The notes below the pieces were generated by a model that was given only the letters and a program-made list of their open reading frames with translations, did no database searches and was not told the origin of the DNA. A stretch of DNA of 64,000 nt from Chitinophagales bacterium (GTDB taxonomy: Bacteria; Bacteroidota; Bacteroidia; Chitinophagales; UBA10324), in assembly GCA_039810885.1 (NCBI GenBank), contig JBDHXV010000009.1, positions 129 through 64,128 on the forward strand. Reading direction: 5' to 3'. How positions within the stretch are numbered: position 1 is the first letter of the stretch; the number at the start of each line of letters is the position of its first letter. A program made the translations under genes and the position numbers. Below are positions 1-64,000 of the stretch, piece by piece.

Positions 1-123
1 GAGTTTTTAGAATCCTTAAGCGGCCGGCATGTAATTTATGGAAAATACATTGGGGTAACACACGCCGAAGGATTTACTACGTCGCAATATTTGGGCGTGA
101 AAACCCTAAAGGATATTTTGTAG

Positions 124-3100
124 CTAAACTGCTTCAGCTTCTTGTAACTGGCGAAAATCAACAGGTACCACTTTAGAAACTCCTTCTTCCTGCATCGTTA
201 CACCATAGATGACATCTACCGATGCCATAGTTTGCTTATTGTGTGTTACAAGAATAAACTGTGATTTATTGCTAAACTGACGAATGATATCTGTGAATTT
301 ACCTACGTTGGCATCATCCAGCGGAGCATCAACCTCATCCAAAACACAGAATGGGGCAGGCTTTAACAGATATAATGCGAACAGCAACGATATGGCCGTA
401 AGTGTTTTTTCTCCACCGGAGAGTTGATTAATGGTTTGTGGGCGTTTCCCTTTGGGCTTTGCTATGATATCAATTGTAGATTCCAGTGGGTTATCTGAGT
501 TGCTGAGTATTAAATCACACGTATCTTCTGCCGTAAAGAGACTTCGGAAAACTTCAATGAAGTTCTCTTTTACTTGATTGAATGCATTCATAAATTGCTC
601 ACGTGCTTTGGATTCAATTTCATCCATAGTACTCAACAAGGATTCCTTTGCAGTTACCAAGTCATTTTTCTGACTCTGAATAAATTCGGCCCGTTCTTTC
701 ATCTCATTAAAGGCTTCTATGGCAAACGGATTGATTTCACCAAAATTTTCAAGCCTGTTCTTCATTTTATTGGCCTTCTCGCTTAAGTCGTCTTTATTTA
801 AGTCCGCTGCAGGCTCTTGCTCCATCAAGGTATCGATAGATACCTTGAACTCTATGTCGAGACGTTCTTTCAACGAAGCCAGCTGAAGTCTTAAATCATT
901 TACCTTATCCCGCATCTCGTTCAGCAACACGTCGCAATGATCTTTTTGCTTGCCAATATTCTTGATACTTTCATCCATCTGATTCATAATGCCACGGCTT
1001 TCATAGAAGATACGATCGGCCTCGGTAACCAGCAAATCTTGTCTGGTACGGTCTTCATATAGCATTATCAACTCAGCCTCGGTTTCATTTTGCTTGGCTT
1101 CTAATTCAATAAATTGGTGCGAAGCGGCTCCCAGTTCAATATTATTGCGCTCAACATTACGTGTATTTTCATCTAACTGAAGTCGCTTAAAATTAATTTC
1201 TTGTACCAGGGCGTTAATTTTATTCTGTTGTTGAAGAAACGAAATATTATTTTGATTAAACAGTTGAGACGACTCATTCAACAGGTCATCTATGGCTTGA
1301 AAGGCGTGCTGCGCATCGGTAATTTTTACTTGTTGGTGATCTCTCACAGTTTGTTTTTGTGAAATAATACCCGTTAGCATTGTTAAATCTGCTTCAATAC
1401 TTGTATTACGTTCTATGATTGAATTTTTCTTTATATCAAAATCAATGTAGAAACGATCAATATTCTCAACTTTCGTTTTGATTCCCGTTATTTGATTACG
1501 AGTCAAGTTGTAGACCTCACGCAAAGCATCTAATTGCTTGTCGTGATTCTGACTCTTCATCATGACTAGTTCTTGTTGTAATTGTTGCAAAGTGCTTCGC
1601 AACTGCTCTGTGTCGTTTTTTAGTTGTCCGATTTCCTTATTCAGGTTTTCCAGATTTTTAACGCGGCCAAGTCGTTTACCTCCTGCAACACCCACCTGCC
1701 CGCCGCTGATGGAATGCTTCGTGCGAATAAATTTTCCGTTGCCGGCTATGAATGTGGCCTTAACTTCCGGCAGAGCCTGCTGCTCATCTATGATGTAAAC
1801 ATTTTTTAACAAATAGTTTACTAAGTGCCGGTAGGGCTCTTCGCACTCAACCACATCAATAGCACGTGTGGCATTATTTAAAGATTCGGTTGTTTCTTTT
1901 TCATTTTCAAAATCATTCAATACAAAAAAGTTTGCACGCCCTTTAGCAGCATTGCTCAGCAGGTTTACGGCTTGCATGGCTTCTCGCATATCACTCACGA
2001 CGTAGTAATTCAAATAAGGTTCTAAATAACTCTCGATGATTATGCGGTACTCGCTTTGTGCGCTGATAATATCCGAGAGCAAAGGCGCTTGCTTATTCCA
2101 GTCTTTATTGTTTTTTAAAAACTTGATCGAATCAGGAAAGCCTTCCATGTTTTCAATAAAGTTCTTGGTCAGGTTGTATTCATTTTGTCGCGCATCAAGG
2201 CTGCGATGCTTGGCGTTAAGTTGTTCACGAACTTCATTTACACGTTCTTCCAACTTTGTAATTTGTTGTTGCGAGGAGTCGGCTAATTGTGTAAGTTGAT
2301 GAATGTCCTGATGTTCTTTAATTTCTTTTTGTTCTAATGCTATCAACTGCTCAGCCAGGTGTGTTTTTTCATCGTTGCGCTGCTGCAACTCGTATTCGTT
2401 CACTTGAGTTTCACGTTGAAGATTCTCCTTTTGCACTTTAAGTACGGTTATTCGTTTCTCCAAATCAATCACTTCGTTTTCAACAGCACGCATCTGTTGT
2501 TGTTCTTGCTCTAAGGAACGTTTTGCTTGCGTGTGAAGCAGGCGCACATCATCTAATTTCAACTTCGTTTGCTCTAACTCTGCTTGAAATTGAGTAAGCG
2601 TATTTTCTTCTGCCGTTTTACGTTCAGTAAAGGAAGCTATGGAAATCTCGAGTGTCTGTATTGTTTGCTTCGATTGTTCATTCTGTAACTTCCAGGCTTC
2701 TACTTTTTCATTTAAATGCTTGAGATTCTCTCCGATCAGTTTCTTATCATTTTCTTTTTGCTTGAGATAACTTACCAATTCATTAAGCTGACGTTGCAGT
2801 AATAAGAGATTCTTTTCTTTTTCAAGAAAGTCGGTTTTCTCGGCTTGTAGTTCAGCCTCCAATCGCAACATTTCGGTTTCCAAGACAATCTTTTTATCCA
2901 TCTGCTCGGCTTGTTGAGTTTGAATATTTTCAAAGACAACTTTAAAGTCTTTCAAATGATGCAATGCCAGTTGGATACTTAATTCTTTATACTCCTCTTT
3001 CAGTTTGTGATAGCGTTCTGTTTTGCGTGCTTGGTTTTCCAGTGTTTTTAGGTTGTTGTCAATTTCAAACAGCAGATCTTCTACGCGGTTCAAATCGGCT

Positions 3101-3654
3101 TGTGTAGCCTCCAGCTTATTAAGGGTTTCTTTTTTGCGAGCTTTATATTTAGAAATTCCCGCCGCTTGCTCAAATAGCTTACGGCGACTGTTGTCTTTAT
3201 CATTCAAAATTTCATTTACCATTCCCAGTTCTATGATAGCATAAGAGTCGCTGCTTATACCTGTATCCAAAAAAAGGTTAGTAATGTCTTTTAACCGACA
3301 GCTCACATTGTTTAGCCTGTATTCACTTTCGCCCGTGCGATAGTAATGACGACTAATGGTGACTGTATTATATTCAGTTGGCAGTAAATTTTTGTTGTTT
3401 TCAAAAGTCAAAAACACTTCGGCCAGTGCTGACGGCTTACGATTCTTAGTTCCATTAAAAATTACGTTCTCCATTTTTTCAGAGCGTAAGACCGATGTTT
3501 TTTGCTCGCCCAATACCCATCGCATGGCATCCACCACATTGGATTTCCCGCAACCATTAGGGCCAACGACACCTGTCATATTCTCATTGAAATGAATAAC
3601 CGTTTTCTCGGCAAATGATTTAAAACCCTTAATTTCTAAACTGACTAATTTCAA
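124..3654 (-). CDS. smc: Chromosome segregation protein SMC
   Basis: 1176-aa ORF. N-terminal Walker A (GPNGCGKSN), very long coiled-coil arms and a central hinge. C-terminal signature QLSGGEK and Walker B LDEVDAPLD. Confidence 0.95.
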   Translation of the reverse strand: MKLVSLEIKGFKSFAEKTVIHFNENMTGVVGPNGCGKSNVVDAMRWVLGEQKTSVLRSEKMENVIFNGTKNRKPSALAEVFLTFENNKNLLPTEYNTVTISRHYYRTGESEYRLNNVSCRLKDITNLFLDTGISSDSYAIIELGMVNEILNDKDNSRRKLFEQAAGISKYKARKKETLNKLEATQADLNRVEDLLFEIDNNLKTLENQARKTERYHKLKEEYKELSIQLALHHLKDFKVVFENIQTQQAEQMDKKIVLETEMLRLEAELQAEKTDFLEKEKNLLLLQRQLNELVSYLKQKENDKKLIGENLKHLNEKVEAWKLQNEQSKQTIQTLEISIASFTERKTAEENTLTQFQAELEQTKLKLDDVRLLHTQAKRSLEQEQQQMRAVENEVIDLEKRITVLKVQKENLQRETQVNEYELQQRNDEKTHLAEQLIALEQKEIKEHQDIHQLTQLADSSQQQITKLEERVNEVREQLNAKHRSLDARQNEYNLTKNFIENMEGFPDSIKFLKNNKDWNKQAPLLSDIISAQSEYRIIIESYLEPYLNYYVVSDMREAMQAVNLLSNAAKGRANFFVLNDFENEKETTESLNNATRAIDVVECEEPYRHLVNYLLKNVYIIDEQQALPEVKATFIAGNGKFIRTKHSISGGQVGVAGGKRLGRVKNLENLNKEIGQLKNDTEQLRSTLQQLQQELVMMKSQNHDKQLDALREVYNLTRNQITGIKTKVENIDRFYIDFDIKKNSIIERNTSIEADLTMLTGIISQKQTVRDHQQVKITDAQHAFQAIDDLLNESSQLFNQNNISFLQQQNKINALVQEINFKRLQLDENTRNVERNNIELGAASHQFIELEAKQNETEAELIMLYEDRTRQDLLVTEADRIFYESRGIMNQMDESIKNIGKQKDHCDVLLNEMRDKVNDLRLQLASLKERLDIEFKVSIDTLMEQEPAADLNKDDLSEKANKMKNRLENFGEINPFAIEAFNEMKERAEFIQSQKNDLVTAKESLLSTMDEIESKAREQFMNAFNQVKENFIEVFRSLFTAEDTCDLILSNSDNPLESTIDIIAKPKGKRPQTINQLSGGEKTLTAISLLFALYLLKPAPFCVLDEVDAPLDDANVGKFTDIIRQFSNKSQFILVTHNKQTMASVDVIYGVTMQEEGVSKVVPVDFRQLQEAEAV

Positions 3655-3776
3655 AGTATCTGTTTTTTGATTTTTTAAAAGCGTGTAAAAATAATGGAAA
3701 GCCCCCTACAATGCCTCTTTGCCTCACATTTTGTGGAGAAATCGTGAATAAGTATTCAAATACCTTAACACTGAGT

Positions 3777-4130
3777 TTATTCTAATGTCTTTTGCAACTT
3801 CTTTGGTAAAGATTTTATTACTTCATTATAGCTGTGGTCAATCATTTCAAGTATGAGATTATCTTGAATAGAGTCGGTACATTTAACGGTATTCCACAAA
3901 GTTTTATTCATGTGATAACCGGGAAGAATAGAACCTTCGTATTGCTCACGTAATTCTATTGCTTTATCGGGGTTGCACTTGACGTTGAATTGCAGAGGCA
4001 CTTCATCCAAGGCTGCCAGAAGAAATATTTTACCCGCAACCTTAAACACAAGTGTTTCTTCATCAAAAGGAAAACTTTCTGTTACAGCCTTTTTACTCAA
4101 ACAATAATTGCGTAACTGTTCGATGTGCAT
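3777..4130 (-). CDS. MmcQ/YjbR family DNA-binding protein
   Basis: 117 aa. Family-typical pattern: N-terminal L..YC..K..VTESFPF, then GKIF, then PGYHMNK..WNTV. Confidence 0.8.
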   Translation of the reverse strand: MHIEQLRNYCLSKKAVTESFPFDEETLVFKVAGKIFLLAALDEVPLQFNVKCNPDKAIELREQYEGSILPGYHMNKTLWNTVKCTDSIQDNLILEMIDHSYNEVIKSLPKKLQKTLE

Positions 4131-4131
4131 C

Positions 4132-4623
4132 TTAACTTTTCATATTAACATATTGGAGGGGCAGTCCATAATTTCCCGCGCGGCACATAGCCATAACAGA
4201 CTGTAAATCATCTATTTTCTTTCCTGTAACTCGAATGATATCATCCATGATAGAAGCCTGCACTTTTAGACCTGAGCTTTTAATGTCTTTAACTATCTTC
4301 TTTGCAGTTTCTTTATCTATCCCCTCTTTTACCTTTATATCTTTCTTTACCATGTTCCCTGAAGCATAAAGCTCTTTACCGAAATCAAGACAGGCGGAAT
4401 CCAGCTGTTGCTTCATCATTCGCGCTATAAGCACGTCCTGTATGGCTTTCATGCGCATGTCGTTCTCAGTTAGAATATGAATATTGAGTGTTTTCTTATC
4501 TAAATCAATTTCGGTTTTAGAGCCGTGAAAATCATAACGGTTTTGAATTTCCTTACGAGCTACGTTGATAGCATTATCGAGGTTCTGATGTTCAATTTTA
4601 CTTACAATATCGAATGAAGGCAT
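4132..4623 (-). CDS. yajQ: YajQ family cyclic-di-GMP/nucleotide-binding protein (UPF0234)
   Basis: 163 aa. Starts MPSFDIVSKI...NA.N.A.KE...RYDF, which is characteristic of YajQ. Confidence 0.85.
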   Translation of the reverse strand: MPSFDIVSKIEHQNLDNAINVARKEIQNRYDFHGSKTEIDLDKKTLNIHILTENDMRMKAIQDVLIARMMKQQLDSACLDFGKELYASGNMVKKDIKVKEGIDKETAKKIVKDIKSSGLKVQASIMDDIIRVTGKKIDDLQSVMAMCRAGNYGLPLQYVNMKS

Positions 4624-4806
4624 AAAATATTTTCTGTTTTTGCGAATCTAAATAGCTTTTAGCATACAAACGATATGAATTTTTGCTTACTCATAGAAAG
4701 AAGCGTTGTGTTTAATTAATCAATCTCTCTATTATATATTACTACTAATAAGGTATTGACTACAAGGCAACTTCGTTTTAACATTGTTTCTTAAATTATA
4801 ATTCGT

Positions 4807-5271
4807 ATGAGAACCACAGTTCTGATCATCCTGTCTTTAATGCTGAACCTTTACGTTTCGGCACAAGAAAAGCTAACTGTAAAAGGAGTTATGCCTGCTC
4901 CGGATTTAAAAGTAGGTACGTGGACAGACTATACGGTTATTAAAAGTGAAAAAGGTACAGACATATTAAAGTATAGAGTACGGCTTAAATCTGCAAAAAA
5001 GTTTTTCCAGGGAAGTGCAGAGTGCACCTATGAAATTGAAGCAACTAATTTGACTAAGGACTATATTTCAGCAGATGTTACTTACGATTTCGACCAAGAA
5101 TTAAATGGCGATTATAAAAGTCAATCTGGTTCCAGAAGAGGCTTTATAAAAGGCGGTTCAAAGTGGAAATATGAATTACTTGCCTTTCACGACATAGATA
5201 AAGGCGGAAGTTATCAATCAGGTTGTAACAGTTGCAAACTCAGTTTTAACTTTATCATTAATATAAAATAG
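4807..5271 (+). CDS. Hypothetical secreted protein
   Basis: 154-aa ORF with an N-terminal signal peptide (MRTTVLIILSLMLNLYVSAQE). No recognisable domain. Confidence 0.5.
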   Translation: MRTTVLIILSLMLNLYVSAQEKLTVKGVMPAPDLKVGTWTDYTVIKSEKGTDILKYRVRLKSAKKFFQGSAECTYEIEATNLTKDYISADVTYDFDQELNGDYKSQSGSRRGFIKGGSKWKYELLAFHDIDKGGSYQSGCNSCKLSFNFIINIK

Positions 5272-5463
5272 AGAACAAAAATTCCTCAAAAAAAACGAAA
5301 GGTTTACAATAGTAGAAATATCGGTTTTCAAGCGATGTATTCTTTTTAATGTCGAGCCTTTGATTTGTTGCTATCAAGCTGTTCGTATTAATACACGATA
5401 CACCCAACCCAAACAACTTAGATTACTTATTGCATTTTTGCCGTTGTATAAAATAAAAATCAA

Positions 5464-6132
5464 GTGGTTGAAGCAATAAATATCTCAAAAAACTTTGGCG
5501 ATTTAAAAGTGTTAAATGACGTGAGCTTGAAAGTGCAGCGTGCTGAGGTTGTTTCGATCATTGGCGCTTCGGGCGCAGGCAAGACCACATTATTGCAAAT
5601 CTTAGGCACACTCGACACGGCTGACGAAGGTATAATAAAGATTGGCGGCGTAAACATTAGTGAACTAAGCGGCAATGCATTAGCAGACTTCCGTAATCGT
5701 AACATCGGATTTGTGTTTCAGTTTCATCATCTGCTGCCTGAGTTTACTGCTGTTGAAAATGTAGCCCTGCCGGCTATGATTGCGGGTATTGAAAAATCAA
5801 AAGCGATTAAAGATGCCTTTGACCTTCTTGAATATTTCGGCCTCAGCGGACGCCTGCACCATAAACCCGGTGCGTTATCGGGGGGTGAACAGCAACGTGT
5901 AGCCGTTGCCCGTGCGCTTATTAATCATCCTCAAGTTGTCTTTGCAGATGAGCCCAGCGGCAATCTCGACTCAGAAAATGCCCGCGAATTGCACGAACTC
6001 TTTTTTAAACTGCGTAAAGAATTTTATCAAACCTTTGTTATCGTAACACATAATGAGGAGTTGGCTAATCTTGCCGATTCCAAGTTTGTTATGAAAGATG
6101 GTACGATTCAAAACATTATAAAACTAAATTAA
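5464..6132 (+). CDS. lolD: ABC transporter ATP-binding protein, LolD-like
   Basis: 222 aa with a GTG start. Walker A GASGAGKTT, signature LSGGEQQRV, Walker B VVFADEPSGNLD. Short single-domain LolD/MacB-type ATPase. Confidence 0.8.
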   Translation: MVEAINISKNFGDLKVLNDVSLKVQRAEVVSIIGASGAGKTTLLQILGTLDTADEGIIKIGGVNISELSGNALADFRNRNIGFVFQFHHLLPEFTAVENVALPAMIAGIEKSKAIKDAFDLLEYFGLSGRLHHKPGALSGGEQQRVAVARALINHPQVVFADEPSGNLDSENARELHELFFKLRKEFYQTFVIVTHNEELANLADSKFVMKDGTIQNIIKLN

Positions 6133-6139
6133 TCATGTC

Positions 6140-6976
6140 GTGCAGATATATGATGACCTTGGACGCACGCTTTTATTAAACCGAACTCCTGAGCGAATTA
6201 TTTCGGTTGTACCATCCTTAACGGAGTTACTCTGCGATTTAGAATTAGAAAGCAAAATTGTTGGAAGAACCAAATTTTGTATTCATCCGAAGTCTTATGT
6301 TTCAAGTATTCCGAAAGTTGGCGGAACCAAGAACATGAATATTAAAAAGATAATGTCGCTAAATCCGAATTTGATTTTAGCAGACAAAGAAGAAAATTCT
6401 AAAGAAGATATCGAAGCATTAACTTCACTTACGAATGTTTATGTATCCGATATCCGAACTATTAAAAATGCCATACATACGATTCAACAAATTGGAACTA
6501 TCCATGCTTGTGATGTAAGAGCCGCTCAACTAATACAAGAAATTGAAGACGGATTTAACAAGATTAAACAAGCACTTCATTCAAAAAGTCAAATACGAGT
6601 TTGTTATTTAATTTGGAAAGAACCTTATATGACTGTTGGAGCCGATACTTATATTCATGATGTGTTAGAAACCGTAGGATTTAAGAATGTGTTTGGAATG
6701 AAACAACGATATCCTATAGTTACCTCCATAGAAATTGCCGAAGCCTTCCCCGACATAATCATGTTATCCACAGAACCGTATCCTTTTAAATCTAAACACA
6801 GAGGTGAAATCGTGGCATCCATTCCCTATATTAAGAATCGAGTTGTGATTATTGATGGTGAAATGTTTAGTTGGTATGGTTCCCGTATGAGAAAAGCAAC
6901 AATCTATCTTGGAGATTTATATGCAAAACTAAAGCAGGGGCAAATACCGGTTGATGGACTGATGTTACCAAGTTGA
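6140..6976 (+). CDS. Helical-backbone metal receptor / BtuF-like periplasmic binding protein
   Basis: 278 aa. Family pattern [13 protein letters not shown]...VG.TKFC..P. GTG start. No signal peptide is obvious. Confidence 0.65.
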
Positions 6977-6978
6977 AC

Positions 6979-6986
6979 TATATTTG
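6979..6986 (+). promoter_or_regulatory. Bacteroidota sigma-A -7 box (TAnnTTTG) upstream of fbaB
   Basis: Exact TATATTTG. It overlaps the TTG at 6984 that the ORF track used as a start, which argues for the ATG at 7008 as the true start. Confidence 0.45.
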
Positions 6987-7007
6987 CCCGACACAATTAA
7001 CCCTATC

Positions 7008-8066
7008 ATGTCATACAGCAAAATCACTAAACTTCTAGACGACAAAGCCGATTACTTGTTAAACCATGTCAGCGGCACTATTGATAAAAAAAGATTACAC
7101 AAACCGGGTCCTGATTTTGTTGACCAAGTATTTTCAACAAGCAACCGAACACCACAGGTTTTACGGAGCTTACAAACTATATACGGATCTGGCCGCTTAG
7201 CCCACTCAGGCTATGTTTCAATCCTCCCGGTAGATCAAGGTATCGAGCACTCGGCAGGTGCTTCATTTGCACCGAATCCCGATTACTTTGATCCGGAAAA
7301 TATTGTGAAACTTGCTATAGAAGGGGGGTGCAATGCTGTAGCTTCAACCTTTGGCGTTTTAGCTTCTGTATCACGTAAGTATGCGCACCGTATTCCTTTT
7401 GTTGTAAAGATTAATCATAATGAATTTATATCTTACCCAAACCGCTATGATCAGATTATGTTTGGCACAGTAAAAGAAGCATGGAACCTTGGTGCAATAG
7501 CGGTTGGAGCGACCATCTATTTTGGCTCAGAAGAATCTACACGCCAAATTCAAGAAGTTGCAGATGCATTTGAATACGCCCATGAATTGGGAATGGCTAC
7601 CATTTTGTGGTGCTACCTGCGCAACCCGGCATTTAAGAAGGATGGAGTGGATTATCATTCATCCGCTGATTTAACCGGACAAGCCAACCATATTGGCGTA
7701 ACGATTCAAGCTGATATTATAAAACAGAAATTACCTACAAATAACGGAGGTTATGAAGCCTTGAAGTTTGGAAAGACACACCCCAAAGTATATCGTGAAT
7801 TAACATCGGAACATCCGATAGACTTATGCCGCTATCAAGTAGCTAACTGTTATATGGGGCGTATAGGTTTAATTAATTCAGGTGGTGAATCTAAAGGCGC
7901 TTCAGATTTATCCGAAGCGGTATATACTGCGGTTGTAAACAAGCGTGCTGGCGGGCAGGGATTAATCTCAGGCCGCAAAGCGTTCCAAAAACCAATGAAA
8001 GATGGGATCGAACTGCTCAATACAATTCAGGATGTATATCTTGACAAAAAAATAGACTTAGCATAA
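7008..8066 (+). CDS. fbaB: Class I fructose-bisphosphate aldolase (FbaB / DeoC-LacD family)
   Basis: Near-collinear with E. coli FbaB as I recall it ([57 protein letters not shown]). Start moved to the ATG at 7008; the track's TTG is at 6984. Confidence 0.9.
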
Positions 8067-8080
8067 TTCTTCATAAACCG

Positions 8081-8929
8081 ATGAATTGGTTTAATAGAAA
8101 TACTCAAGGAATAACGACCAGCACCGAAGAAAAGCTGGAAGTACCGGATGGTATATGGTGGAAGTGTCCATCATGTAAGAAGACAATACCAACAATAGAT
8201 CTACAGGAAAATAGTTATGTCTGTACATCATGTGAGTATCATGCACGCATTAATAGCGTTGAATATTTTAGCATTCTATATGACGAGCGCAAAGTAGAAT
8301 TATTGTTTGAAAACCTTGTGCCGCTTGATTTCCTTGAGTTTACGGATCTAAAACCTTATTCGGAACGCATTAAAGAAACATTAGAGAAAAGTAATGTTAC
8401 GGAAGCACTCACCGTAGGTTATGGACAGGTACAAGGTAAAGAACTTGTTACGGCCTGCATGAATTTTAATTTCATTGGAGGGTCAATGGGGAGCATTGTC
8501 GGTGAAAAAATAGCTCGTGCAATCGACTTCTGCATTAAAAAGAGAGTACCGTTACTCATTATTTCCAAGTCCGGAGGAGCACGCATGATGGAATCGGCCT
8601 TTTCTTTAATGCAAATGGCAAAAACATCGGCTAAACTAACCTTACTAGCCGATGCTCGCTTACCTTACTTTTCTCTGCTTACTGATCCCACAACCGGAGG
8701 TGTAACTGCATCTTATGCCATGTTAGGCGATATAAATATGGCTGAGCCTAATGCTCTAATTGGCTTTGCAGGCCCCAGGGTTATTAAAGAAAGTATTAAG
8801 AAGGATTTACCTAAAGGATTCCAACGTTCTGAGTTCTTGTTAGAGCATGGGTTCCTAGACTTTATAATAAAGAGGAAAGACTTAAAGTGCAAATTAGCAG
8901 ACTTGATTCAACTATTTGAAAACAAGTGA
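8081..8929 (+). CDS. accD: Acetyl-CoA carboxylase carboxyltransferase subunit beta
   Basis: 282 aa. N-terminal zinc ribbon (CPSCKK...CTSCEYH) followed by a carboxyltransferase fold (GGSMGS..GEKI, SGGARMQE-like). Confidence 0.95.
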   Translation: MNWFNRNTQGITTSTEEKLEVPDGIWWKCPSCKKTIPTIDLQENSYVCTSCEYHARINSVEYFSILYDERKVELLFENLVPLDFLEFTDLKPYSERIKETLEKSNVTEALTVGYGQVQGKELVTACMNFNFIGGSMGSIVGEKIARAIDFCIKKRVPLLIISKSGGARMMESAFSLMQMAKTSAKLTLLADARLPYFSLLTDPTTGGVTASYAMLGDINMAEPNALIGFAGPRVIKESIKKDLPKGFQRSEFLLEHGFLDFIIKRKDLKCKLADLIQLFENK

Positions 8930-9065
8930 TTTGTAATAGCCCCATTTCTTGTATTAGGCTATAAACACGTTAATGCAAAATTGTTCTAAGTATAAATTAT
9001 TTAACAGTTTTTTACTTTTTTCATTAAAATACTGCTAATTATTTCCATAAAATCTTAGTCATGAG

Positions 9066-9073
9066 TATATTTG
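9066..9073 (+). promoter_or_regulatory. Bacteroidota -7 box (TAnnTTTG) upstream of rpsO
   Basis: Exact TATATTTG, 32 nt upstream of the rpsO ATG. Confidence 0.45.
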
Positions 9074-9104
9074 CATCCCTGATAAAACATATAATACTTT
9101 TTAA

Positions 9105-9371
9105 ATGATTACGAAAGAAAGAAAACTTGAATTGGTTAAAAAATTTGGCACCAACGAAAAAGATACTGGAAATACAGAAGTGCAAATTGCATTGTTAACC
9201 GAAAGAATAAACGATATCACTAAACATCTGGAAGGTCAAAAAAAAGACTTTAATACAGCTCGCGGCCTTATGAAGTTAGTTGGAGAGCGCAAGCGTCATC
9301 TTACTCATCTTCAAAAGACAAACATCACTGCATACCGTGCACTTATTGAAAAGCTTGATCTTAGAAAATAA
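9105..9371 (+). CDS. rpsO: 30S ribosomal protein S15
   Basis: 88 aa. Contains GNTEVQIALLTERI..IT.HL...KKD..RGL. The conserved rpsO-pnp gene order supports the call. Confidence 0.97.
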   Translation: MITKERKLELVKKFGTNEKDTGNTEVQIALLTERINDITKHLEGQKKDFNTARGLMKLVGERKRHLTHLQKTNITAYRALIEKLDLRK

Positions 9372-9395
9372 TTTGATTTTTCACTCACAAAACAT

Positions 9396-9426
9396 GCGAG
9401 AATAGAATTTGTTCTCGCTTTTTTGT
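9396..9426 (+). terminator. Hairpin plus T-run between rpsO and pnp (attenuator/terminator)
   Basis: GCGAGAA-loop-TTCTCGC followed by TTTTTTG. Sits at the position of the known rpsO-pnp intergenic processing/termination hairpin. Confidence 0.6.
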
Positions 9427-9452
9427 TTTATACAAATACCTAAAATAACATT

Positions 9453-11582
9453 ATGGCAAAAACTGCAATTTCAAAAACTTTTGATATAGGAGACGGCCGT
9501 TTGGCAACAATTGAAACAGGTAAGTTAGCTACACAAGCTGATGGCTCCGTTGTTGTTCGACTTGGCGACTGTATGTTATTGGCAACAGTAGTTTCCAATA
9601 AAGAGCCTAAAGAAGGCCAGGATTTCTTTCCGTTATCCGTAGATTATCAAGAGAAATTCGCTTCCGGCGGTCGTATCCCTGGTACATTCTTTCGTAGAGA
9701 AGCCAGACTTTCTGATTATGAAGTTCTCATCTCACGCTTAGTAGATCGAGTTCTGCGCCCTTTATTCCCTGAGGATTACTTATGCGATACACAGGTTATG
9801 ATATCCATGATATCTTCTGACAAGACCATAATCCCCGACAGCTTAGCTGCATTGGCTGCTTCAGCGGCTCTTACCGTTTCGGATATTCCATTTATGGGAC
9901 CTATCTCAGAAGTTCGTGTGGCTAAAATTGGCGATCAGTTCATTATAAATCCAACAAAAGAAGTTTTAGAAACAGCCACACTCGATATAATTGTGGGTGC
10001 ATCGGCAACCAGCATTGTAATGGTTGAAGGTGAGGCAAAAGAATGCTCTGAGGCTGATATGGTCCAAGCCATTAAGGCTGGGCATGATGCCATTAAGATC
10101 CACTGCAAAGCGCAGTTAGATCTTTGTGAGTTGCTTGGAGGCCGTAAAGCCCCACGCACATATAAGCTTGCTCCAAGCAATGAGGAAATTAAAGCCAAAG
10201 TTTATGAGTTGTTTAAGGATAAGGTTTATAACGTGTGCAAATCGAAATCACCAAAGCCTGAACGTAAAAAGGCCTTCAGCAAATTAAAAGATGAGTTAAA
10301 GGAAGCCTTTGCAGAAGCAGGTGATGAGGAGATAACTCTTGCTAAAAAATATTACACCGATTTGGAATATGAAATCATGCGCAACATGATTCTTGATGAA
10401 GAAATTCGACTCGATGGGCGAGGTCTGACCGAAGTAAGACCAATTTGGATAGAAACGGATTGCCTTCCCGCAACGCACGGCTCAGCCATTTTTACACGAG
10501 GCGAAACCCAATCTCTCACTACCGTAACCCTCGGTTCCAAATTAGATGAGTTGATGTTAGACCGTGCAATGGAAACCACTTATACTAATTTTTTATTGCA
10601 CTATAATTTCCCCGCATTCTCGACCGGTGAGGTAAAACCTAATCGCGGGCCGGGGCGTAGAGAAGTAGGTCACGGAAACTTGGCGATGCGTTCTCTTAAA
10701 AATATGTTGCCCAGTAACGATGATTGCCCCTATACGATTCGAATTGTTTCTGACATATTAGAATCGAACGGCTCCAGTTCGATGGCAACGGTATGCGCCG
10801 GATCTTTAGCCTTGTTTGATGCCGGCGTGCAGATGAAGAGCCATGTAAGCGGAATAGCCATGGGTTTAATTACACGTGCAGACGGTAAAAATGCCATTCT
10901 TAGTGATATCCTTGGAGATGAGGATCATCTTGGTGATATGGACTTTAAGGTAACCGGAACACGTAACGGAATTTGTGGTTGCCAGATGGATATAAAAATT
11001 GAAGGTCTTTCTTACGAATTGCTCGAAAAAGCTTTGATGCAAGCTAAAGAAGGACGCATGCATATCATTAATCTGATGTATGATGAGATGTCTGTTCCAC
11101 GAGCCGACTATAAGCCCCATGCACCTCGCATTGTTAAACTCATTATTGATAAAGAATTTATTGGTGCGGTTATCGGCCCGGGTGGTAAGGTGATTCAAGA
11201 AATGCAACGTGAAACAAATACGGTAATTGTAATCGAAGAGGTGAATGGTAAAGGTGAAGTTACAGTTTCTTCTGCCGATCTTGAAGGATTAACAAAAGCT
11301 GTAAATAAAATTAAAGGCATAACGGCTGTACCTCAACTAAATGAAATCTATGATGGAACTGTACGATCTATTCAGCCTTATGGTGCATTTGTAGAGTTTC
11401 TTCCGGGCAGAGACGGATTACTTCATATTTCTGAAGTAGCTCACAAACGACTGGAAACATTGGAGGGAGTTCTTAAAGTAGGTGATGTGATAAAGGTAAA
11501 ATTACTAGATATAGACCCGAAATCAGGTAAATTCAAACTCTCACATAAGGTACTGATAGATAAAAGCGTAACGCAGAAATAA
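9453..11582 (+). CDS. pnp: Polyribonucleotide nucleotidyltransferase (PNPase)
   Basis: 709 aa. Two RNase PH domains, a KH domain ([12 protein letters not shown]) and a C-terminal S1 domain ([12 protein letters not shown]). Confidence 0.97.
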
Positions 11583-11648
11583 ACATTTAATAAATACTTA
11601 TTCGGTTCTTTCGATAAATTGTCCTTTGTTCGTGTGAATCCGGATAAT

Positions 11649-11677
11649 AAATCCCGGCCATTGGTCGGGATTTTTTA
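11649..11677 (+). terminator. Rho-independent terminator after pnp
   Basis: AATCCCGGCC-ATT-GGTCGGGATT stem followed by TTTTTT. Confidence 0.55.
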
Positions 11678-11722
11678 TTCAGCATCTTTATTTATTTTAG
11701 TTGTATTTTCAACCCCATACTT

Positions 11723-12190
11723 ATGGATTGGTTTATCGTTATCAGCCTGATTACACTCGGATGGATCCTACTTTTCCTTGAAATATTCATTATTCCGGGA
11801 ATCACCGTGCTTGCAGTTATTGGGGTGATTATGATGCTTAGCGGCCTTTACTTCTCATTTTATCATTTCGGAAGCACAACAGGTTGGATTACTACAGCAA
11901 TAACGATTACAGTTTCATTACTCAGTTTATTTGCTGCAATGCGCATAGGCTTTTGGAAAAGACTAAGCCTTTCTGATACCAATACCGCACGAATGAATGA
12001 AGACGATTTGATGCATGTCAAAGAGGGAGATGAGATACGGGCAGTATCGCGGATTGCACCAAGCGGTAAAGCTCAGGCGGGAGATGAAATCGTTGAAGTT
12101 CATTCCATGAGTGGTTATATTGAAGAAAATACTAAACTTGAAGTTGTTAAAATTTCAATGAATAAAATATTTGTAAAGCCTAAAACTTAA
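11723..12190 (+). CDS. NfeD family membrane protein
   Basis: 155 aa. Three N-terminal transmembrane (TM) helices plus a C-terminal OB-like domain. Lies immediately upstream of a flotillin-like gene, the classic NfeD-SPFH pairing. Confidence 0.8.
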
Positions 12191-12203
12191 AATCTGTAAA
12201 ACT

Positions 12204-13181
12204 ATGGAGCCTATTTTCCTCATTCTTTCTGCCGTCGGCATTATTGTCGGTTTATTTCTATTCTTTTATATCATTCCGCTTAATCTATGGATTACTGCAG
12301 TCTTTAGTGGTGTTAGAATTAGTATTGCCCAGTTAATTTTCATGCGCATTCGTAAGGTGCCGCCGTCGCTTGTAGTTAATGCAATGATTAACTCGACTAA
12401 GGCAGGTTTAAAAGTAACTTCTAATGAAATTGAGACACACTACCTCGCAGGAGGGAATGTAAATGCGGTTATTCGTGCGATGATATCAGCCGATAAGGCT
12501 AATATTCCATTAGATTGGAAAATGAGCACAGCAATAAACCTTGCAGGTCGTGATGTATTCGAGGCCGTGCAAATGAGTGTAAACCCGAAGGTTATTGATA
12601 CCCCTCCGGTATCTGCAGTTGCCAAAGACGGTATTCAGTTAGTTTGTCGTGCTCGTGTTACTGTGCGCACCAATATTACCAAGCTTGTAGGCGGTGCCGG
12701 AGAAGAGACGGTTTTAGCCCGTGTAGGTGAAGGTATTGTAAGTTCAATCGGTTCTGCACAATCGCATAAAGACGTATTAGAGAATCCGGATTCTATTTCA
12801 AAGGTCGTTTTAGCTAAAGGTTTAGACGCAGGTACAGCTTTTGAAATTTTATCCATTGATATTGCTGATATTGACGTAGGTAAAAATATCGGTGCCCAAT
12901 TGCAGATGGATCAAGCAAACGCCGACAAGAATATTGCACAAGCAAAAGCAGAAGAACGCCGGGCCATGGCGGTTGCACAGGAGCAAGAGATGAAAGCAAA
13001 AGCACAAGAAGCCCGAGCCAAAGTGATAGAAGCAGAAGCTCAAATTCCATTGGCTATGGCTGAATCCTTCCGCAGTGGCAATCTAGGTATAATGGATTAC
13101 TATAGAATGAAAAATATTCAAGCAGACACTTCGATGCGCGATGCTCTGGGAGGTAATCCTAATGCTCCACGCAAAGACTAA
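12204..13181 (+). CDS. floA: Flotillin-like protein FloA (UPF0365/SPFH)
   Basis: 325 aa. N-terminal TM helix, SPFH core and an Ala/Glu/Gln-rich coiled-coil tail ([27 protein letters not shown]). Confidence 0.85.
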
Positions 13182-13327
13182 ATGATCAACGGCATGAAGA
13201 ACACTTGTTGGTTGTAGTTTTGCTAATTAATGAGTTCTTTAATGATAGTAAATTACTTTAATACAATATGTGAACAGAGTAGAACAACTAAGAAGTTCAC
13301 CTCATCTATTAACAGCGTATTACAGCC

Positions 13328-14197
13328 GTGAAGGCACTCGGTTACTATATTTCCCTTCCGTTTATTTATTTGCTGGCGGCGTTACCGTTTCCGCTGCTGT
13401 ATGGGCTTAGTGATGCGTTGTATATTTTACTCTTCTATATAGTAGGATATAGAAAAGAGGTAACATTGACAAATCTCAGGAATGCATTTCCCGAAAAGAA
13501 TGATAAAGAAATAAACCACATTGCCCGCAAATACTATCGGCATTTAACAGATACAATTTTAGAAACGTTCAAGTTATTGGGAATGCGTCGTAGTGAAGTA
13601 TTGAAGCGATGTCGTATCAATAATTATGAAGTTTATTTTGATCTCCTTTCGCAACAACGAAGCATTATTTGTGCATTAGGTCACCAAGGAAACTGGGAAT
13701 GGTTGGGTGCTGCAACATCTGCAAAAGGAGATAGTGTTGTGCAGGTAATATATAAACCATTGCAGAATTCCTACTTTGATAAACTTGTGAAAAAGATTCG
13801 ATCTAAGTTTGGTGCTATACCCGTTTCATCGCGCGATATCTTACGCCGTATGATAGAAATGCGCGGCACGCTTACCGCTACGGCATTTCTTGCTGACCAG
13901 ACGCCATCACCTGAAGGAGCATATTGGTTACGATTTTTAAATCAGGATACCCCTGTTTTTATTGGAGTAGAAAAGCTTGCTCGCAAGTTTAATTATCCTG
14001 TTGTGTTTGGCGCTATGCGTAAAATAAAACGAGGCTTCTATGAAGTAGATGTCATTAAACTATGTGATGAACCTGCCGAAACAGAGCAAGGTTATATTAC
14101 AGAACTTCATACTCGGCTATTGGAAGAACATATAAAAATGCAGCCTGAAACATGGCTTTGGAGTCATCGTCGCTGGAAACATCAACGACCACATTAA
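13328..14197 (+). CDS. Lysophospholipid / lipid A (LpxL-HtrB-like) acyltransferase
   Basis: 289 aa with a GTG start. N-terminal TM helix, HQGNWE (HX4D-like) acyltransferase motif, C-terminal W.W.HRRWK typical of the lauroyl acyltransferase family. Confidence 0.7.
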   Translation: MKALGYYISLPFIYLLAALPFPLLYGLSDALYILLFYIVGYRKEVTLTNLRNAFPEKNDKEINHIARKYYRHLTDTILETFKLLGMRRSEVLKRCRINNYEVYFDLLSQQRSIICALGHQGNWEWLGAATSAKGDSVVQVIYKPLQNSYFDKLVKKIRSKFGAIPVSSRDILRRMIEMRGTLTATAFLADQTPSPEGAYWLRFLNQDTPVFIGVEKLARKFNYPVVFGAMRKIKRGFYEVDVIKLCDEPAETEQGYITELHTRLLEEHIKMQPETWLWSHRRWKHQRPH

Positions 14198-14213
14198 AGT
14201 TAAACCTGTAATT

Positions 14214-14693
14214 ATGAAGTACCAAAGAATATTAATTCTGTTTTTTACACTGCTTACGTTCGCCTGCAACTCTTTAACACGGCACAATGATTCGCTTGAA
14301 AAGACTACATCGTTTGGCGATGACTTCAATGATTCAACAGTAACATTGGTCAATATGGACTCGTTGCTTCATAACAAACCGGAGGCCCGCCCGATGGATG
14401 CTGTCTTTACCGGAAGAGTTACATCAATTTGTAAATCGCGAGGCTGCTGGATTAAACTTGATGCGGGCAATGGGAAAGAGGTATTTGTGGATACCAACGA
14501 ATCATTTACGATGCCTCAGTCTATTGTTGGAAAAAATGTAACAGTAAGTGGCTATGCCTTTATGGATACAACCGATATACAGGCATTAAGACAATATGCT
14601 AAGGAAGAAGGTAAGAGCAAAGAGGATATAGAAAAAATAAATGAACCACTCATTGAAGTAAGTATTAAGGCAACCGGTATTAAAATTAAGTAA
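14214..14693 (+). CDS. DUF4920 domain-containing lipoprotein
   Basis: 159 aa. Signal/lipobox-like N-terminus (LLTFAC). Has the G.V..IC...GCW motif I associate with DUF4920. Confidence 0.55.
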   Translation: MKYQRILILFFTLLTFACNSLTRHNDSLEKTTSFGDDFNDSTVTLVNMDSLLHNKPEARPMDAVFTGRVTSICKSRGCWIKLDAGNGKEVFVDTNESFTMPQSIVGKNVTVSGYAFMDTTDIQALRQYAKEEGKSKEDIEKINEPLIEVSIKATGIKIK

Positions 14694-14694
14694 C

Positions 14695-17496
14695 TTATTT
14701 CTGTACCTTGTAAGAACGAATATTATAGGTGAAGATCAACATAAAGTATTGTGTCATTACATTACTGCGAGTGTCTTCATAATAATTATCGCTTACATTC
14801 CGAGAGATACTTCTGTTTTGATGTAATAAATCAAAAGCATATAACCTCAAATCGGCGTGTTTATCTTTCATAAACTTATAACCAATTGCTGCGTTCCAGA
14901 TTATGAAACGGGTGTTGTATGCAGTACTTAATCCGTTAATAAATTGATGCTGCACATCCGATTGTAATACCAATCCTTTCCAAGGCATTAGGTTCAGAAG
15001 AAGTTTGCTCGTCTGTGTATAATAAGTTGAGTTGAACAGCGATTGTAAGTTATTTACTATGTAAACCACACCGGTATTTGATGAAACAGTATAATCAATC
15101 TTTTCAGAAATATTACTACTAATAGTTAGTCCGCCATTAAACGTGCGATTTTCCGTGCGATTTAATTTATTGTTCGTTCTACCCGGAACGTTGGAATACA
15201 TTCCTCGCAAATTAAAATTGAGTTTCAATTTCAACTTACGTAACGGTACGCTATAGCTTGTAAAAAAACGACCAGAGTATGATGCATTCATGTTTTCAGG
15301 GCTATTGTATTGGGCGCCTTTCGGAAGCAAGATATCTCCGATAAGTATGGTGTCTGTATCAGCAATACGAATGTTGTTCCCGATATAATTAGAAGTATAG
15401 GTACTACCCATCATTAAAAAGAAGGACGTATTCCTATCAGGGTTAGAAGACATATATCTTCCGAATAAAGAATGTTGAAACTCAGGCAATAGTTTCGAAT
15501 TTCCCGAAGCAAGCAAAAGAGGATTGGATACATTTATCGCATTACTTAGTTGGTCAACGCGAGGAGGGTTTGTTTGAGTACGGTAATTAATTCTCAGATT
15601 AGAGTTTTTTGAAAACTTATATTGAAACGCTGCCGATGGTAGTATGCTGTTATATTGATGTTTCTGACTGTTGTCGATAGGAAGAAGTTGATTTGCGCTT
15701 AATGTTGCATACTGATAATTTAAGCCAATACTTAAATTATATTTTTCAACTTGATGGCGATACGCAACAGCTCCACTGTGAGCGTTATAATCATTATAAA
15801 GCCTGGTGCTCAATACGGTATCTATAAGTGAGTTATTAAAAGGGTTAAGAGAACGATCATATATAATACGGCTCTGATAATTTGAATTTAGATTATTCAA
15901 ATAGGAGATAACCAGAAAGTTATTCGTATTCAGTGCTTCTGTATATGTGGCATTGGTACTCAGATTCAGAGATAGCCGGGTAGGGGCAGTATAAAGATGC
16001 AATAATGAAGATTGAGAGGAGTCACTATAATTTAAAATATCGGAGTTCTGTATATTGTTTCCACTGTTTACATTATAGGCAGGTGAAAGATTGATTGAAA
16101 ATGTTCTGCCGCGTTTTTTAAATGAGTGTTTGTATAAAATGGGTAAAGTAAGGTTAAGGGCTTCGAAATCATTCCGAATATCAGACTTATTGGTGCTTAA
16201 CAAAATTTGTTCATTGGGAAAGGTGTTGCTACCCTGTAATTGATTGTTATAGTTATTTATTTGAAAGCTGAAGCGAGGTTGAAGTAGAATGCTGTTCGCT
16301 GAATCCAGTGTTATCTCAACACGCATGGATGCACGATGATTAATATTATTCGTGCGTGTGGTATCATCTTGAAGATAATTTAAACCGGAAGAAAATGAAC
16401 TGATATACTGCCTGTCTAATTGGTTTAACTGAAAATTTCTTGATTGATTGAAAAAATAGGATGCGGTAAGATCTATGTTCTTCCACTTATTTGCATAGTT
16501 TACCCCCCCTGCAAAGGTGCGTGTAACTCCTCCTGTTTGATCTACCATAAAATTAGCTGCGTTGCCCATGTTCCAAGGGCCTCGAGGCATAGCGCCACTA
16601 TTATTGCTTGACTTGCCACCCATTCCGCCCATCATTGATGATCCCGACAATGAGCTAAGATCTTCCATTGAAAAGTTTTGTTCGTTCACATTATTTAATT
16701 GCAACAGAAGGGTAATCCTGCGGTCTTTATTGAAATCATTAATTACGCCGCCTGCCTTATACAATTCATTCGTACCCCCACCGGAATAGATCTTTCCAAA
16801 CTTACTGTTTTTAAAAGAAGGTTTCGTTATGATATTAATAGTTTTTGTAGAGCTACCATCATCAATGCCCGTAAACAAAGACTGATCGCTTTTACGGTCA
16901 AATACCTGAACCATATCAATTAAATCGGCAGGAATATTTTTCAATACGGCATTTGGATCGTTACCGCCTAAAAAGGGCTTGCCATCTACTAACACTTGTT
17001 TTATATCTTCTCCTTGGGCTTGCACTTTCCCATCTTGGGTAGTGATACCGGGCATTTTGTTTAATAACTCATCAGCACCGGCATCGGGATTGGTCTTATA
17101 GCCGTCCGACTTAATTGAGGTAGTGTCTCCTTGTGTTTTAACGGGGTTTACATAGCCTTTTATCTCGGTATTCTGAAGCTGATAAATTTTTTGCTTCATA
17201 GTTAGTCGAAGAAATGTAATTGGCTTATTCGAGGTGGTTATAGTTGTATCAATATCCTGATAACCTGTATATGAAATTTTTAGACGGTAAGATGAAGCAG
17301 GTAAGGAATCAAAACTGAAATATCCCTTTTCATTATTCAATGTGCTCTTGATTAACTGATTCGATGCATTGAATAACCCGATGGAACAACCTATCAGCGG
17401 TTCCATAATTTCATCGGAAATTATTCCACGAATGCTTTGTGCGGACGTAAAAAAAACAAAGAGTGAGCAAGAAATTAACAGAGCAATTTTCTTCAA
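14695..17496 (-). CDS. TonB-dependent-receptor-like outer membrane beta-barrel protein
   Basis: 933 aa. Signal peptide, N-terminal carboxypeptidase-regulatory-like domain, plug-like segment, then a long beta-rich Asn/Ser/Tyr-rich barrel ending in an aromatic-rich C-terminus. Confidence 0.7.
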   Translation of the reverse strand: MKKIALLISCSLFVFFTSAQSIRGIISDEIMEPLIGCSIGLFNASNQLIKSTLNNEKGYFSFDSLPASSYRLKISYTGYQDIDTTITTSNKPITFLRLTMKQKIYQLQNTEIKGYVNPVKTQGDTTSIKSDGYKTNPDAGADELLNKMPGITTQDGKVQAQGEDIKQVLVDGKPFLGGNDPNAVLKNIPADLIDMVQVFDRKSDQSLFTGIDDGSSTKTINIITKPSFKNSKFGKIYSGGGTNELYKAGGVINDFNKDRRITLLLQLNNVNEQNFSMEDLSSLSGSSMMGGMGGKSSNNSGAMPRGPWNMGNAANFMVDQTGGVTRTFAGGVNYANKWKNIDLTASYFFNQSRNFQLNQLDRQYISSFSSGLNYLQDDTTRTNNINHRASMRVEITLDSANSILLQPRFSFQINNYNNQLQGSNTFPNEQILLSTNKSDIRNDFEALNLTLPILYKHSFKKRGRTFSINLSPAYNVNSGNNIQNSDILNYSDSSQSSLLHLYTAPTRLSLNLSTNATYTEALNTNNFLVISYLNNLNSNYQSRIIYDRSLNPFNNSLIDTVLSTRLYNDYNAHSGAVAYRHQVEKYNLSIGLNYQYATLSANQLLPIDNSQKHQYNSILPSAAFQYKFSKNSNLRINYRTQTNPPRVDQLSNAINVSNPLLLASGNSKLLPEFQHSLFGRYMSSNPDRNTSFFLMMGSTYTSNYIGNNIRIADTDTILIGDILLPKGAQYNSPENMNASYSGRFFTSYSVPLRKLKLKLNFNLRGMYSNVPGRTNNKLNRTENRTFNGGLTISSNISEKIDYTVSSNTGVVYIVNNLQSLFNSTYYTQTSKLLLNLMPWKGLVLQSDVQHQFINGLSTAYNTRFIIWNAAIGYKFMKDKHADLRLYAFDLLHQNRSISRNVSDNYYEDTRSNVMTQYFMLIFTYNIRSYKVQK

Positions 17497-17608
17497 AATA
17501 ATTTCTTTTTAAATAAACCTATTTTGCAAATATCCTCTAAGCATTTAATTAATACGTGGATAAACTTCGAATGCAGATTCAAGAGGATGAGTGTAATTTG
17601 GTAGCAAC

Positions 17609-18403
17609 ATGAAACAATATCACGATTTGCTTAACTATATTCTCGACCGGGGAGTTCAAAAGCATGATCGCACTGGAACGGGTACTATCAGCGTGTTTGG
17701 ATATCAAATGCGCTTTAATCTGGAAGAAGGCTTTCCATTACTCACGACAAAGAAGATTCACACAAAATCGATTATTCATGAGCTTCTTTGGTTTCTTAAA
17801 GGCGAAAGCAACATCAAGTATTTAAAAGAAAACGGAGTTAGTATATGGGACGAATGGGCTGATGAAAATGGCGAATTGGGCCCCGTGTATGGCAAGCAAT
17901 GGCGTTCTTGGTCAACACCTGATGGCGGAACGATTGATCAAATTTCACAACTAATTGAACAGATTAAAAAGAATCCTAATTCTCGCCGACTGATTGTTAG
18001 TGCGTGGAATGTAGCGGATATTGATAAGATGAAACTACCTCCTTGTCATACCTTATTTCAATTTTATGTTGCAAATGGTAGGCTAAGTTGTCAATTATAT
18101 CAACGCAGTGCCGATGTATTTTTAGGTGTTCCGTTTAATATCGCATCTTATTCATTATTGACAATGATGATAGCTCAAGTATGCGACTTAAAATATGGTG
18201 ATTTTGTTCATACCCTTGGAGATACCCATATCTATTTAAATCATCTGAGTCAGGTTAAAGAGCAGTTAGGTCGTGATTTTAGAGCTCTACCAACAATGAA
18301 GCTAAACCCATCAATCAAGAATCTATTCGACTTTACCTATGAGGACTTCACACTGGAAAATTATCAGCCGCACCCAGCCATTAAAGCTCCCGTAGCCGTA
18401 TGA
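17609..18403 (+). CDS. thyA: Thymidylate synthase
   Basis: 264 aa. Catalytic LPPCH motif ([13 protein letters not shown]) and C-terminal ...IKAPVAV. Confidence 0.97.
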
Positions 18404-18903
18404 TTATTTCCATCGTAGTAGCTGCTGATGAACAAAATGGCATTGGTTCAAAGAATAAATTACCGTGGAGGCTCAGCGCGGACTTAAAACAATTTAAACG
18501 AATTACCTCAGGACATCATATCATTATGGGGCGAAAAACGTTTGAGTCTATAGGTAAAGCATTACCAAACCGAACTAATATTGTTCTCACCACACAACAA
18601 GATTTTAAAGCAGAACAAATTATTACCCGAGCAACGCTTCGCGAGGCAATGGCTTATACGCGCAACGCAAAAGAGCAGGAATGCATGATTATTGGTGGGG
18701 CCGAAATTTTCAGACAGGTGATCAATTTTACGGATAGGATTTATTTAACTCGTGTTCATTCCATTTGTTCTTGTGATGTATTCTTTCCTGAGATGAAAGC
18801 GGATGAATGGAAGAGAATATCAAGCGAGCGATTTAAAGCCGATGACAAAAACGAGTTCGACTATAGTTTTGAAATTTACGAGCGAGTTACGGAAGATAAA
18901 TAA
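18400..18903 (+). CDS. folA: Dihydrofolate reductase
   Basis: 167 aa. Has (I)SIVVA.D.NGIG..N.LPW and the GRKT.ESIG motif. Overlaps the thyA stop by 4 nt, so it is operonic. Confidence 0.93.
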
Positions 18904-20293
18904 ATTGGTAGCGACTTCCAATATTTTGCATCAGTATGGGATTACCATTACATTCTAAAAAATAATAACGCAAATTCTTTTTCCAAATATTATTGTGAAG
19001 AGGGTACAATCCTACGAAATTGTTTTTGATCAAATCATAACGACACCATTGCATGGTCTCCGAACTACCGGGTGAAAAACAAACAAAATCCAACTCGTCT
19101 TTAAAACGAAAAAAAAAGTCTTGCTCCTCTCTTAAACGAGCCGGTGTTAAGAGTAATACTACTTCACTCTGCTTGTTTATTTTCCGTATCAATAAAGTGT
19201 ATGTTTTTATAATATCATAGGCATGAGTAAGCCTTGCTCCGGCCACCTCTTCAAGATATTGTCCGGAGGAAACAATGGACATAATCGAGTCTTGAGTCAA
19301 GATGTCGGTTATGAACGAAGAGTTAATTCGCGGTTCGTTATTAGTAAATTGAATTGTAGTTTCTGCTTCTATTGTATTATGGAACAGGTTAAATGTTTTA
19401 TAGAAGAATCGAATCGGATGGATCAGACTGGTGTCAGACACGGGTAGCGCTATGGCGATGATACTGTCATTTAATATTTTCGCATCCGGATATCGAACGA
19501 TGCTATTCTCATCAGTCATTAATCCGGTACTTCTTCTTATTACGTTATTTTCAAAATGTTCTAATAAATAATAATAGTTCGGTTTATGGTCAGTGAGTTC
19601 AGCACCGGCTTCTTTATAACGTTTTGCTAATACGTAATATGCGCCTTGGTTATCAATAAGAGGCTTTATCAGTTGATAGGTATGTATGTCACCGGGCAAG
19701 TTATCTCGCAACGTAAAGTTTATTTTCTCGCTTTTCAGATTAATACTATTCATGGTGAATCTTCTCTGATAATTATCTAATATACCCGACACCGATAGCA
19801 CCCCCAACTGATTCATAGTTGGTGATTGAAAGAGATAAAAGTCGCCATTAAAAATATCATTTGCATCTATTTGAGTGAGTGTAATTGCTTTATCCCGATT
19901 TAGTTTTCCTTGCTCATCGTCAAATGGAACAAGTATGACTTCGATCGTATTCTTTACTTTAATATAGTTAAAGAAAACAAACCATACCCCTTGAGGTGTA
20001 GCTATGGCATCTTTAAAATATAAGGTAACCTTATTATTATCTGGTTGTATCTTAAATGTCCTTTCCTGAGCATTCGGATTGTTGTGTACAACAACGAATA
20101 AATAGTCACACAACGAAAGCCATCGCTCTCGCCCATATATCATCAATAATTTCCTATCGGATGTATTGACTGCTTTTTGAAAAGTTAAGTTTCTTTCGGT
20201 ATTAAATACAGTATGTACTATACTTTGTGATAAGCCAGTAAGCGGCAAAACTATTCCGCACCAAAGAGCAATTAAATAATATAATCTTCTCAT
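18887..20293 (-). CDS. Hypothetical secreted protein
   Basis: 468-aa ORF with a signal peptide. No domain recognised. Confidence 0.5.
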   Translation of the reverse strand: MRRLYYLIALWCGIVLPLTGLSQSIVHTVFNTERNLTFQKAVNTSDRKLLMIYGRERWLSLCDYLFVVVHNNPNAQERTFKIQPDNNKVTLYFKDAIATPQGVWFVFFNYIKVKNTIEVILVPFDDEQGKLNRDKAITLTQIDANDIFNGDFYLFQSPTMNQLGVLSVSGILDNYQRRFTMNSINLKSEKINFTLRDNLPGDIHTYQLIKPLIDNQGAYYVLAKRYKEAGAELTDHKPNYYYLLEHFENNVIRRSTGLMTDENSIVRYPDAKILNDSIIAIALPVSDTSLIHPIRFFYKTFNLFHNTIEAETTIQFTNNEPRINSSFITDILTQDSIMSIVSSGQYLEEVAGARLTHAYDIIKTYTLLIRKINKQSEVVLLLTPARLREEQDFFFRFKDELDFVCFSPGSSETMQWCRYDLIKNNFVGLYPLHNNIWKKNLRYYFLECNGNPILMQNIGSRYQFIYLP

Positions 20294-20353
20294 TAAATCC
20301 GGGATGAAAAATAGAAAATGTTCTGCTATGCAAGGCTTAAATTTGAGGCAGTT

Positions 20354-21412
20354 ATGCTCGAAGCCAAATCAGAGGAAATAAGTGATTTATCTCAATCGCA
20401 AGATGATGAGCTATTTATTCATCATACTTTTATTGTTGATAAAGGCCAACAGCCGCTTCGTATCGATGTATATATAACGAATAAGGTAACAAATGCCACG
20501 CGTAATAAAGTGCAACAAGCTGCAGATGCAGGGATGATTACGGTGAATGATAAACCGGTAAAACAGAATTACAAAGTGAAGCCGGGTGATATCATTAAAA
20601 TATTAATGCCACACCCGAAAGTAAGCTATGATTTAACTCCCGAAAATATTCCCCTTAATATAGTTTTTGAAGACGATGATCTTATTGTGGTAAATAAGCC
20701 TGCGGGAATGGTTGTACACCCTGGAAGCGGAAATTACTCGGGTACATTGGTAAATGCGTTGAGCTATCATTTTCAGCAATTGCCCAACCTTACAGGAAAT
20801 GAAAATCGTCCGGGCCTTGTACATCGTATAGACAAGAATACATCAGGCCTTTTACTAATAGCAAAAACGGAATCAGCCATGAATAAATTGGCTAAACAAT
20901 TCTTTCATCACACGGTTGATCGAAAATATATTGCATTGGTGTGGGGGACATTTGAGCATTCAGAGGGTACCATTATAGGTAATATAGGCCGTCATAAGCG
21001 TTATCGCATGATGATGGATGTCTATCCAGAAGGTGATGAAGGCAAGGAGGCTATTACTCATTTCAAAGTATTGGAAAAATTTACTTATACCAGTTTGATA
21101 GAATGTAAACTTGAAACTGGTCGAACACATCAGATTCGTGCACACATGAAATACATCGGCCATCCGATTTTTAATGATGACACTTACGGAGGCGATCGAA
21201 TAGTAAAAGGAACTGTTTATACTCGATATAAGCAGTTCGTAGAAAATTGCTTCAAGGTGTTGCCGCGACATGCTCTACACGCAGCATCATTAGGATTTGA
21301 GCACCCGGGCAATGGGAAACGTTTCTATTTTGAGGCACCTCTGCCCGAAGATATGGAGCGTGCCGTTACACGGTGGCGAAATTTTACACATCACATACCG
21401 GAGGAACAATGA
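20354..21412 (+). CDS. rluD: RluA/RluD-family 23S rRNA pseudouridine synthase
   Basis: N-terminal S4 domain. Catalytic HRIDKNTSGLLL motif and the TGRTHQIR motif. Start placed at the ATG at 20354; the track's ORF begins at 20318. Confidence 0.9.
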   Translation: MLEAKSEEISDLSQSQDDELFIHHTFIVDKGQQPLRIDVYITNKVTNATRNKVQQAADAGMITVNDKPVKQNYKVKPGDIIKILMPHPKVSYDLTPENIPLNIVFEDDDLIVVNKPAGMVVHPGSGNYSGTLVNALSYHFQQLPNLTGNENRPGLVHRIDKNTSGLLLIAKTESAMNKLAKQFFHHTVDRKYIALVWGTFEHSEGTIIGNIGRHKRYRMMMDVYPEGDEGKEAITHFKVLEKFTYTSLIECKLETGRTHQIRAHMKYIGHPIFNDDTYGGDRIVKGTVYTRYKQFVENCFKVLPRHALHAASLGFEHPGNGKRFYFEAPLPEDMERAVTRWRNFTHHIPEEQ

Positions 21413-21900
21413 TTACGGAGTATCTGGAAATATTAGACCAGGCAAAGCTTCGCAAAAAGGAAATTAAGAAATTTTTTGAGCGGCTGCGTCAATTAAAGCC
21501 ATCCGATTTAGATAGTATTACACATCAACTTCATGACGATGCTTTTGAAAACATCAACTGCTTAAAGTGTGCTAATTGTTGCAGCGGAACAGGCCCATTA
21601 TTAAAAGACAAAGACATTGAGCGGCTTGCGCAGCATCATAATCTAAAGCCCGGTCTGTTCACCGAAAAGTATTTACGAATAGATGAAGACCACGATTATG
21701 TTTTTAAAAAAATGCCCTGCCCCTTCTTACGGACAGATAATTATTGTTCAGTATATGAAGCAAGACCTAATGCTTGCCGAAATTATCCTCACACTGCACA
21801 ACGTGCTATATATCAAAAGTTAACTATCACATATTATAACACATTTATTTGTCCTGCGGTAAGCAAGGTGGTAGAGGGGCTGATGCGCATCTATCATTAA
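21409..21900 (+). CDS. YkgJ-family cysteine-cluster protein (UPF0153)
   Basis: CLKCANCC...C.F......C..Y..RP..CR.YP pattern. Start set to the ATG at 21409, which overlaps the rluD stop (ATGA). Confidence 0.75.
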   Translation: MITEYLEILDQAKLRKKEIKKFFERLRQLKPSDLDSITHQLHDDAFENINCLKCANCCSGTGPLLKDKDIERLAQHHNLKPGLFTEKYLRIDEDHDYVFKKMPCPFLRTDNYCSVYEARPNACRNYPHTAQRAIYQKLTITYYNTFICPAVSKVVEGLMRIYH

Positions 21901-22482
21901 TTACTTTAGCATCCACTCATTTTTCAAACTATTAAGGACAGAAGGTGAGAGTCGAGCCTTCTCATAATAACCCTTTAACATGCGCTGACGTTGTGCCTCG
22001 TATAAACTCACTGCACATGCTACAGATATATTCAAGCTTTGCACCATACCATGCATCGGAATAATAAAATTATCATCACAAAGAGATACTAACTCTTTAC
22101 TGACGCCTTCGCTTTCGTTACCAAAGACCAGAGCTACACTTTCCGTTAAATCTAAATCATATAACGAGTGAGCATCGATAGACAAATGTGTAGCATAAAT
22201 TTTATTATACTTTTTTCGAACTGCTGATATGCATTCATTTATATCGTAATAATAAAAAGGGGTAATCCATTTTTTAGCACTAGATGAACTGCGCTTCCCT
22301 AATTTAGTTTTCCTGACATCTTGAGTATAAAGTACATATACTTCCATAATGCCTATGGCATCAGCGGTTCTAAGTACTGCTGAAATGTTATGAGGGTCCC
22401 AGACATTTTCAAATATTAGAGTTATATCCGGTTGACGATGTTGAAGTACTTTATCAATTATTTTTTCTCGTTCAGGTGTCAT
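21901..22482 (-). CDS. SpoU/TrmH-family RNA 2'-O-methyltransferase
   Basis: SPOUT motifs (NISAVLRTADA, VFGNESEGVS, IPM.G.VQSLN.S.A). The ATG at 22482 is preferred over the track's TTG at 22494. Confidence 0.8.
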   Translation of the reverse strand: MTPEREKIIDKVLQHRQPDITLIFENVWDPHNISAVLRTADAIGIMEVYVLYTQDVRKTKLGKRSSSSAKKWITPFYYYDINECISAVRKKYNKIYATHLSIDAHSLYDLDLTESVALVFGNESEGVSKELVSLCDDNFIIPMHGMVQSLNISVACAVSLYEAQRQRMLKGYYEKARLSPSVLNSLKNEWMLK

Positions 22483-22618
22483 GAGCAGGTGCAATGTTAC
22501 ACGGTAAACATGAATATAAACGTTTGGGGTCGTACCATAAATTAAACAATAATAGAAAGAATTGTGCTTTATAGTTCAATGCTGCTTATGCTGATGAAAG
22601 TAATTTTCCGGCATACTA

Positions 22619-23497
22619 ATGTTTCTCAAGTTATATAAATCTTCTCGAGATTATGTGTTGATTCTTTGTGGAGTGCTTTCGGCAGGCCTTGGCCTTAAAG
22701 GATTTCTGCTACCGAATCAATTTACAGATGGCGGAATTACGGGCATTAGTATTCTTACGTCCATCAGTTCAGGAATACCGATTTCCGTTTTCATCTTCTT
22801 ATTTAACATCCCATTTTTATATTTAGGATACAAGCAATTATCACTTTTGTTTACAATCAAAACCTTCATTGGAATTGCTGCTTTAGCTCTATGCACACAC
22901 TTTCTTCCTTATCCGGTTATTACAAATGATAAATTGTTGATTGCAGTTTTTGGAGGATTCTTTCTGGGTACCGGAATAGGTCTTTCTATGCGTGGTGGGG
23001 GTGTAATTGATGGCACTGAAGTCTTGGCACTTGATCTCAGTCGTCGCACTGCATTATCTATTGGAGAAATTATTCTGTTTATTAATATCTTGATTTTTGG
23101 TGTGGCGGTTTTTGTTTTAGGATTTGAAAAGGCACTTTATTCCATACTTACCTACATTATTGCATCAAAGACGGTGGACTTTATCGTTCACGGCATTGAA
23201 GAATATAAAGGAGTGACCATTATTTCATCAAAGCCCGATGAAATACGGCGCGCCATTATTGATGTTATGGGACGGGGTGTAACCATCTATAAAGGGGAGC
23301 GTGGATATAAGCCGCGCCTGACTAATACTCCCGTTGAAGAATATCAACTGGATATAATCTTTTGTGTGGTTACTCGATTGGAGATTTCAAAACTCAGGAC
23401 CCTTATTGACAAGCTAGACCCGAACGCCTTTATTACCGAGCATACCATTACCGACATTAAAGGCGGTGTGATAAAACGCAGACCATTTAGTATGTAA
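22619..23497 (+). CDS. YitT family membrane protein (DUF2179 C-terminal domain)
   Basis: 292 aa. Five or six TM helices, then a C-terminal soluble domain ending in the ...ITDIKGG pattern. Confidence 0.8.
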   Translation: MFLKLYKSSRDYVLILCGVLSAGLGLKGFLLPNQFTDGGITGISILTSISSGIPISVFIFLFNIPFLYLGYKQLSLLFTIKTFIGIAALALCTHFLPYPVITNDKLLIAVFGGFFLGTGIGLSMRGGGVIDGTEVLALDLSRRTALSIGEIILFINILIFGVAVFVLGFEKALYSILTYIIASKTVDFIVHGIEEYKGVTIISSKPDEIRRAIIDVMGRGVTIYKGERGYKPRLTNTPVEEYQLDIIFCVVTRLEISKLRTLIDKLDPNAFITEHTITDIKGGVIKRRPFSM

Positions 23498-23530
23498 ATG
23501 GTTGTTGCTTGATAGGGCCAATGGAACTTG

Positions 23531-25345
23531 TTATTCCATCGATGCAGCAACCTTTGCCTGACGTTCACGTTCGTTGCGGTCTAAAAGTATCTTACGCAAA
23601 CGAATCGATTTTGGGGTAACCTCCACATATTCATCTTCCTGAATAAATTCCAGTGCTTCTTCCAATGAAAATTTAATCGCCGGAGCAATTCTTACGGCTG
23701 CATCTGTTCCCGAAGCACGCATATTCGTCAACTGCTTTGCTTTAACTATGTTGATGACTAAATCACCGGGACGTATATGCTCACCTAAAATTTGCCCGGC
23801 ATAGATTTCATCTCCCGGAGTTACAAAGAAAGAACCGCGATCTTGAAGTTTATCAATGCTATAGGCCGTAGATGACCCCTTTTCCATAGAAACAAGCACG
23901 CCATTATTACGCCCCGGAATATTACCCTTCCAAGGCTCATACGCTTTAAAACGGTGTGCTATGATGGCTTCACCGGCGGTTGCCGTTAATAAATTATTGC
24001 GCAGGCCAACCAATCCACGTGAGGGAATATCGAATTCCAGATGTTGATAGTCACCTTTGGGTTCCATCACCAGCAATTCTCCCTTACGTTGAGTCACTTG
24101 CTCGATTACCTTGCCCGCACTTTCCGAAGGCACATCTACTGTAAGCGATTCTATAGGCTCACATTTCACACCATCTATATCTTTTAGAATTACTTGAGGT
24201 TGCCCCACCTGCAATTCATAACCTTCGCGACGCATGGTTTCAATCAATACCGATAAGTGTAATATGCCGCGGCCATAAACGAGGATTGAATCGGGTGAAT
24301 CCGTGTTTTGAATTCGCATAGCAAGATTTTTTTCCAACTCTTTTTCTAAACGCTCTCGGATATGACGTGAGGTAACATATTTACCTTCCTTCCCAAAAAA
24401 CGGAGAATTGTTAATTGTAAATAACATACTCATGGTAGGCTCTTCGATAGCAATGGTGGGCAGTGCTTCGGGCTGCTCCGCATCCGCAAGCGTATCTCCT
24501 ATTTCAAAACCCTCAATACCTGTTACGGCAACGATTTCGCCAGACTGCGCAGATTGAATCTTAATTTTACCTAACCCCTCAAAGGCAAACAACTCTTTAA
24601 CTTTCTCCTTAGATTGTCCGTTGCGTTTCATCAATGTAATGGTTTGCCCTTCTTTTATTTCTCCCCGATATATTCTCCCTACGGCGATACGACCGGTGTA
24701 AGAGGAATAGTCCAAGCTAGTTACCTGCATTTGAAGTGTACCTTCATTAAAGGGTGCAGGGGGTATATAGCTGATTATCTTATCCAGCAGAGGAGTAATA
24801 TCGTTAGACGGGTTTTTCCAGTCCTCACTCATCCAGCCTTGCTTAGATGATCCATAAAGGGTAGGGAAGTGTAGTTGTTCCTCTGTGGCATCCAATTTAA
24901 AGAACAAATCAAAAACAGCTTCGTGTACTTCATCAGGTCGGCAGTTAGGCTTATCTACTTTATTAATAACTACGATAGCTTTTTTGCCGAGTTGAATTGC
25001 TTTTTGTAATACGAAGCGAGTTTGAGGCATTGGCCCTTCAAAGGCATCTACCAATAATAACACCCCATCGGCCATGTTCAAGACGCGCTCTACCTCTCCG
25101 CCAAAATCAGCGTGACCGGGAGTATCTATAATATTAATTTTTACATTATTATATCTTACCGAAACATTTTTTGCAAGAATGGTAATACCTCTCTCTCGCT
25201 CCAGTTCATTGTTATCTAAAATAAGTTCGTCCGTTTGCTGATTATCACGAAAGAGTTTGGATTGATGTAAGATTTTGTCAACCATTGTGGTTTTGCCGTG
25301 GTCAACGTGTGCTATTATGGCAATATTTCTAATGTTTTGGGACAT
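23531..25345 (-). CDS. typA: Translational GTPase TypA/BipA
   Basis: 604 aa. G1 AHVDHGKTT and G3 DTPGHADFGGEVER. EF-G-like domain order. Confidence 0.97.
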   Translation of the reverse strand: MSQNIRNIAIIAHVDHGKTTMVDKILHQSKLFRDNQQTDELILDNNELERERGITILAKNVSVRYNNVKINIIDTPGHADFGGEVERVLNMADGVLLLVDAFEGPMPQTRFVLQKAIQLGKKAIVVINKVDKPNCRPDEVHEAVFDLFFKLDATEEQLHFPTLYGSSKQGWMSEDWKNPSNDITPLLDKIISYIPPAPFNEGTLQMQVTSLDYSSYTGRIAVGRIYRGEIKEGQTITLMKRNGQSKEKVKELFAFEGLGKIKIQSAQSGEIVAVTGIEGFEIGDTLADAEQPEALPTIAIEEPTMSMLFTINNSPFFGKEGKYVTSRHIRERLEKELEKNLAMRIQNTDSPDSILVYGRGILHLSVLIETMRREGYELQVGQPQVILKDIDGVKCEPIESLTVDVPSESAGKVIEQVTQRKGELLVMEPKGDYQHLEFDIPSRGLVGLRNNLLTATAGEAIIAHRFKAYEPWKGNIPGRNNGVLVSMEKGSSTAYSIDKLQDRGSFFVTPGDEIYAGQILGEHIRPGDLVINIVKAKQLTNMRASGTDAAVRIAPAIKFSLEEALEFIQEDEYVEVTPKSIRLRKILLDRNERERQAKVAASME

Positions 25346-25713
25346 CCGTAATTTTTAAGAGGCGCAAAAGTAGGTTAAATAACTCGAAGTGCTTGTGTAT
25401 GATTGTAGTTTTCAAGCTATTAAATTAGTGGATCACTTTCCCATCACGTTTATTCAACGTGTTAATAGTTATTCTGATGGCTGTTTATTTCAGACAAAAG
25501 ATTTAAAGCACAAGGGCTACTTACTTATAGCTTTCCTTCGGCTTTTAGCTGATTGAACTTGTGTGAATATACGCTTTAGAATGCCGATGACTATTGGTAT
25601 CTATTAAAAAATCGTTTGTCGGCATGTTATCTTATTACAATCACAGGCTACCTTAAGGTTATCGAATCCGTTTTGATTCCAGGATAGAGGCTGGTCTATA
25701 AAAGCGTTTTATT

Positions 25714-28347
25714 CTATGTGGTCGTGTTCTGTTTTTGCGAATCTTCCTTCTCTTTGTACTCCATAATCATTTCTAGTACATCCGGAATCACGTCTAAGCA
25801 TATTGTAATGAACGAACCTTTCACGGCGTGATTCATTACATAATCAATTGCTTCGCGTTCGTTCGGTATTACCTTTAACGAAACCTTATTATTCACTTCG
25901 TTAATACCACTCACTATCAAATCAATAATCTCCTGCTCGGTACGTCCGCGAAGGTTTTTATCTTGCCTTATAACAATTTGATCAAAGGTGCGGGCTGCCA
26001 CTCGGCCTATGGCACGAATATCCTCATCTCTGCGGTCGCCAACGCCTGCAATGACGCCAACTTTTGGCTGTGCTTCCACCTTTTCAATATATTTTGAAAT
26101 GGCTTCCAGTCCATGAGCATTATGCGCATAATCTACCAACACGGTAAAATCTTTGAACCTGAAGATATTCATTCGTCCGGGTGTTTGTGAAGGTGAAGGA
26201 ATAAAGGTTTGCATAGCCATTTTAACATCTTCAATCTTAAATCCGTGAACAAACGCAGCTAACACGGAAGCCAGAATATTATAGATATTAAATGTAGCCC
26301 AACCACCGAATGTAAGTGGAATATTAGCAATCTTGTCCACGCGTATTTTCCATGTTCCTTTCAAAATCGTAATGAACCCATTTTCGGCAACTGCGGCAAT
26401 ACCACCGTTTCTGGTATGCTCCACGATGCGCGAGTTATTCTCGTTCATACTAAATAATGCAATGTTACACTCCACATTATTTTTCATGTTATAAACTAAG
26501 TCATCATCGGCATTTAAAATGGCATAACCATCAGGTTTTACGGTTTCGGGAACCACCCCCTTTACGCGAGCTAACTGTTCAACCGTATTGATTCCCATCA
26601 ACCCTAAATGATCGGGTGCAATATTGGTTACGATGGCAATATCGCAATGATGAAAACCAAGACCGCCACGTAAAATGCCGCCTCGAGCACACTCTAATAC
26701 AGCAAAGTCAACTGTAGGATCTTTCAGCACAAACTCTGTAGATATAGGTCCGGTACAATCTCCTTTCATTAACATTCGGTTCTGAATATAGATACCGTCC
26801 GTAGTCGTAAAACCCACTTTATGTCCCATAGATTTTACAATGTGAGCAGTCAGTCGGGTTGTTGTTGTTTTTCCATTAGTACCTGTTACGGCAATTATAG
26901 GAATGTGAGTAGATGACCCGGGAGGGTACAACATATCCACAACCGGCTCGGCTACATTACGTGCTAAACCTTCTGCAGGGCTAAGATGCATGCGAAACCC
27001 CGGTGCGGCATTTACTTCTAACACTGCACCGCCAATATCGGCAATGGGCTCACTCAGGTTGGGAGCCATAATATCAATACCGCAAATATCTAACCCTATG
27101 ATACGGGCAATACGCTCACACATAAAAATATTATCGGGGTGCACCAAATCAGTGACATCCGTGGCGGTGCCTCCTGTACTCAGGTTGGCGGTAGGCTTTA
27201 ACCATAACTCTTCTCTCGCAGGTAATACACTCTCAAGAGTCAAGTTCTTATCTTTTAATATTTTCTGGGTAACATCGTCTATTTTAATACTGGTGAGAAC
27301 TTTTTCGTGACCATACCCTCTACGCGGGTCGCTGTTCACAAGGTCAATTAATTGTTGTATCGTATGTACTCCGTCTCCAGTAACTGCTGCCGGTGTGCGG
27401 CGTGCAGAAGCAACAAATTTATAGTTAATAACGAGTACTCGATGATCTAACCCAACGATGTAGCGCTCTACAATGATAGCGCGAGAGTATTTCTTCGCAA
27501 GGTTAAAACCGATTAACGCAGACTCCCAATCAATAATGTTTGTTGTGGCTCCTTTTCCATGATTTCCATCAACGGGCTTCGTTACAATCGGATAGCCGAT
27601 GCGCTCAACAGCATATTTTAAATCATCTTCATCATAACAGATACGGCCCTTTGGAACGGGAATTTCAGCAGCCTCCAATAAATTTTTTGTATCTTCTTTG
27701 TCACAGGCTAATTCGACGGCAATGCTGCTGGTTGTGCTGGCAACTGTTGCTTGTATTCTTTTTTGGTTCATTCCATAACCTAGTTGAACTAAGGAGTGTT
27801 TATTTAAACGTATATATGGGATATCGCGTGCGGCAGCCACTTCTACAATAGATCCGGTACTTGGTCCAAGTCGTTCATCTTCACGAATTTCACGTAACTT
27901 TTGTATATCTTCTTCAAGGGAATAGACCTTATCATCTACCAAAGATTGGGCTATTTGTACTGATGCTTTTGCGGTGTAAACTCCGGCTTTCTCTTCCATA
28001 TATTCAAAGACTACAAAGTAGATACCCGGTGTATCGGTTTCTCGAGTACGTCCAAAACCGGTATCCATTCCGGCAAGCGTTTGCAGTTCTAAGGCAATGT
28101 GTTCAACAACGTGACCCATCCAAGTACCCTCTTCGACACGTTTGTAGAATCCGCCGGGAGTTCCTTCACTGCAACGGTGTTCGTAAAGAGAAGGCATTAA
28201 TTTTTTTAATCGATCGAGAAAACCCGGAATCTTATTCGTTGGCAATTGTTCGAGTTCTTGCAAATCAAGACGCATTACAATTAGTTTATGACGGCGGATA
28301 GACCAGTAATTGGGACCTTTCATCACGCGTATATCAACAATTTTCAT
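25714..28347 (-). CDS. cphA: Cyanophycin synthetase
   Basis: 877 aa. Characteristic N-terminus MKI..IRVM.GPNYWS, central ATP-grasp domain, C-terminal Mur-ligase-like domain with a GTNGKTTT P-loop. Confidence 0.93.
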   Translation of the reverse strand: MKIVDIRVMKGPNYWSIRRHKLIVMRLDLQELEQLPTNKIPGFLDRLKKLMPSLYEHRCSEGTPGGFYKRVEEGTWMGHVVEHIALELQTLAGMDTGFGRTRETDTPGIYFVVFEYMEEKAGVYTAKASVQIAQSLVDDKVYSLEEDIQKLREIREDERLGPSTGSIVEVAAARDIPYIRLNKHSLVQLGYGMNQKRIQATVASTTSSIAVELACDKEDTKNLLEAAEIPVPKGRICYDEDDLKYAVERIGYPIVTKPVDGNHGKGATTNIIDWESALIGFNLAKKYSRAIIVERYIVGLDHRVLVINYKFVASARRTPAAVTGDGVHTIQQLIDLVNSDPRRGYGHEKVLTSIKIDDVTQKILKDKNLTLESVLPAREELWLKPTANLSTGGTATDVTDLVHPDNIFMCERIARIIGLDICGIDIMAPNLSEPIADIGGAVLEVNAAPGFRMHLSPAEGLARNVAEPVVDMLYPPGSSTHIPIIAVTGTNGKTTTTRLTAHIVKSMGHKVGFTTTDGIYIQNRMLMKGDCTGPISTEFVLKDPTVDFAVLECARGGILRGGLGFHHCDIAIVTNIAPDHLGLMGINTVEQLARVKGVVPETVKPDGYAILNADDDLVYNMKNNVECNIALFSMNENNSRIVEHTRNGGIAAVAENGFITILKGTWKIRVDKIANIPLTFGGWATFNIYNILASVLAAFVHGFKIEDVKMAMQTFIPSPSQTPGRMNIFRFKDFTVLVDYAHNAHGLEAISKYIEKVEAQPKVGVIAGVGDRRDEDIRAIGRVAARTFDQIVIRQDKNLRGRTEQEIIDLIVSGINEVNNKVSLKVIPNEREAIDYVMNHAVKGSFITICLDVIPDVLEMIMEYKEKEDSQKQNTTT

Positions 28348-28546
28348 AAATAATCTTTTGCGGAAATATAGATGGAATTGTGGGATTGTACAAAAACGAT
28401 TTTAGGGTTATATCGCCACGTAAATTGAATAGGTATTAGCGCTTAAATAGTCAGATGAATTAGAGCACCTCATCTTTAATAAAGAAGCCACCGAATCAAT
28501 AACTCAGTGGCTTTAGATGTGTAGGAGTATGCGGTATTTTGGTGAA

Positions 28547-29266
28547 TTATTTCAACACCTTAATTAAGTCTTCTTTACTGATATATCCAACTTGATTCCA
28601 AACTTGTTTACCGGCCTTAAATAACTGCAGTGTTGGCAGTGCATCCACTTTTAATTCACTCAGTAAGTCTTTGTTCTCATCCGCATTAATTCGAACTACA
28701 GTTACACGGTCTCCCATAGTAGAATTAATTTCGTCCAGGTAGGGTTTCATCTTCTTGCACGGTGCACACCAATCTGCGTAAAAATCTACAAGTATGATCT
28801 TGTCAGAAGTGGTGATGGACTTGAATTGTGACATCGTCATTCCGCTTGTTTTCGTGGAAATTGTCTTTTCCGTTGTTTCGGGCAAATTAGCTGCGCGCCA
28901 TTTCATAATGCCGCCTTGCAATTCATATACTTCTTTAAAGCCTTGTTTGCGTAAATACTCGGCAGCTTCTGCACTTCGTCCGCCACTTAGACAATAGACG
29001 AGAATGGGTTTTGATTTATCCAACTTAGAAGTTTCACTATTGAAGTTGTCTCCGTTCCAATCTATGTTTATAGAATTTAAAAGATGCCCCTTGCTATATT
29101 CTCCGGGCGTGCGCACATCGAGAAGCGGTGCTTGAGGTAAGTCTTTAATTTTTTGAGCAAACTCGTTTGCATTAAGGTTCGTCTTAATTTGATTTTGCTG
29201 TCCGTTAGAGCAACTACTGACTAGGAGTGATGCCCAAGTAAATAAGATGAGGAGAGTCTTGTTCAT
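28547..29266 (-). CDS. Rhodanese-thioredoxin fusion lipoprotein
   Basis: Lipoprotein signal (LLVSSCS), rhodanese active-site loop (YCLSGGRS) and a thioredoxin WCAPCK motif. Start placed at the ATG at 29266; the track ORF extends to 29371. Confidence 0.8.
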   Translation of the reverse strand: MNKTLLILFTWASLLVSSCSNGQQNQIKTNLNANEFAQKIKDLPQAPLLDVRTPGEYSKGHLLNSINIDWNGDNFNSETSKLDKSKPILVYCLSGGRSAEAAEYLRKQGFKEVYELQGGIMKWRAANLPETTEKTISTKTSGMTMSQFKSITTSDKIILVDFYADWCAPCKKMKPYLDEINSTMGDRVTVVRINADENKDLLSELKVDALPTLQLFKAGKQVWNQVGYISKEDLIKVLK

Positions 29267-29408
29267 TACAGAATGATAGGTTTTATACAAAGGTAAGATT
29301 GCTTTCATGGATAAGTGCTGAAATTGTTTTCGGTCTGCTATATTAAGATGAAGTAGAAGAATGATTATCAACTTTAGTTACAAGTCGCGATCTTTTGTAA
29401 AAAAGAAA

Positions 29409-31040
29409 TCAAACACTCATGTATTCCTCCAATATATTGGACCATGCTTTGTGTGCGGAATAGATTTCTCGATAAAGATTCATCAATGAAGAAATCTCCG
29501 CTTCGGAAATTTGACCCCGTTGCAAAGATTGCAGTGACTCATGAAGCATTTTATCATACTCCTCTTGTATAGGTTGCTGAATGATGTTATGTATTGGCTG
29601 AGGCCATTGTGCCGTTGGCATGGCAATTATTTTTTCATATTTATTTATGAATGATTCTTCTGCTCGTTGGAGGATTACAAATCGTTCAAACATCACATCA
29701 TTAGTTGAGTTTTCTAATTCTTCCAGATTATGTTTTATATCCTTAATGTTTTTTGCTGCACGTAACGTATTTCGTGCTATTTCTATAGCGTGAACTAATC
29801 GGGCATTTGCATCTTTATCTTGAATTAATGGAGATAGGCGTGTAATGTATTTAAGAACCTCACCATGCAATATTTTTAATCGGGCATATTGTACTTCGTA
29901 ATTTGCATCTCCTTGTTTGTGTATTGTGGTGAAAATGGAAAGTTGTCGCTCGTCTTGTTCTAAATGAAAGGCTATTCGCTGTATTCGCAATGCTTCATGT
30001 ATCAAATGCTGCAACTCTTTATAGAGCGCGCTTATTGCCTGGTCTATATCTTCCACATCAACATTATGAAGATATTTTGTCAATCTATCGCGATCATCGG
30101 TTTGAAAATGATGCTGTATCCAATCAGCATAATATCCTATAAATGGGTAGGCGATGATTATTGCGAGCAGGTTGATACCACTCTGTAAGAATACTAAAGC
30201 AATAAGCGGATCGGAAATAATAAGCACGTCAAGGATCAGCCACGTAAGCGGGTAAAGTAAAACTGCAGAAATTATTAACGTGAATAGATTAAAATAGAAG
30301 TTACCGAAGGCAACGCGACGTTTATCAATGCTTCCGGCCAATCCTCCAAAAACAACCTTAATGCTTGTTCCCAGTTCAGAACCGATAACAATGCCTGCTG
30401 CATGAATAAAGTCTATGCTGCCTATATGGATTGCTGTTAACGTTATGACCATCATAGCAGAACTGCTTTGTATCAATGCTGTTAGCAGAAAACCTATAAT
30501 AATAAATAGATAAGGAGAATAGTGATTTAGCAGATTGAAGGAGACAAGGCTCATCAGATTCATTGCACTGGTTTTCATCCATTCTATACTGATAAAAAGA
30601 AGAGAGAAGCCAATTGTAAAGTGGACAATGCCTTTAATAAAATTATTCTTTAAAAAGAATAAACCGAACAGAGACATACCTAAAATCGGATAAGTGATAT
30701 ACTCCAAATTCATTTTAAAACCTAGAAATACAATAATCCAATTACTCAGAGTAGTACCCAGATTTGCTCCCATCATTACAGACAGGGCGTGTTTCATAGA
30801 CAAAATACCCGCGCCCACAAAAGCCAATACAGTTAGATTAACAATAGAGCTGCTTTGTAATACAGCGGTAACCAAGGCGCCTCCACTGATAGCTTTTAAC
30901 TTAGATGAGGTTTGCTTTTCTAAAAATTTCTTAAGTGATCTGCCGGCCAACTGCTTTAAAGAAGCCTCCAATAATCCCATTGCATACACGAATAGTGCTA
31001 AGCCGGCTAGGAAATGCCAAACAGATAAATGCGGTGACAA
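29409..31040 (-). CDS. Na/Pi cotransporter family protein (NptA/PhoU-like C-terminus)
   Basis: 543 aa. Duplicated Na_Pi_cotrans TM repeats (GANLGTT / GSELGTS) and a helical cytoplasmic tail. TTG start. Confidence 0.82.
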   Translation of the reverse strand: MSPHLSVWHFLAGLALFVYAMGLLEASLKQLAGRSLKKFLEKQTSSKLKAISGGALVTAVLQSSSIVNLTVLAFVGAGILSMKHALSVMMGANLGTTLSNWIIVFLGFKMNLEYITYPILGMSLFGLFFLKNNFIKGIVHFTIGFSLLFISIEWMKTSAMNLMSLVSFNLLNHYSPYLFIIIGFLLTALIQSSSAMMVITLTAIHIGSIDFIHAAGIVIGSELGTSIKVVFGGLAGSIDKRRVAFGNFYFNLFTLIISAVLLYPLTWLILDVLIISDPLIALVFLQSGINLLAIIIAYPFIGYYADWIQHHFQTDDRDRLTKYLHNVDVEDIDQAISALYKELQHLIHEALRIQRIAFHLEQDERQLSIFTTIHKQGDANYEVQYARLKILHGEVLKYITRLSPLIQDKDANARLVHAIEIARNTLRAAKNIKDIKHNLEELENSTNDVMFERFVILQRAEESFINKYEKIIAMPTAQWPQPIHNIIQQPIQEEYDKMLHESLQSLQRGQISEAEISSLMNLYREIYSAHKAWSNILEEYMSV

Positions 31041-31046
31041 AAAGAA

Positions 31047-31466
31047 TTATTTTTTTAATAGTACTCCTGACATAAATAGTACCCAGCCGAGTATAAAAAA
31101 TATTCCACCAACAGGAGTGATCAGATAAAACCAAGTAGGGTAGGTTATCTGCATAAGATCTTTTGTTGCAGTCAGGTAGATACTTCCGGAAAAGAAACAA
31201 ATTCCAATAAAAAAAGAAACAAAAGCAAATGGTAATCTATGCCGGCTATGAATGAATTGTACGAGCAACCCTATTATCATCATAGCGAGTGCATGATACA
31301 TCTGATAACGGACTCCGGTGTCGAAACTATTGAACTGTTCAGGAGTTAATTGTGGTCGCAATTTATGAGCCCCCAAAGCTCCAAGAATTACTGATGTTAC
31401 GGCAAAAAATGCCCCTGTCAATAATATAGTTCGCTGTTGTGTTTGATTTGTGGAAACCATGTTCAT
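31047..31466 (-). CDS. DUF423 domain-containing membrane protein
   Basis: 139 aa, four TM helices, LGALGAH motif. Confidence 0.8.
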   Translation of the reverse strand: MNMVSTNQTQQRTILLTGAFFAVTSVILGALGAHKLRPQLTPEQFNSFDTGVRYQMYHALAMMIIGLLVQFIHSRHRLPFAFVSFFIGICFFSGSIYLTATKDLMQITYPTWFYLITPVGGIFFILGWVLFMSGVLLKK

Positions 31467-31510
31467 TTAAAGTTGGCAGTGAAATTAGTTTTGTCGAAGG
31501 ATAATAAGTA

Positions 31511-34162
31511 ATGAAAAAGAAATATATTTTCTTGACAGGCTTTGTTGTTGCTGCTACTATTGTAGCATTTTACTTCTATGATATCATTTATTTGATATCG
31601 AGGAAGGATATGCGTTTACGTGCTGTGCCTATACATACAGCCTTTTTTGCAGATATTCAAAACTGGGATGAAATTCAAAAGTCAGCGATGCAATATGGCT
31701 TTGATCGAGCTGCAATGCAATTAAATATTTTTCAAAAGGTCTTAGAAACAGAAGGAGTATTAAAACAATTGCAATTAAAAGATAATCCTTTTATTACCGA
31801 TATGCATCAAGGAAAATTTTTAATTTCCTACCATGTCACCAAACCAGGATATACAGAAAGTTTATTAGTGCTTGAGTTGAAAAATGCGAAAAGTCCCGCT
31901 CTGAAAGAGTTGATGAGTACACAAGCTACTTTTACATCGGAAGCACGAAAAGTACGTGGAGAAGAAGTTTGGGATGTTAGTTTTGGAAATACTTATGGAC
32001 GATGGACATTAACAATAACACATGGTGTTTTATTAATGAGTCATGATCCCTCCCTGGTGGAAGATGGACTGTTGCAACTGAAAGATAATGTTTCGATATA
32101 TACAGATGGTACATTTAGGCAGATTCCCGATACACAAATTCCCTATGTGCATTTGTATTATCATTTCTCTAATCTGAGTTCTGCAGCACAGGCGTTTGCC
32201 GATAAGTCAGCATTTATACTGTCACAACCCATTAGTCGCTTCGCTGATTGGATGGGTGTTAACTTATCCATCAATCAAAACGGAATCGGGCTGAATGGCC
32301 AAGCCACCGTAAATGATAAAGAGTTAAGATTCCTGAATGATTTTGCATTTAATAATAAAGTGAAATTCTATCCTTTGGCTCAGAAACCTGAAAATACAGC
32401 ACTTCTCATGAGTGCCATCTTACGCCGTCGAGATAGTAAAGATATGTTGAAATCAAGCCCTGTATTAAGCTTACCGGAATTTCAAACTTATGTGTTACCC
32501 TGGTTTGATGAAGAAGCCACTTTTGTATTAACCGAACCTGTAGGCTCAAACTATGATGCACACAGTTTACTTTTTCTCAAATCAAAAACAAGTGGAAGAC
32601 CTTATGAAACTTTAAAACCGTTATTTGTAAATACAGATGAAGCCAACAATCGATTTCCGTTAAACTATAAAGGAAATATTATATGCAAGTTAAATACAGC
32701 CGGTTGGTATGGTATGTTATTACCCAATCCCTTCACCGAAATGCTTTCCCCATATATCTTATTCACGAATGACTATGTCGTGCTTGCTAACTCACTTACT
32801 CAACTCAAACTCTATGTCGAACGTTTGAATGATAAAAAGACATTGGATAAAACTATTATTCCCGGAATGAACACCTCATCTTTCACTACAGGTTCTTTCG
32901 TTGTATATACCAACCTTCCGTTATTGAACGATTTGGTAGAAAATAGTGTAAGCAAGGAGTTTGCTGCATCATTTTCAAATGAGTACAATCAGATAGCGAA
33001 GTGGTCTCCTCTATTATTAGAATACAATTATGAGGATGCCGGCACATTTAAGGTAAGCGGTGTAATAGTTAACAAAACATCGCAAGCTCCTTCCGAAAGC
33101 AATTATCTGTGGAAAACAGAATTGGATACTCTTGCTGCATCACCGCCCTATGTGGTTATAGATAAACAGGGCAAAGAAAAAAGAGTCTTGGTGCAAGATG
33201 TCAACAATAAGTTATATATGATTAATCGTGCCGGCGATATTGTGTGGCGTAGAAATATTAATTCTCCTCTTAAAGGAGAAATTAGAACGATTGATTTTTA
33301 CAAGAATAATGAATACCAAATCATGCTTGCAACGGAAGATAAAATATACGTGATGGATGAGAGCGGGAATGATCTGCCTAATTTCCCAATAACCTTACCA
33401 TTCAAAGCCGTTACAGGTCTAAGCGTTTTTGACCCCGATGGGAGTCGAAACTACCTCTATTTTATAGGATGCGAAAACGGATACTACTATGGCTATGAAA
33501 AAAGTGGAAGACCATTAAGTGGATGGAATCCTAATCCCAATGGTAAGAATATTGCAATGCCTGTTTCATACTATCACTTTAAGAACAAGGAGTTTTTTAT
33601 GCTTATTACGGGCAACGGAATATTGAAATTATATTCACGCTATGGTAAGGAAGTCTATAAAGAATTAAAAACAAATACGGTATTAACTCGTCCCTTTGTA
33701 AGCGTAAACAATAAAGGCTTTGTAACATGCAATCCAAGCGGAGAAACATTCTTCTTAGGATATGATGGCAAGCTGATAAAAACGAATGCCCTTATTCCTG
33801 ATTGTTTGGATGCGATGTACGCAAACCTTACCTCTTTGGATGTGCCGGATTTGATTTGCCTTACACCTAAAGATGTTAGTGTTTATCGCTATGATTCGAC
33901 CTTTATCTTTCGTTACAACTTCAAGTCTATGTTATCCGATGCTTCTATGTCTATGTTAAATGGTATAGATATTCAGCCTTGTGTGATTGTAAACGACCAC
34001 GATATGATTTTTCCGATTAATACAAAAGGAGAACTAGCCAAGCACTTCCCTAAAAAAGGCATGAATGTATTTGTAGGTACTGATTTATATAATAATGGCG
34101 CAGAGGTTCTAATCGGATTATTAGATGAATCTACAATAGTGACCTACCCTGTAGAGTGGTAG
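31511..34162 (+). CDS. Hypothetical membrane-anchored protein with C-terminal beta-propeller-like repeats
   Basis: 883 aa. One N-terminal TM helix. The C-terminal third has repeated strand-turn units resembling PQQ/FG-GAP-like blades. No confident family assignment. Confidence 0.5.
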   Translation: MKKKYIFLTGFVVAATIVAFYFYDIIYLISRKDMRLRAVPIHTAFFADIQNWDEIQKSAMQYGFDRAAMQLNIFQKVLETEGVLKQLQLKDNPFITDMHQGKFLISYHVTKPGYTESLLVLELKNAKSPALKELMSTQATFTSEARKVRGEEVWDVSFGNTYGRWTLTITHGVLLMSHDPSLVEDGLLQLKDNVSIYTDGTFRQIPDTQIPYVHLYYHFSNLSSAAQAFADKSAFILSQPISRFADWMGVNLSINQNGIGLNGQATVNDKELRFLNDFAFNNKVKFYPLAQKPENTALLMSAILRRRDSKDMLKSSPVLSLPEFQTYVLPWFDEEATFVLTEPVGSNYDAHSLLFLKSKTSGRPYETLKPLFVNTDEANNRFPLNYKGNIICKLNTAGWYGMLLPNPFTEMLSPYILFTNDYVVLANSLTQLKLYVERLNDKKTLDKTIIPGMNTSSFTTGSFVVYTNLPLLNDLVENSVSKEFAASFSNEYNQIAKWSPLLLEYNYEDAGTFKVSGVIVNKTSQAPSESNYLWKTELDTLAASPPYVVIDKQGKEKRVLVQDVNNKLYMINRAGDIVWRRNINSPLKGEIRTIDFYKNNEYQIMLATEDKIYVMDESGNDLPNFPITLPFKAVTGLSVFDPDGSRNYLYFIGCENGYYYGYEKSGRPLSGWNPNPNGKNIAMPVSYYHFKNKEFFMLITGNGILKLYSRYGKEVYKELKTNTVLTRPFVSVNNKGFVTCNPSGETFFLGYDGKLIKTNALIPDCLDAMYANLTSLDVPDLICLTPKDVSVYRYDSTFIFRYNFKSMLSDASMSMLNGIDIQPCVIVNDHDMIFPINTKGELAKHFPKKGMNVFVGTDLYNNGAEVLIGLLDESTIVTYPVEW

Positions 34163-34630
34163 CGCCTTTTTTAAATTATACTTGCTTTTGTATAGCAGGT
34201 ATTCTATATGCGAGCATTAATTTAATTTATGATAGATGAAAAGTTAGGTTATGTTGCAAATAAGTGTCGCATCCTCAATCTGCTGAATAATACACACCAT
34301 ATAAAGTAATATATAATGTAAACTTTATTTGTATGAGTTGCGCAACCTTTATGAAATAAGATTAATATAGTTAACTCAGGCTTTAAGTTCTCCTTGACAT
34401 AATCAACTAGTGATGTTATAGGCTGTGTCTATCTGAACTAACACGGATCTCTGAAAATTGCAGATACCAGTGCTCAGAATGCTCTATGAAAGAACTTGGT
34501 TAGCAGGATAAGAAACAAATATTATGTTCGATCAACTTACTCAGTAACTCAGTAGTTTGGTTTAACTCCTAATTAATCCATAGCCGGTATTAATTGAAAT
34601 ATATAAGCGCATAAAAAATTGAGAAACAGT

Positions 34631-35833
34631 TTAAACTTTGGGTTGATGTTTGAATGGATGGCGATCTTTATACTCATGATTCGTCGCCCTCTTAAATTGT
34701 GCTTTTAATTCCTTATAAATCCTATATGAAAGATGATTTCTAAAGCGAATGTAACTCTGAAAAACTATCGGGCTTGCTCCCATCACGGATTTAGCTTCAC
34801 GTGCGGTTCTTCCAAGCTCAAGAATTTGAATCTTGTTGTCAATCGCCTTTGCAATACCATCAATTAAAATATTATAATACAATTGATACATTCTATTGAA
34901 CTTGTAATCCATACCAATATAATGCAACTCATCATTCTTATGATTGACTAAATAGCTTGCAAACCCAACCATCTGCTTATCGATAAAATAGCCACACATA
35001 GAAAAGGTTAGGGGCTTATTTCTTTTCATCTCGATGAAATAGCGACTATCCGGAATACCTAAACGAATACGTTGTTTGTTCACTACCTGATGAAATAAAC
35101 GATTGATATCCTCTGCGTGAGTGATGATTTCTCCAAGTGATAATTCATGCCGTTCTATAGATGAAGCAGCTCTTATTACTTTTCTCACACGTTGAGCGTA
35201 TTTATGTTTTAGGGAGGAAACATAATCTTCGATTGAATTCCAGGAAGGATCAAGATGCATAGTCATAGTAACATCGTCATCAAAAGAAGTGTATCGATTT
35301 TCTATAAAAAACGTTTGAAATTCGGAATCAACGTCCTTAAAAATCATTTCACATTTAGGCAGCGTTTTTAGTATTTGCGCTGCTGATCTTTGCAAGATAT
35401 CAAAGCGCTCCTTCACGGATAGTCGATTATCTGTAAAGAAATAACCGGGTGCATTAACCGAAAATAACGAGCCGCAGAAAAGTAAGCGAAATCGATGATT
35501 AAGAAGTGCTCGCTCTATAAGGCTTAGTATCTTATATCTTTTAAAAAAGGAGTCAAAATATTCCGAACGAAAGGGTAGAAGCTGAAAATAATGAAGGCAC
35601 ACAATTTCGCCATTCATGTTTTTTACTATACCATAATAGAAACGAAACTGTTCGTACATGCTGTTTTGTATCGAGAGCAATCGCGCATAGTCCAAAGGAT
35701 GACATTCCGGTATCCTTTGTGACCAAATGGTTTTTACGAGTTCAATATCATTAACAATTTGAATGCTCACAGAGTCTTGAAGAATAGATGTCTCCGGCAG
35801 TCTTTTTATTGTTCTGGAGCATAAACTAATCAT
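34631..35833 (-). CDS. GNAT-superfamily (CelD/BioF2-like, Acetyltransf_6-type) protein
   Basis: 400 aa. The C-terminal half resembles FemAB/CelD-like acetyltransferase folds (...GFASYLV....L.Y.G.DY.......LYYN...). Overlaps the ltaE stop by 4 nt. Confidence 0.5.
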   Translation of the reverse strand: MISLCSRTIKRLPETSILQDSVSIQIVNDIELVKTIWSQRIPECHPLDYARLLSIQNSMYEQFRFYYGIVKNMNGEIVCLHYFQLLPFRSEYFDSFFKRYKILSLIERALLNHRFRLLFCGSLFSVNAPGYFFTDNRLSVKERFDILQRSAAQILKTLPKCEMIFKDVDSEFQTFFIENRYTSFDDDVTMTMHLDPSWNSIEDYVSSLKHKYAQRVRKVIRAASSIERHELSLGEIITHAEDINRLFHQVVNKQRIRLGIPDSRYFIEMKRNKPLTFSMCGYFIDKQMVGFASYLVNHKNDELHYIGMDYKFNRMYQLYYNILIDGIAKAIDNKIQILELGRTAREAKSVMGASPIVFQSYIRFRNHLSYRIYKELKAQFKRATNHEYKDRHPFKHQPKV

Positions 35834-36849
35834 GAAACCTTTTTTAGCGTTTCTAACACTACGTTAAGCATTGCATCTGTAAAATCAAGATGAGTAACCA
35901 TGCGAACGTGTTGATTCCCTATGGGCGAACAATGAACATGATGTTCTCTTAGCTTATTGACAAACGTTTCAGCAGAAATAAAAGGCTTTAAACGAAAGAT
36001 GATAATGTTTGTCATAACCTTAAGTATATCCTCTACAAAAATACATTCACTCAGAGCTTTTTCAATTTCTTTTGCCCGTATATGATCTTCTTTGAGTCGT
36101 TCAATATGATTGTCAAGCGCATATATGCCGGCAGCAGCAAGATATCCGGCTTGCCTCATACCGCCCCCCATAACCTTCCGATAACGTCGAGCTTCTGAAA
36201 TGAAATCAGAAGAACCTATTAATACTGAGCCTACAGGGCAACCTAATCCTTTACTTAAACAGATAGAAATACTGTCGAACAGAGATCCAATCTTGTGAGG
36301 GTGTATATGAGTTTCGATTAAGGCATTAAAAATACGTGCACCATCCAAGTGCAACTTTAATTCGGAATTTCGAGCCGTATCGCTTAATGCTTGTAGCTCA
36401 TCTAATGTATAATAACTGCCACCACCACGATTGCTTGTGTTTTCAACACATACCAAACTGGTGCGTGCATGATGTACATTTATTTGGTTGATATTATTAA
36501 GAATATCATCGGGTTTAATCTTACCACGTTCACCGTTTATGAGCCGAACCGATGCGAGAGAATGGAAAGCAATACCCCCTGCTTCATAATAGTAAACATG
36601 GTTAGTTTTTTCAATAATAACTTCATCCATCGGCTTCGTGTGCGTCTTTACCGCAATTTGATTCGTCATCGTTCCACTGGGGCAATACAACGCAGCCTCC
36701 CTGCCGAATAGGCCGGCAACTTTATTCTCCAAACGATTAATACTCGGGTCCTCACCGAGTACATCATCACCAACGGGAGCCTGCATCATAAATGCTTTCA
36801 TCGACTCAGTAGGCCGTGTAACGGTGTCACTTCTTAAATCTATAAACAT
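35830..36849 (-). CDS. ltaE: Low-specificity L-threonine aldolase
   Basis: 339 aa. N-terminal DLRSDTVT..T motif, PLP-fold, and the internal lysine context SICLSKGLG. Confidence 0.88.
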   Translation of the reverse strand: MFIDLRSDTVTRPTESMKAFMMQAPVGDDVLGEDPSINRLENKVAGLFGREAALYCPSGTMTNQIAVKTHTKPMDEVIIEKTNHVYYYEAGGIAFHSLASVRLINGERGKIKPDDILNNINQINVHHARTSLVCVENTSNRGGGSYYTLDELQALSDTARNSELKLHLDGARIFNALIETHIHPHKIGSLFDSISICLSKGLGCPVGSVLIGSSDFISEARRYRKVMGGGMRQAGYLAAAGIYALDNHIERLKEDHIRAKEIEKALSECIFVEDILKVMTNIIIFRLKPFISAETFVNKLREHHVHCSPIGNQHVRMVTHLDFTDAMLNVVLETLKKVS

Positions 36850-36850
36850 G

Positions 36851-37465
36851 TTAAAAGAATGAAAGGATGTTATGATAAAATCGTACAGCTAATTCAGGTT
36901 TCATGACAAAAGTGAAAAGAATACCATAGATAGCTCCGAACAAATGTGCATCATGGTTAATATAATCGCCACCGCGCTTACTCATATAATAGCTGTATCC
37001 CATATAAAATGCTCCCCATAAAATACCGGGTAAGGGTAAGAACATAAAAGCATATACCTTCTGTAAGGGGTTAATAAAGATATAGGAAAAAAGTACAGCG
37101 CTAACAGCTCCGCTTGCGCCCAGGCTGTTATATGAAGGATTGTTTTGATAGCGCATATAGGTAGGGACATCCGACAAGATAATGCCGCCTATATAAAGGC
37201 ACAAATAATAATAGGTGGCCTTTTCATTAAATAAAAAGGAATAGTAATCCTGAAGTACTCTTCCAAAGGAATAGAGAACAAACATATTCACAAACAAATG
37301 CATGTAATCTGCGTGAATCAGGCCGGATGTGAAAGTCCTGTAAAATTGTTTTTGATGTTTCACCGCGTACGGATTCATCATCAGGCGGTATTTCAAATCA
37401 TTGTTGCCAAATGCCATAAAAGAAATTACACAGGTAATGATGATTATGATTAGAGTAATATCCAT
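36851..37465 (-). CDS. Rhomboid family intramembrane serine protease
   Basis: 204 aa, six TM helices. H..Y.HL..NM motif, catalytic GASGA and a downstream H. Confidence 0.85.
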   Translation of the reverse strand: MDITLIIIIITCVISFMAFGNNDLKYRLMMNPYAVKHQKQFYRTFTSGLIHADYMHLFVNMFVLYSFGRVLQDYYSFLFNEKATYYYLCLYIGGIILSDVPTYMRYQNNPSYNSLGASGAVSAVLFSYIFINPLQKVYAFMFLPLPGILWGAFYMGYSYYMSKRGGDYINHDAHLFGAIYGILFTFVMKPELAVRFYHNILSFF

Positions 37466-37507
37466 AAGTATTTATTGGTGCAGCTAAATTAGAGGAATAG
37501 ATACGTA

Positions 37508-37972
37508 TTAGCCGTGATGATATTTTTCGCCCTTTAAAATAGAGAATGCCCTATAAAGCTGCTCTGTAAATATCAGCCGGCATAATTGATGCGGAAAAGT
37601 CAATCTGGACAAGCTAAGCTTCATAGATGCTCTACCATAAATAACTTCATGAAAGCCGTAGGCACCTCCTATGCAAAACACGGTTCTTCTCAAGCTATCA
37701 TTTAAACGTTTCTGAATTTGAAGTGCTAATTCTTCCGAGCTGAACTCTTTTCCTTTATCATCGAGTAGAATTATGTAATCATCTGCATTTATTTCCTTTA
37801 AAAGCCGTGTTGCTTCTGCGAACTTAATCGAAAGTGCATCGTGTTTATCCGAAGGTTGAACAAGCTTTATTTGCAAGGTTACATAGTGCTTTAATCGAGC
37901 TTCATATTCGTCAATAAGCTGTTGTAGCCGGGCATCCGGCTTTTTACTGACAGCAAGAAGAAGCATTTTCAT
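37508..37972 (-). CDS. rlmH: 23S rRNA (pseudouridine1915-N3)-methyltransferase RlmH
   Basis: 154 aa SPOUT protein. Has F.IGGA.G, LS.LTFPH.L.R..F.EQLYRA..I..GE.YH. Confidence 0.93.
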   Translation of the reverse strand: MKMLLLAVSKKPDARLQQLIDEYEARLKHYVTLQIKLVQPSDKHDALSIKFAEATRLLKEINADDYIILLDDKGKEFSSEELALQIQKRLNDSLRRTVFCIGGAYGFHEVIYGRASMKLSLSRLTFPHQLCRLIFTEQLYRAFSILKGEKYHHG

Positions 37973-38138
37973 AATAGACGTGATGGAGCTGCAATGTTAA
38001 TCATGTTTTCGACAGGTTACTTATAGAGTGCTACTTCAGTAAACAAGTTTCCATTAGAATATACATAATGATTTTCTTATCCATTATGTATTTCGCATCA
38101 CTATATAATGGTTATTATTGTATAGCTCTCTTATTTAT

Positions 38139-39248
38139 ATGGCTTTACTTAACGAGTTACAATATCTTATTGCATTAACGTATGTAAAGCATATTGGTCA
38201 TGTTAGTATTCGTAACCTTATCAGTTATTGTGGCTCTGCCGAAAAAATATTTAATACGTCAAAAGAAAAATTGATGAAAGTTCCCGGAATTGACAGTGTT
38301 CGTGCGGATGCTATTAAATCTTTCTCTGATTTTCAATCAGCTATTAGAGAGTACGAGTATTTACAGAAACACAACTTAAGTATTATTTCATATTATAATT
38401 CGCTTTACCCGATACGGCTAAAGAATATTAATGAAAGCCCGCCGATATTATACTTTAAAGGTCAACCTGAGACGTTACAAAAAGCAAAGACGATTGCACT
38501 TGTAGGAACCCGAAAAGCTACTCCTTATGGGAAGCAAATGGTAAGCAAACTTATTGAAGGATTAGCAGTACATAAACCTGTTATCATAAGCGGGCTGGCT
38601 TATGGAATAGACACTATGGCTCATAAAGCAGCCATGGAGCATGGACTCGACACGATTGCCGTACTTGCTCATGGTTTAAACACGATTTACCCTTCGGCTA
38701 ATAAGCCATTGGCAGAAAAGATAATACATCAAGGTGGACTATGCACCAGTTACAGAACTGACCAAGATACGATGCCCGAATATTTTGCAGAGCGCAATCG
38801 CTTAATTGCAGCACTTAGCGATGCGGTTATTATTGTAGAAAGTGCCGAAACAGGAGGAGCATTAATTACTGCACAACATGCCATAGAGTATAACAAAGAT
38901 GTATTTGCTGTTCCCGGACGCGCCGGAGATATATATTCGGAAGGATGCAATGCTTTGATAAAGTCGAATATGGCAGCACTGATAGAGTCGGCGGATGACT
39001 TGACAAAATCATTAAGGTGGGATGCCGAAGGGCAGTCAAAATCGCGCCAACGATCGCTGTTTATTCAATTATCTGAACAAGAGCAAGTTCTGTTTGACTT
39101 TATAAAATCTAATCCTGATGCACATATTGACACGATAACAATGAATATTGATCTTGCCCCGTCTAAGATTGCGAACTTATTATTGGAACTGGAAATTAAT
39201 GGTGTCGTGCTTGCATTGCCCGGTAAACGCTTTAGGGTTTATACATAA
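38139..39248 (+). CDS. dprA: DNA-processing protein DprA
   Basis: SAM-like N-terminus, Rossmann core (VGTRK.T.YG, SGLA.GID..AH..A) and a C-terminal winged helix. The ATG at 38139 is preferred over the TTG at 38118. Confidence 0.92.
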   Translation: MALLNELQYLIALTYVKHIGHVSIRNLISYCGSAEKIFNTSKEKLMKVPGIDSVRADAIKSFSDFQSAIREYEYLQKHNLSIISYYNSLYPIRLKNINESPPILYFKGQPETLQKAKTIALVGTRKATPYGKQMVSKLIEGLAVHKPVIISGLAYGIDTMAHKAAMEHGLDTIAVLAHGLNTIYPSANKPLAEKIIHQGGLCTSYRTDQDTMPEYFAERNRLIAALSDAVIIVESAETGGALITAQHAIEYNKDVFAVPGRAGDIYSEGCNALIKSNMAALIESADDLTKSLRWDAEGQSKSRQRSLFIQLSEQEQVLFDFIKSNPDAHIDTITMNIDLAPSKIANLLLELEINGVVLALPGKRFRVYT

Positions 39249-39540
39249 AAACGAAAACCGCCGACATCAATCTCTTTTAAACCAGACGGTTATGAACAAC
39301 AGAGGAAAACACCAAAAACCTAAGCTGTTCAGAAGTTGAGTCAAGCGGCTTTCTAACCTAAAACCTAATTGCTAAAATTTAATCTCTGAACTAATGTTAA
39401 TAATCTTACGAGCTTGAATGGAATCGCAGATGTTTTTTTCTTGGCCTCTTTTACAAAGACATTCCAAAAAGGTTACTCATCTTTAAAAAATATTTACAGA
39501 AATAAAATTTGGAAATATGTAAGCTAAAACTTATAGCTTA

Positions 39541-40203
39541 TTAATCCACGAGGCCATTTTGCATAGCATACTTAATTAAGCCGGCGGTATTCTTTACGCC
39601 AAGTTTGCGAAGCAAGTTCTTTCTGTGAGTAATAATAGTCATAGGGCTGTTATTCAACTTAGCGGCTATCTCGGCATTTGTCATTTCTTGTGCTATCAAC
39701 TTAATAATCTCAATTTCACGTTTAGTCAACTGCGACTTCCGAACATTTGGGTTAGCCGTTGCAAGATCTTTCTCATGCTCCTTATTAAACATGCGTTCTA
39801 TCAATTTGACTGATACTTCGTTGCTGACGTACTTTTCACCTGCGTGTACTTTTTTAATAGCGGAGAGGAGTTCTTCTTTACCTGCATTCTTTAACAGATA
39901 GCCCGATGCTCCGGCTTTTATCATTTCATTAATATGTAGCGTATCATCAAACATAGTTAGTGCAAGAACCTTTATATTGGGATAGAGCTCTTTTATTTTC
40001 TTTGTGGTCTCCACACCACTCATCACCGGCATATTAATATCCATAAGAACTACATCGGACGGAGTGTGTGCCAATAGATCTAAGAGCATTTGTCCATTCT
40101 CTGCTTCCCCAATTAATTTGACTTCGCCTGCATCTTGTAATAATGCTTTAACACCGGCTATGAATAGATGGTGATCATCGGCTATATATACTTGTATTGA
40201 CAT
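39541..40203 (-). CDS. NarL/FixJ-family response regulator (REC + LuxR HTH)
   Basis: 220 aa. Receiver Asp context DVVLMDINMP. C-terminal LT.RE.E...L.A.G..N.EIA..L..S..T...H..N...KLGV. Confidence 0.92.
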   Translation of the reverse strand: MSIQVYIADDHHLFIAGVKALLQDAGEVKLIGEAENGQMLLDLLAHTPSDVVLMDINMPVMSGVETTKKIKELYPNIKVLALTMFDDTLHINEMIKAGASGYLLKNAGKEELLSAIKKVHAGEKYVSNEVSVKLIERMFNKEHEKDLATANPNVRKSQLTKREIEIIKLIAQEMTNAEIAAKLNNSPMTIITHRKNLLRKLGVKNTAGLIKYAMQNGLVD

Positions 40204-40286
40204 GGTAGTGTACGTAATTTACGTAAAGCTAATGACTAACTATTATTTTGTAGTACTTATTGTAGTAAATCTATTAACAATCATCC

Positions 40287-41330
40287 TTATAATTGAGCAG
40301 CATTTATCTCAATAGATATAACTGTGCCTCTATTCTCAATAGAGTCAATTTGCATATTCCCTTCAAATAAATCTACTCGTTGTTTTATCTTTTTAAGACC
40401 TAAAGCATTCTTCTTTTTTAATTCTTTCCTATAATCGAACCCCTTACCGTTATCTTCATAAGATATTGCTATGCAATTGTTATCAGCAATTAACTGTAAT
40501 GTTATTTCAGTTGCAGAAGCGTGTTTGATCGAGTTCATCAATAGTTCTTGAATGATACGATATAATGTTATCTCTAAACTCTTGGATAATTTTAACTCAT
40601 TCGCAACCGGAATAAAATTAATGTGTAAATCGCCTCGACGATGAATGATGTCAACAAGATTTTGGATAGCATTTACCAAGCCAAACTCATAAGAAACCGG
40701 AGATGTGTGCATTGCAATATGTCTAAGCATTTTTATGGATTCATCCACCAATTTCATCCCCTTTAATAGTTCCTCTTTACTACGTAAGGAATCTATATCG
40801 AAAGACCCCAAACAGAGGTCTAATTGATGTTTTGAAGTAGCTAATAAACTCCCGACTTCATCGTGCAGGTAGTCCGAAAACTTCTTACGCTCATATTCAT
40901 CCGTTTCAATGATGAGTGAAATCAAATCGCGTTGCTCCTGCAAATCTTCTATAAGCTCTTTTTCAAAGGGAGATATTAGCTTTGGAGAAGCTTGTTCAAA
41001 TAATACTAAGGTAGTTGTATCTAACTCATCTGAAAGATGTGACCATTTGCAATTAAACTGTAGAGGGTTATTGCAGATCATAAATGAAATTTCTTTTTCA
41101 CCTTTTTCAAATTCATCCAAAAGATTAAGTAAGGGCTCACCTTTTAATTGTTGCATTACCTGACTAATTGAATGGTTCAGCAAATAACCCTTTTTCTTCC
41201 TTGTAAGTTGTTCAAATGCAAGATTCACTTCAACGATAAGGCCATTTTGCAAAAGCACGCCGGGTTGAGGAGCCATACGAAAATATAGGTTAAATACATC
41301 GGTTGCCTTACTGAAGCGTGTTAGATTCAT
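40287..41330 (-). CDS. Cytoplasmic sensor histidine kinase (PAS-like + HisKA_3 + HATPase_c)
   Basis: 347 aa with no TM segment. H-box YLHDEVGSLL, N-box and the DNGKGF G-box. Lies immediately upstream of the response regulator. Confidence 0.88.
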   Translation of the reverse strand: MNLTRFSKATDVFNLYFRMAPQPGVLLQNGLIVEVNLAFEQLTRKKKGYLLNHSISQVMQQLKGEPLLNLLDEFEKGEKEISFMICNNPLQFNCKWSHLSDELDTTTLVLFEQASPKLISPFEKELIEDLQEQRDLISLIIETDEYERKKFSDYLHDEVGSLLATSKHQLDLCLGSFDIDSLRSKEELLKGMKLVDESIKMLRHIAMHTSPVSYEFGLVNAIQNLVDIIHRRGDLHINFIPVANELKLSKSLEITLYRIIQELLMNSIKHASATEITLQLIADNNCIAISYEDNGKGFDYRKELKKKNALGLKKIKQRVDLFEGNMQIDSIENRGTVISIEINAAQL

Positions 41331-41438
41331 AATACTTATAATTAAGATGCTGAAAATTATAGGTTAAGTATCATTACAATTCTCCACGGATTTGCCAATT
41401 ACCCACTACTTTTATCCTATTATCCATTAAATAGTTCA

Positions 41439-44135
41439 ATGCGCTTTTCGTTCTCATTACTTTTTCTTCTTTTCATTACTTCTTTTCAATCTACTTTTGG
41501 TACGGGCTATTATATCAGCAATAATGGTGATGATAACAATGACGGGCTCTCGGCAGCAACCCCTTTTAAAACGCTTCAACAGTTAAGTACTATTTTCTTT
41601 CAACAAGGAGATTCTATTTTCTTTGAGTCAGGTCAGGAATTTATGGGCACACTTAAAGTGTCCACTAGTACAGGTACTATTAAAGCATTATATATTGGAA
41701 CGTATAACGGAACTGCACGTGCTATATTAAGCGGCGGAGTTAAAGTTACCGACTGGACACAAAACTCCGCGATAGCTACTGCTATTATACCGCAGCCGGT
41801 TAGTGCGGTTTTTGTTTCCGGTCAAAGACAAACTCCTGCACGGTATCCTGATAATGGATATCTGACTATGGCATCTGTTAACGGAACGGCAGGATTTTAC
41901 TCGTCCTCATTATCGCAAGACAGTGGTTATTGGGATGGAGCACAAGTACATATCCGCTCAAAGCCCAATCAATACGAAACGGCAACTATAGGCCAATTTA
42001 ATAATGGAAATATTATTTATACAAGTCCATTAGGTACTACTCCGCAAAATGGTAACGGATTTTATATAGATCATTCTTATCAGGCATTGACCATAAACAA
42101 AGAGTGGTATTATCATACAGCCAATAACACCTTGCACTTTATTCCAGAAAATGCTTCTGATCTTCAGTCGGGAGCAATAACGGCTATCACTACGGACTAT
42201 GGTATATGGTTTACGGCACCTTGTGATAGCATCATTATTGAAAACCTTGAATTTAAGTTTTACAATAAGAGTGCAGTATATTTTTCTGCTGCTGTTACAA
42301 ATTCTGAAATCAGGCATAATAAATTCTTGTTCGGTAACGATGCGGCAATCAAATCGACTGGCGTAGCAACACTTGTAACAATCTATGATAATATCATTTC
42401 TGATTTTCTTTCCAATGGTATTTCATTCTATCAAACATGGCATTCCCTTATTTATCAAAACACAATTACAGATATTGGGTTAGTCGCAGGGCAGGGGAGC
42501 AACGGATTATCACAATATATTCCGATACATACCGTATTTGCAGCATACTCTGAGTTTTTAGATAACACATTTATAAGATTTGGCAATTGTGCGATTAAGG
42601 CCGACGGCCCGTATAATAGTTTTAAGAGAAATTATATTCGAGATGGCTTGTTGACGCTTACCTCATCAGGAGGATTGAATTTTTATGGTGAGGTTTGTAA
42701 ATATCTTCAGATTGAAGACAATTTTATTCTTAATATAAAAGGGAATCAAGAAGGACTTGCGCAGTACGACGATTTGAACTGCGGTATATTAATGAACGCC
42801 TTTTGCCATAATAATAATATAGTGCACAATACGATTGCAAATGGTGGTAATTATGGGATATGGATTACAACGGATAATTATGAACATAAAATCTCTGATA
42901 ACCTTATCTACAACAGTTTAAGGGCACAATTGACGCTAAATGATTTTTATGGGACACCCGGATCAAACCAGAATCACAAAATAGTCCATAATATTTTTTA
43001 CAGTCTATCGAATATGCAAGCTTGTTTGCAGTATGAAACAATTAATAGTTCAAATCATTATTCCTCAACAGATAGCAATTACTATTGTAACCCGTATAAT
43101 TATGTGGCAGTTCGCGAAAAGTTTGTAAACATAGACCCTGTTATGAAAGAGTATCCTTTACCGGTATGGAAGCATCTTTCGTTGGCTGATACAAATTCTA
43201 TTGCAACCCGAGTTACTTTAAATCAATATCAAATCAATACAGAGTCGAGTGAAGAGTTGATTATGAATGGCACTTTTACGAACAACTTCGACAATTGGGG
43301 ATTGCTTTCTGATGTAGGAGTAGAAATGCTGTTGGATAATGATATTGGAATGGATGGAGGTTGTATTAAAGTCGTTGTACAAGATACTTCCTTAGCGTTT
43401 GCTCAATTACAATCCAAAGACTTTGCTCTTCAACTCAATCAGTATTATCGTTTACGATATAGTGTTTTTGGAAATCACAATTCCTATATGAACACATCAA
43501 CCTATAAAGACGAAGACGATTATCACTCCGTAGGTTTAGACCGTTATGTACCTTACGAAACCACACGAACCGAAAAGGAATTTATTTTTAAAAGCAACGA
43601 AGACTGCCCCTTTTGTGCTGCAAGATTTGCCATGTTTAAGGGCGACAGTATGTTGGTTATGGATAATATCACGTTCAAGCAAGTAACCGTGTTTCCATTA
43701 GATTCGACTAAGTCGAATAGGCTGATTACAAACTATAGTAACCAAAGCATAGACGTTAATTTGCATGACACTTTATTTATTGATTTAAACGGAAGCATTG
43801 TATCAGGACACTACACACTGCCGCCATACAGTTCTTATGTCCTCATACCCCGGCATATTATTTACAATGATATTGAGCCCGTTATGCCAACACAAAAAGA
43901 TGAAATAGTACTTTTCCCTAACCCGGTAAAAGATATCTTGTTTGTCCAATTACCTGAAAACATTCAGGGAGCTACAACCATAGAAATCTTGTCTCTCAAC
44001 GGTCAGGTGCTATATGCCCTGCACACAACAAATCATTTTTTTAACCTTCCGGTGCAACATCTACAATCGGGAGTGTATCTATTAAAGGTTACAACGGGCC
44101 AATCCGTGTACACAACGAAGTGGATCCAAATGTAA
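41439..44135 (+). CDS. Right-handed parallel beta-helix protein with T9SS type-A C-terminal sorting domain
   Basis: 898 aa. Signal peptide, pectate-lyase-like beta-helix repeats, a CBM-like region, and a C-terminal LFPNP....(~70 aa)...G.Y.LKV tail. Confidence 0.75.
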   Translation: MRFSFSLLFLLFITSFQSTFGTGYYISNNGDDNNDGLSAATPFKTLQQLSTIFFQQGDSIFFESGQEFMGTLKVSTSTGTIKALYIGTYNGTARAILSGGVKVTDWTQNSAIATAIIPQPVSAVFVSGQRQTPARYPDNGYLTMASVNGTAGFYSSSLSQDSGYWDGAQVHIRSKPNQYETATIGQFNNGNIIYTSPLGTTPQNGNGFYIDHSYQALTINKEWYYHTANNTLHFIPENASDLQSGAITAITTDYGIWFTAPCDSIIIENLEFKFYNKSAVYFSAAVTNSEIRHNKFLFGNDAAIKSTGVATLVTIYDNIISDFLSNGISFYQTWHSLIYQNTITDIGLVAGQGSNGLSQYIPIHTVFAAYSEFLDNTFIRFGNCAIKADGPYNSFKRNYIRDGLLTLTSSGGLNFYGEVCKYLQIEDNFILNIKGNQEGLAQYDDLNCGILMNAFCHNNNIVHNTIANGGNYGIWITTDNYEHKISDNLIYNSLRAQLTLNDFYGTPGSNQNHKIVHNIFYSLSNMQACLQYETINSSNHYSSTDSNYYCNPYNYVAVREKFVNIDPVMKEYPLPVWKHLSLADTNSIATRVTLNQYQINTESSEELIMNGTFTNNFDNWGLLSDVGVEMLLDNDIGMDGGCIKVVVQDTSLAFAQLQSKDFALQLNQYYRLRYSVFGNHNSYMNTSTYKDEDDYHSVGLDRYVPYETTRTEKEFIFKSNEDCPFCAARFAMFKGDSMLVMDNITFKQVTVFPLDSTKSNRLITNYSNQSIDVNLHDTLFIDLNGSIVSGHYTLPPYSSYVLIPRHIIYNDIEPVMPTQKDEIVLFPNPVKDILFVQLPENIQGATTIEILSLNGQVLYALHTTNHFFNLPVQHLQSGVYLLKVTTGQSVYTTKWIQM

Positions 44136-44185
44136 GCCGTAGTATTTTACTTTAATTTTACACACTGAACCCGAATTAGATTGCG

Positions 44186-46444
44186 ATGACAACGCAATAC
44201 CCAAAAAATATTACAGAAGCAGAGCGTAAAGCGTTATTGAAAGAGTACAGAAACTTATTGGCTCTGTTGCGCCCTCAAATGCTTAAAGCAGACAAAAAAT
44301 ATATAAGGCAAGCTTTTGAGATGGCTATGGATGCCCATAAAGAAATGCGACGTAAATCAGGGGAGCCATATATATTTCATCCTTTAGCCGTTGCTCAAAT
44401 TGTTGCCGGTGATATTGGACTTGGGCCGCTTGCTGTGGTATGCGCCCTTTTGCACGATGTGGTAGAAGATACAGAGTTTACACTTGAAGACATCGAAAAA
44501 GAATTTGGAAAAAAGGCAGCAGAAATTATTGATGGTCTCACCAAAATCTCCGTCCTCCTTGATGCACAAGGATACATTCAGGCAGAGAATGTACGCAAGG
44601 TATTGCTCACTCTGGCAAAAGATGTAAGGGTTATATTAATTAAGCTCGCAGATCGGCTACATAACATGCGCACTATGGATGCAATGGCGCGTAATAAACA
44701 AATTAAGATAGCAGGCGAAACGTTATACTTATATGTGCCGCTTGCTCACCGCTTAGGTTTATATAACATTAAATCAGAATTAGAAGATCTTGCCATGAAA
44801 TACACCGAACCTAAGGTGTATAAACAAATAGCAACAAAACTTGCTGAGTCAAAAAAGGAACGGAATAAATACATTAATGAATTTATAAAACCGATAAAAG
44901 ATGCCTTATCTAAAACCGACCTCGAATTTGAAATCTATGGAAGACCTAAATCTATTTCCTCAATCTGGCAAAAGATAAAAGAGAAAAGCGTTACGTTCGA
45001 TGAAGTCTATGATAAATTTGCTATTCGAATTATTCTAGATGTTCCTGAAAATGAAGAGAAGGCAACATGTTGGCAGGTGTATTCTATCGTAGCCGATATC
45101 TACCGCCCGAACCCGGAACGCCTGAGAGATTGGATTAGCGCACCCAAGCCGAATGGATACGAAGCCTTACACACAACAGTTATGGGGCCGAAAGGCAAGT
45201 GGGTAGAAGTTCAAATCCGCTCTAAGCAAATGAATGAAATTGCAGAAAAAGGGTACGCAGCGCATTGGATTTATAAAGAAAAAAACCAAACGGCTACACA
45301 TCACGAGTCAGAATCTGCCATTGAAGACTGGTTGCGTCGCGTTCGCGAGTTGTTAGAGAATCCGGAAACCAATACGCTTGACTTTATTGACGACTTTAAA
45401 ATCAACCTCCTTTCAGAAGAGATTTATGCCTTTACCCCTAAAGGAGACATCAAAGTGCTCCCGAATAAAAGCAGCATTCTCGATTTTGCATTTAATATAC
45501 ATTCCGACTTGGGGTATCACTGCATAGGAGCCAAAGTTAATCATCGCATTGAACCAATTAGCTACATTCTCCGAAACGGTGATCAGGTAGAAGTTCTTAC
45601 TTCTAAAAAACAAAAACCTACCGAAGATTGGTTGAAGTATGCTGTATCAACAAAAGCCAGGGCAAAAATAAAAGATGTATTGCGCGAAGACCGCCGCCGC
45701 ATTATTAAAATAGGGAAACTAAACTTAGAGAACTTATTCCGAGAATATAAAATATCATTTCAAACGGCAAATTTGAATAAGATTGTTTCCTATTACAACT
45801 TCAACTCCGTTGATGAATTGTATTACAGCATTGGCCTTGGAAATTTCAAGTATGAAGATTTTTATCAATTCAAACAAATAGGCGATACAATTGAATTTGC
45901 CGATAACAACAAGCAACATACGGAAAATGTAGAGTTAACCATTAAGAACAAGCTATCCCAGAACTCGAATTTATTTATGTTCGATGACCTCAGTACACAA
46001 GTCGATTATAGCCTTGCAGAATGTTGTAAACCGATTGCAGGTGATGAAGTATTTGGCTTTGTGAATAAAAATAATGTGGTCGAGATACATCGTTCAAATT
46101 GTCCTCAGGCAATCAGTGTTATTTCTAAATACGGCTATCGTATGCTCAGAACGAAGTGGAATCGCCAGCATCAAATCGCCTTTTTAACCGGATTAAAAAT
46201 TACCGGTATTGATGATGTAGGGGTTATGTTTAAAATGACAACTATCATCTCGGGAGAATTAAAAATCAATATGCAATCCATAACTATTGAGACCGATGAT
46301 GGCTTATTTGAAGGAATTATCAAAGTTTATGTACGTGACACCGAACAGTTAAATTTGCTAATGGATCGTCTCAAAGCATTGGAAGGAGTGTTATCGGTAA
46401 CCCAATTAGAGCAGCAGGTGGAACAATCCACTGAACTAAAATGA
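44186..46444 (+). CDS. Bifunctional (p)ppGpp synthetase/hydrolase, RelA/SpoT family
   Basis: 752 aa. HD hydrolase motifs (HPLAVA, LLHDVVEDT), RelA_SpoT synthetase domain, TGS and a C-terminal ACT domain. Confidence 0.93.
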   Translation: MTTQYPKNITEAERKALLKEYRNLLALLRPQMLKADKKYIRQAFEMAMDAHKEMRRKSGEPYIFHPLAVAQIVAGDIGLGPLAVVCALLHDVVEDTEFTLEDIEKEFGKKAAEIIDGLTKISVLLDAQGYIQAENVRKVLLTLAKDVRVILIKLADRLHNMRTMDAMARNKQIKIAGETLYLYVPLAHRLGLYNIKSELEDLAMKYTEPKVYKQIATKLAESKKERNKYINEFIKPIKDALSKTDLEFEIYGRPKSISSIWQKIKEKSVTFDEVYDKFAIRIILDVPENEEKATCWQVYSIVADIYRPNPERLRDWISAPKPNGYEALHTTVMGPKGKWVEVQIRSKQMNEIAEKGYAAHWIYKEKNQTATHHESESAIEDWLRRVRELLENPETNTLDFIDDFKINLLSEEIYAFTPKGDIKVLPNKSSILDFAFNIHSDLGYHCIGAKVNHRIEPISYILRNGDQVEVLTSKKQKPTEDWLKYAVSTKARAKIKDVLREDRRRIIKIGKLNLENLFREYKISFQTANLNKIVSYYNFNSVDELYYSIGLGNFKYEDFYQFKQIGDTIEFADNNKQHTENVELTIKNKLSQNSNLFMFDDLSTQVDYSLAECCKPIAGDEVFGFVNKNNVVEIHRSNCPQAISVISKYGYRMLRTKWNRQHQIAFLTGLKITGIDDVGVMFKMTTIISGELKINMQSITIETDDGLFEGIIKVYVRDTEQLNLLMDRLKALEGVLSVTQLEQQVEQSTELK

Positions 46445-46899
46445 CAAAAGCAGAAATAAAAAATCAAGTAAAAAAACGGCTTATAGAATATTTAGAAAAA
46501 AACGGATTGCGAAAAACAAGCGAACGTTTTGCTATTCTGGATGAAATCTATTCGCGCAATGACCATTTCGATGCCGAGGCGCTTTTTGTAGAAATGAATA
46601 AGAAGAATTACCCCATTAGCCGTGCGACTATTTATAATACGCTCGAGGTTCTCCAAGAATGCGATTTAATTAAAAAGCATCACTTCGGAAATAATCTCTC
46701 TTTGTATGAAAAATCATTTGCCTATAGGCAGCACGACCATATCATCTGCACCCAATGCGGAAAAGTCGTAGAATTCTGTGACCCTCGTATTCACCAGATT
46801 AATACCATGATGAGCGAATTGCTCAAGTTTAAGATTGTCTCTCATGAACTTATTATATACGGTATCTGCGCATCCTGTCAAACAAAAAGAAAACCTTGA
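46441..46899 (+). CDS. fur: Fur family transcriptional regulator
   Basis: 152 aa. Winged helix plus HHDH / CxxC...CxxC metal sites (CTQCGK, CASCQ). Overlaps the RelA/SpoT-family gene's stop by 4 nt. Confidence 0.88.
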   Translation: MTKAEIKNQVKKRLIEYLEKNGLRKTSERFAILDEIYSRNDHFDAEALFVEMNKKNYPISRATIYNTLEVLQECDLIKKHHFGNNLSLYEKSFAYRQHDHIICTQCGKVVEFCDPRIHQINTMMSELLKFKIVSHELIIYGICASCQTKRKP

Positions 46900-46956
46900 C
46901 ATTTTATTCCTAATGACCAGCCTTAAATTTACGTACTAAATAAGGTCACTAAGCCT

Positions 46957-46964
46957 TATATTTG
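46957..46964 (+). promoter_or_regulatory. Bacteroidota -7 box (TAnnTTTG)
   Basis: Exact TATATTTG, 27 nt upstream of the ATG at 46991. Confidence 0.4.
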
Positions 46965-46990
46965 AAATCCTTAAAATAAACATAGAGTTA

Positions 46991-49132
46991 ATGCAGCGCT
47001 TTTTCTACTTTTTGGCGGCTTTCCTATTAATCAGCCATAACCTTTTTGCCCAATTGAACATAGTTCAACATGACACTTCATATTGCCAACCTCAACCCTT
47101 AACCTTTAATGCAACCCTGGATGATTCTATATTATCTACCGGTTTAATTATAGTGGATGACACTTATAGTCAGGTCATTGATATTGGCTTCAACTTCACA
47201 TTTTATGGCAATACCTACAATCAATGCATTCTATCTACAAATAACTATATCTGCTTTAATACCAGTTTAGCAGGCCAATATAGTCAATGGCCTATTACCG
47301 TGGCTATTCCTACAACAGCAGCCGGCACTCCTAAAAACTCAGTTTTTGGTCCTTGGCATGATACAGATCCCTCTGTAGGTACTATGGGCACAATGAGTTA
47401 CAAAACTTTAGGAACTGCACCGAATAGGAAATTTATTTATAGCCTTTGTGAGGTTCCGATGTATTCATGTAACACTATGCTCTACAGTGGGCAGATTATA
47501 CTTTTTGAGGGCTCAAATAGAATTGAAACACATATAGCCAATAAGCCTCTTTGCACTGCGTGGAATACCGGGCAGGCTATCCACGGTTTACATAATATTG
47601 ATGGTACGGTTGCTGATGTGGTTCCCGGAAGAAATTATCCTACTCAGTGGACGGCAACTAACGATGGCTACGAGTTTGTTCCTAATGGTAATGGGGGTTA
47701 TACCATTAACCCTATACCGTACAATCCTTATCTGATCTATTCGGGAGGATCTGTGGGTTGGTATGAGAATAACGTATTGATAGGTTCCGGATTAACACTT
47801 AACGTTCCTAATCCAACAATAGGCACGCACAAGTATTATGCAAAATTAGTAGGGTGCTACGGAAGCTCGGCTATGGATAGCGTTACCGTAATCATAGGTT
47901 CTACAAACGCATCCTTTACACAACATAACTTAGAGTGCCCAGAGGATATTACGGGGTTTGCTGCTGTTAGTTTTACGGGCAATCAGTCGTATAATTTACT
48001 TTGGACGGATGCCAACGGTAATACATTGCAAAATAATAATGGCGTTGTTGGTACCGACACCTTATTTAACGTAAGTACAGGTACATATAAGCTTCAGATT
48101 ACAGACAACGTTGGCTGTGTAACGAATCAAACCTACAACATTACTTCTGAAACTTATGTTGCTTCTTTTGATTACAGCCCATTGGTTATTTGTCAAGGCC
48201 AACCGGTTACATTTAACAATACGTCAAACGAAATCATATCTACCTACAATTGGACATTTGGTGATGGTGCTACAGCGCAAACTTCCACAGCTACACATTC
48301 CTACACAAATCCCGGAGTCTATGCCGCAACTCTGCTAATTAAGCATGACCTTACAGGATGCTCTGCTACCGAAACTAAAGAAATTGTGATTAACGCCAAT
48401 GCAAAAGCTAACTTCTCTATGCCTCAAAACCTGTGTCAGGCCGATCCGATATATTTTACCGATTTATCTACTCCGCATCCGGTCCAGTGGATGTGGAACT
48501 TTGCAAACATCGACACGTCTTATATGCAAAATCCGGGGTATAGCTTTGGGTCTCCCGGAGATTACATTATTACTTTAAAAGTTACCGATAGCTTGTGCGG
48601 TACTGATATTAAAAAGGATACGATTACCGTATATGCCTATCCGATCGTGGGCATAGTTGCCGATAGTATTGTCTGTGCAGGACAATCTGTTTTATTGGAT
48701 GCCGGTTATCCTAACTACCAACATATTTGGTCTAATGGTAACACCAATCAATATTTTACCACATCATTCCAAACAACAACTACGGTATGGGTTCAGGTGA
48801 ATAATAACGGGTGTGTAGCCGGTGACACCATAACCATTACAATTAATTGTGACCTTAGTTTACCAACAGCCTTTACTCCTAATGGGGATGGAAAAAATGA
48901 TAAATTCAGACCGCGAGGAAAAAATGTAAATCGTTACGATCTCTATGTGTACAATCGCTGGGGTACCTTAATTTATAGCATTAACGGTGCAGCGGGTGAT
49001 ATGGAAAACGGCTGGGATGGAACCATTAAAGGTGAACCGGCCGAAGTAGGCACTTATGTTTACTATGCCAAGTCATATATGATTAACGACTTTGTTGTTG
49101 AGAAGCAGGGTAATGTCACTTTGTTACGATAA
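46991..49132 (+). CDS. PKD-repeat protein with gliding-motility-associated (T9SS type-B, CHU_C) C-terminal domain
   Basis: 713 aa. Signal peptide and PKD-like repeats (F.DGATA...H.Y..PG.Y). C-terminal PTAFTPNGDGKND.F.P motif. Confidence 0.8.
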   Translation: MQRFFYFLAAFLLISHNLFAQLNIVQHDTSYCQPQPLTFNATLDDSILSTGLIIVDDTYSQVIDIGFNFTFYGNTYNQCILSTNNYICFNTSLAGQYSQWPITVAIPTTAAGTPKNSVFGPWHDTDPSVGTMGTMSYKTLGTAPNRKFIYSLCEVPMYSCNTMLYSGQIILFEGSNRIETHIANKPLCTAWNTGQAIHGLHNIDGTVADVVPGRNYPTQWTATNDGYEFVPNGNGGYTINPIPYNPYLIYSGGSVGWYENNVLIGSGLTLNVPNPTIGTHKYYAKLVGCYGSSAMDSVTVIIGSTNASFTQHNLECPEDITGFAAVSFTGNQSYNLLWTDANGNTLQNNNGVVGTDTLFNVSTGTYKLQITDNVGCVTNQTYNITSETYVASFDYSPLVICQGQPVTFNNTSNEIISTYNWTFGDGATAQTSTATHSYTNPGVYAATLLIKHDLTGCSATETKEIVINANAKANFSMPQNLCQADPIYFTDLSTPHPVQWMWNFANIDTSYMQNPGYSFGSPGDYIITLKVTDSLCGTDIKKDTITVYAYPIVGIVADSIVCAGQSVLLDAGYPNYQHIWSNGNTNQYFTTSFQTTTTVWVQVNNNGCVAGDTITITINCDLSLPTAFTPNGDGKNDKFRPRGKNVNRYDLYVYNRWGTLIYSINGAAGDMENGWDGTIKGEPAEVGTYVYYAKSYMINDFVVEKQGNVTLLR

Positions 49133-49140
49133 CCAAGGGT

Positions 49141-50199
49141 CTATGCCTGCCTTTTAATTCCTGTCATATTGAATCCCCACATATTATCATCTGTTACTTT
49201 TATGGAATGATAGTTTCTTTTCATATACCAAACTTCCACTTCTGCTTTGGTATGCTCCCATCTAAATTGCGGTGAAAACCAATCGAGGATATCAATCATC
49301 ATTTCGCGGGTATTTTGCTTATTTCCTTTTACTCGCTTAATCGCATAACTAAAGGGAAGCAACGTAGCATAATACAAATAATATTGAATACGTACGGGCA
49401 GTTTAGAACTTGCCTTGCGCACCTGATTGAAGGTATTATGAATAAAATCTTTTCGCGGCTGATAAGACCACGTACTCAGCTTTCCGCCCGGCTTTACGGT
49501 TGCTTCGATGCAACTCAAGGATAACTCTGTGCTTCGAGTAGCAATTAATACACCACTACTATGCGTTATATCAAAAGCTTGAAACGGTACCGGCGGAAAC
49601 TGCACATCACCTTGCACAAAGAGCACATGTTTAGACGTATTTTGTTCATGCGCTCGCAGAATACTTAAACTAAAATCCATAGCTACATTTTTAATACCCT
49701 CCAGAGCCAACATCAAGTTCAACTTACCATTTCCACACCCGGCATCAAACACAAACTTTCCCTTAATAGATGATAGCGTTTCGTCAGTTTCTTTTAAAAA
49801 ACGTTGTATCATACCCGTGGCATCCATGTCCCAGGTCTTGTCCGTATCATAGTTATATAGCGACCATTCCTGCGAGAAACTTTGCTTCGTATGACTATTA
49901 TTTTTAATCACTAATTTTAAGAAGGCACCGTATTGCTTCCAAATCTTTTGCATCCGTGTATTGTAATCAATCACGTATTGTTTTAAAAAAACCTGATAAT
50001 CCACACAAGCTTCTACAATCAAACGCGGAATGCCGTCTATCACGGGGTAAAACCATAAATCATCAGCATATAATATGGCAGTTTGGATGACTTCACAACG
50101 TACTCCATCCATTTGCTTTTCTATTTTCTCAATAATAACACACCGCAATTCTTTTCGGGTTACCGGGCATCGCAGCCAACTTAATTGTTCTATCAGCAT
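49141..50199 (-). CDS. Class I SAM-dependent methyltransferase with Trm112-like N-terminal segment
   Basis: 352 aa. N-terminal L.CP.T...L, then the SAM-binding motif DAGCGNGK. Confidence 0.7.
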   Translation of the reverse strand: MLIEQLSWLRCPVTRKELRCVIIEKIEKQMDGVRCEVIQTAILYADDLWFYPVIDGIPRLIVEACVDYQVFLKQYVIDYNTRMQKIWKQYGAFLKLVIKNNSHTKQSFSQEWSLYNYDTDKTWDMDATGMIQRFLKETDETLSSIKGKFVFDAGCGNGKLNLMLALEGIKNVAMDFSLSILRAHEQNTSKHVLFVQGDVQFPPVPFQAFDITHSSGVLIATRSTELSLSCIEATVKPGGKLSTWSYQPRKDFIHNTFNQVRKASSKLPVRIQYYLYYATLLPFSYAIKRVKGNKQNTREMMIDILDWFSPQFRWEHTKAEVEVWYMKRNYHSIKVTDDNMWGFNMTGIKRQA

Positions 50200-50242
50200 T
50201 GGTGCAAAATAAAGGATAGAATCGAATTCAGATGCACAGACT

Positions 50243-50250
50243 TATATTTG
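50243..50250 (+). promoter_or_regulatory. Bacteroidota -7 box (TAnnTTTG) upstream of ychF
   Basis: Exact TATATTTG, 21 nt upstream of the ATG at 50271. Confidence 0.45.
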
Positions 50251-50270
50251 CGCACTTTAAATAAAATTTT

Positions 50271-51368
50271 ATGGCATTACAGTGTGGCATCGTAGGACTT
50301 CCGAATGTAGGTAAATCAACTCTTTTCAACGCCTTATCGAATGCAAAGGCACAGGCAGCCAATTTTCCTTTTTGTACTATTGAGCCTAACGTTGGAACCA
50401 TAACGGTACCGGATGAGCGTTTAAACGAGCTGTCAAAATTGGTAAATCCGCAACGTATAGTACCCACTACGATCGAGATTGTGGACATCGCCGGTTTGGT
50501 CAAGGGAGCCAGCAAAGGAGAGGGCTTAGGCAATCAATTTTTAGGCAATATTCGAAATGTGGATGCCATCATTCATGTGGTGCGCTGCTTTGATAATGAC
50601 AATGTCATTCATGTAGATGGTTCGGTGAATCCGGTTCGTGATAAAGAAATTATTGATACCGAATTGCAGTTAAAAGATTTAGAATCTGTAGAAAAGAAAA
50701 TAGCAAAGACAGAACGCAGTGCCAAAAGCGGAGATAAGGATGCAAAACGTTGTTTGGAAGTATTGCAAATTTATAAGTCACATTTAGAAAGCGGTAAAAG
50801 TGCTCGCTCTGCCGAGGTTTCGGATGAGGACAAAAAGTTTATTGCAGATATTTTCTTGCTCACTCTTAAACCCGTAATGTATGTGTGCAATGTAGAAGAA
50901 ACGAGCGTACTCAATGGCAATAAACACACCGAGGCTTTAAAAGCAGCTATAGCAGGAGAACGAGCGGAGCTGCTCATTATATCTGCTGCTATAGAAGCGG
51001 ATATTGCACAACTGGATTCATTTGACGATCGGAAAGCTTTTCTTCAGGATTTAGGATTAAGCGAATCGGGCGTGGCTCGTTTAATAAAAGGGGCTTATCA
51101 TCTGCTCTCTCTGCAAACCTATTTTACGGCAGGTGTGCAGGAAGTTCGCGCGTGGACTATTACCCGAGGAATGACGGCACCACAGGCTGCCGGTGTTATT
51201 CATTCAGATTTTGAAAAAGGATTTATTCGAGCCGAAGTGATTAGTTATACCGATTATATCACTTTAGGTTCAGAACCGGCATGCCGCGCCGCAGGCAAAT
51301 TGCGCCTCGAGGGAAAAGAATATATCGTTAAGGATGGCGACGTAATGCACTTCTTATTTAATGTGTAA
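50271..51368 (+). CDS. ychF: Redox-regulated ATPase YchF
   Basis: 365 aa. G1 GLPNVGKSTLFNA, a coiled-coil insert, and a C-terminal TGS-like domain (...VKDGDVMHFLFNV). Confidence 0.96.
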   Translation: MALQCGIVGLPNVGKSTLFNALSNAKAQAANFPFCTIEPNVGTITVPDERLNELSKLVNPQRIVPTTIEIVDIAGLVKGASKGEGLGNQFLGNIRNVDAIIHVVRCFDNDNVIHVDGSVNPVRDKEIIDTELQLKDLESVEKKIAKTERSAKSGDKDAKRCLEVLQIYKSHLESGKSARSAEVSDEDKKFIADIFLLTLKPVMYVCNVEETSVLNGNKHTEALKAAIAGERAELLIISAAIEADIAQLDSFDDRKAFLQDLGLSESGVARLIKGAYHLLSLQTYFTAGVQEVRAWTITRGMTAPQAAGVIHSDFEKGFIRAEVISYTDYITLGSEPACRAAGKLRLEGKEYIVKDGDVMHFLFNV

Positions 51369-51453
51369 CGTTACTTGCCTTGCCCTATAAATAGGTTGAC
51401 TAGTGTTTGTTTCATTTCTAGTCAAGCTATTTTAGGATGGGACTTATATATAA

Positions 51454-52683
51454 TTGCAAATGAAAAAACTAATAATATCGGCACTGGTTTTCTTTTTAAT
51501 AAGTCCGGCATTTGCCCAATGGACGGTGCAAAGCTCGGGAACTGGAATAAACCTGAAGAATATCTATTTTACTGATACCTTAAATGGTTATTGTGCAGGA
51601 GGAGGAGATAATTCATCTTGGCCTTTGGCTGGTCAGCCTGCAACGTTATTAAAAACTACAGACGGAGGCAATACCTGGCATATAGCTTTTCAGAATTCGT
51701 TATTAGGGCTAAGTAGTATCATTGCCTTCAACGATACTGTACTGGCATTTGGGATGAAAGCCACAGGGCAGCACTGTGTGGTTTTTTCAACCAACGGCGG
51801 TGTGGATTGGGGTATTGATACTTTGTCGTTTTGGTTAACGGATAATGTAAAGAAAAAAGTAATAAAAGCAGGAAATCAGGTATATCTATTATCTGATAAT
51901 GGAGGAATATATCGGATGTCGAGCTTCAATAATTGGATTTTGTTACCTTCTTGCCCTGTTTCATCTGTTTTTTATGCGGTTGGTAACAAGATATTTTCAG
52001 CAAGTGGCCCGCCTCATAGATTATACAAAAGTGATGATGGTGGCATATCTTGGGATAGCTCTTCAATAAATCCTGCTAATCCGATTAGTCCAAGTCCATA
52101 TTCAGGTTCTTCTATTTGGGTATTTGGAGATACAGTGATGCTTTATACCACATACCCTTACATTAAGGCCTATAGTTTTGATAATGGGCTAACGTGGAAT
52201 ACCGATGTTGATACTTTCGGCCCTCGATTTAGTTTATATAATTTTTCTGCAAATGAATTTATTGGAAGTTATAATGGTAATATATTTAATACTTACGATG
52301 GCGGTATGACTTATAATTATAGTCAGCCATTAGTGGACGTGAAAGATGTGTTTTTCCTAAATCGCACCTTAGGTTTTATTTGTGGAGATGGTGGCGTAAT
52401 TTATTAAACCACAACAGGAGGAGGTACAACATCTATTAGCAATCAGGAACTTAAAAAAAAACTAAAAATCTACCCCAACCCCACAAACGAAAAGATAAAC
52501 ATTGAATACGAAAATAGTATTGAGGTACAAAGCATTCAATTGGTCGATGTTTCGGGAAATTTGGTTAGGAGTTTTAAGAGAAACGAAAAAATGCTAAATG
52601 TAAGCGGTGTGTCAAATGGGGTATATTTTTTGAATATTCGGTCAAAAGAGGGAGTAATTGTAGAAAAAGTGATAATACAATAA
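51454..52683 (+). pseudogene. T9SS cargo protein (BNR/Ycf48-like beta-propeller) interrupted by an in-frame TAA before its C-terminal sorting domain
   Basis: The signal peptide plus propeller ORF ends at a TAA (52405..52407). The same frame continues TTTGGGTTS...KIYPNPTNEKINIEY...GVYFLNIRS...VIIQ* to 52683, which is a typical T9SS type-A C-terminal domain (CTD). The stop sits where the internal repeats have Lys (LLKTTDGG versus VIY*TTTGG). Confidence 0.7.
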
Positions 52684-52707
52684 TCAAAAAAACTTATATT
52701 GATTAAA

Positions 52708-52740
52708 CCATTAACTTTTTAATAGGTTAGTGGCTTATTT
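52708..52740 (+). terminator. Hairpin plus T-rich tail after the T9SS cargo gene
   Basis: CCATTAAC-loop-GGTTAGTGG (8 bp, one G-T pair) followed by CTTATTTATTT. Confidence 0.4.
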
Positions 52741-52814
52741 ATTTGGTTGTTTACGTATTTGTAGTCTACAACGTTTCTAAGTCCTTTGTAAACGGTTTTA
52801 TCTTCTTCCATTGA

Positions 52815-53336
52815 TTAAGCATTCCCATAAAATGTTCCGTCCATTCCATTAGGGACATTGGATTTAAACCAATAGGCAAAACTTTTTTGTAATGGTTCGT
52901 TAATATCACTTGGTAAGTTTTGTAATTGCGAAAAACCAAAATCTATTTTTTGACTTGTAAAAATGTTTTTCGCAACAGCAATTTGTTGTTTTTGTTCTTC
53001 GGTTGCAAAACTTAAATCTAATCCGTCAAATAAATTTGTAAACGAAATTGGCTCGCTGTCTGCTTCAATGCCTTTAAACGCTTCTAATGGCTTTGCTAAA
53101 TAACACGATGTTCTTTTTTCTGTTGCGTGGTAGGAAAGATAATTGTCGCTAGCTAATTGTTCAACAAATTCAAACTCTTTGTATTTGATGTCTGTTTTAT
53201 CATTTTTCAAGTCAAGCAAATGGGCGTGTGAATAGCAAAACAAAAAGTGATGTTTGTTCGCAAGAAGTTGAGTTAAGAAATTTTGATAAACAGTTTTTTT
53301 CCTGTTTAAAAAGATGACTGAAAATTTGCTTATCAA
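52815..53336 (-). CDS. Hypothetical protein downstream of fic (start ambiguous, possibly frameshifted)
   Basis: 173-aa ORF from a TTG start. An ATG at 53352 that overlaps the fic stop opens a different frame, which would join this ORF if the A7 run (53294..53300) were A6. No domain recognised. Confidence 0.5.
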   Translation of the reverse strand: MISKFSVIFLNRKKTVYQNFLTQLLANKHHFLFCYSHAHLLDLKNDKTDIKYKEFEFVEQLASDNYLSYHATEKRTSCYLAKPLEAFKGIEADSEPISFTNLFDGLDLSFATEEQKQQIAVAKNIFTSQKIDFGFSQLQNLPSDINEPLQKSFAYWFKSNVPNGMDGTFYGNA

Positions 53337-53351
53337 AATAAATTCGTTCCA

Positions 53352-54437
53352 TTATTTTTCTTCCAAAATCTTTAATAGTTTTTCATTCAAATACAATTTC
53401 TCTTTTCCAACCTTTACCGATTTTAAAAAATCGTTTTCTTCTAAAGCAATCAAATAATTTCCGACTGTTTTTAAGTTTCCAATGTTTTCGTCTATCAAGT
53501 GTTGGCGTTTGGTATAAGGTAAACGGAACAAAATTTCAATCAAATCTTTGGAATAAATTTTTGGCAGTTTCTTTTTGATTTCTTCTGCTGTTTTATCCAT
53601 TGTGGTTGTAATTTTGTTCAAGCGTTCCAAACCTTTGTTTGACGTTTCTTCAATCATATCCAACATATACAGAATGTAATTTTCCCAATCATTGCTTTCG
53701 GTTACGCCACGCAAACATTTGTAGTAATCAGTTTTGTGTTTAATGATGTATTCGCTTAAATAAATTGCAGGTGTATCAAGCAAACCCGAAAGTTTGAGAT
53801 ACAACAACAATAAAATTCTTCCTGTTCTTCCGTTGCCGTCCGAAAATGGGTGAATTGCTTCAAACTGATAGTGCATTAATGCCATTTTGATAAGCGGGTC
53901 AATTGTTTCATCTTCATTGATGAATTTTTCCAAATTCGCCAATTTTTCACGGATCACCTTTTCGCCACTTGGTGGTGTGTAAATTACTTCGCCTTGCGTG
54001 TTGCTTAATGTAGTTCCGGGTGTAACCCGAATTGAAGCCGTATTTTGTTTGATACATTGAACAATACTTATACAAAGATTGATTGTGATAAACGGTTTTT
54101 TCTTTAACTGTTCCAAGCCCAACCAAAGAGCCCCTTTGTAACTCAAAACCTCTTTTGTGGCTGAATTTTCTACTTTTCTGTCGGCAACTAACGATTTGTA
54201 AAGCTCATCGTTTGTTGTGATTATGTTTTCTACTTCCGAACTCGCTTTTGCTTCCTGTAAATAAATCGTGTCTAAAAACAAGGTCGGATTAGGCAAATTG
54301 AGCAAAGTTCCATTCAGTTGAGCCAATGCCCTACCTGCCGAAATCGTTTTGCGAAGTATTTCTTTCGTTTCAATATCTGCCTTTGGCGGTAGCAATGGCA
54401 GGTCGTTATACGGTATTTTACGATCAAATTTGCTCAT
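53352..54437 (-). CDS. fic: Fic family protein (class II, AMPylation-type active site) with C-terminal winged-helix
   Basis: Canonical HPFSDGNGRTGR (nt 53817..53852). N-terminal inhibitory-helix-type motif SSEVEN, matching [S/T]xxxE[G/N] (nt 54225..54242). The ATG at 54437 is preferred over the TTG at 54446. Confidence 0.9.
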   Translation of the reverse strand: MSKFDRKIPYNDLPLLPPKADIETKEILRKTISAGRALAQLNGTLLNLPNPTLFLDTIYLQEAKASSEVENIITTNDELYKSLVADRKVENSATKEVLSYKGALWLGLEQLKKKPFITINLCISIVQCIKQNTASIRVTPGTTLSNTQGEVIYTPPSGEKVIREKLANLEKFINEDETIDPLIKMALMHYQFEAIHPFSDGNGRTGRILLLLYLKLSGLLDTPAIYLSEYIIKHKTDYYKCLRGVTESNDWENYILYMLDMIEETSNKGLERLNKITTTMDKTAEEIKKKLPKIYSKDLIEILFRLPYTKRQHLIDENIGNLKTVGNYLIALEENDFLKSVKVGKEKLYLNEKLLKILEEK

Positions 54438-54453
54438 ATTCTTCAAGTGTAAG

Positions 54454-54536
54454 TTTTACCCTCGTTTTTAATACAAGGGCAAAAATACGGAAATTTTACT
54501 CTCGTTCAATAAATGAGGGTAAAAATTACTCTCGTT
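54454..54536 (-). promoter_or_regulatory. Three direct repeats of AACGAG(A/G)GTAA(A/T)(A/T) immediately upstream of fic
   Basis: On the plus strand: TTTTACCCTCGTT (54454..54466), TTTTACTCTCGTT (54494..54506), AATTACTCTCGTT (54524..54536), plus an inverted GAGGGTAAAA at 54515..54524. Possible operator/promoter array. Confidence 0.35.
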
Positions 54537-54687
54537 GCTCAACCAACTTAATTTCTGCCTCTGTAAGCTCATAAAGCTGATACACTAATTCATTAATTTT
54601 ACTTTCTGTATGCTCAATTCTGTGTTTCAATTGCTTGGATTTGCCCGCCAAAATTGTCGTTTGCAGTTCTTTGTTGAACCGCAAAAG
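54526..54687 (-). pseudogene. C-terminal stub of a type IIG/BREX-like DNA methyltransferase-restriction gene
   Basis: Open frame ...LLRFNKELQTTILAGKSKQLKHRIEHTESKINELVYQLYELTEAEIKLVEQRE*. The ...ID.LVY.LYGLTEEEI..VE ending is typical of Eco57I/PglX-type enzymes. The 5' end is cut off by the 28-nt IS-end repeat. Confidence 0.5.
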
Positions 54688-54732
54688 TTGGTCAACCTAT
54701 TTTAGGACGGGACACCATGATGAGTGCTTCTT

Positions 54733-55188
54733 TTACCATAGTAACCTTATATTATCTTCTAAACTCCATCCCATTATTTTTTTGGAATAAGCATCGGTAA
54801 CCACGGCAAGGTAGGCGTGTGCCTCATCCGTTTTGATGTAAGTAATGTCGCTGACAAAGACCTGTTCAGCGTGTTTGATTTCAATATCTTTAATGCGGTT
54901 GGGCGAAGCGTAGAAGAAATGTTTTGAATCGGTAGTGATGTGAAGCCGCTTGGTTTTGCGGATAAGCAACCCGTTGTTTCGCAACAAGGCAAACAGCGCA
55001 TCCCTGCCCATTTTTATTTCCGGTTGTTGCAGATACGGTCTCAGATGCTCACAGAGCTTACGTGTGCCGGTGCGCGGCATTTTTTGTCTTATCTCTGCCA
55101 CTTTCTGTAGCACCACTTCGTTCTTTTCTTCTTTCACTTTTTGCGCTTTAATTCGCTGGTAATACGCTTGTTTGCTAATCCCGAACAC
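54733..55188 (-). pseudogene. IS3-family transposase OrfB, truncated
   Basis: Contains the HTH_21-like segment and the start of the DDE core (FVSDITYI..., LAVVTDAYSKKIMGWSL). It terminates about 140 aa short of a full OrfB. Confidence 0.8.
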
Positions 55189-55202
55189 TTGATACAGCCA
55201 CT

Positions 55203-55586
55203 TTACTTTAAAAGTTTTTTCTTCTTTCGCTGTATCTCGTTTGCCAAGTGTTCGGGTAAAAACTTTTTTGAGAGTTCCATACCCGTTTCCTTTTCAAATT
55301 CAACAATTATGTCTTGCTGAAAGTCTTTGATAAACTCCAGTTCTTCTACCTTTTGGCGTAGCTTTTTGAGTTCTTCGTCTTTGTTCATCGCTTTAGATTT
55401 GGAGTGAAAGTTAGATAGTTTTTTCCGCCAATAGTCAATCGTGCTGCGCGAGATGTTATACTTCTTGGAAGCATAGTTGGCTGAGATCTGTCCGTTGTTG
55501 ATTTGGTCAATGACCGAAATCTTAAAGTCAAAACCGACTTCTTTACCGTTTCTTTTTCGGCAGGGTTGTTTTTCTTGTTTGTCCAT
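55203..55586 (-). CDS. IS3-family transposase OrfA (HTH)
   Basis: 127 aa. HTH (ISANYASKKYNISRSTIDYWRKK) plus a leucine-zipper-like tail. Ends at the frameshift window. Confidence 0.85.
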   Translation of the reverse strand: MDKQEKQPCRKRNGKEVGFDFKISVIDQINNGQISANYASKKYNISRSTIDYWRKKLSNFHSKSKAMNKDEELKKLRQKVEELEFIKDFQQDIIVEFEKETGMELSKKFLPEHLANEIQRKKKKLLK

Positions 55587-55651
55587 AAGTGACCAATGTT
55601 TGTTTTGTTTTTGGTCAACCTATTTTAGGACGGGACACGTCACAGGGTTGC

Positions 55652-55784
55652 CACTAACGTTTTGGGTATTGCCGAAGACGGGGATTTTTAGCACAAAAGT
55701 TCAATCGAAGAACGAATGTTGAACCTTGCACAAATGTCCAATCGAAGCACTTTACCGGCTCTATTGCCAATTTGTTTGTTATGG
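55652..55784. repeat. Cassette-boundary repeat, copy R1 (133 nt)
   Basis: CACTAAC...GTTATGG. About 80% identical by eye to R2 over the first ~100 nt. Contains the motif TTCAATCGAAG twice and an AAGTTCAA/TTGAACCTT stem. Confidence 0.6.
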
Positions 55785-55800
55785 GCAGGTTTTCTTTTCA

Positions 55801-56109
55801 TTATAGTCTTATTGATAAATCCAAATGCCCTCCAAAACCGAGTTCAACTATTTTTTGAAGTGTCGAAATTCGTGCTTCTTTAATGTTGTTTTCAATTTTT
55901 GAAATATACGATTTGGTAGTACCAACTCTGTCGGCAAGTTCTTCTTGTGTCAAGCCTTTTTCAAGTCTTGCTTGTTGAAGCATTACTCCAATTTTAAAGT
56001 TTTCGTAGCCAGCTTCTAATTCGTCACGCTTTTTTGTTCCACGCTTGCCGTAGTTTCTTTCTTTAAAATCTTCGAGCGTCATTAAGTTTTTATTTTTCGT
56101 TTTACTCAT
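55801..56109 (-). CDS. XRE-family HTH antitoxin (HigA-like)
   Basis: 102 aa. HTH LTQEELADRVGTTKSYISKIEN. Lies directly downstream of a RelE/HigB-like toxin gene, the HigBA gene order. Confidence 0.8.
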   Translation of the reverse strand: MSKTKNKNLMTLEDFKERNYGKRGTKKRDELEAGYENFKIGVMLQQARLEKGLTQEELADRVGTTKSYISKIENNIKEARISTLQKIVELGFGGHLDLSIRL

Positions 56110-56120
56110 AACATTATTAT

Positions 56121-56501
56121 TTACTTTTTATTGGTATTCGTGATTTCCAATTCATATTCTGCTTTTATTTTAAGTGCTATTTCAATTTCTTTTTTCGGTG
56201 TCTTTTGAGTTTTCTTCTGAAAGCCATTAGCCAAAACAACTAACTGACCTTTGTCGAAAAAACAGAAAATGCGAAAAATATCACTTCCTAATTTTACTCG
56301 AATTTCGTAAAGTCCGTCTGTGTTCTCTATGTGTTTGAGATATGTTTCTGGAACTCTTTCTAAATCTTCTACCAAGTCAAATGTCCAAACTATTTTCGCT
56401 TTCACATTCTTGTTTTGCTTGTCAAAAAAGGTTTGAAAATAGTCTTTATAAAAAGTTATTGTTCTATATTTCTGTTTTTTATTCACTTTACAAAAATACA
56501 A
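56121..56501 (-). CDS. Type II toxin, RelE/ParE superfamily (HigB / Gp49-like, DUF891)
   Basis: 126 aa with a TTG start. Pattern ...L....P..YLKHI....GLYEIRV..GSDIFRIFCFFD.G.LVVL.NGF.KK.QKTPK.EI..A typical of the phage Gp49-like killer family. Confidence 0.8.
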   Translation of the reverse strand: MYFCKVNKKQKYRTITFYKDYFQTFFDKQNKNVKAKIVWTFDLVEDLERVPETYLKHIENTDGLYEIRVKLGSDIFRIFCFFDKGQLVVLANGFQKKTQKTPKKEIEIALKIKAEYELEITNTNKK

Positions 56502-56577
56502 AAGTTTCTCTTTAGTATAACTATAGCAGATGCTTTTTTTGTTTATTCTTGTCGATGAGATTTTGGCGAAGTGTTCA

Positions 56578-56715
56578 GTTAAACTTGCACATCGGGCCGC
56601 GTGTTGGCGAGGGTGGCACTTTTACTGTATTTTTCAATCGAAGCACAAACTTTGATTCTACAATAAATGTTCAATCGAAGAAGTTTCTGCCACTCTTGCC
56701 AACACGATGTTATGC
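56578..56715. repeat. Cassette-boundary repeat, divergent copy R3 (138 nt)
   Basis: GTTAAAC...GTTATGC. An 18-nt closing stem pairs 56601..56618 with 56688..56705 (16/18). The motif (T)TCAATCGAAG occurs twice and shares GTTCAATCGAAGAA with R1. Confidence 0.45.
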
Positions 56716-56727
56716 GATTGCCGTTTG

Positions 56728-57630
56728 TTAATATTTTTTCCATTCAAAACTTTTATATCCACTCTCTAAAGCCCATTTACGCCAAACAGCTTCAAGTATT
56801 TCGTTATCTCTTAGACCTAATGGATTTTTATATGTTTGTAATTTAGTGTTTTTATCTCTTTCGGCTGTTTCTAAGATATGTAGGTTTATATATTTGTTTT
56901 TGTCATTTTTTATAGGTGTTAAACATAAAGTTGAATTATTTCTAAGGGCTGTTTCTATATCAACACTATTTGATTTACAATATCGTCTTATTTCATCAAT
57001 TTCAAGCTCACCGAAATAAAATTGATTATTACTCCTTTTACCATAATATTCGAGATAACCGTCTGTGAAAATATATATGTGATTATCGTAATTTATATAG
57101 GTAGTATCAATCCCATTAGTTAAAAGCGTGTTTTTCTTGATAAGGGACTTGTTTTCTATTTTATCGGCTAAAATGCTAATCAAATCCATTCCTTTATCTT
57201 GAATGTTAGCATAAGCATCACTTGCTTTTTGTTTTAAGACATCTATTTCATAGTCTAAACCTTTGCCCTCATATTCTCCTGTTGAATTGATAAATTTTTG
57301 TTTACTACCTAAATCTTTAATTTTATTTATATCAATGGTGTATTTAACTTCATCAGAAAAAGTTGAGAAATAAAGGGATGATTTGTCTCCAATTTTTTCA
57401 CCTGGCTTAACACATTCGTTCCTAAAAAAGTTGAGAATCTTATTTATCTCCGCAAGGTCTTTAGGAGGAGATTGTTGGTTTATAACTGTGCCATTTATTT
57501 TTGGTTCTATTCTATCAGTCATATCTGAAAGAATAACTATATTTTGATATGTCAGTGTTTTATTTTGCGGTTCAGGCATACAAGATTGCAACAATAATGA
57601 AGTTGCAAAAAAGAATAATAATTTCTTCAT
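56728..57630 (-). CDS. Hypothetical lipoprotein (weak vWA-like features)
   Basis: 300 aa. Lipobox LLLQSC. Strands NIVILSDMTDR and HIYIFTDGYLEY resemble vWA beta1 and beta4 motifs (weak). Separated by 8 nt from the end of the PLD-TM gene. Confidence 0.55.
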   Translation of the reverse strand: MKKLLFFFATSLLLQSCMPEPQNKTLTYQNIVILSDMTDRIEPKINGTVINQQSPPKDLAEINKILNFFRNECVKPGEKIGDKSSLYFSTFSDEVKYTIDINKIKDLGSKQKFINSTGEYEGKGLDYEIDVLKQKASDAYANIQDKGMDLISILADKIENKSLIKKNTLLTNGIDTTYINYDNHIYIFTDGYLEYYGKRSNNQFYFGELEIDEIRRYCKSNSVDIETALRNNSTLCLTPIKNDKNKYINLHILETAERDKNTKLQTYKNPLGLRDNEILEAVWRKWALESGYKSFEWKKY

Positions 57631-57637
57631 TTTCAGA

Positions 57638-59545
57638 CTAACGATTATTTGTGACTACTTGTTCTATTGCTTGAACTCTGTTTGTAACTTCTTTTTCTGC
57701 ATAAAGTTCAGGCAGGTATTCAATGTAGCCTGTTTTATACGCTGTTGAAACACTATTTAGGATTTCATCAGTAAAGATTTTCCCACTGGTAATACGAGTC
57801 ATAAAATCATCGTAAATCGCCTTTAGATTTTTTTGTAGTTCTGTAAATAGATTTTCAATATTATTTTGCTGTTTATTTAATTCTTTTTCTAATCGTTCTA
57901 ATACATCATTTTTCTGTTTTATAGATTCGTCCTTTTCTTTAATTTCTTTTAAAAGAAGCTCTTTATTTAGATTCAAATCAAGTAATGCTTTATCTAACAT
58001 TTCGATTTGTTTATTCTTTTCAGCATCAACCAATTGAAGTTGAGATTTTTGGTAAGCATTAACTATATATTCTATGATAAAGTGTGTAATTATTAGTGGT
58101 AACATCCCAAAAACAAAAATGAGCCAAAACTCTCCGTGCTTCACTACTTCCCAAATTTGAAGTTGTGATTCTTTGCCAATTAATAAACTCTTTATCTCAT
58201 CTGTATTCATCGCAACCATTACGGCAACTATAATGTCAAAAATTAAAACGCCAACCCAAAAACTTAAAATATTGACCCACTTCTTTTTGCTCCCAAAGAG
58301 TTTTAAATTTGATAATGAAATTGGAATTAAAAAGAATAAACCTGCCATAATGCCAAATAAAGTTCCTTGCATTTTAAAGATTTTTACGATTGCATTAGCA
58401 TCCACAAGCTGCGGAAGACCCGGGTTTATTCCTGCTTCCAAAGAATTACGAATTACATTTCCTTCAAAAAACACTTTGTACATTGCTGAAGCAAAAAACA
58501 TTGACAAATAATAAATAAAAACTGTTAACCCTAATATTGCAAAGACAGTCCCAACCGACCAAAACTTTTTAATTACAAAGGATGATTCTAATGAGTTTCT
58601 TTCTAATTTATTTTTTTCAATTTCATTATTTATTTGAAGTAGTCCTTTTTCTCCCGTGCTTTTGTTGCCTGATTCAAGGATTGATTTTTCTTGTTTTAAA
58701 TCAGTGATTTTTGAGTTTGCTTGTCGTAGTTCTATTTCATTATTTGAATTTATTTTGTTGATTTCATTTTGTTTGTCTGTGTCTATTTCAGCTTTCTTAC
58801 TTTCAAAGGCAGATTTGATATTTTGAGAGATTATATTTTTCTTACTACTCAAACTGTCGTCAGTTGCAAACATTTTTATTTGCTCTTTGATTTCGTCATA
58901 ATGCGTTTTAAATATATCTATACTACCTGAGCTTTCCTTTGAATTATCATAGCCTTGTTTTCTATAGCTTTCAGTATTTATGTTTGCTGTTGTATAAATT
59001 AAATTTGATAGTTGTTGCGTAAAAGAGTCAGCCGTGTCTATTGGTTGTACTGTTTTTGTTTTTGTAATAACTTGTTCCATAGGATTTGCTGAATTTATGT
59101 TTACATCTATTTGGTGGTCAATATTATATTTCAGTCTTTCAAATTCAGCAAATAGTTGTCGATATGTATTTAAATCATCTGTTACTTGAATGTTTTCAAC
59201 ATTATTGTTGCTTGCATTATATGAATAATTATAAGAACCATTTATTGAAATTCTATTATCAATAAGGCAGAACTTGTGATGCATCATTCCTCTTTCATCT
59301 CCTGTTTCAAAGGCGTGAATACTTATGTTTTCAGCTTTGAACATTTGTTTTACGGTCTCATTTTGAGCGTTTGATGAAAGGATAATATCTACCGTAATAT
59401 TTCGCTTTTTTGCATTGATGATAGCATTGGCTATATCTCTATCGGTAAACCAAGCCATAGCCACGAATATATTTTGGTTTGCCTTTTCAATTTCGGAAAT
59501 TATTCGTTGTTTTATTTCTGTTCCGTTCGTTATAATATCATTCAT
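57638..59545 (-). CDS. Membrane-embedded PLD-family (single HKD, Nuc-like) protein with coiled coils
   Basis: 635 aa. Residues 1-140 are a PLD-like domain with a complete HxKx4Dx6GSxN motif (HHKFCLIDNRISINGSYN, nt 59228..59281). Residues ~150-325 are a polar/coiled-coil region. Four predicted TM helices span residues ~328-495 (nt 58061..58564). Residues ~500-635 are coiled coil. Confidence 0.8.
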   Translation of the reverse strand: MNDIITNGTEIKQRIISEIEKANQNIFVAMAWFTDRDIANAIINAKKRNITVDIILSSNAQNETVKQMFKAENISIHAFETGDERGMMHHKFCLIDNRISINGSYNYSYNASNNNVENIQVTDDLNTYRQLFAEFERLKYNIDHQIDVNINSANPMEQVITKTKTVQPIDTADSFTQQLSNLIYTTANINTESYRKQGYDNSKESSGSIDIFKTHYDEIKEQIKMFATDDSLSSKKNIISQNIKSAFESKKAEIDTDKQNEINKINSNNEIELRQANSKITDLKQEKSILESGNKSTGEKGLLQINNEIEKNKLERNSLESSFVIKKFWSVGTVFAILGLTVFIYYLSMFFASAMYKVFFEGNVIRNSLEAGINPGLPQLVDANAIVKIFKMQGTLFGIMAGLFFLIPISLSNLKLFGSKKKWVNILSFWVGVLIFDIIVAVMVAMNTDEIKSLLIGKESQLQIWEVVKHGEFWLIFVFGMLPLIITHFIIEYIVNAYQKSQLQLVDAEKNKQIEMLDKALLDLNLNKELLLKEIKEKDESIKQKNDVLERLEKELNKQQNNIENLFTELQKNLKAIYDDFMTRITSGKIFTDEILNSVSTAYKTGYIEYLPELYAEKEVTNRVQAIEQVVTNNR

Positions 59546-59591
59546 ACTTTGTATTTAATGTTTTTATTGGTTGCAATTTCTTTTAGGTATC

Positions 59592-59723
59592 GCCTAACGG
59601 TTTGGGTATTGCCGAAGTGACGGATTATTGGCACTAAAGTTCAATAGTAGCACAACTGTTGAACCTTGCACAAATGTTTCATAGTAGCACTTCTGCCGCC
59701 ATTTTGGCAATACCTTGTTACCA
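59592..59723. repeat. Cassette-boundary repeat, copy R2 (132 nt)
   Basis: GCCTAAC...GTTACCA. The arms GGTATTGCCGAAGTGACGG and CCGCCATTTTGGCAATACC pair (9 bp perfect, then an imperfect extension). The inner AAGTTCAA/TTGAACCTT stem has a 1-nt bulge. Confidence 0.6.
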
Positions 59724-59911
59724 CCAGTGCTTCTTTGGCTGTCGTGCCTTGTTAGTCTATTTGTTGCTGTTATTCTCATTGACTTTTGTCTTGCTGTGGG
59801 TCATATTTTTAATATTTCTTTTTCTCTTGGGTTGGCTTGGTGGCTCTTTTGCAAAACTTTGCTTTAGTCTTGGCTTGTGCAGTTTTGCAAATGTGCCACC
59901 AAATGCGTTGG

Positions 59912-60535
59912 TCATTTTAATGCTTTTACTTTTTCAATAGTTATTATTTGGTTGCTCTCAATTACCTTTACTGTCGGTGGTTCTGAAAATTTGTAGGATT
60001 TAAGTTCCTCTATGAGTTCATTAAATTCATTACTTGTCGCTACTATAACATTGTCAAGTCCAATTACGTCACCACTTTTTATTTTTGCTTTTACACTTTT
60101 CGCTTCATTTACTTCAAGTGTTACTAAGAAACTTAATGCCTTTCGGTGAACGTATTTTAAAGCAATTGCTTCTAGGTCGGCTTGCTTATATCGTTCACGT
60201 AAACTTGTTTTTGCTGAAATACAAATTGGTCCTCTTTCTGCTGTGTAAAACATTAAGTCGTAAATTACGTTTGGCACGAATGCAACTTTAGCACTCATAT
60301 AAAGAGGTAAAATATTTTCCCTAACACACAAAGTCGCAAGTATGTATTCAAAGATTTTTCCATTAAGGTTGTTGTTTCCTTCAGGGTGTTTTTGAAATGC
60401 TTCCCAATACGTTGAAATATAGTCAGAAGGCTTTTTGTATTTTACATTTAAAAAACTCGGGAACAAACTGTCAAAAACGACTTCTGCCTTGTTGTTTGCA
60501 CCTACTGTTATTCCTAATTGATTTAGTTTACTCAT
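59912..60535 (-). CDS. Putative type II restriction endonuclease, CCGG-family (Cfr10I/NgoMIV/SsoII-like PD...SxK...E fold)
   Basis: 207 aa. Overlaps the methyltransferase C-terminal fragment by 4 nt. Has IYD(93)L, ISAK(109)TSLRER and E122. The pattern D...SxK, then an acidic residue 13 aa after the Lys, then R-E-R directly after the Lys, matches my recollection of CCGG-family enzymes. Confidence 0.55.
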   Translation of the reverse strand: MSKLNQLGITVGANNKAEVVFDSLFPSFLNVKYKKPSDYISTYWEAFQKHPEGNNNLNGKIFEYILATLCVRENILPLYMSAKVAFVPNVIYDLMFYTAERGPICISAKTSLRERYKQADLEAIALKYVHRKALSFLVTLEVNEAKSVKAKIKSGDVIGLDNVIVATSNEFNELIEELKSYKFSEPPTVKVIESNQIITIEKVKALK

Positions 60536-60954
60536 TTTAAGATTTTGATTTTAACTGCTTTTAAAACTTGCTCTGCGGTTGCTTGAATAGCTGGAACAGC
60601 AACGGAGTTGCCGAATTGCTTATATGCGGAAGCATCAGCAACCGGAATTAAAAAACTGTCAGGGAAGCCTTGAAGCCTTGCCCATTCTCTTGGTGTCATT
60701 TTGCGAATTCCTTCTCTGTTTACTGTTCCTTTTATGTGAGTTGTCGGAGTGAAATCCGTAATACGATTGTCAATTACTAAATTTCTTTCTCGTCCCATAC
60801 TACCTACAACTATTGCATTTGCAATCTCTATGTCTGGAATTATTTCGTAACCAAAACCATTTCCTTTTCCTTCGTGTCTTGCCTTGTGGTTTACAAGTGT
60901 CTGCACATATTGGGTTGATAAGAAATATTTTGGGTGTGCCCCTATCGGGTCGGG
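60532..60954 (-). pseudogene. m5C DNA methyltransferase, C-terminal part (TRD + motifs IX-X), M.HpaII-like
   Basis: The frame is open from the TAG at 60955. Clear similarity begins at PKYFLSTQYVQTLVNHKARHEGKGNGFGYEII. Motif IX is RKMTPREWARLQGFPDSF and motif X is QFGNSVAVP. There is no ATG; the only in-frame start-like codon is the GTG at 60906. Confidence 0.85.
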
Positions 60955-61030
60955 CTATTCGCTCCAAGTCCTCGGCTTCGTTTCTCAGCCTGTGGGCTTT
61001 TCGCTTCTATCCCTCACACGACAGTACCTT
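60932..61030. repeat. Inverted-repeat arm A of the cassette
   Basis: GGGTGTGCCCCTATCGGGTCGGGCT... The 17-nt perfect core (60940..60956) is the reverse complement of 62066..62082. Contains the hairpin GGCT-TCGTTTCTC-AGCC (60974..60990). Confidence 0.7.
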
Positions 61031-61217
61031 CAACAATATAGCACTCTAACCAACCAATAGTTTCATTAACACCTTTAATAAAAGCATCTAATTCAGACTT
61101 GGTTTCAAAACTAAATTCCTTTTCATTAATAGTTTTTTCGTCAATAGAAAATGGAACATCAGATAAGAATTTGTTTACTTGTTCTTTGCCGAATATGATT
61201 TTGACTTTATGCTTCAT
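61014..61217 (-). CDS. Hypothetical 67-aa protein, translationally coupled to the HNH gene
   Basis: Its ATG overlaps the HNH stop by 4 nt. No recognisable domain. Its 3' end runs into IR arm A. Confidence 0.45.
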   Translation of the reverse strand: MKHKVKIIFGKEQVNKFLSDVPFSIDEKTINEKEFSFETKSELDAFIKGVNETIGWLECYIVEGTVV

Positions 61218-61984
61218 TTGTTAAAAATATTTTGATGATGGTATTCTAAAAATTCTATTGATGGACTAAATCTATCAGGTAAAACGATTGGTTGATTTTC
61301 GTATTCAAGAAAATATTTTTGAATGTTTTTTTCTTTTCGTTTTTCTAAAATAGCATCAGATAACTTAACCTTAAAATCTGAGGTTATGGTTATTAAACCC
61401 TTATCAAATGCTTTATCGTGGATATTATTTAAACAAATACCATTTTTAGGATTTAATCTTTCTTTTGTGTTTTTTGACCAAGGAATTATATGGCTTGCAA
61501 CTAACAAAGAAGTAATAGAAATACCTGTAATACTACACCTTTCATTGTATGATGCTAAAATTCTTTGACGAAAATCAGTTTGATTAACTCTTGTTCTTAC
61601 AAGCCGTTCTTTCTCTCTTCCATCAGCAAATTTTAATTCTGGCTCTAATTCAAGTATTTCTTCAATTGGTTTGTTTTGAATAGTTGAAAGTATAGCTGAA
61701 CTATCAAGTGCTAATTTTTCCCACTGTCCAAAATATTCGTTCCAAATTTCTTTATCTGATGAACTTGCCGCACTTTTACCCTTATTTCCAATTTTTTGTT
61801 TTTCAGCATCAAGGCTTGTAAAATTCATTAATTTGTAGGCTAATGCAGCAGGTGTTCTATCAATAATTGGAGCTAACTTTTTTATTTCAGAATTAGAACT
61901 ACCACTAATTTTGTTGTAAGGGATTTTCCAATAAAGATTTAATGCTACAATTAACTGTTCTCTATTCCAATTATCTCTTGCCAT
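61214..61984 (-). CDS. HNH endonuclease (HNH_2 / putative restriction-endonuclease type)
   Basis: 256 aa. C-terminal RVNQTDFRQRILASYNERCSITG...LVASHIIPW....RL.P.NGICLN.IHDKAFDKGLITI is the typical His-Asn-His nuclease core of that family. Confidence 0.85.
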   Translation of the reverse strand: MARDNWNREQLIVALNLYWKIPYNKISGSSNSEIKKLAPIIDRTPAALAYKLMNFTSLDAEKQKIGNKGKSAASSSDKEIWNEYFGQWEKLALDSSAILSTIQNKPIEEILELEPELKFADGREKERLVRTRVNQTDFRQRILASYNERCSITGISITSLLVASHIIPWSKNTKERLNPKNGICLNNIHDKAFDKGLITITSDFKVKLSDAILEKRKEKNIQKYFLEYENQPIVLPDRFSPSIEFLEYHHQNIFNK

Positions 61985-61990
61985 AAACTA

Positions 61991-62887
61991 CTATGCTGCG
62001 TTTTGCGTTAGGGATTGAAGTGGAAATCCTTTTTGTGAGGAACGAACAAAAAGATTGGAACGGAAAGCCCGACCCGATAGGGAAACGCCCAAATAGTCTT
62101 TACGGAATCCAACAATATAAATTCTTTCTCTATTTTGTGGAACGCCATACTCCTTTGCGTTTATAATTTGCGGTTCTGGAACAAAATAATCAAGGTCGTT
62201 GCGTAAAACATTTAAGATTGTTTCCAATGTTTTTCCTTTGTCGTGGCTTCTTAAACCTTTTACATTTTCTAAAAAGATTGCTTTGGGTTTGTGTTTTTTG
62301 ATAATTTCTGCAACGTCAAAAAATAGTGTCCCTCTTGTGTCGTCAAAGCCCCCACGCTTGCCGGCAATTGAAAATGCTTGACAAGGAAAACCTGCACACA
62401 AAACATCAAAACCGTCCGGAATGAACATTTTAGTTTGTTCTTTAGTAATGTCACCAAATGGAACTTCACCAAAATTTGCTCTGTATGTTCTCTGTGCTTC
62501 TTTGTCCCACTCACTGGTAAAAACACATTTACCGCCTAAATTTTGCATTGCCATTCTGAAACCACCAATGCCGGCAAATAAGTCTATGAATTTGAATGTA
62601 TAATTTTCAGGTGTTGGAAAAGGAACGTCATTTACTTCAAAAAGTAATTGTTGCAAAGCATCTTCTGCAACCATTGAAAGATTGTTTTCTTCCTCTTGGA
62701 ATTGAACATATTCCTTCAAATATTTCATAGCATCTTTCTTGAAATGCTTTGCTACTCCATTATCAATATTGTGGAGATAATGGGTAATCACAGCTTTCTT
62801 GTGATTAGCCGGAACTGCTTCAACTAATCTGATTTGAAACCGCTTTCCGTCAAACTCGTCAATTGATATTTTTTCTTTCAGTTTCAT
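61991..62887 (-). pseudogene. m5C DNA methyltransferase, N-terminal part (motifs I-VIII), M.HpaII-like
   Basis: Motif I FIDLFAGIGGF, motif IV GFPCQAFS, motif VI ENVKGL, motif VIII QNRERIYIVGF. After ...RKDY (about nt 62093) the frame runs through IR arm B for 33 unrelated codons to a TAG. Confidence 0.9.
61995..62090. repeat. Inverted-repeat arm B of the cassette
   Basis: The reverse complement reads GGGCGTTTCCCTATCGGGTCGGGCT... 28/34 matches to arm A from the outer GGG, with weaker similarity out to ~90 nt. Contains the hairpin AATCTTTTTGT-TCGTTCCTC-ACAAAAAGGATT (62025..62056). Confidence 0.7.
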
Positions 62888-63290
62888 TTATAGTCTTTTG
62901 AATTTTATTAATGCACTTGTCTAGATTTTTTGTAATGTCTTTACCCCAAAATCTTAATACTTTCCAACCTTCTGCAATAAGTTTTTCGTTAACCTCATTT
63001 TCTCGCTCTATGTTGCGTTCAATTTTTGTCAGCCAAAATTCTTGATTGCTTTTATGGTCAAACTTTCTGGTTTCCCAATCTTTTCCGTGCCAAAACTCGC
63101 TGTCAACAAAAACAGCAAGTTTATATTTCTTAAAGGTTAAATCGGGCTTTCCAAAAACTGTTCTGTCATTCTTTCTATATCGCAAACCTTGAGCAAACAA
63201 AGCTTTTGCAAGAGCAGTCTCAATCTTAGAGCCGGAGGCTCTAATTGCTTGCATATTCTTTCTTCTTTGTTCTACAGTTAGCTTGTCCAT
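62859..63290 (-). CDS. vsr: Very short patch repair endonuclease
   Basis: 143 aa. Has R..NM..I.....K.E......L...G.RYR.....GKPD......K.A.FVD..FWHG, as in Vsr. Overlaps the methyltransferase start by 29 nt. Confidence 0.93.
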   Translation of the reverse strand: MDKLTVEQRRKNMQAIRASGSKIETALAKALFAQGLRYRKNDRTVFGKPDLTFKKYKLAVFVDSEFWHGKDWETRKFDHKSNQEFWLTKIERNIERENEVNEKLIAEGWKVLRFWGKDITKNLDKCINKIQKTINETERKNIN

Positions 63291-63294
63291 AGTT

Positions 63295-63534
63295 CTACTT
63301 TTCTACAACTTTAAATTCATAGTCAAGGAAAATTGAAAAGCGAACCAAATAGTCAACCGTAATACTGAATTTTCCGTTTTCAATTTTTGAAATTGTCGAA
63401 CGGTTAATGTTCATCAGTTCTGCTAATTGTTCTTGGCTGTAACCTCTTTGTTCTCGAACAATTCTAATTTTGTCGCCAAGTTTTAGCCGATAATCTTTTA
63501 TTTGATTTTCTGTTGCCGTTAATTCTGCGTTCAT
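63295..63534 (-). CDS. XRE-family HTH protein (possible RM controller/C protein)
   Basis: About 80 aa from the ATG at 63534 (the track ORF extends to 63606). HTH YSQEQLAELMNINRSTISKIENG. Lies 4 nt upstream of vsr. Confidence 0.75.
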   Translation of the reverse strand: MNAELTATENQIKDYRLKLGDKIRIVREQRGYSQEQLAELMNINRSTISKIENGKFSITVDYLVRFSIFLDYEFKVVEK

Positions 63535-63670
63535 AGAATTGTATGTTAATTCACAAATAAAGTTCCTGTGTGTTCTGTGCCGTTTTCGTCTTGAATTGTA
63601 AGCCAAACATTAGTTTCAACTCCTTTAACTCCTTTTGTCAAATCGAGCATAATTTTCTGTTCGCTCACTT

Positions 63671-63943
63671 TTACAACTTTTCCGTCGCTTGTGAATAGTC
63701 GGCTTTGTTGATAGTTACTTCGTGCCCTACAAGGCCAGAAGTGTCAACTTCAACAACTTCAAGGTCGTCAAGTAAAACAGCGTTGATAGGTGGAAATGAA
63801 AGTCCTGTGTTAAGAGCTTTAATATCTGCTCTTGGTCTTTCAACGTCTTCTTTGATTTCTAAAACAACGTAAAGTTGATTTGGATTTTCGTCTGGTAGCG
63901 GTGTGTGAAACTTTGCTACTTGTCCCGGTTTATTTGGTCTCAT
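63671..63943 (-). CDS. Hypothetical protein
   Basis: 90-aa ORF with no recognisable domain. Same strand as the rest of the island. Confidence 0.4.
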   Translation of the reverse strand: MRPNKPGQVAKFHTPLPDENPNQLYVVLEIKEDVERPRADIKALNTGLSFPPINAVLLDDLEVVEVDTSGLVGHEVTINKADYSQATEKL

Positions 63944-64000
63944 TTGTCAGTGTGCAGAATTTATAGCGTTGCCCCCGCTGCTTAATTTGTTAATGTGTCA

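Follow-up and report, generated by a model that had tools for sequence, protein, structure and literature searches.

Inverted Flavo-1 copies bound an HNH nuclease cassette within a split m5C methyltransferase gene of a Chitinophagales bacterium

The window (the whole stretch of 64,000 nucleotides that was analysed) holds a minus-strand operon that encodes Vsr, an m5C methyltransferase (MTase) and a restriction enzyme of the CCGG family. The MTase gene is interrupted after motif VIII: a 1.17-kb insert between its halves holds an HNH_2 nuclease gene and a 67-aa ORF and carries inverted arms at its ends. The features are as follows:

63295..63606, minus strand: HTH_3 (Xre-type) ORF upstream of the operon (PF01381, E 9e-16)
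62859..63290, minus strand: Vsr very-short-patch repair endonuclease, operon gene 1 (PF03852, E 6e-31)
61991..62887, minus strand: m5C MTase N-half (PF00145 profile positions 1-165, E 1.5e-73)
61989..62103, plus strand: upstream arm, a Flavo-1 copy (RF01705, 60.2 bits; own model R1, 124.9 bits)
61214..61984, minus strand: HNH_2 nuclease, 256 aa (PF13391, E 3e-12)
61014..61217, minus strand: 67-aa ORF, with a 4-nt overlap with the HNH stop
60919..61035, minus strand: downstream arm, a Flavo-1 copy (RF01705, 32.4 bits, E 2e-4; R1, 106 bits)
60532..60933, minus strand: MTase C-half, with the target recognition domain (TRD) and motifs IX and X (PF00145 profile positions 202-323, E 7.5e-20)
59912..60535, minus strand: restriction endonuclease, 207 aa, CCGG family (AlphaFold model and PDB fold matches); its start overlaps the MTase stop
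60760..62430, no strand: approximate gene-conversion tract (sliding-window identity; L003-like within an L024-like backbone)

The HTH_3 ORF possibly encodes a controller protein. Locus L024 also has an HTH ORF of similar type upstream of Vsr, and the two Vsr proteins share 94% amino-acid identity. The model of the restriction gene product (pLDDT 75.6, pTM 0.78) finds its best PDB fold matches in Ecl18kI (probability 1.00, E 8e-4) and Kpn2I (0.99); a Pfam match, to RE_BsaWI, is weak. ORF and Pfam calls agree with the first-pass annotation, which had placed a 256-aa HNH_2 ORF and a coupled 67-aa ORF between dcm-type halves in the same orientation. No promoter is visible in the two-gene cassette.

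What are the arms? Both are copies of Flavo-1 (RF01705), an identification new to this analysis. The RF01705 match of the upstream arm (62000-62078, plus strand; 60.2 bits, E 4e-12) exceeds the gathering score of 42 bits; the downstream arm stays below it at 32.4 bits but is given 106 bits by R1, a covariance model built from related arms, which finds only two copies in the window's 64 kb, namely the two arms. The sense strand of the upstream arm is the plus strand and therefore antisense to the operon, and its 3' end, ACGCCCAAAT, points outward into the MTase gene; the downstream arm is sense with the operon, and its 3' end is also directed outward, which makes a tail-out pair. The two arms differ in subtype, the distal hairpin of the downstream arm being of the other common form (GCCCACAG...GAGGAC). 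A 17-bp perfect inverted core, noticed at first pass, was confirmed directly (60940-60956 is the reverse complement of 62066-62082); the estimated chance of such a match in 2.2 kb is about 1e-4. The inverted arms around it (60929-60967 and 62055-62093) are 39 nt long and 85% complementary, and the likeness beyond the core, at first suspected to reach about 90 nt, spans about 115 nt per arm in the covariance-model matches. TATTT does occur at both junctions, as had been observed, but it is not a target-site duplication because the ATTT beside GGGCG belongs to the conserved arm end of every copy. The earlier remark that deletion of 1168 nt joins the halves in frame is arithmetically right, but its end points were chosen arbitrarily. 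The upstream arm is about 95-97% identical to that of locus L003, with a dS of 0.6-1.4 in the neighbouring genes; among the window, L002 and L003, the dS of the arm region is near 0-0.04.

The original text on Flavo-1 reports taxonomy only (Weinberg et al., 2010; PMC2864571), and the family is filed in Rfam as a candidate sRNA without a function. In Bacteroidota, Flavo-1 is mostly solo, intergenic and away from HNH genes: the HNH gene is found at 2 of 120 sampled loci, cargo-less tail-out pairs occur in loci L100, L047, L029 and L134, and Rpn-like PDDEXK_2 genes lie beside or within Flavo-1 pairs at three loci only. Both arms of the window fit the Rfam model and share its hairpin with conserved internal loops and its Bacteroidota range, but differ from the described motif in that they form the inverted boundaries of a gene cassette within a coding gene; moreover, the conserved unit is larger than the Rfam model and includes an extra closing helix, a 3' mini-hairpin and ACGCCCAAA. 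In a covariation alignment of 77 copies, whose fitting to the model favours structure, 89.7% of cells pair versus 75.9% in shuffles, and double changes are seen at 18 of 26 pairs; the observed values were reached by 0 of 500 shuffles, and slid controls were 33-48% paired. The closing stem GCGTn / n'ACGC covaries across Flavo-1 copies, and that of the downstream arm (GTGTG / CACAC) shows covariation within the arm. Each arm folds on its own, and covariation within arms is strong. G-U pairs are almost absent from the copies; the covariation pattern therefore suggests a strand-symmetric element that acts at the level of DNA rather than an sRNA.

Flavo-1 stands at the boundary between MTase and cassette in loci L001-L009, L014, L022-24, L036 and L096. 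Eight distinct junctions abut an MTase ORF, all co-oriented with the host gene: six fall at residue ~113 and at FGDI, ENVK, GFRKD, ADIK and GFPDD, a seventh in an unrelated m5C MTase (L096) and the eighth beside a Dam-class MTase (L032), whose MTase domain is complete and which the same Flavo-1 junction joins to a gene of the DpnI family ("Dam-replacing", the name of Pfam family PF06044). The arm is entered in the frame TTG-GGC-GTT at 8/8 junctions, a coincidence expected by chance at about (1/3)^7 (an estimate), and at all eight the host ORF stop ends 0-13 nt before the next ATG, as TAAAATG in four loci; in the window, the N-half ends in TAG TAG, 6 nt ahead of the HNH ATG. The arms are terminal inverted repeats like those of an insertion sequence or MITE. 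However, the junctions replace 7-29 target codons and show no target-site duplication, and the cassette ORFs, an HNH_2 nuclease and a 67-aa ORF only, include no transposase; the label "transposon-like" is therefore not demonstrated, and the mobility of the cassette is deduced from comparisons between loci. The first-pass reading of an inverted-repeat-bounded HNH cassette tied to MTase genes is supported, and widened, by the eight MTase positions and the conversion tract, but its arms, being Flavo-1 and mostly found alone, are not a new type of repeat; the remark that no described element has this layout holds within the literature searched.

Among 22 distinct genome or assembly loci examined, 19 link the HNH gene to CCGG-family restriction-modification genes or fragments, the three exceptions being L015, L016 and the Hymenobacter plasmid L154. 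In N. gonorrhoeae, the order is pheS, Vsr, truncated MTase, orf113, HNH, pheT; the pheS-pheT locus of N. meningitidis holds NmeDI, which recognizes RCCGGY (PMC7973814). More distant HNH homologues come without Flavo-1. Complete genomes of Vaginella massiliensis have the order N-half, arm, orf69, HNH, arm, C-half and full-length R.HpaII (358 aa); their cassette lies about 24 codons further on than that of the window, and FNYPKP is retained.

If a cassette divides the gene, what is left of the MTase? In the N-half, the MTase sequence proper spans codons 1-265 (62093-62887) and includes motifs I-VIII; the antisense Flavo-1 arm supplies the final 33 codons (LGVSLSGRAF...QNAA). Motifs I-X are all present but divided over two ORFs rather than in one polypeptide, and PF00145 profile positions 166-201 are missing from both halves. 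Uninterrupted relatives (L007, L019 and L026) have about 29 more residues at the split region, which bears out the early observation that the F-x-F-P-x-P segment, in its wider form F-x-(F/Y)-P-x-P, is missing. The comparison made at first pass with M.AquI was also sound: this two-polypeptide m5C MTase is split at the matching place, in the variable region, with motifs I-VIII on one side and the TRD with motifs IX-X on the other (PMC3404938). Estimated by NG86, dN/dS is 0.05-0.09 for the N-half (versus L001-L003), 0.10-0.18 for the whole C-half, 0.03-0.04 for the restriction gene, 0.05-0.06 for the HNH gene and 0.11-0.20 for the 67-aa ORF, which is kept in loci L001-L003, L009 and L024; the first 45 C-half codons differ from those of L003 with a dS of 0.82 and a dN of 0.034. 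Such ratios mean purifying selection on the restriction gene, on the two genes of the cassette and on each half of the MTase.

Within the window, the only in-frame canonical start of the C-half is a GTG at 60906, ten codons in, and the codons upstream of it are under coding selection; in L003 this codon is GTT, and a TTG lies in the arm; the Vaginella C-half is annotated with ATT. Both halves are open throughout in the window, L003 and Vaginella CP171010, with neither a stop in frame nor a frameshift; L002 has a frameshift within the first 33 C-half codons, and two Vaginella strains differ in the N-half by 8 synonymous and 2 missense changes, with a nonsense codon at position 10 in one of them. 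Read from the sequences, the frame relation of the halves differs between L003 and the window. Because the halves are under purifying selection and the same split in a cultured Vaginella genome coexists with a full-length R.HpaII, the MTase likely acts as two polypeptides, like M.AquI. A naturally split MTase, one of the readings offered at first pass, finds indirect support in this selection and in the same layout beside intact restriction genes in several genomes, but is weakened by a C-half without a conserved start codon. That an intact restriction gene means a functional MTase is an unsafe argument, since L024, L025 and L027 have an intact restriction gene beside a badly broken MTase gene.

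The window allele has a composite history. Outside the tract, L024 is the closer match (90-95% identity, against 66-83% for L003); inside, the order is reversed, with 85-92% for L003 and 75% or no alignment for L024. The tract of about 1.65 kb comprises the cassette and its flanks, some 320 nt on the N-half side and some 150 nt on the C-half side. These identities show the allele to be a recombination mosaic, its tract copied from an already interrupted allele. Despite a backbone 90-95% identical to that of the window, L024 has another cassette, with 51% HNH identity, at another site; the two cassettes are independent events. Alleles empty at the window's site are found in L007, L019, L020, L025, L026 and L027, so that occupied and empty alleles coexist, with co-converted flanks, as for homing genes. 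Between L008 and L014, dS is 0.05-0.4 in the cassette region versus 1.28 in the flanking chromosome, and the cassette region there is by this measure much younger. With alleles recombining, the low dN/dS may in part date from before the split.

The HNH_2 protein is modelled by AlphaFold as an all-alpha N-domain (residues ~1-110; block-mean pLDDT 60-93) followed by a C-terminal HNH domain, with invariant residues that include H165, N181 and H189. It matches PADLOC PDLC04132 (292 bits), and its HNH part (residues 121-212) matches PDB 6yex (VcaM4I) with an E of 6e-13; the NCBIfam model PT-DNA_restrict gives 65.7 bits, below its cut-off of 180, and the best Foldseek matches, VcaM4I and TagI, are weak. 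This type of nuclease domain is that of the PUA-superfamily modification-dependent enzymes (VcaM4I, TagI and ScoMcrA), but SRA, EVE or another PUA-type reader is absent from N-domain residues 1-110, which have no Pfam or PDB fold match. The 67-aa ORF, whose TGA stop lies within the downstream arm, at its 5' edge, has no match in Pfam, NCBIfam or PADLOC.

Could the split locus simply be a restriction-modification system in decay, in which the insertion killed the MTase, the halves are pseudogene fragments and only the nuclease gene is selected? Such systems are wrecked in most HNH loci, where fragments of the MTase or restriction gene are all that is left; truncation affects the MTase, and in many cases the restriction gene too, in L001, L005-L008, L010, L012-L014, L017, L036 and N. 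gonorrhoeae; the C-half start is not conserved, about 29 residues are missing in the window type, L002 carries its C-half frameshift, L024 combines a broken MTase with an intact restriction gene, and in the L008/L014 lineage the restriction gene is relaxed (dN/dS 0.23). Yet the window and L003 have the same imprecise junctions, and half of the synonymous sites in the opening 45 codons of the C-half have changed between them while the amino acids are nearly the same; the catalytic motifs are all present, both halves are free of stops and frameshifts in the window, L003 and Vaginella CP171010, and the restriction gene has a dN/dS of 0.03-0.04, so we regard decay as unlikely. An RNA-level intervening sequence, with arms that pair in the mRNA and with splicing or ribosomal bypass to join the halves, a kind of reading that had been considered at first pass, is far less probable still. 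The complementarity of the 39-nt arms and a C-half under coding selection without a conserved start speak for it, but covariation preserves the closing stem within each arm (T-A in one, G-C in the other) at the price of inter-arm mismatches, the distal hairpin subtypes differ between the arms, the frame offset from half to half differs between the window and L003, and the N-half has its own conserved stop codon; group I, group II and ribozyme covariance models, a check proposed with that reading, found no match in 60400-62600 (cmscan, E up to 10), where besides Flavo-1 only chance-level snoRNA and miRNA matches appeared.

Two further accounts turn on the nuclease. It may be a modification-dependent (type IV-like) enzyme directed against CCGG-family m5C methylation, the cassettes being "methylase-replacing" modules whose persistence would require that the cognate restriction-modification system be disrupted or displaced; the DpnI/DpnII cassettes and the dam-replacing gene of Neisseria would be parallels. 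The HNH domain is nearest to the 5mC-dependent VcaM4I and TagI and to a ScoMcrA-type NCBIfam model, the linkage to CCGG-family genes (19 of 22 loci) extends to the gonococcal pheS-pheT locus, and L032 has the same Flavo-1 junction between a Dam-class MTase and a DpnI-family gene. But the window, L003 and Vaginella each combine an intact HNH gene with MTase halves and a restriction gene that look functional, which would be self-toxic under this reading, the all-alpha N-domain lacks an SRA, EVE or PUA fold or any PDB match, and the Dam-class domain of L032 is complete; we find this account doubtful. Somewhat less credible is intron-less homing, in which the HNH protein would cut uninterrupted MTase alleles near the site and break repair would copy the cassette and flanks. 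The coexistence of occupied and empty alleles, the co-converted flanks of about 320 and 150 nt and the low dS of the cassette region between L008 and L014 are what homing would leave. However, plain recombination after DNA uptake yields the same mosaic, the HNH_2 domain matched restriction-type rather than homing-endonuclease families, and cassettes sit at many MTase positions, also beside restriction-gene fragments without any MTase, which disfavours a single recognition site.

Several known systems resemble parts of this arrangement. Like Flavo-1, REP and REPIN sequences with their RAYT proteins are short structured repeats, mostly solo and intergenic but sometimes paired as inverted doublets, and two inverted copies can enclose a single-copy gene of nuclease type; unlike them, the cassette lacks a Y1 HUH (RAYT) protein and flanks an HNH_2 (PF13391) gene, is set within a protein-coding gene and in its reading frame, and is an uncommon context for Flavo-1 (2/120), with distant HNH homologues lacking Flavo-1. 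Free-standing homing endonuclease genes of phages share the lack of an intron or intein, the occupied and empty alleles and the co-conversion of flanks, but not the structured inverted boundaries, the many positions or a host ORF split in frame; the cassette nuclease domain resembles those of restriction enzymes, and its homing role is putative. M.AquI and M.EcoHK31I are likewise split after motif VIII, with motifs I-VIII in the N-part and the TRD and motifs IX-X in a C-part of about 125-140 aa (PMC3404938). The split in the window differs in being the work of a cassette, as the gene is uninterrupted in close relatives, and its two-subunit activity is predicted from sequence. We know of no nuclease cassette or structured repeats reported between the subunit genes of M.AquI or M.EcoHK31I. 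In the drg locus of Neisseria and in pneumococcal DpnI/DpnII, a nuclease gene replaces or interrupts the MTase gene of a restriction-modification locus; L032, with its DpnI-family gene tied to a Dam-class MTase, is alike, but the window keeps the MTase halves and the restriction gene, and modification dependence of its HNH protein is putative. Rickettsia palindromic elements are palindromic repeats within genes that are read in frame as part of the host ORF, as the Flavo-1 arm is; here, however, the arm ends the host ORF and cargo genes follow, so that this is not a simple peptide insertion.

The explanation that we hold with moderate confidence is that of a Flavo-1-bounded, translationally coupled cassette spread by recombination, with the MTase working as two polypeptides. 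A tail-out Flavo-1 pair bounds the two-gene cassette, which sits in an HpaII-family m5C MTase gene at the linker that joins motif VIII to the TRD. Translation of the host gene would run through the antisense arm and end just ahead of the first ATG of the cassette, a geometry by which the cassette would be expressed through translational coupling. The split MTase would keep working as two polypeptides, as in M.AquI, and homologous recombination would carry the cassette between MTase alleles, perhaps aided by a break made by its own nuclease. A bolder proposal, which we consider improbable, joins the two sides of the cassette: Flavo-1 would be no sRNA but would form the DNA ends of REPIN-like mobile units, tail-out inverted doublets, some of which carry promoterless nucleases, insert co-oriented and in frame into DNA MTase genes and hijack host translation. 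Their cargo, HNH_2 in this locus and a DpnI-family enzyme in L032, would consist of modification-dependent nucleases aimed at the methylation of the interrupted MTase. If so, the cassettes would be "methylase-hunting" defence or selfish modules that turn restriction-modification loci into type IV loci.

Bounding gene cassettes is a first concrete genomic role for Flavo-1, an orphan family of Rfam that is widespread. The locus also points to recurrent remodelling of restriction-modification systems, in which nuclease cassettes would enter MTase genes in the host orientation and in one frame and then recombine between alleles, and it offers a natural, evolutionarily maintained split of an m5C MTase at the motif VIII/TRD linker, the region used by M.AquI and in fragment-complementation experiments (PMC3404938). 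Finally, an uncharacterised HNH_2 nuclease family is linked to CCGG-type methylation systems in Bacteroidota and Neisseria, and its specificity thereby becomes a testable question.

The ORFs, the two PF00145 halves and the 17-bp perfect core of the inverted arms (39 nt at 85% complementarity) confirm the observation of the first-pass annotation, an m5C methyltransferase gene split by an inverted-arm HNH cassette. The gene belongs to an operon that contains the following ORFs.

Operon in the window
63295-63606, minus strand: HTH ORF, the first listed of the operon
62859-63290, minus strand: Vsr
61991-62887, minus strand: m5C methyltransferase N-half, PF00145 profile positions 1-165
61214-61984, minus strand: HNH_2 ORF, 256 aa
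61014-61217, minus strand: 67-aa ORF
60532-60933, minus strand: m5C methyltransferase C-half, PF00145 profile positions 202-323
59912-60535, minus strand: 207-aa ORF, a restriction enzyme of the CCGG family by predicted fold

Sequence comparison gave no useful match for the 207-aa protein, and none in the PDB; its AlphaFold model (pLDDT 75.6) is most like Ecl18kI (probability 1.00) and Kpn2I (0.99). Because this is the fold of CCGG-family restriction enzymes, the locus is predicted to be a CCGG-type Vsr-M-R system. The operon is part of a variable island, which at 52800-59550 has a 635-aa PLD-domain protein (57638-59545; weakly DrmC-like), a Gp49/HigB-like toxin ORF (56121-56501), IS3-type transposase fragments (54733-55586) and a Fic protein (53352-54446).

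What are the arms? The annotation had offered a new HNH mobile cassette bounded by inverted repeats; a family of HNH cassettes with inverted repeats in methyltransferase genes does exist, but the arms are a known repeat, Flavo-1 (Rfam RF01705). The upstream arm (61989-62103, plus strand) passes the gathering score of 42 with 60.2 bits, the downstream arm (60919-61035, minus strand) reaches 32.4 bits, and the 64-kb window has no further Flavo-1 copy. The 2010 paper that introduced Flavo-1 as a candidate structured RNA reports its taxonomy and no more (PMC2864571); in a Flavobacterium transcriptome, matches lie sense, antisense and outside transcribed regions (PMC9723704). We built our own covariance model from 13 arms and sampled 120 metagenome loci by a 3'-core pattern; nearly all pattern matches are full-length Flavo-1 copies (80 loci scanned with the model). 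The conserved unit exceeds the Rfam model: it runs from GCGTnAGGGAT to AGCCCGACC, a variable mini-hairpin and an n'ACGCCCAAA tail (metagenome loci L028-L147, alignment A4), and its closing helix, GCGTn/n'ACGC, covaries through T-A, G-C, A-T and C-G pairs. Among 77 copies, in an alignment fitted to the model and thus favouring the structure, paired cells amount to 89.7%, versus 75.9% in shuffles and 33-48% in slid controls, with double changes at 18 of the 26 pairs. Thermodynamic folding of single arms is unremarkable (z-scores -0.2 to -2.0), and the structural support is covariation. G-U pairs are almost absent from the 77 copies; the fold is therefore possible on both strands, which favours a putative DNA-level repeat over an sRNA.

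The same stems bear on the suggestion that the insert is an RNA-level intervening sequence. The closing stem is GCGTT/AACGC in the upstream arm and GTGTG/CACAC in the downstream arm; each arm keeps its own stem and mismatches the other, so selection appears to act on the fold of each individual arm, not on arm-to-arm pairing. We reject the intervening sequence on this ground; an Rfam scan for an intron or ribozyme returned nothing but Flavo-1 at E up to 10. TATTT was considered as a target-site duplication and rejected once 13 arms had been aligned, along with some 80 solo copies. Read antisense, the upstream arm (61991-62092) encodes a 33-aa tail on the N-half, LGVSLSGRAFRSNLFVRSSQKGFPLQSLTQNAA, which is near-identical in many genomes, with equivalents in L001-L003, L005 and L022.

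Homologues of the HNH protein number more than 4000; 18 genome loci, further contexts and two metagenome loci were examined. Beside close homologues, a Flavo-1 copy sits exactly where the methyltransferase ORF ceases to be methyltransferase, and methyltransferase genes appear to be the usual home of the cassette family.

Cassette junctions in host genes (L-numbers denote comparison loci from other genomes and metagenomes)
About residue 113: L008, L014, L159-162
FGDI: L036
ENVK: L024
GFRKD: window, L001-3, L005, probably L006
ADIK: Vaginella massiliensis, L022/23
GFPDD: L007
In an unrelated m5C methyltransferase: L096
At the end of a Dam-class methyltransferase, DpnI-family gene next: L032

At all eight junctions, cassette and host gene are co-oriented, the host ORF reads into the antisense arm as TTG-GGC-GTT, and 0-13 nt lie between its stop codon and the first ATG of the cassette (from stop to start, four loci read TAAAATG and the window reads TAGTAGTTTATG). 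A single frame at eight independent junctions would be unlikely by chance, at an estimated (1/3)^7 or so. The downstream arm is found only where the rest of the host gene follows the cargo (window, L002, L003, L022/23, L024). L032 (2562-5314, minus strand) has the junction design of the cassette with another methyltransferase class and another nuclease: the frame of a complete D12 Dam-class methyltransferase continues into an antisense copy of Flavo-1, and directly after it come, in this order, a DpnI-family ('Dam-replacing') gene and an N6_N4 methyltransferase. In plasmid and phage collections the HNH protein has no close relative (best identity 42%).

Flavo-1 also forms inverted pairs without HNH. 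In six of six, as in the cassette, the 3' ends of both copies face outward; the copies abut or lie 15-264 nt apart.

Inverted Flavo-1 pairs without HNH
L029 1213-1746
L047 1-255 and 3464-3709: two pairs, abutting; a PDDEXK_2 'transposase' (235 bits) adjoins a doublet
L053 2433-3966: a 394-aa Rpn-like ORF between the copies
L100 6629-6894: copies 15 nt apart
L134 about 2930-3270

Two candidate partners of Flavo-1 were set aside. As a dedicated, RAYT-like enzyme the HNH gene is weak: it is present in only 2 of 120 Flavo-1 loci, and has homologues at 58-75% identity without Flavo-1. As the Flavo-1 mobiliser, the Rpn-like PDDEXK_2 genes are linked to the repeat in only three loci, too few for such a claim.

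How did the cassette reach this gene? The backbone of L024 is 90-95% identical to the window (at the protein level, Vsr 94%, restriction enzyme 98%), and its cassette differs: the HNH protein is 51% identical, an extra ORF lies upstream, the insertion follows ENVK rather than GFRKD, and the FEYPKP segment missing in the window is kept. To judge from these sequences, the two cassettes are separate events within one gene lineage. L024 has a frameshifting 13-nt deletion at the 'standard' insertion site (about 3590-3640), with its own cassette about 200 nt upstream; the deletion could be an excision footprint. Sliding-window identity shows the window to be mosaic: its two outer parts, one from Vsr as far as about 62430 and one from about 60760 on through the restriction gene, are L024-like (90-95%; L003 66-83%), and the tract between them, which takes in the cassette with some 320 nt of N-half and 150 nt of C-half sequence, is L003-like (85-92%). 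Homologous recombination therefore carried the interrupted allele into another backbone; homing would give this pattern, and so would ordinary recombination following DNA uptake. In the L008/L014 lineage, dS of 0.05-0.4 in the cassette region versus 1.28 in the adjacent chromosomal gene points to recent exchange.

Does the divided methyltransferase work? We lean moderately towards a functional two-polypeptide enzyme, and the annotation's proposal of a naturally split methyltransferase survives in modified form. The window, L002 and L003 have the same imprecise junctions, so the split is older than their divergence, an argument from timing that allele recombination blurs. All catalytic motifs are present, and dN/dS is low in both halves (N-half 0.05-0.09, C-half 0.10-0.18; restriction gene 0.03-0.04), with dS 0.82 and dN 0.034 in the 45 C-half codons nearest the junction. 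The complete genome of cultured Vaginella massiliensis has the same split, with only about 7 codons replaced and then a full-length 358-aa R.HpaII (a CCGG-family restriction enzyme), and the N-half differs between two Vaginella strains by 8 synonymous and 2 missense changes. M.AquI is a precedent for a working m5C methyltransferase with its split in the variable region (PMC3404938). Against function, the C-half lacks a conserved canonical start and is frameshifted near its N-terminus in L002; codon 10 of the N-half is changed from GAA to TAA in Vaginella massiliensis LT593747.1 (L023 position 2994), the two Vaginella strains being otherwise nearly identical across the locus; and in L024, L025 and L027 an intact restriction gene stands beside a clearly broken methyltransferase. 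Stand-alone C-half genes with an ATG start were rejected as proof of a naturally split family: the short proteins that were checked trace back to GTG calls, scaffold gaps, frameshifts or contig ends. Uninterrupted members of this methyltransferase family are often frameshifted beside intact restriction genes (L150-L152, L025, L027, L026), identically after GFRKDL in three independent assemblies; assembly error, decay or phase variation are possible.

The HNH domain is nearest to the 5mC-dependent VcaM4I and TagI and to a ScoMcrA-type model; the N-domain has a confidently predicted all-alpha fold, for which a fold search of the PDB found no significant match. The gene is linked to CCGG-family systems or to what remains of them.

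HNH-linked restriction genes
L006 4960-5721; L010 5313-6074; L017 4796-5575: R.HpaII without the first 104 profile positions
L013: Cfr10I-like fragment
L155-L158 4001-6077: HNH, 81-aa ORF and R.HpaII-family gene, no methyltransferase

The R.HpaII proteins of L006, L010 and L017 begin at Pfam profile position 105, at an ATG of their own, and evolve under purifying selection. Together with L155-L158, these loci may represent a separate system and not wreckage. In N. gonorrhoeae (L153, NZ_CP119142.1 370365-379096; filed as a plasmid, at 2.17 Mb evidently the chromosome), pheS is followed by Vsr, an m5C methyltransferase cut off at motif IV, orf113 (113 aa), an HNH homologue (249 aa, 42% identical) and finally pheT, and this locus has no Flavo-1. 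The pheS-pheT locus of N. meningitidis is occupied by NmeDI (PMC7973814). The HNH-CCGG linkage and L032 together suggest 'methylase-replacing' modification-dependent nucleases, a reading at odds with the restriction-modification system of the window, which looks live.

The layout matches none of the known kinds compared, and no description of it was found in the literature searched. Insertion mechanism, translational coupling and nuclease specificity are inferred; the element itself, a doublet of structured repeats that encloses a promoterless nuclease cassette and lies in frame within methyltransferase genes, we rate as a putative selfish or mobile gene cassette.
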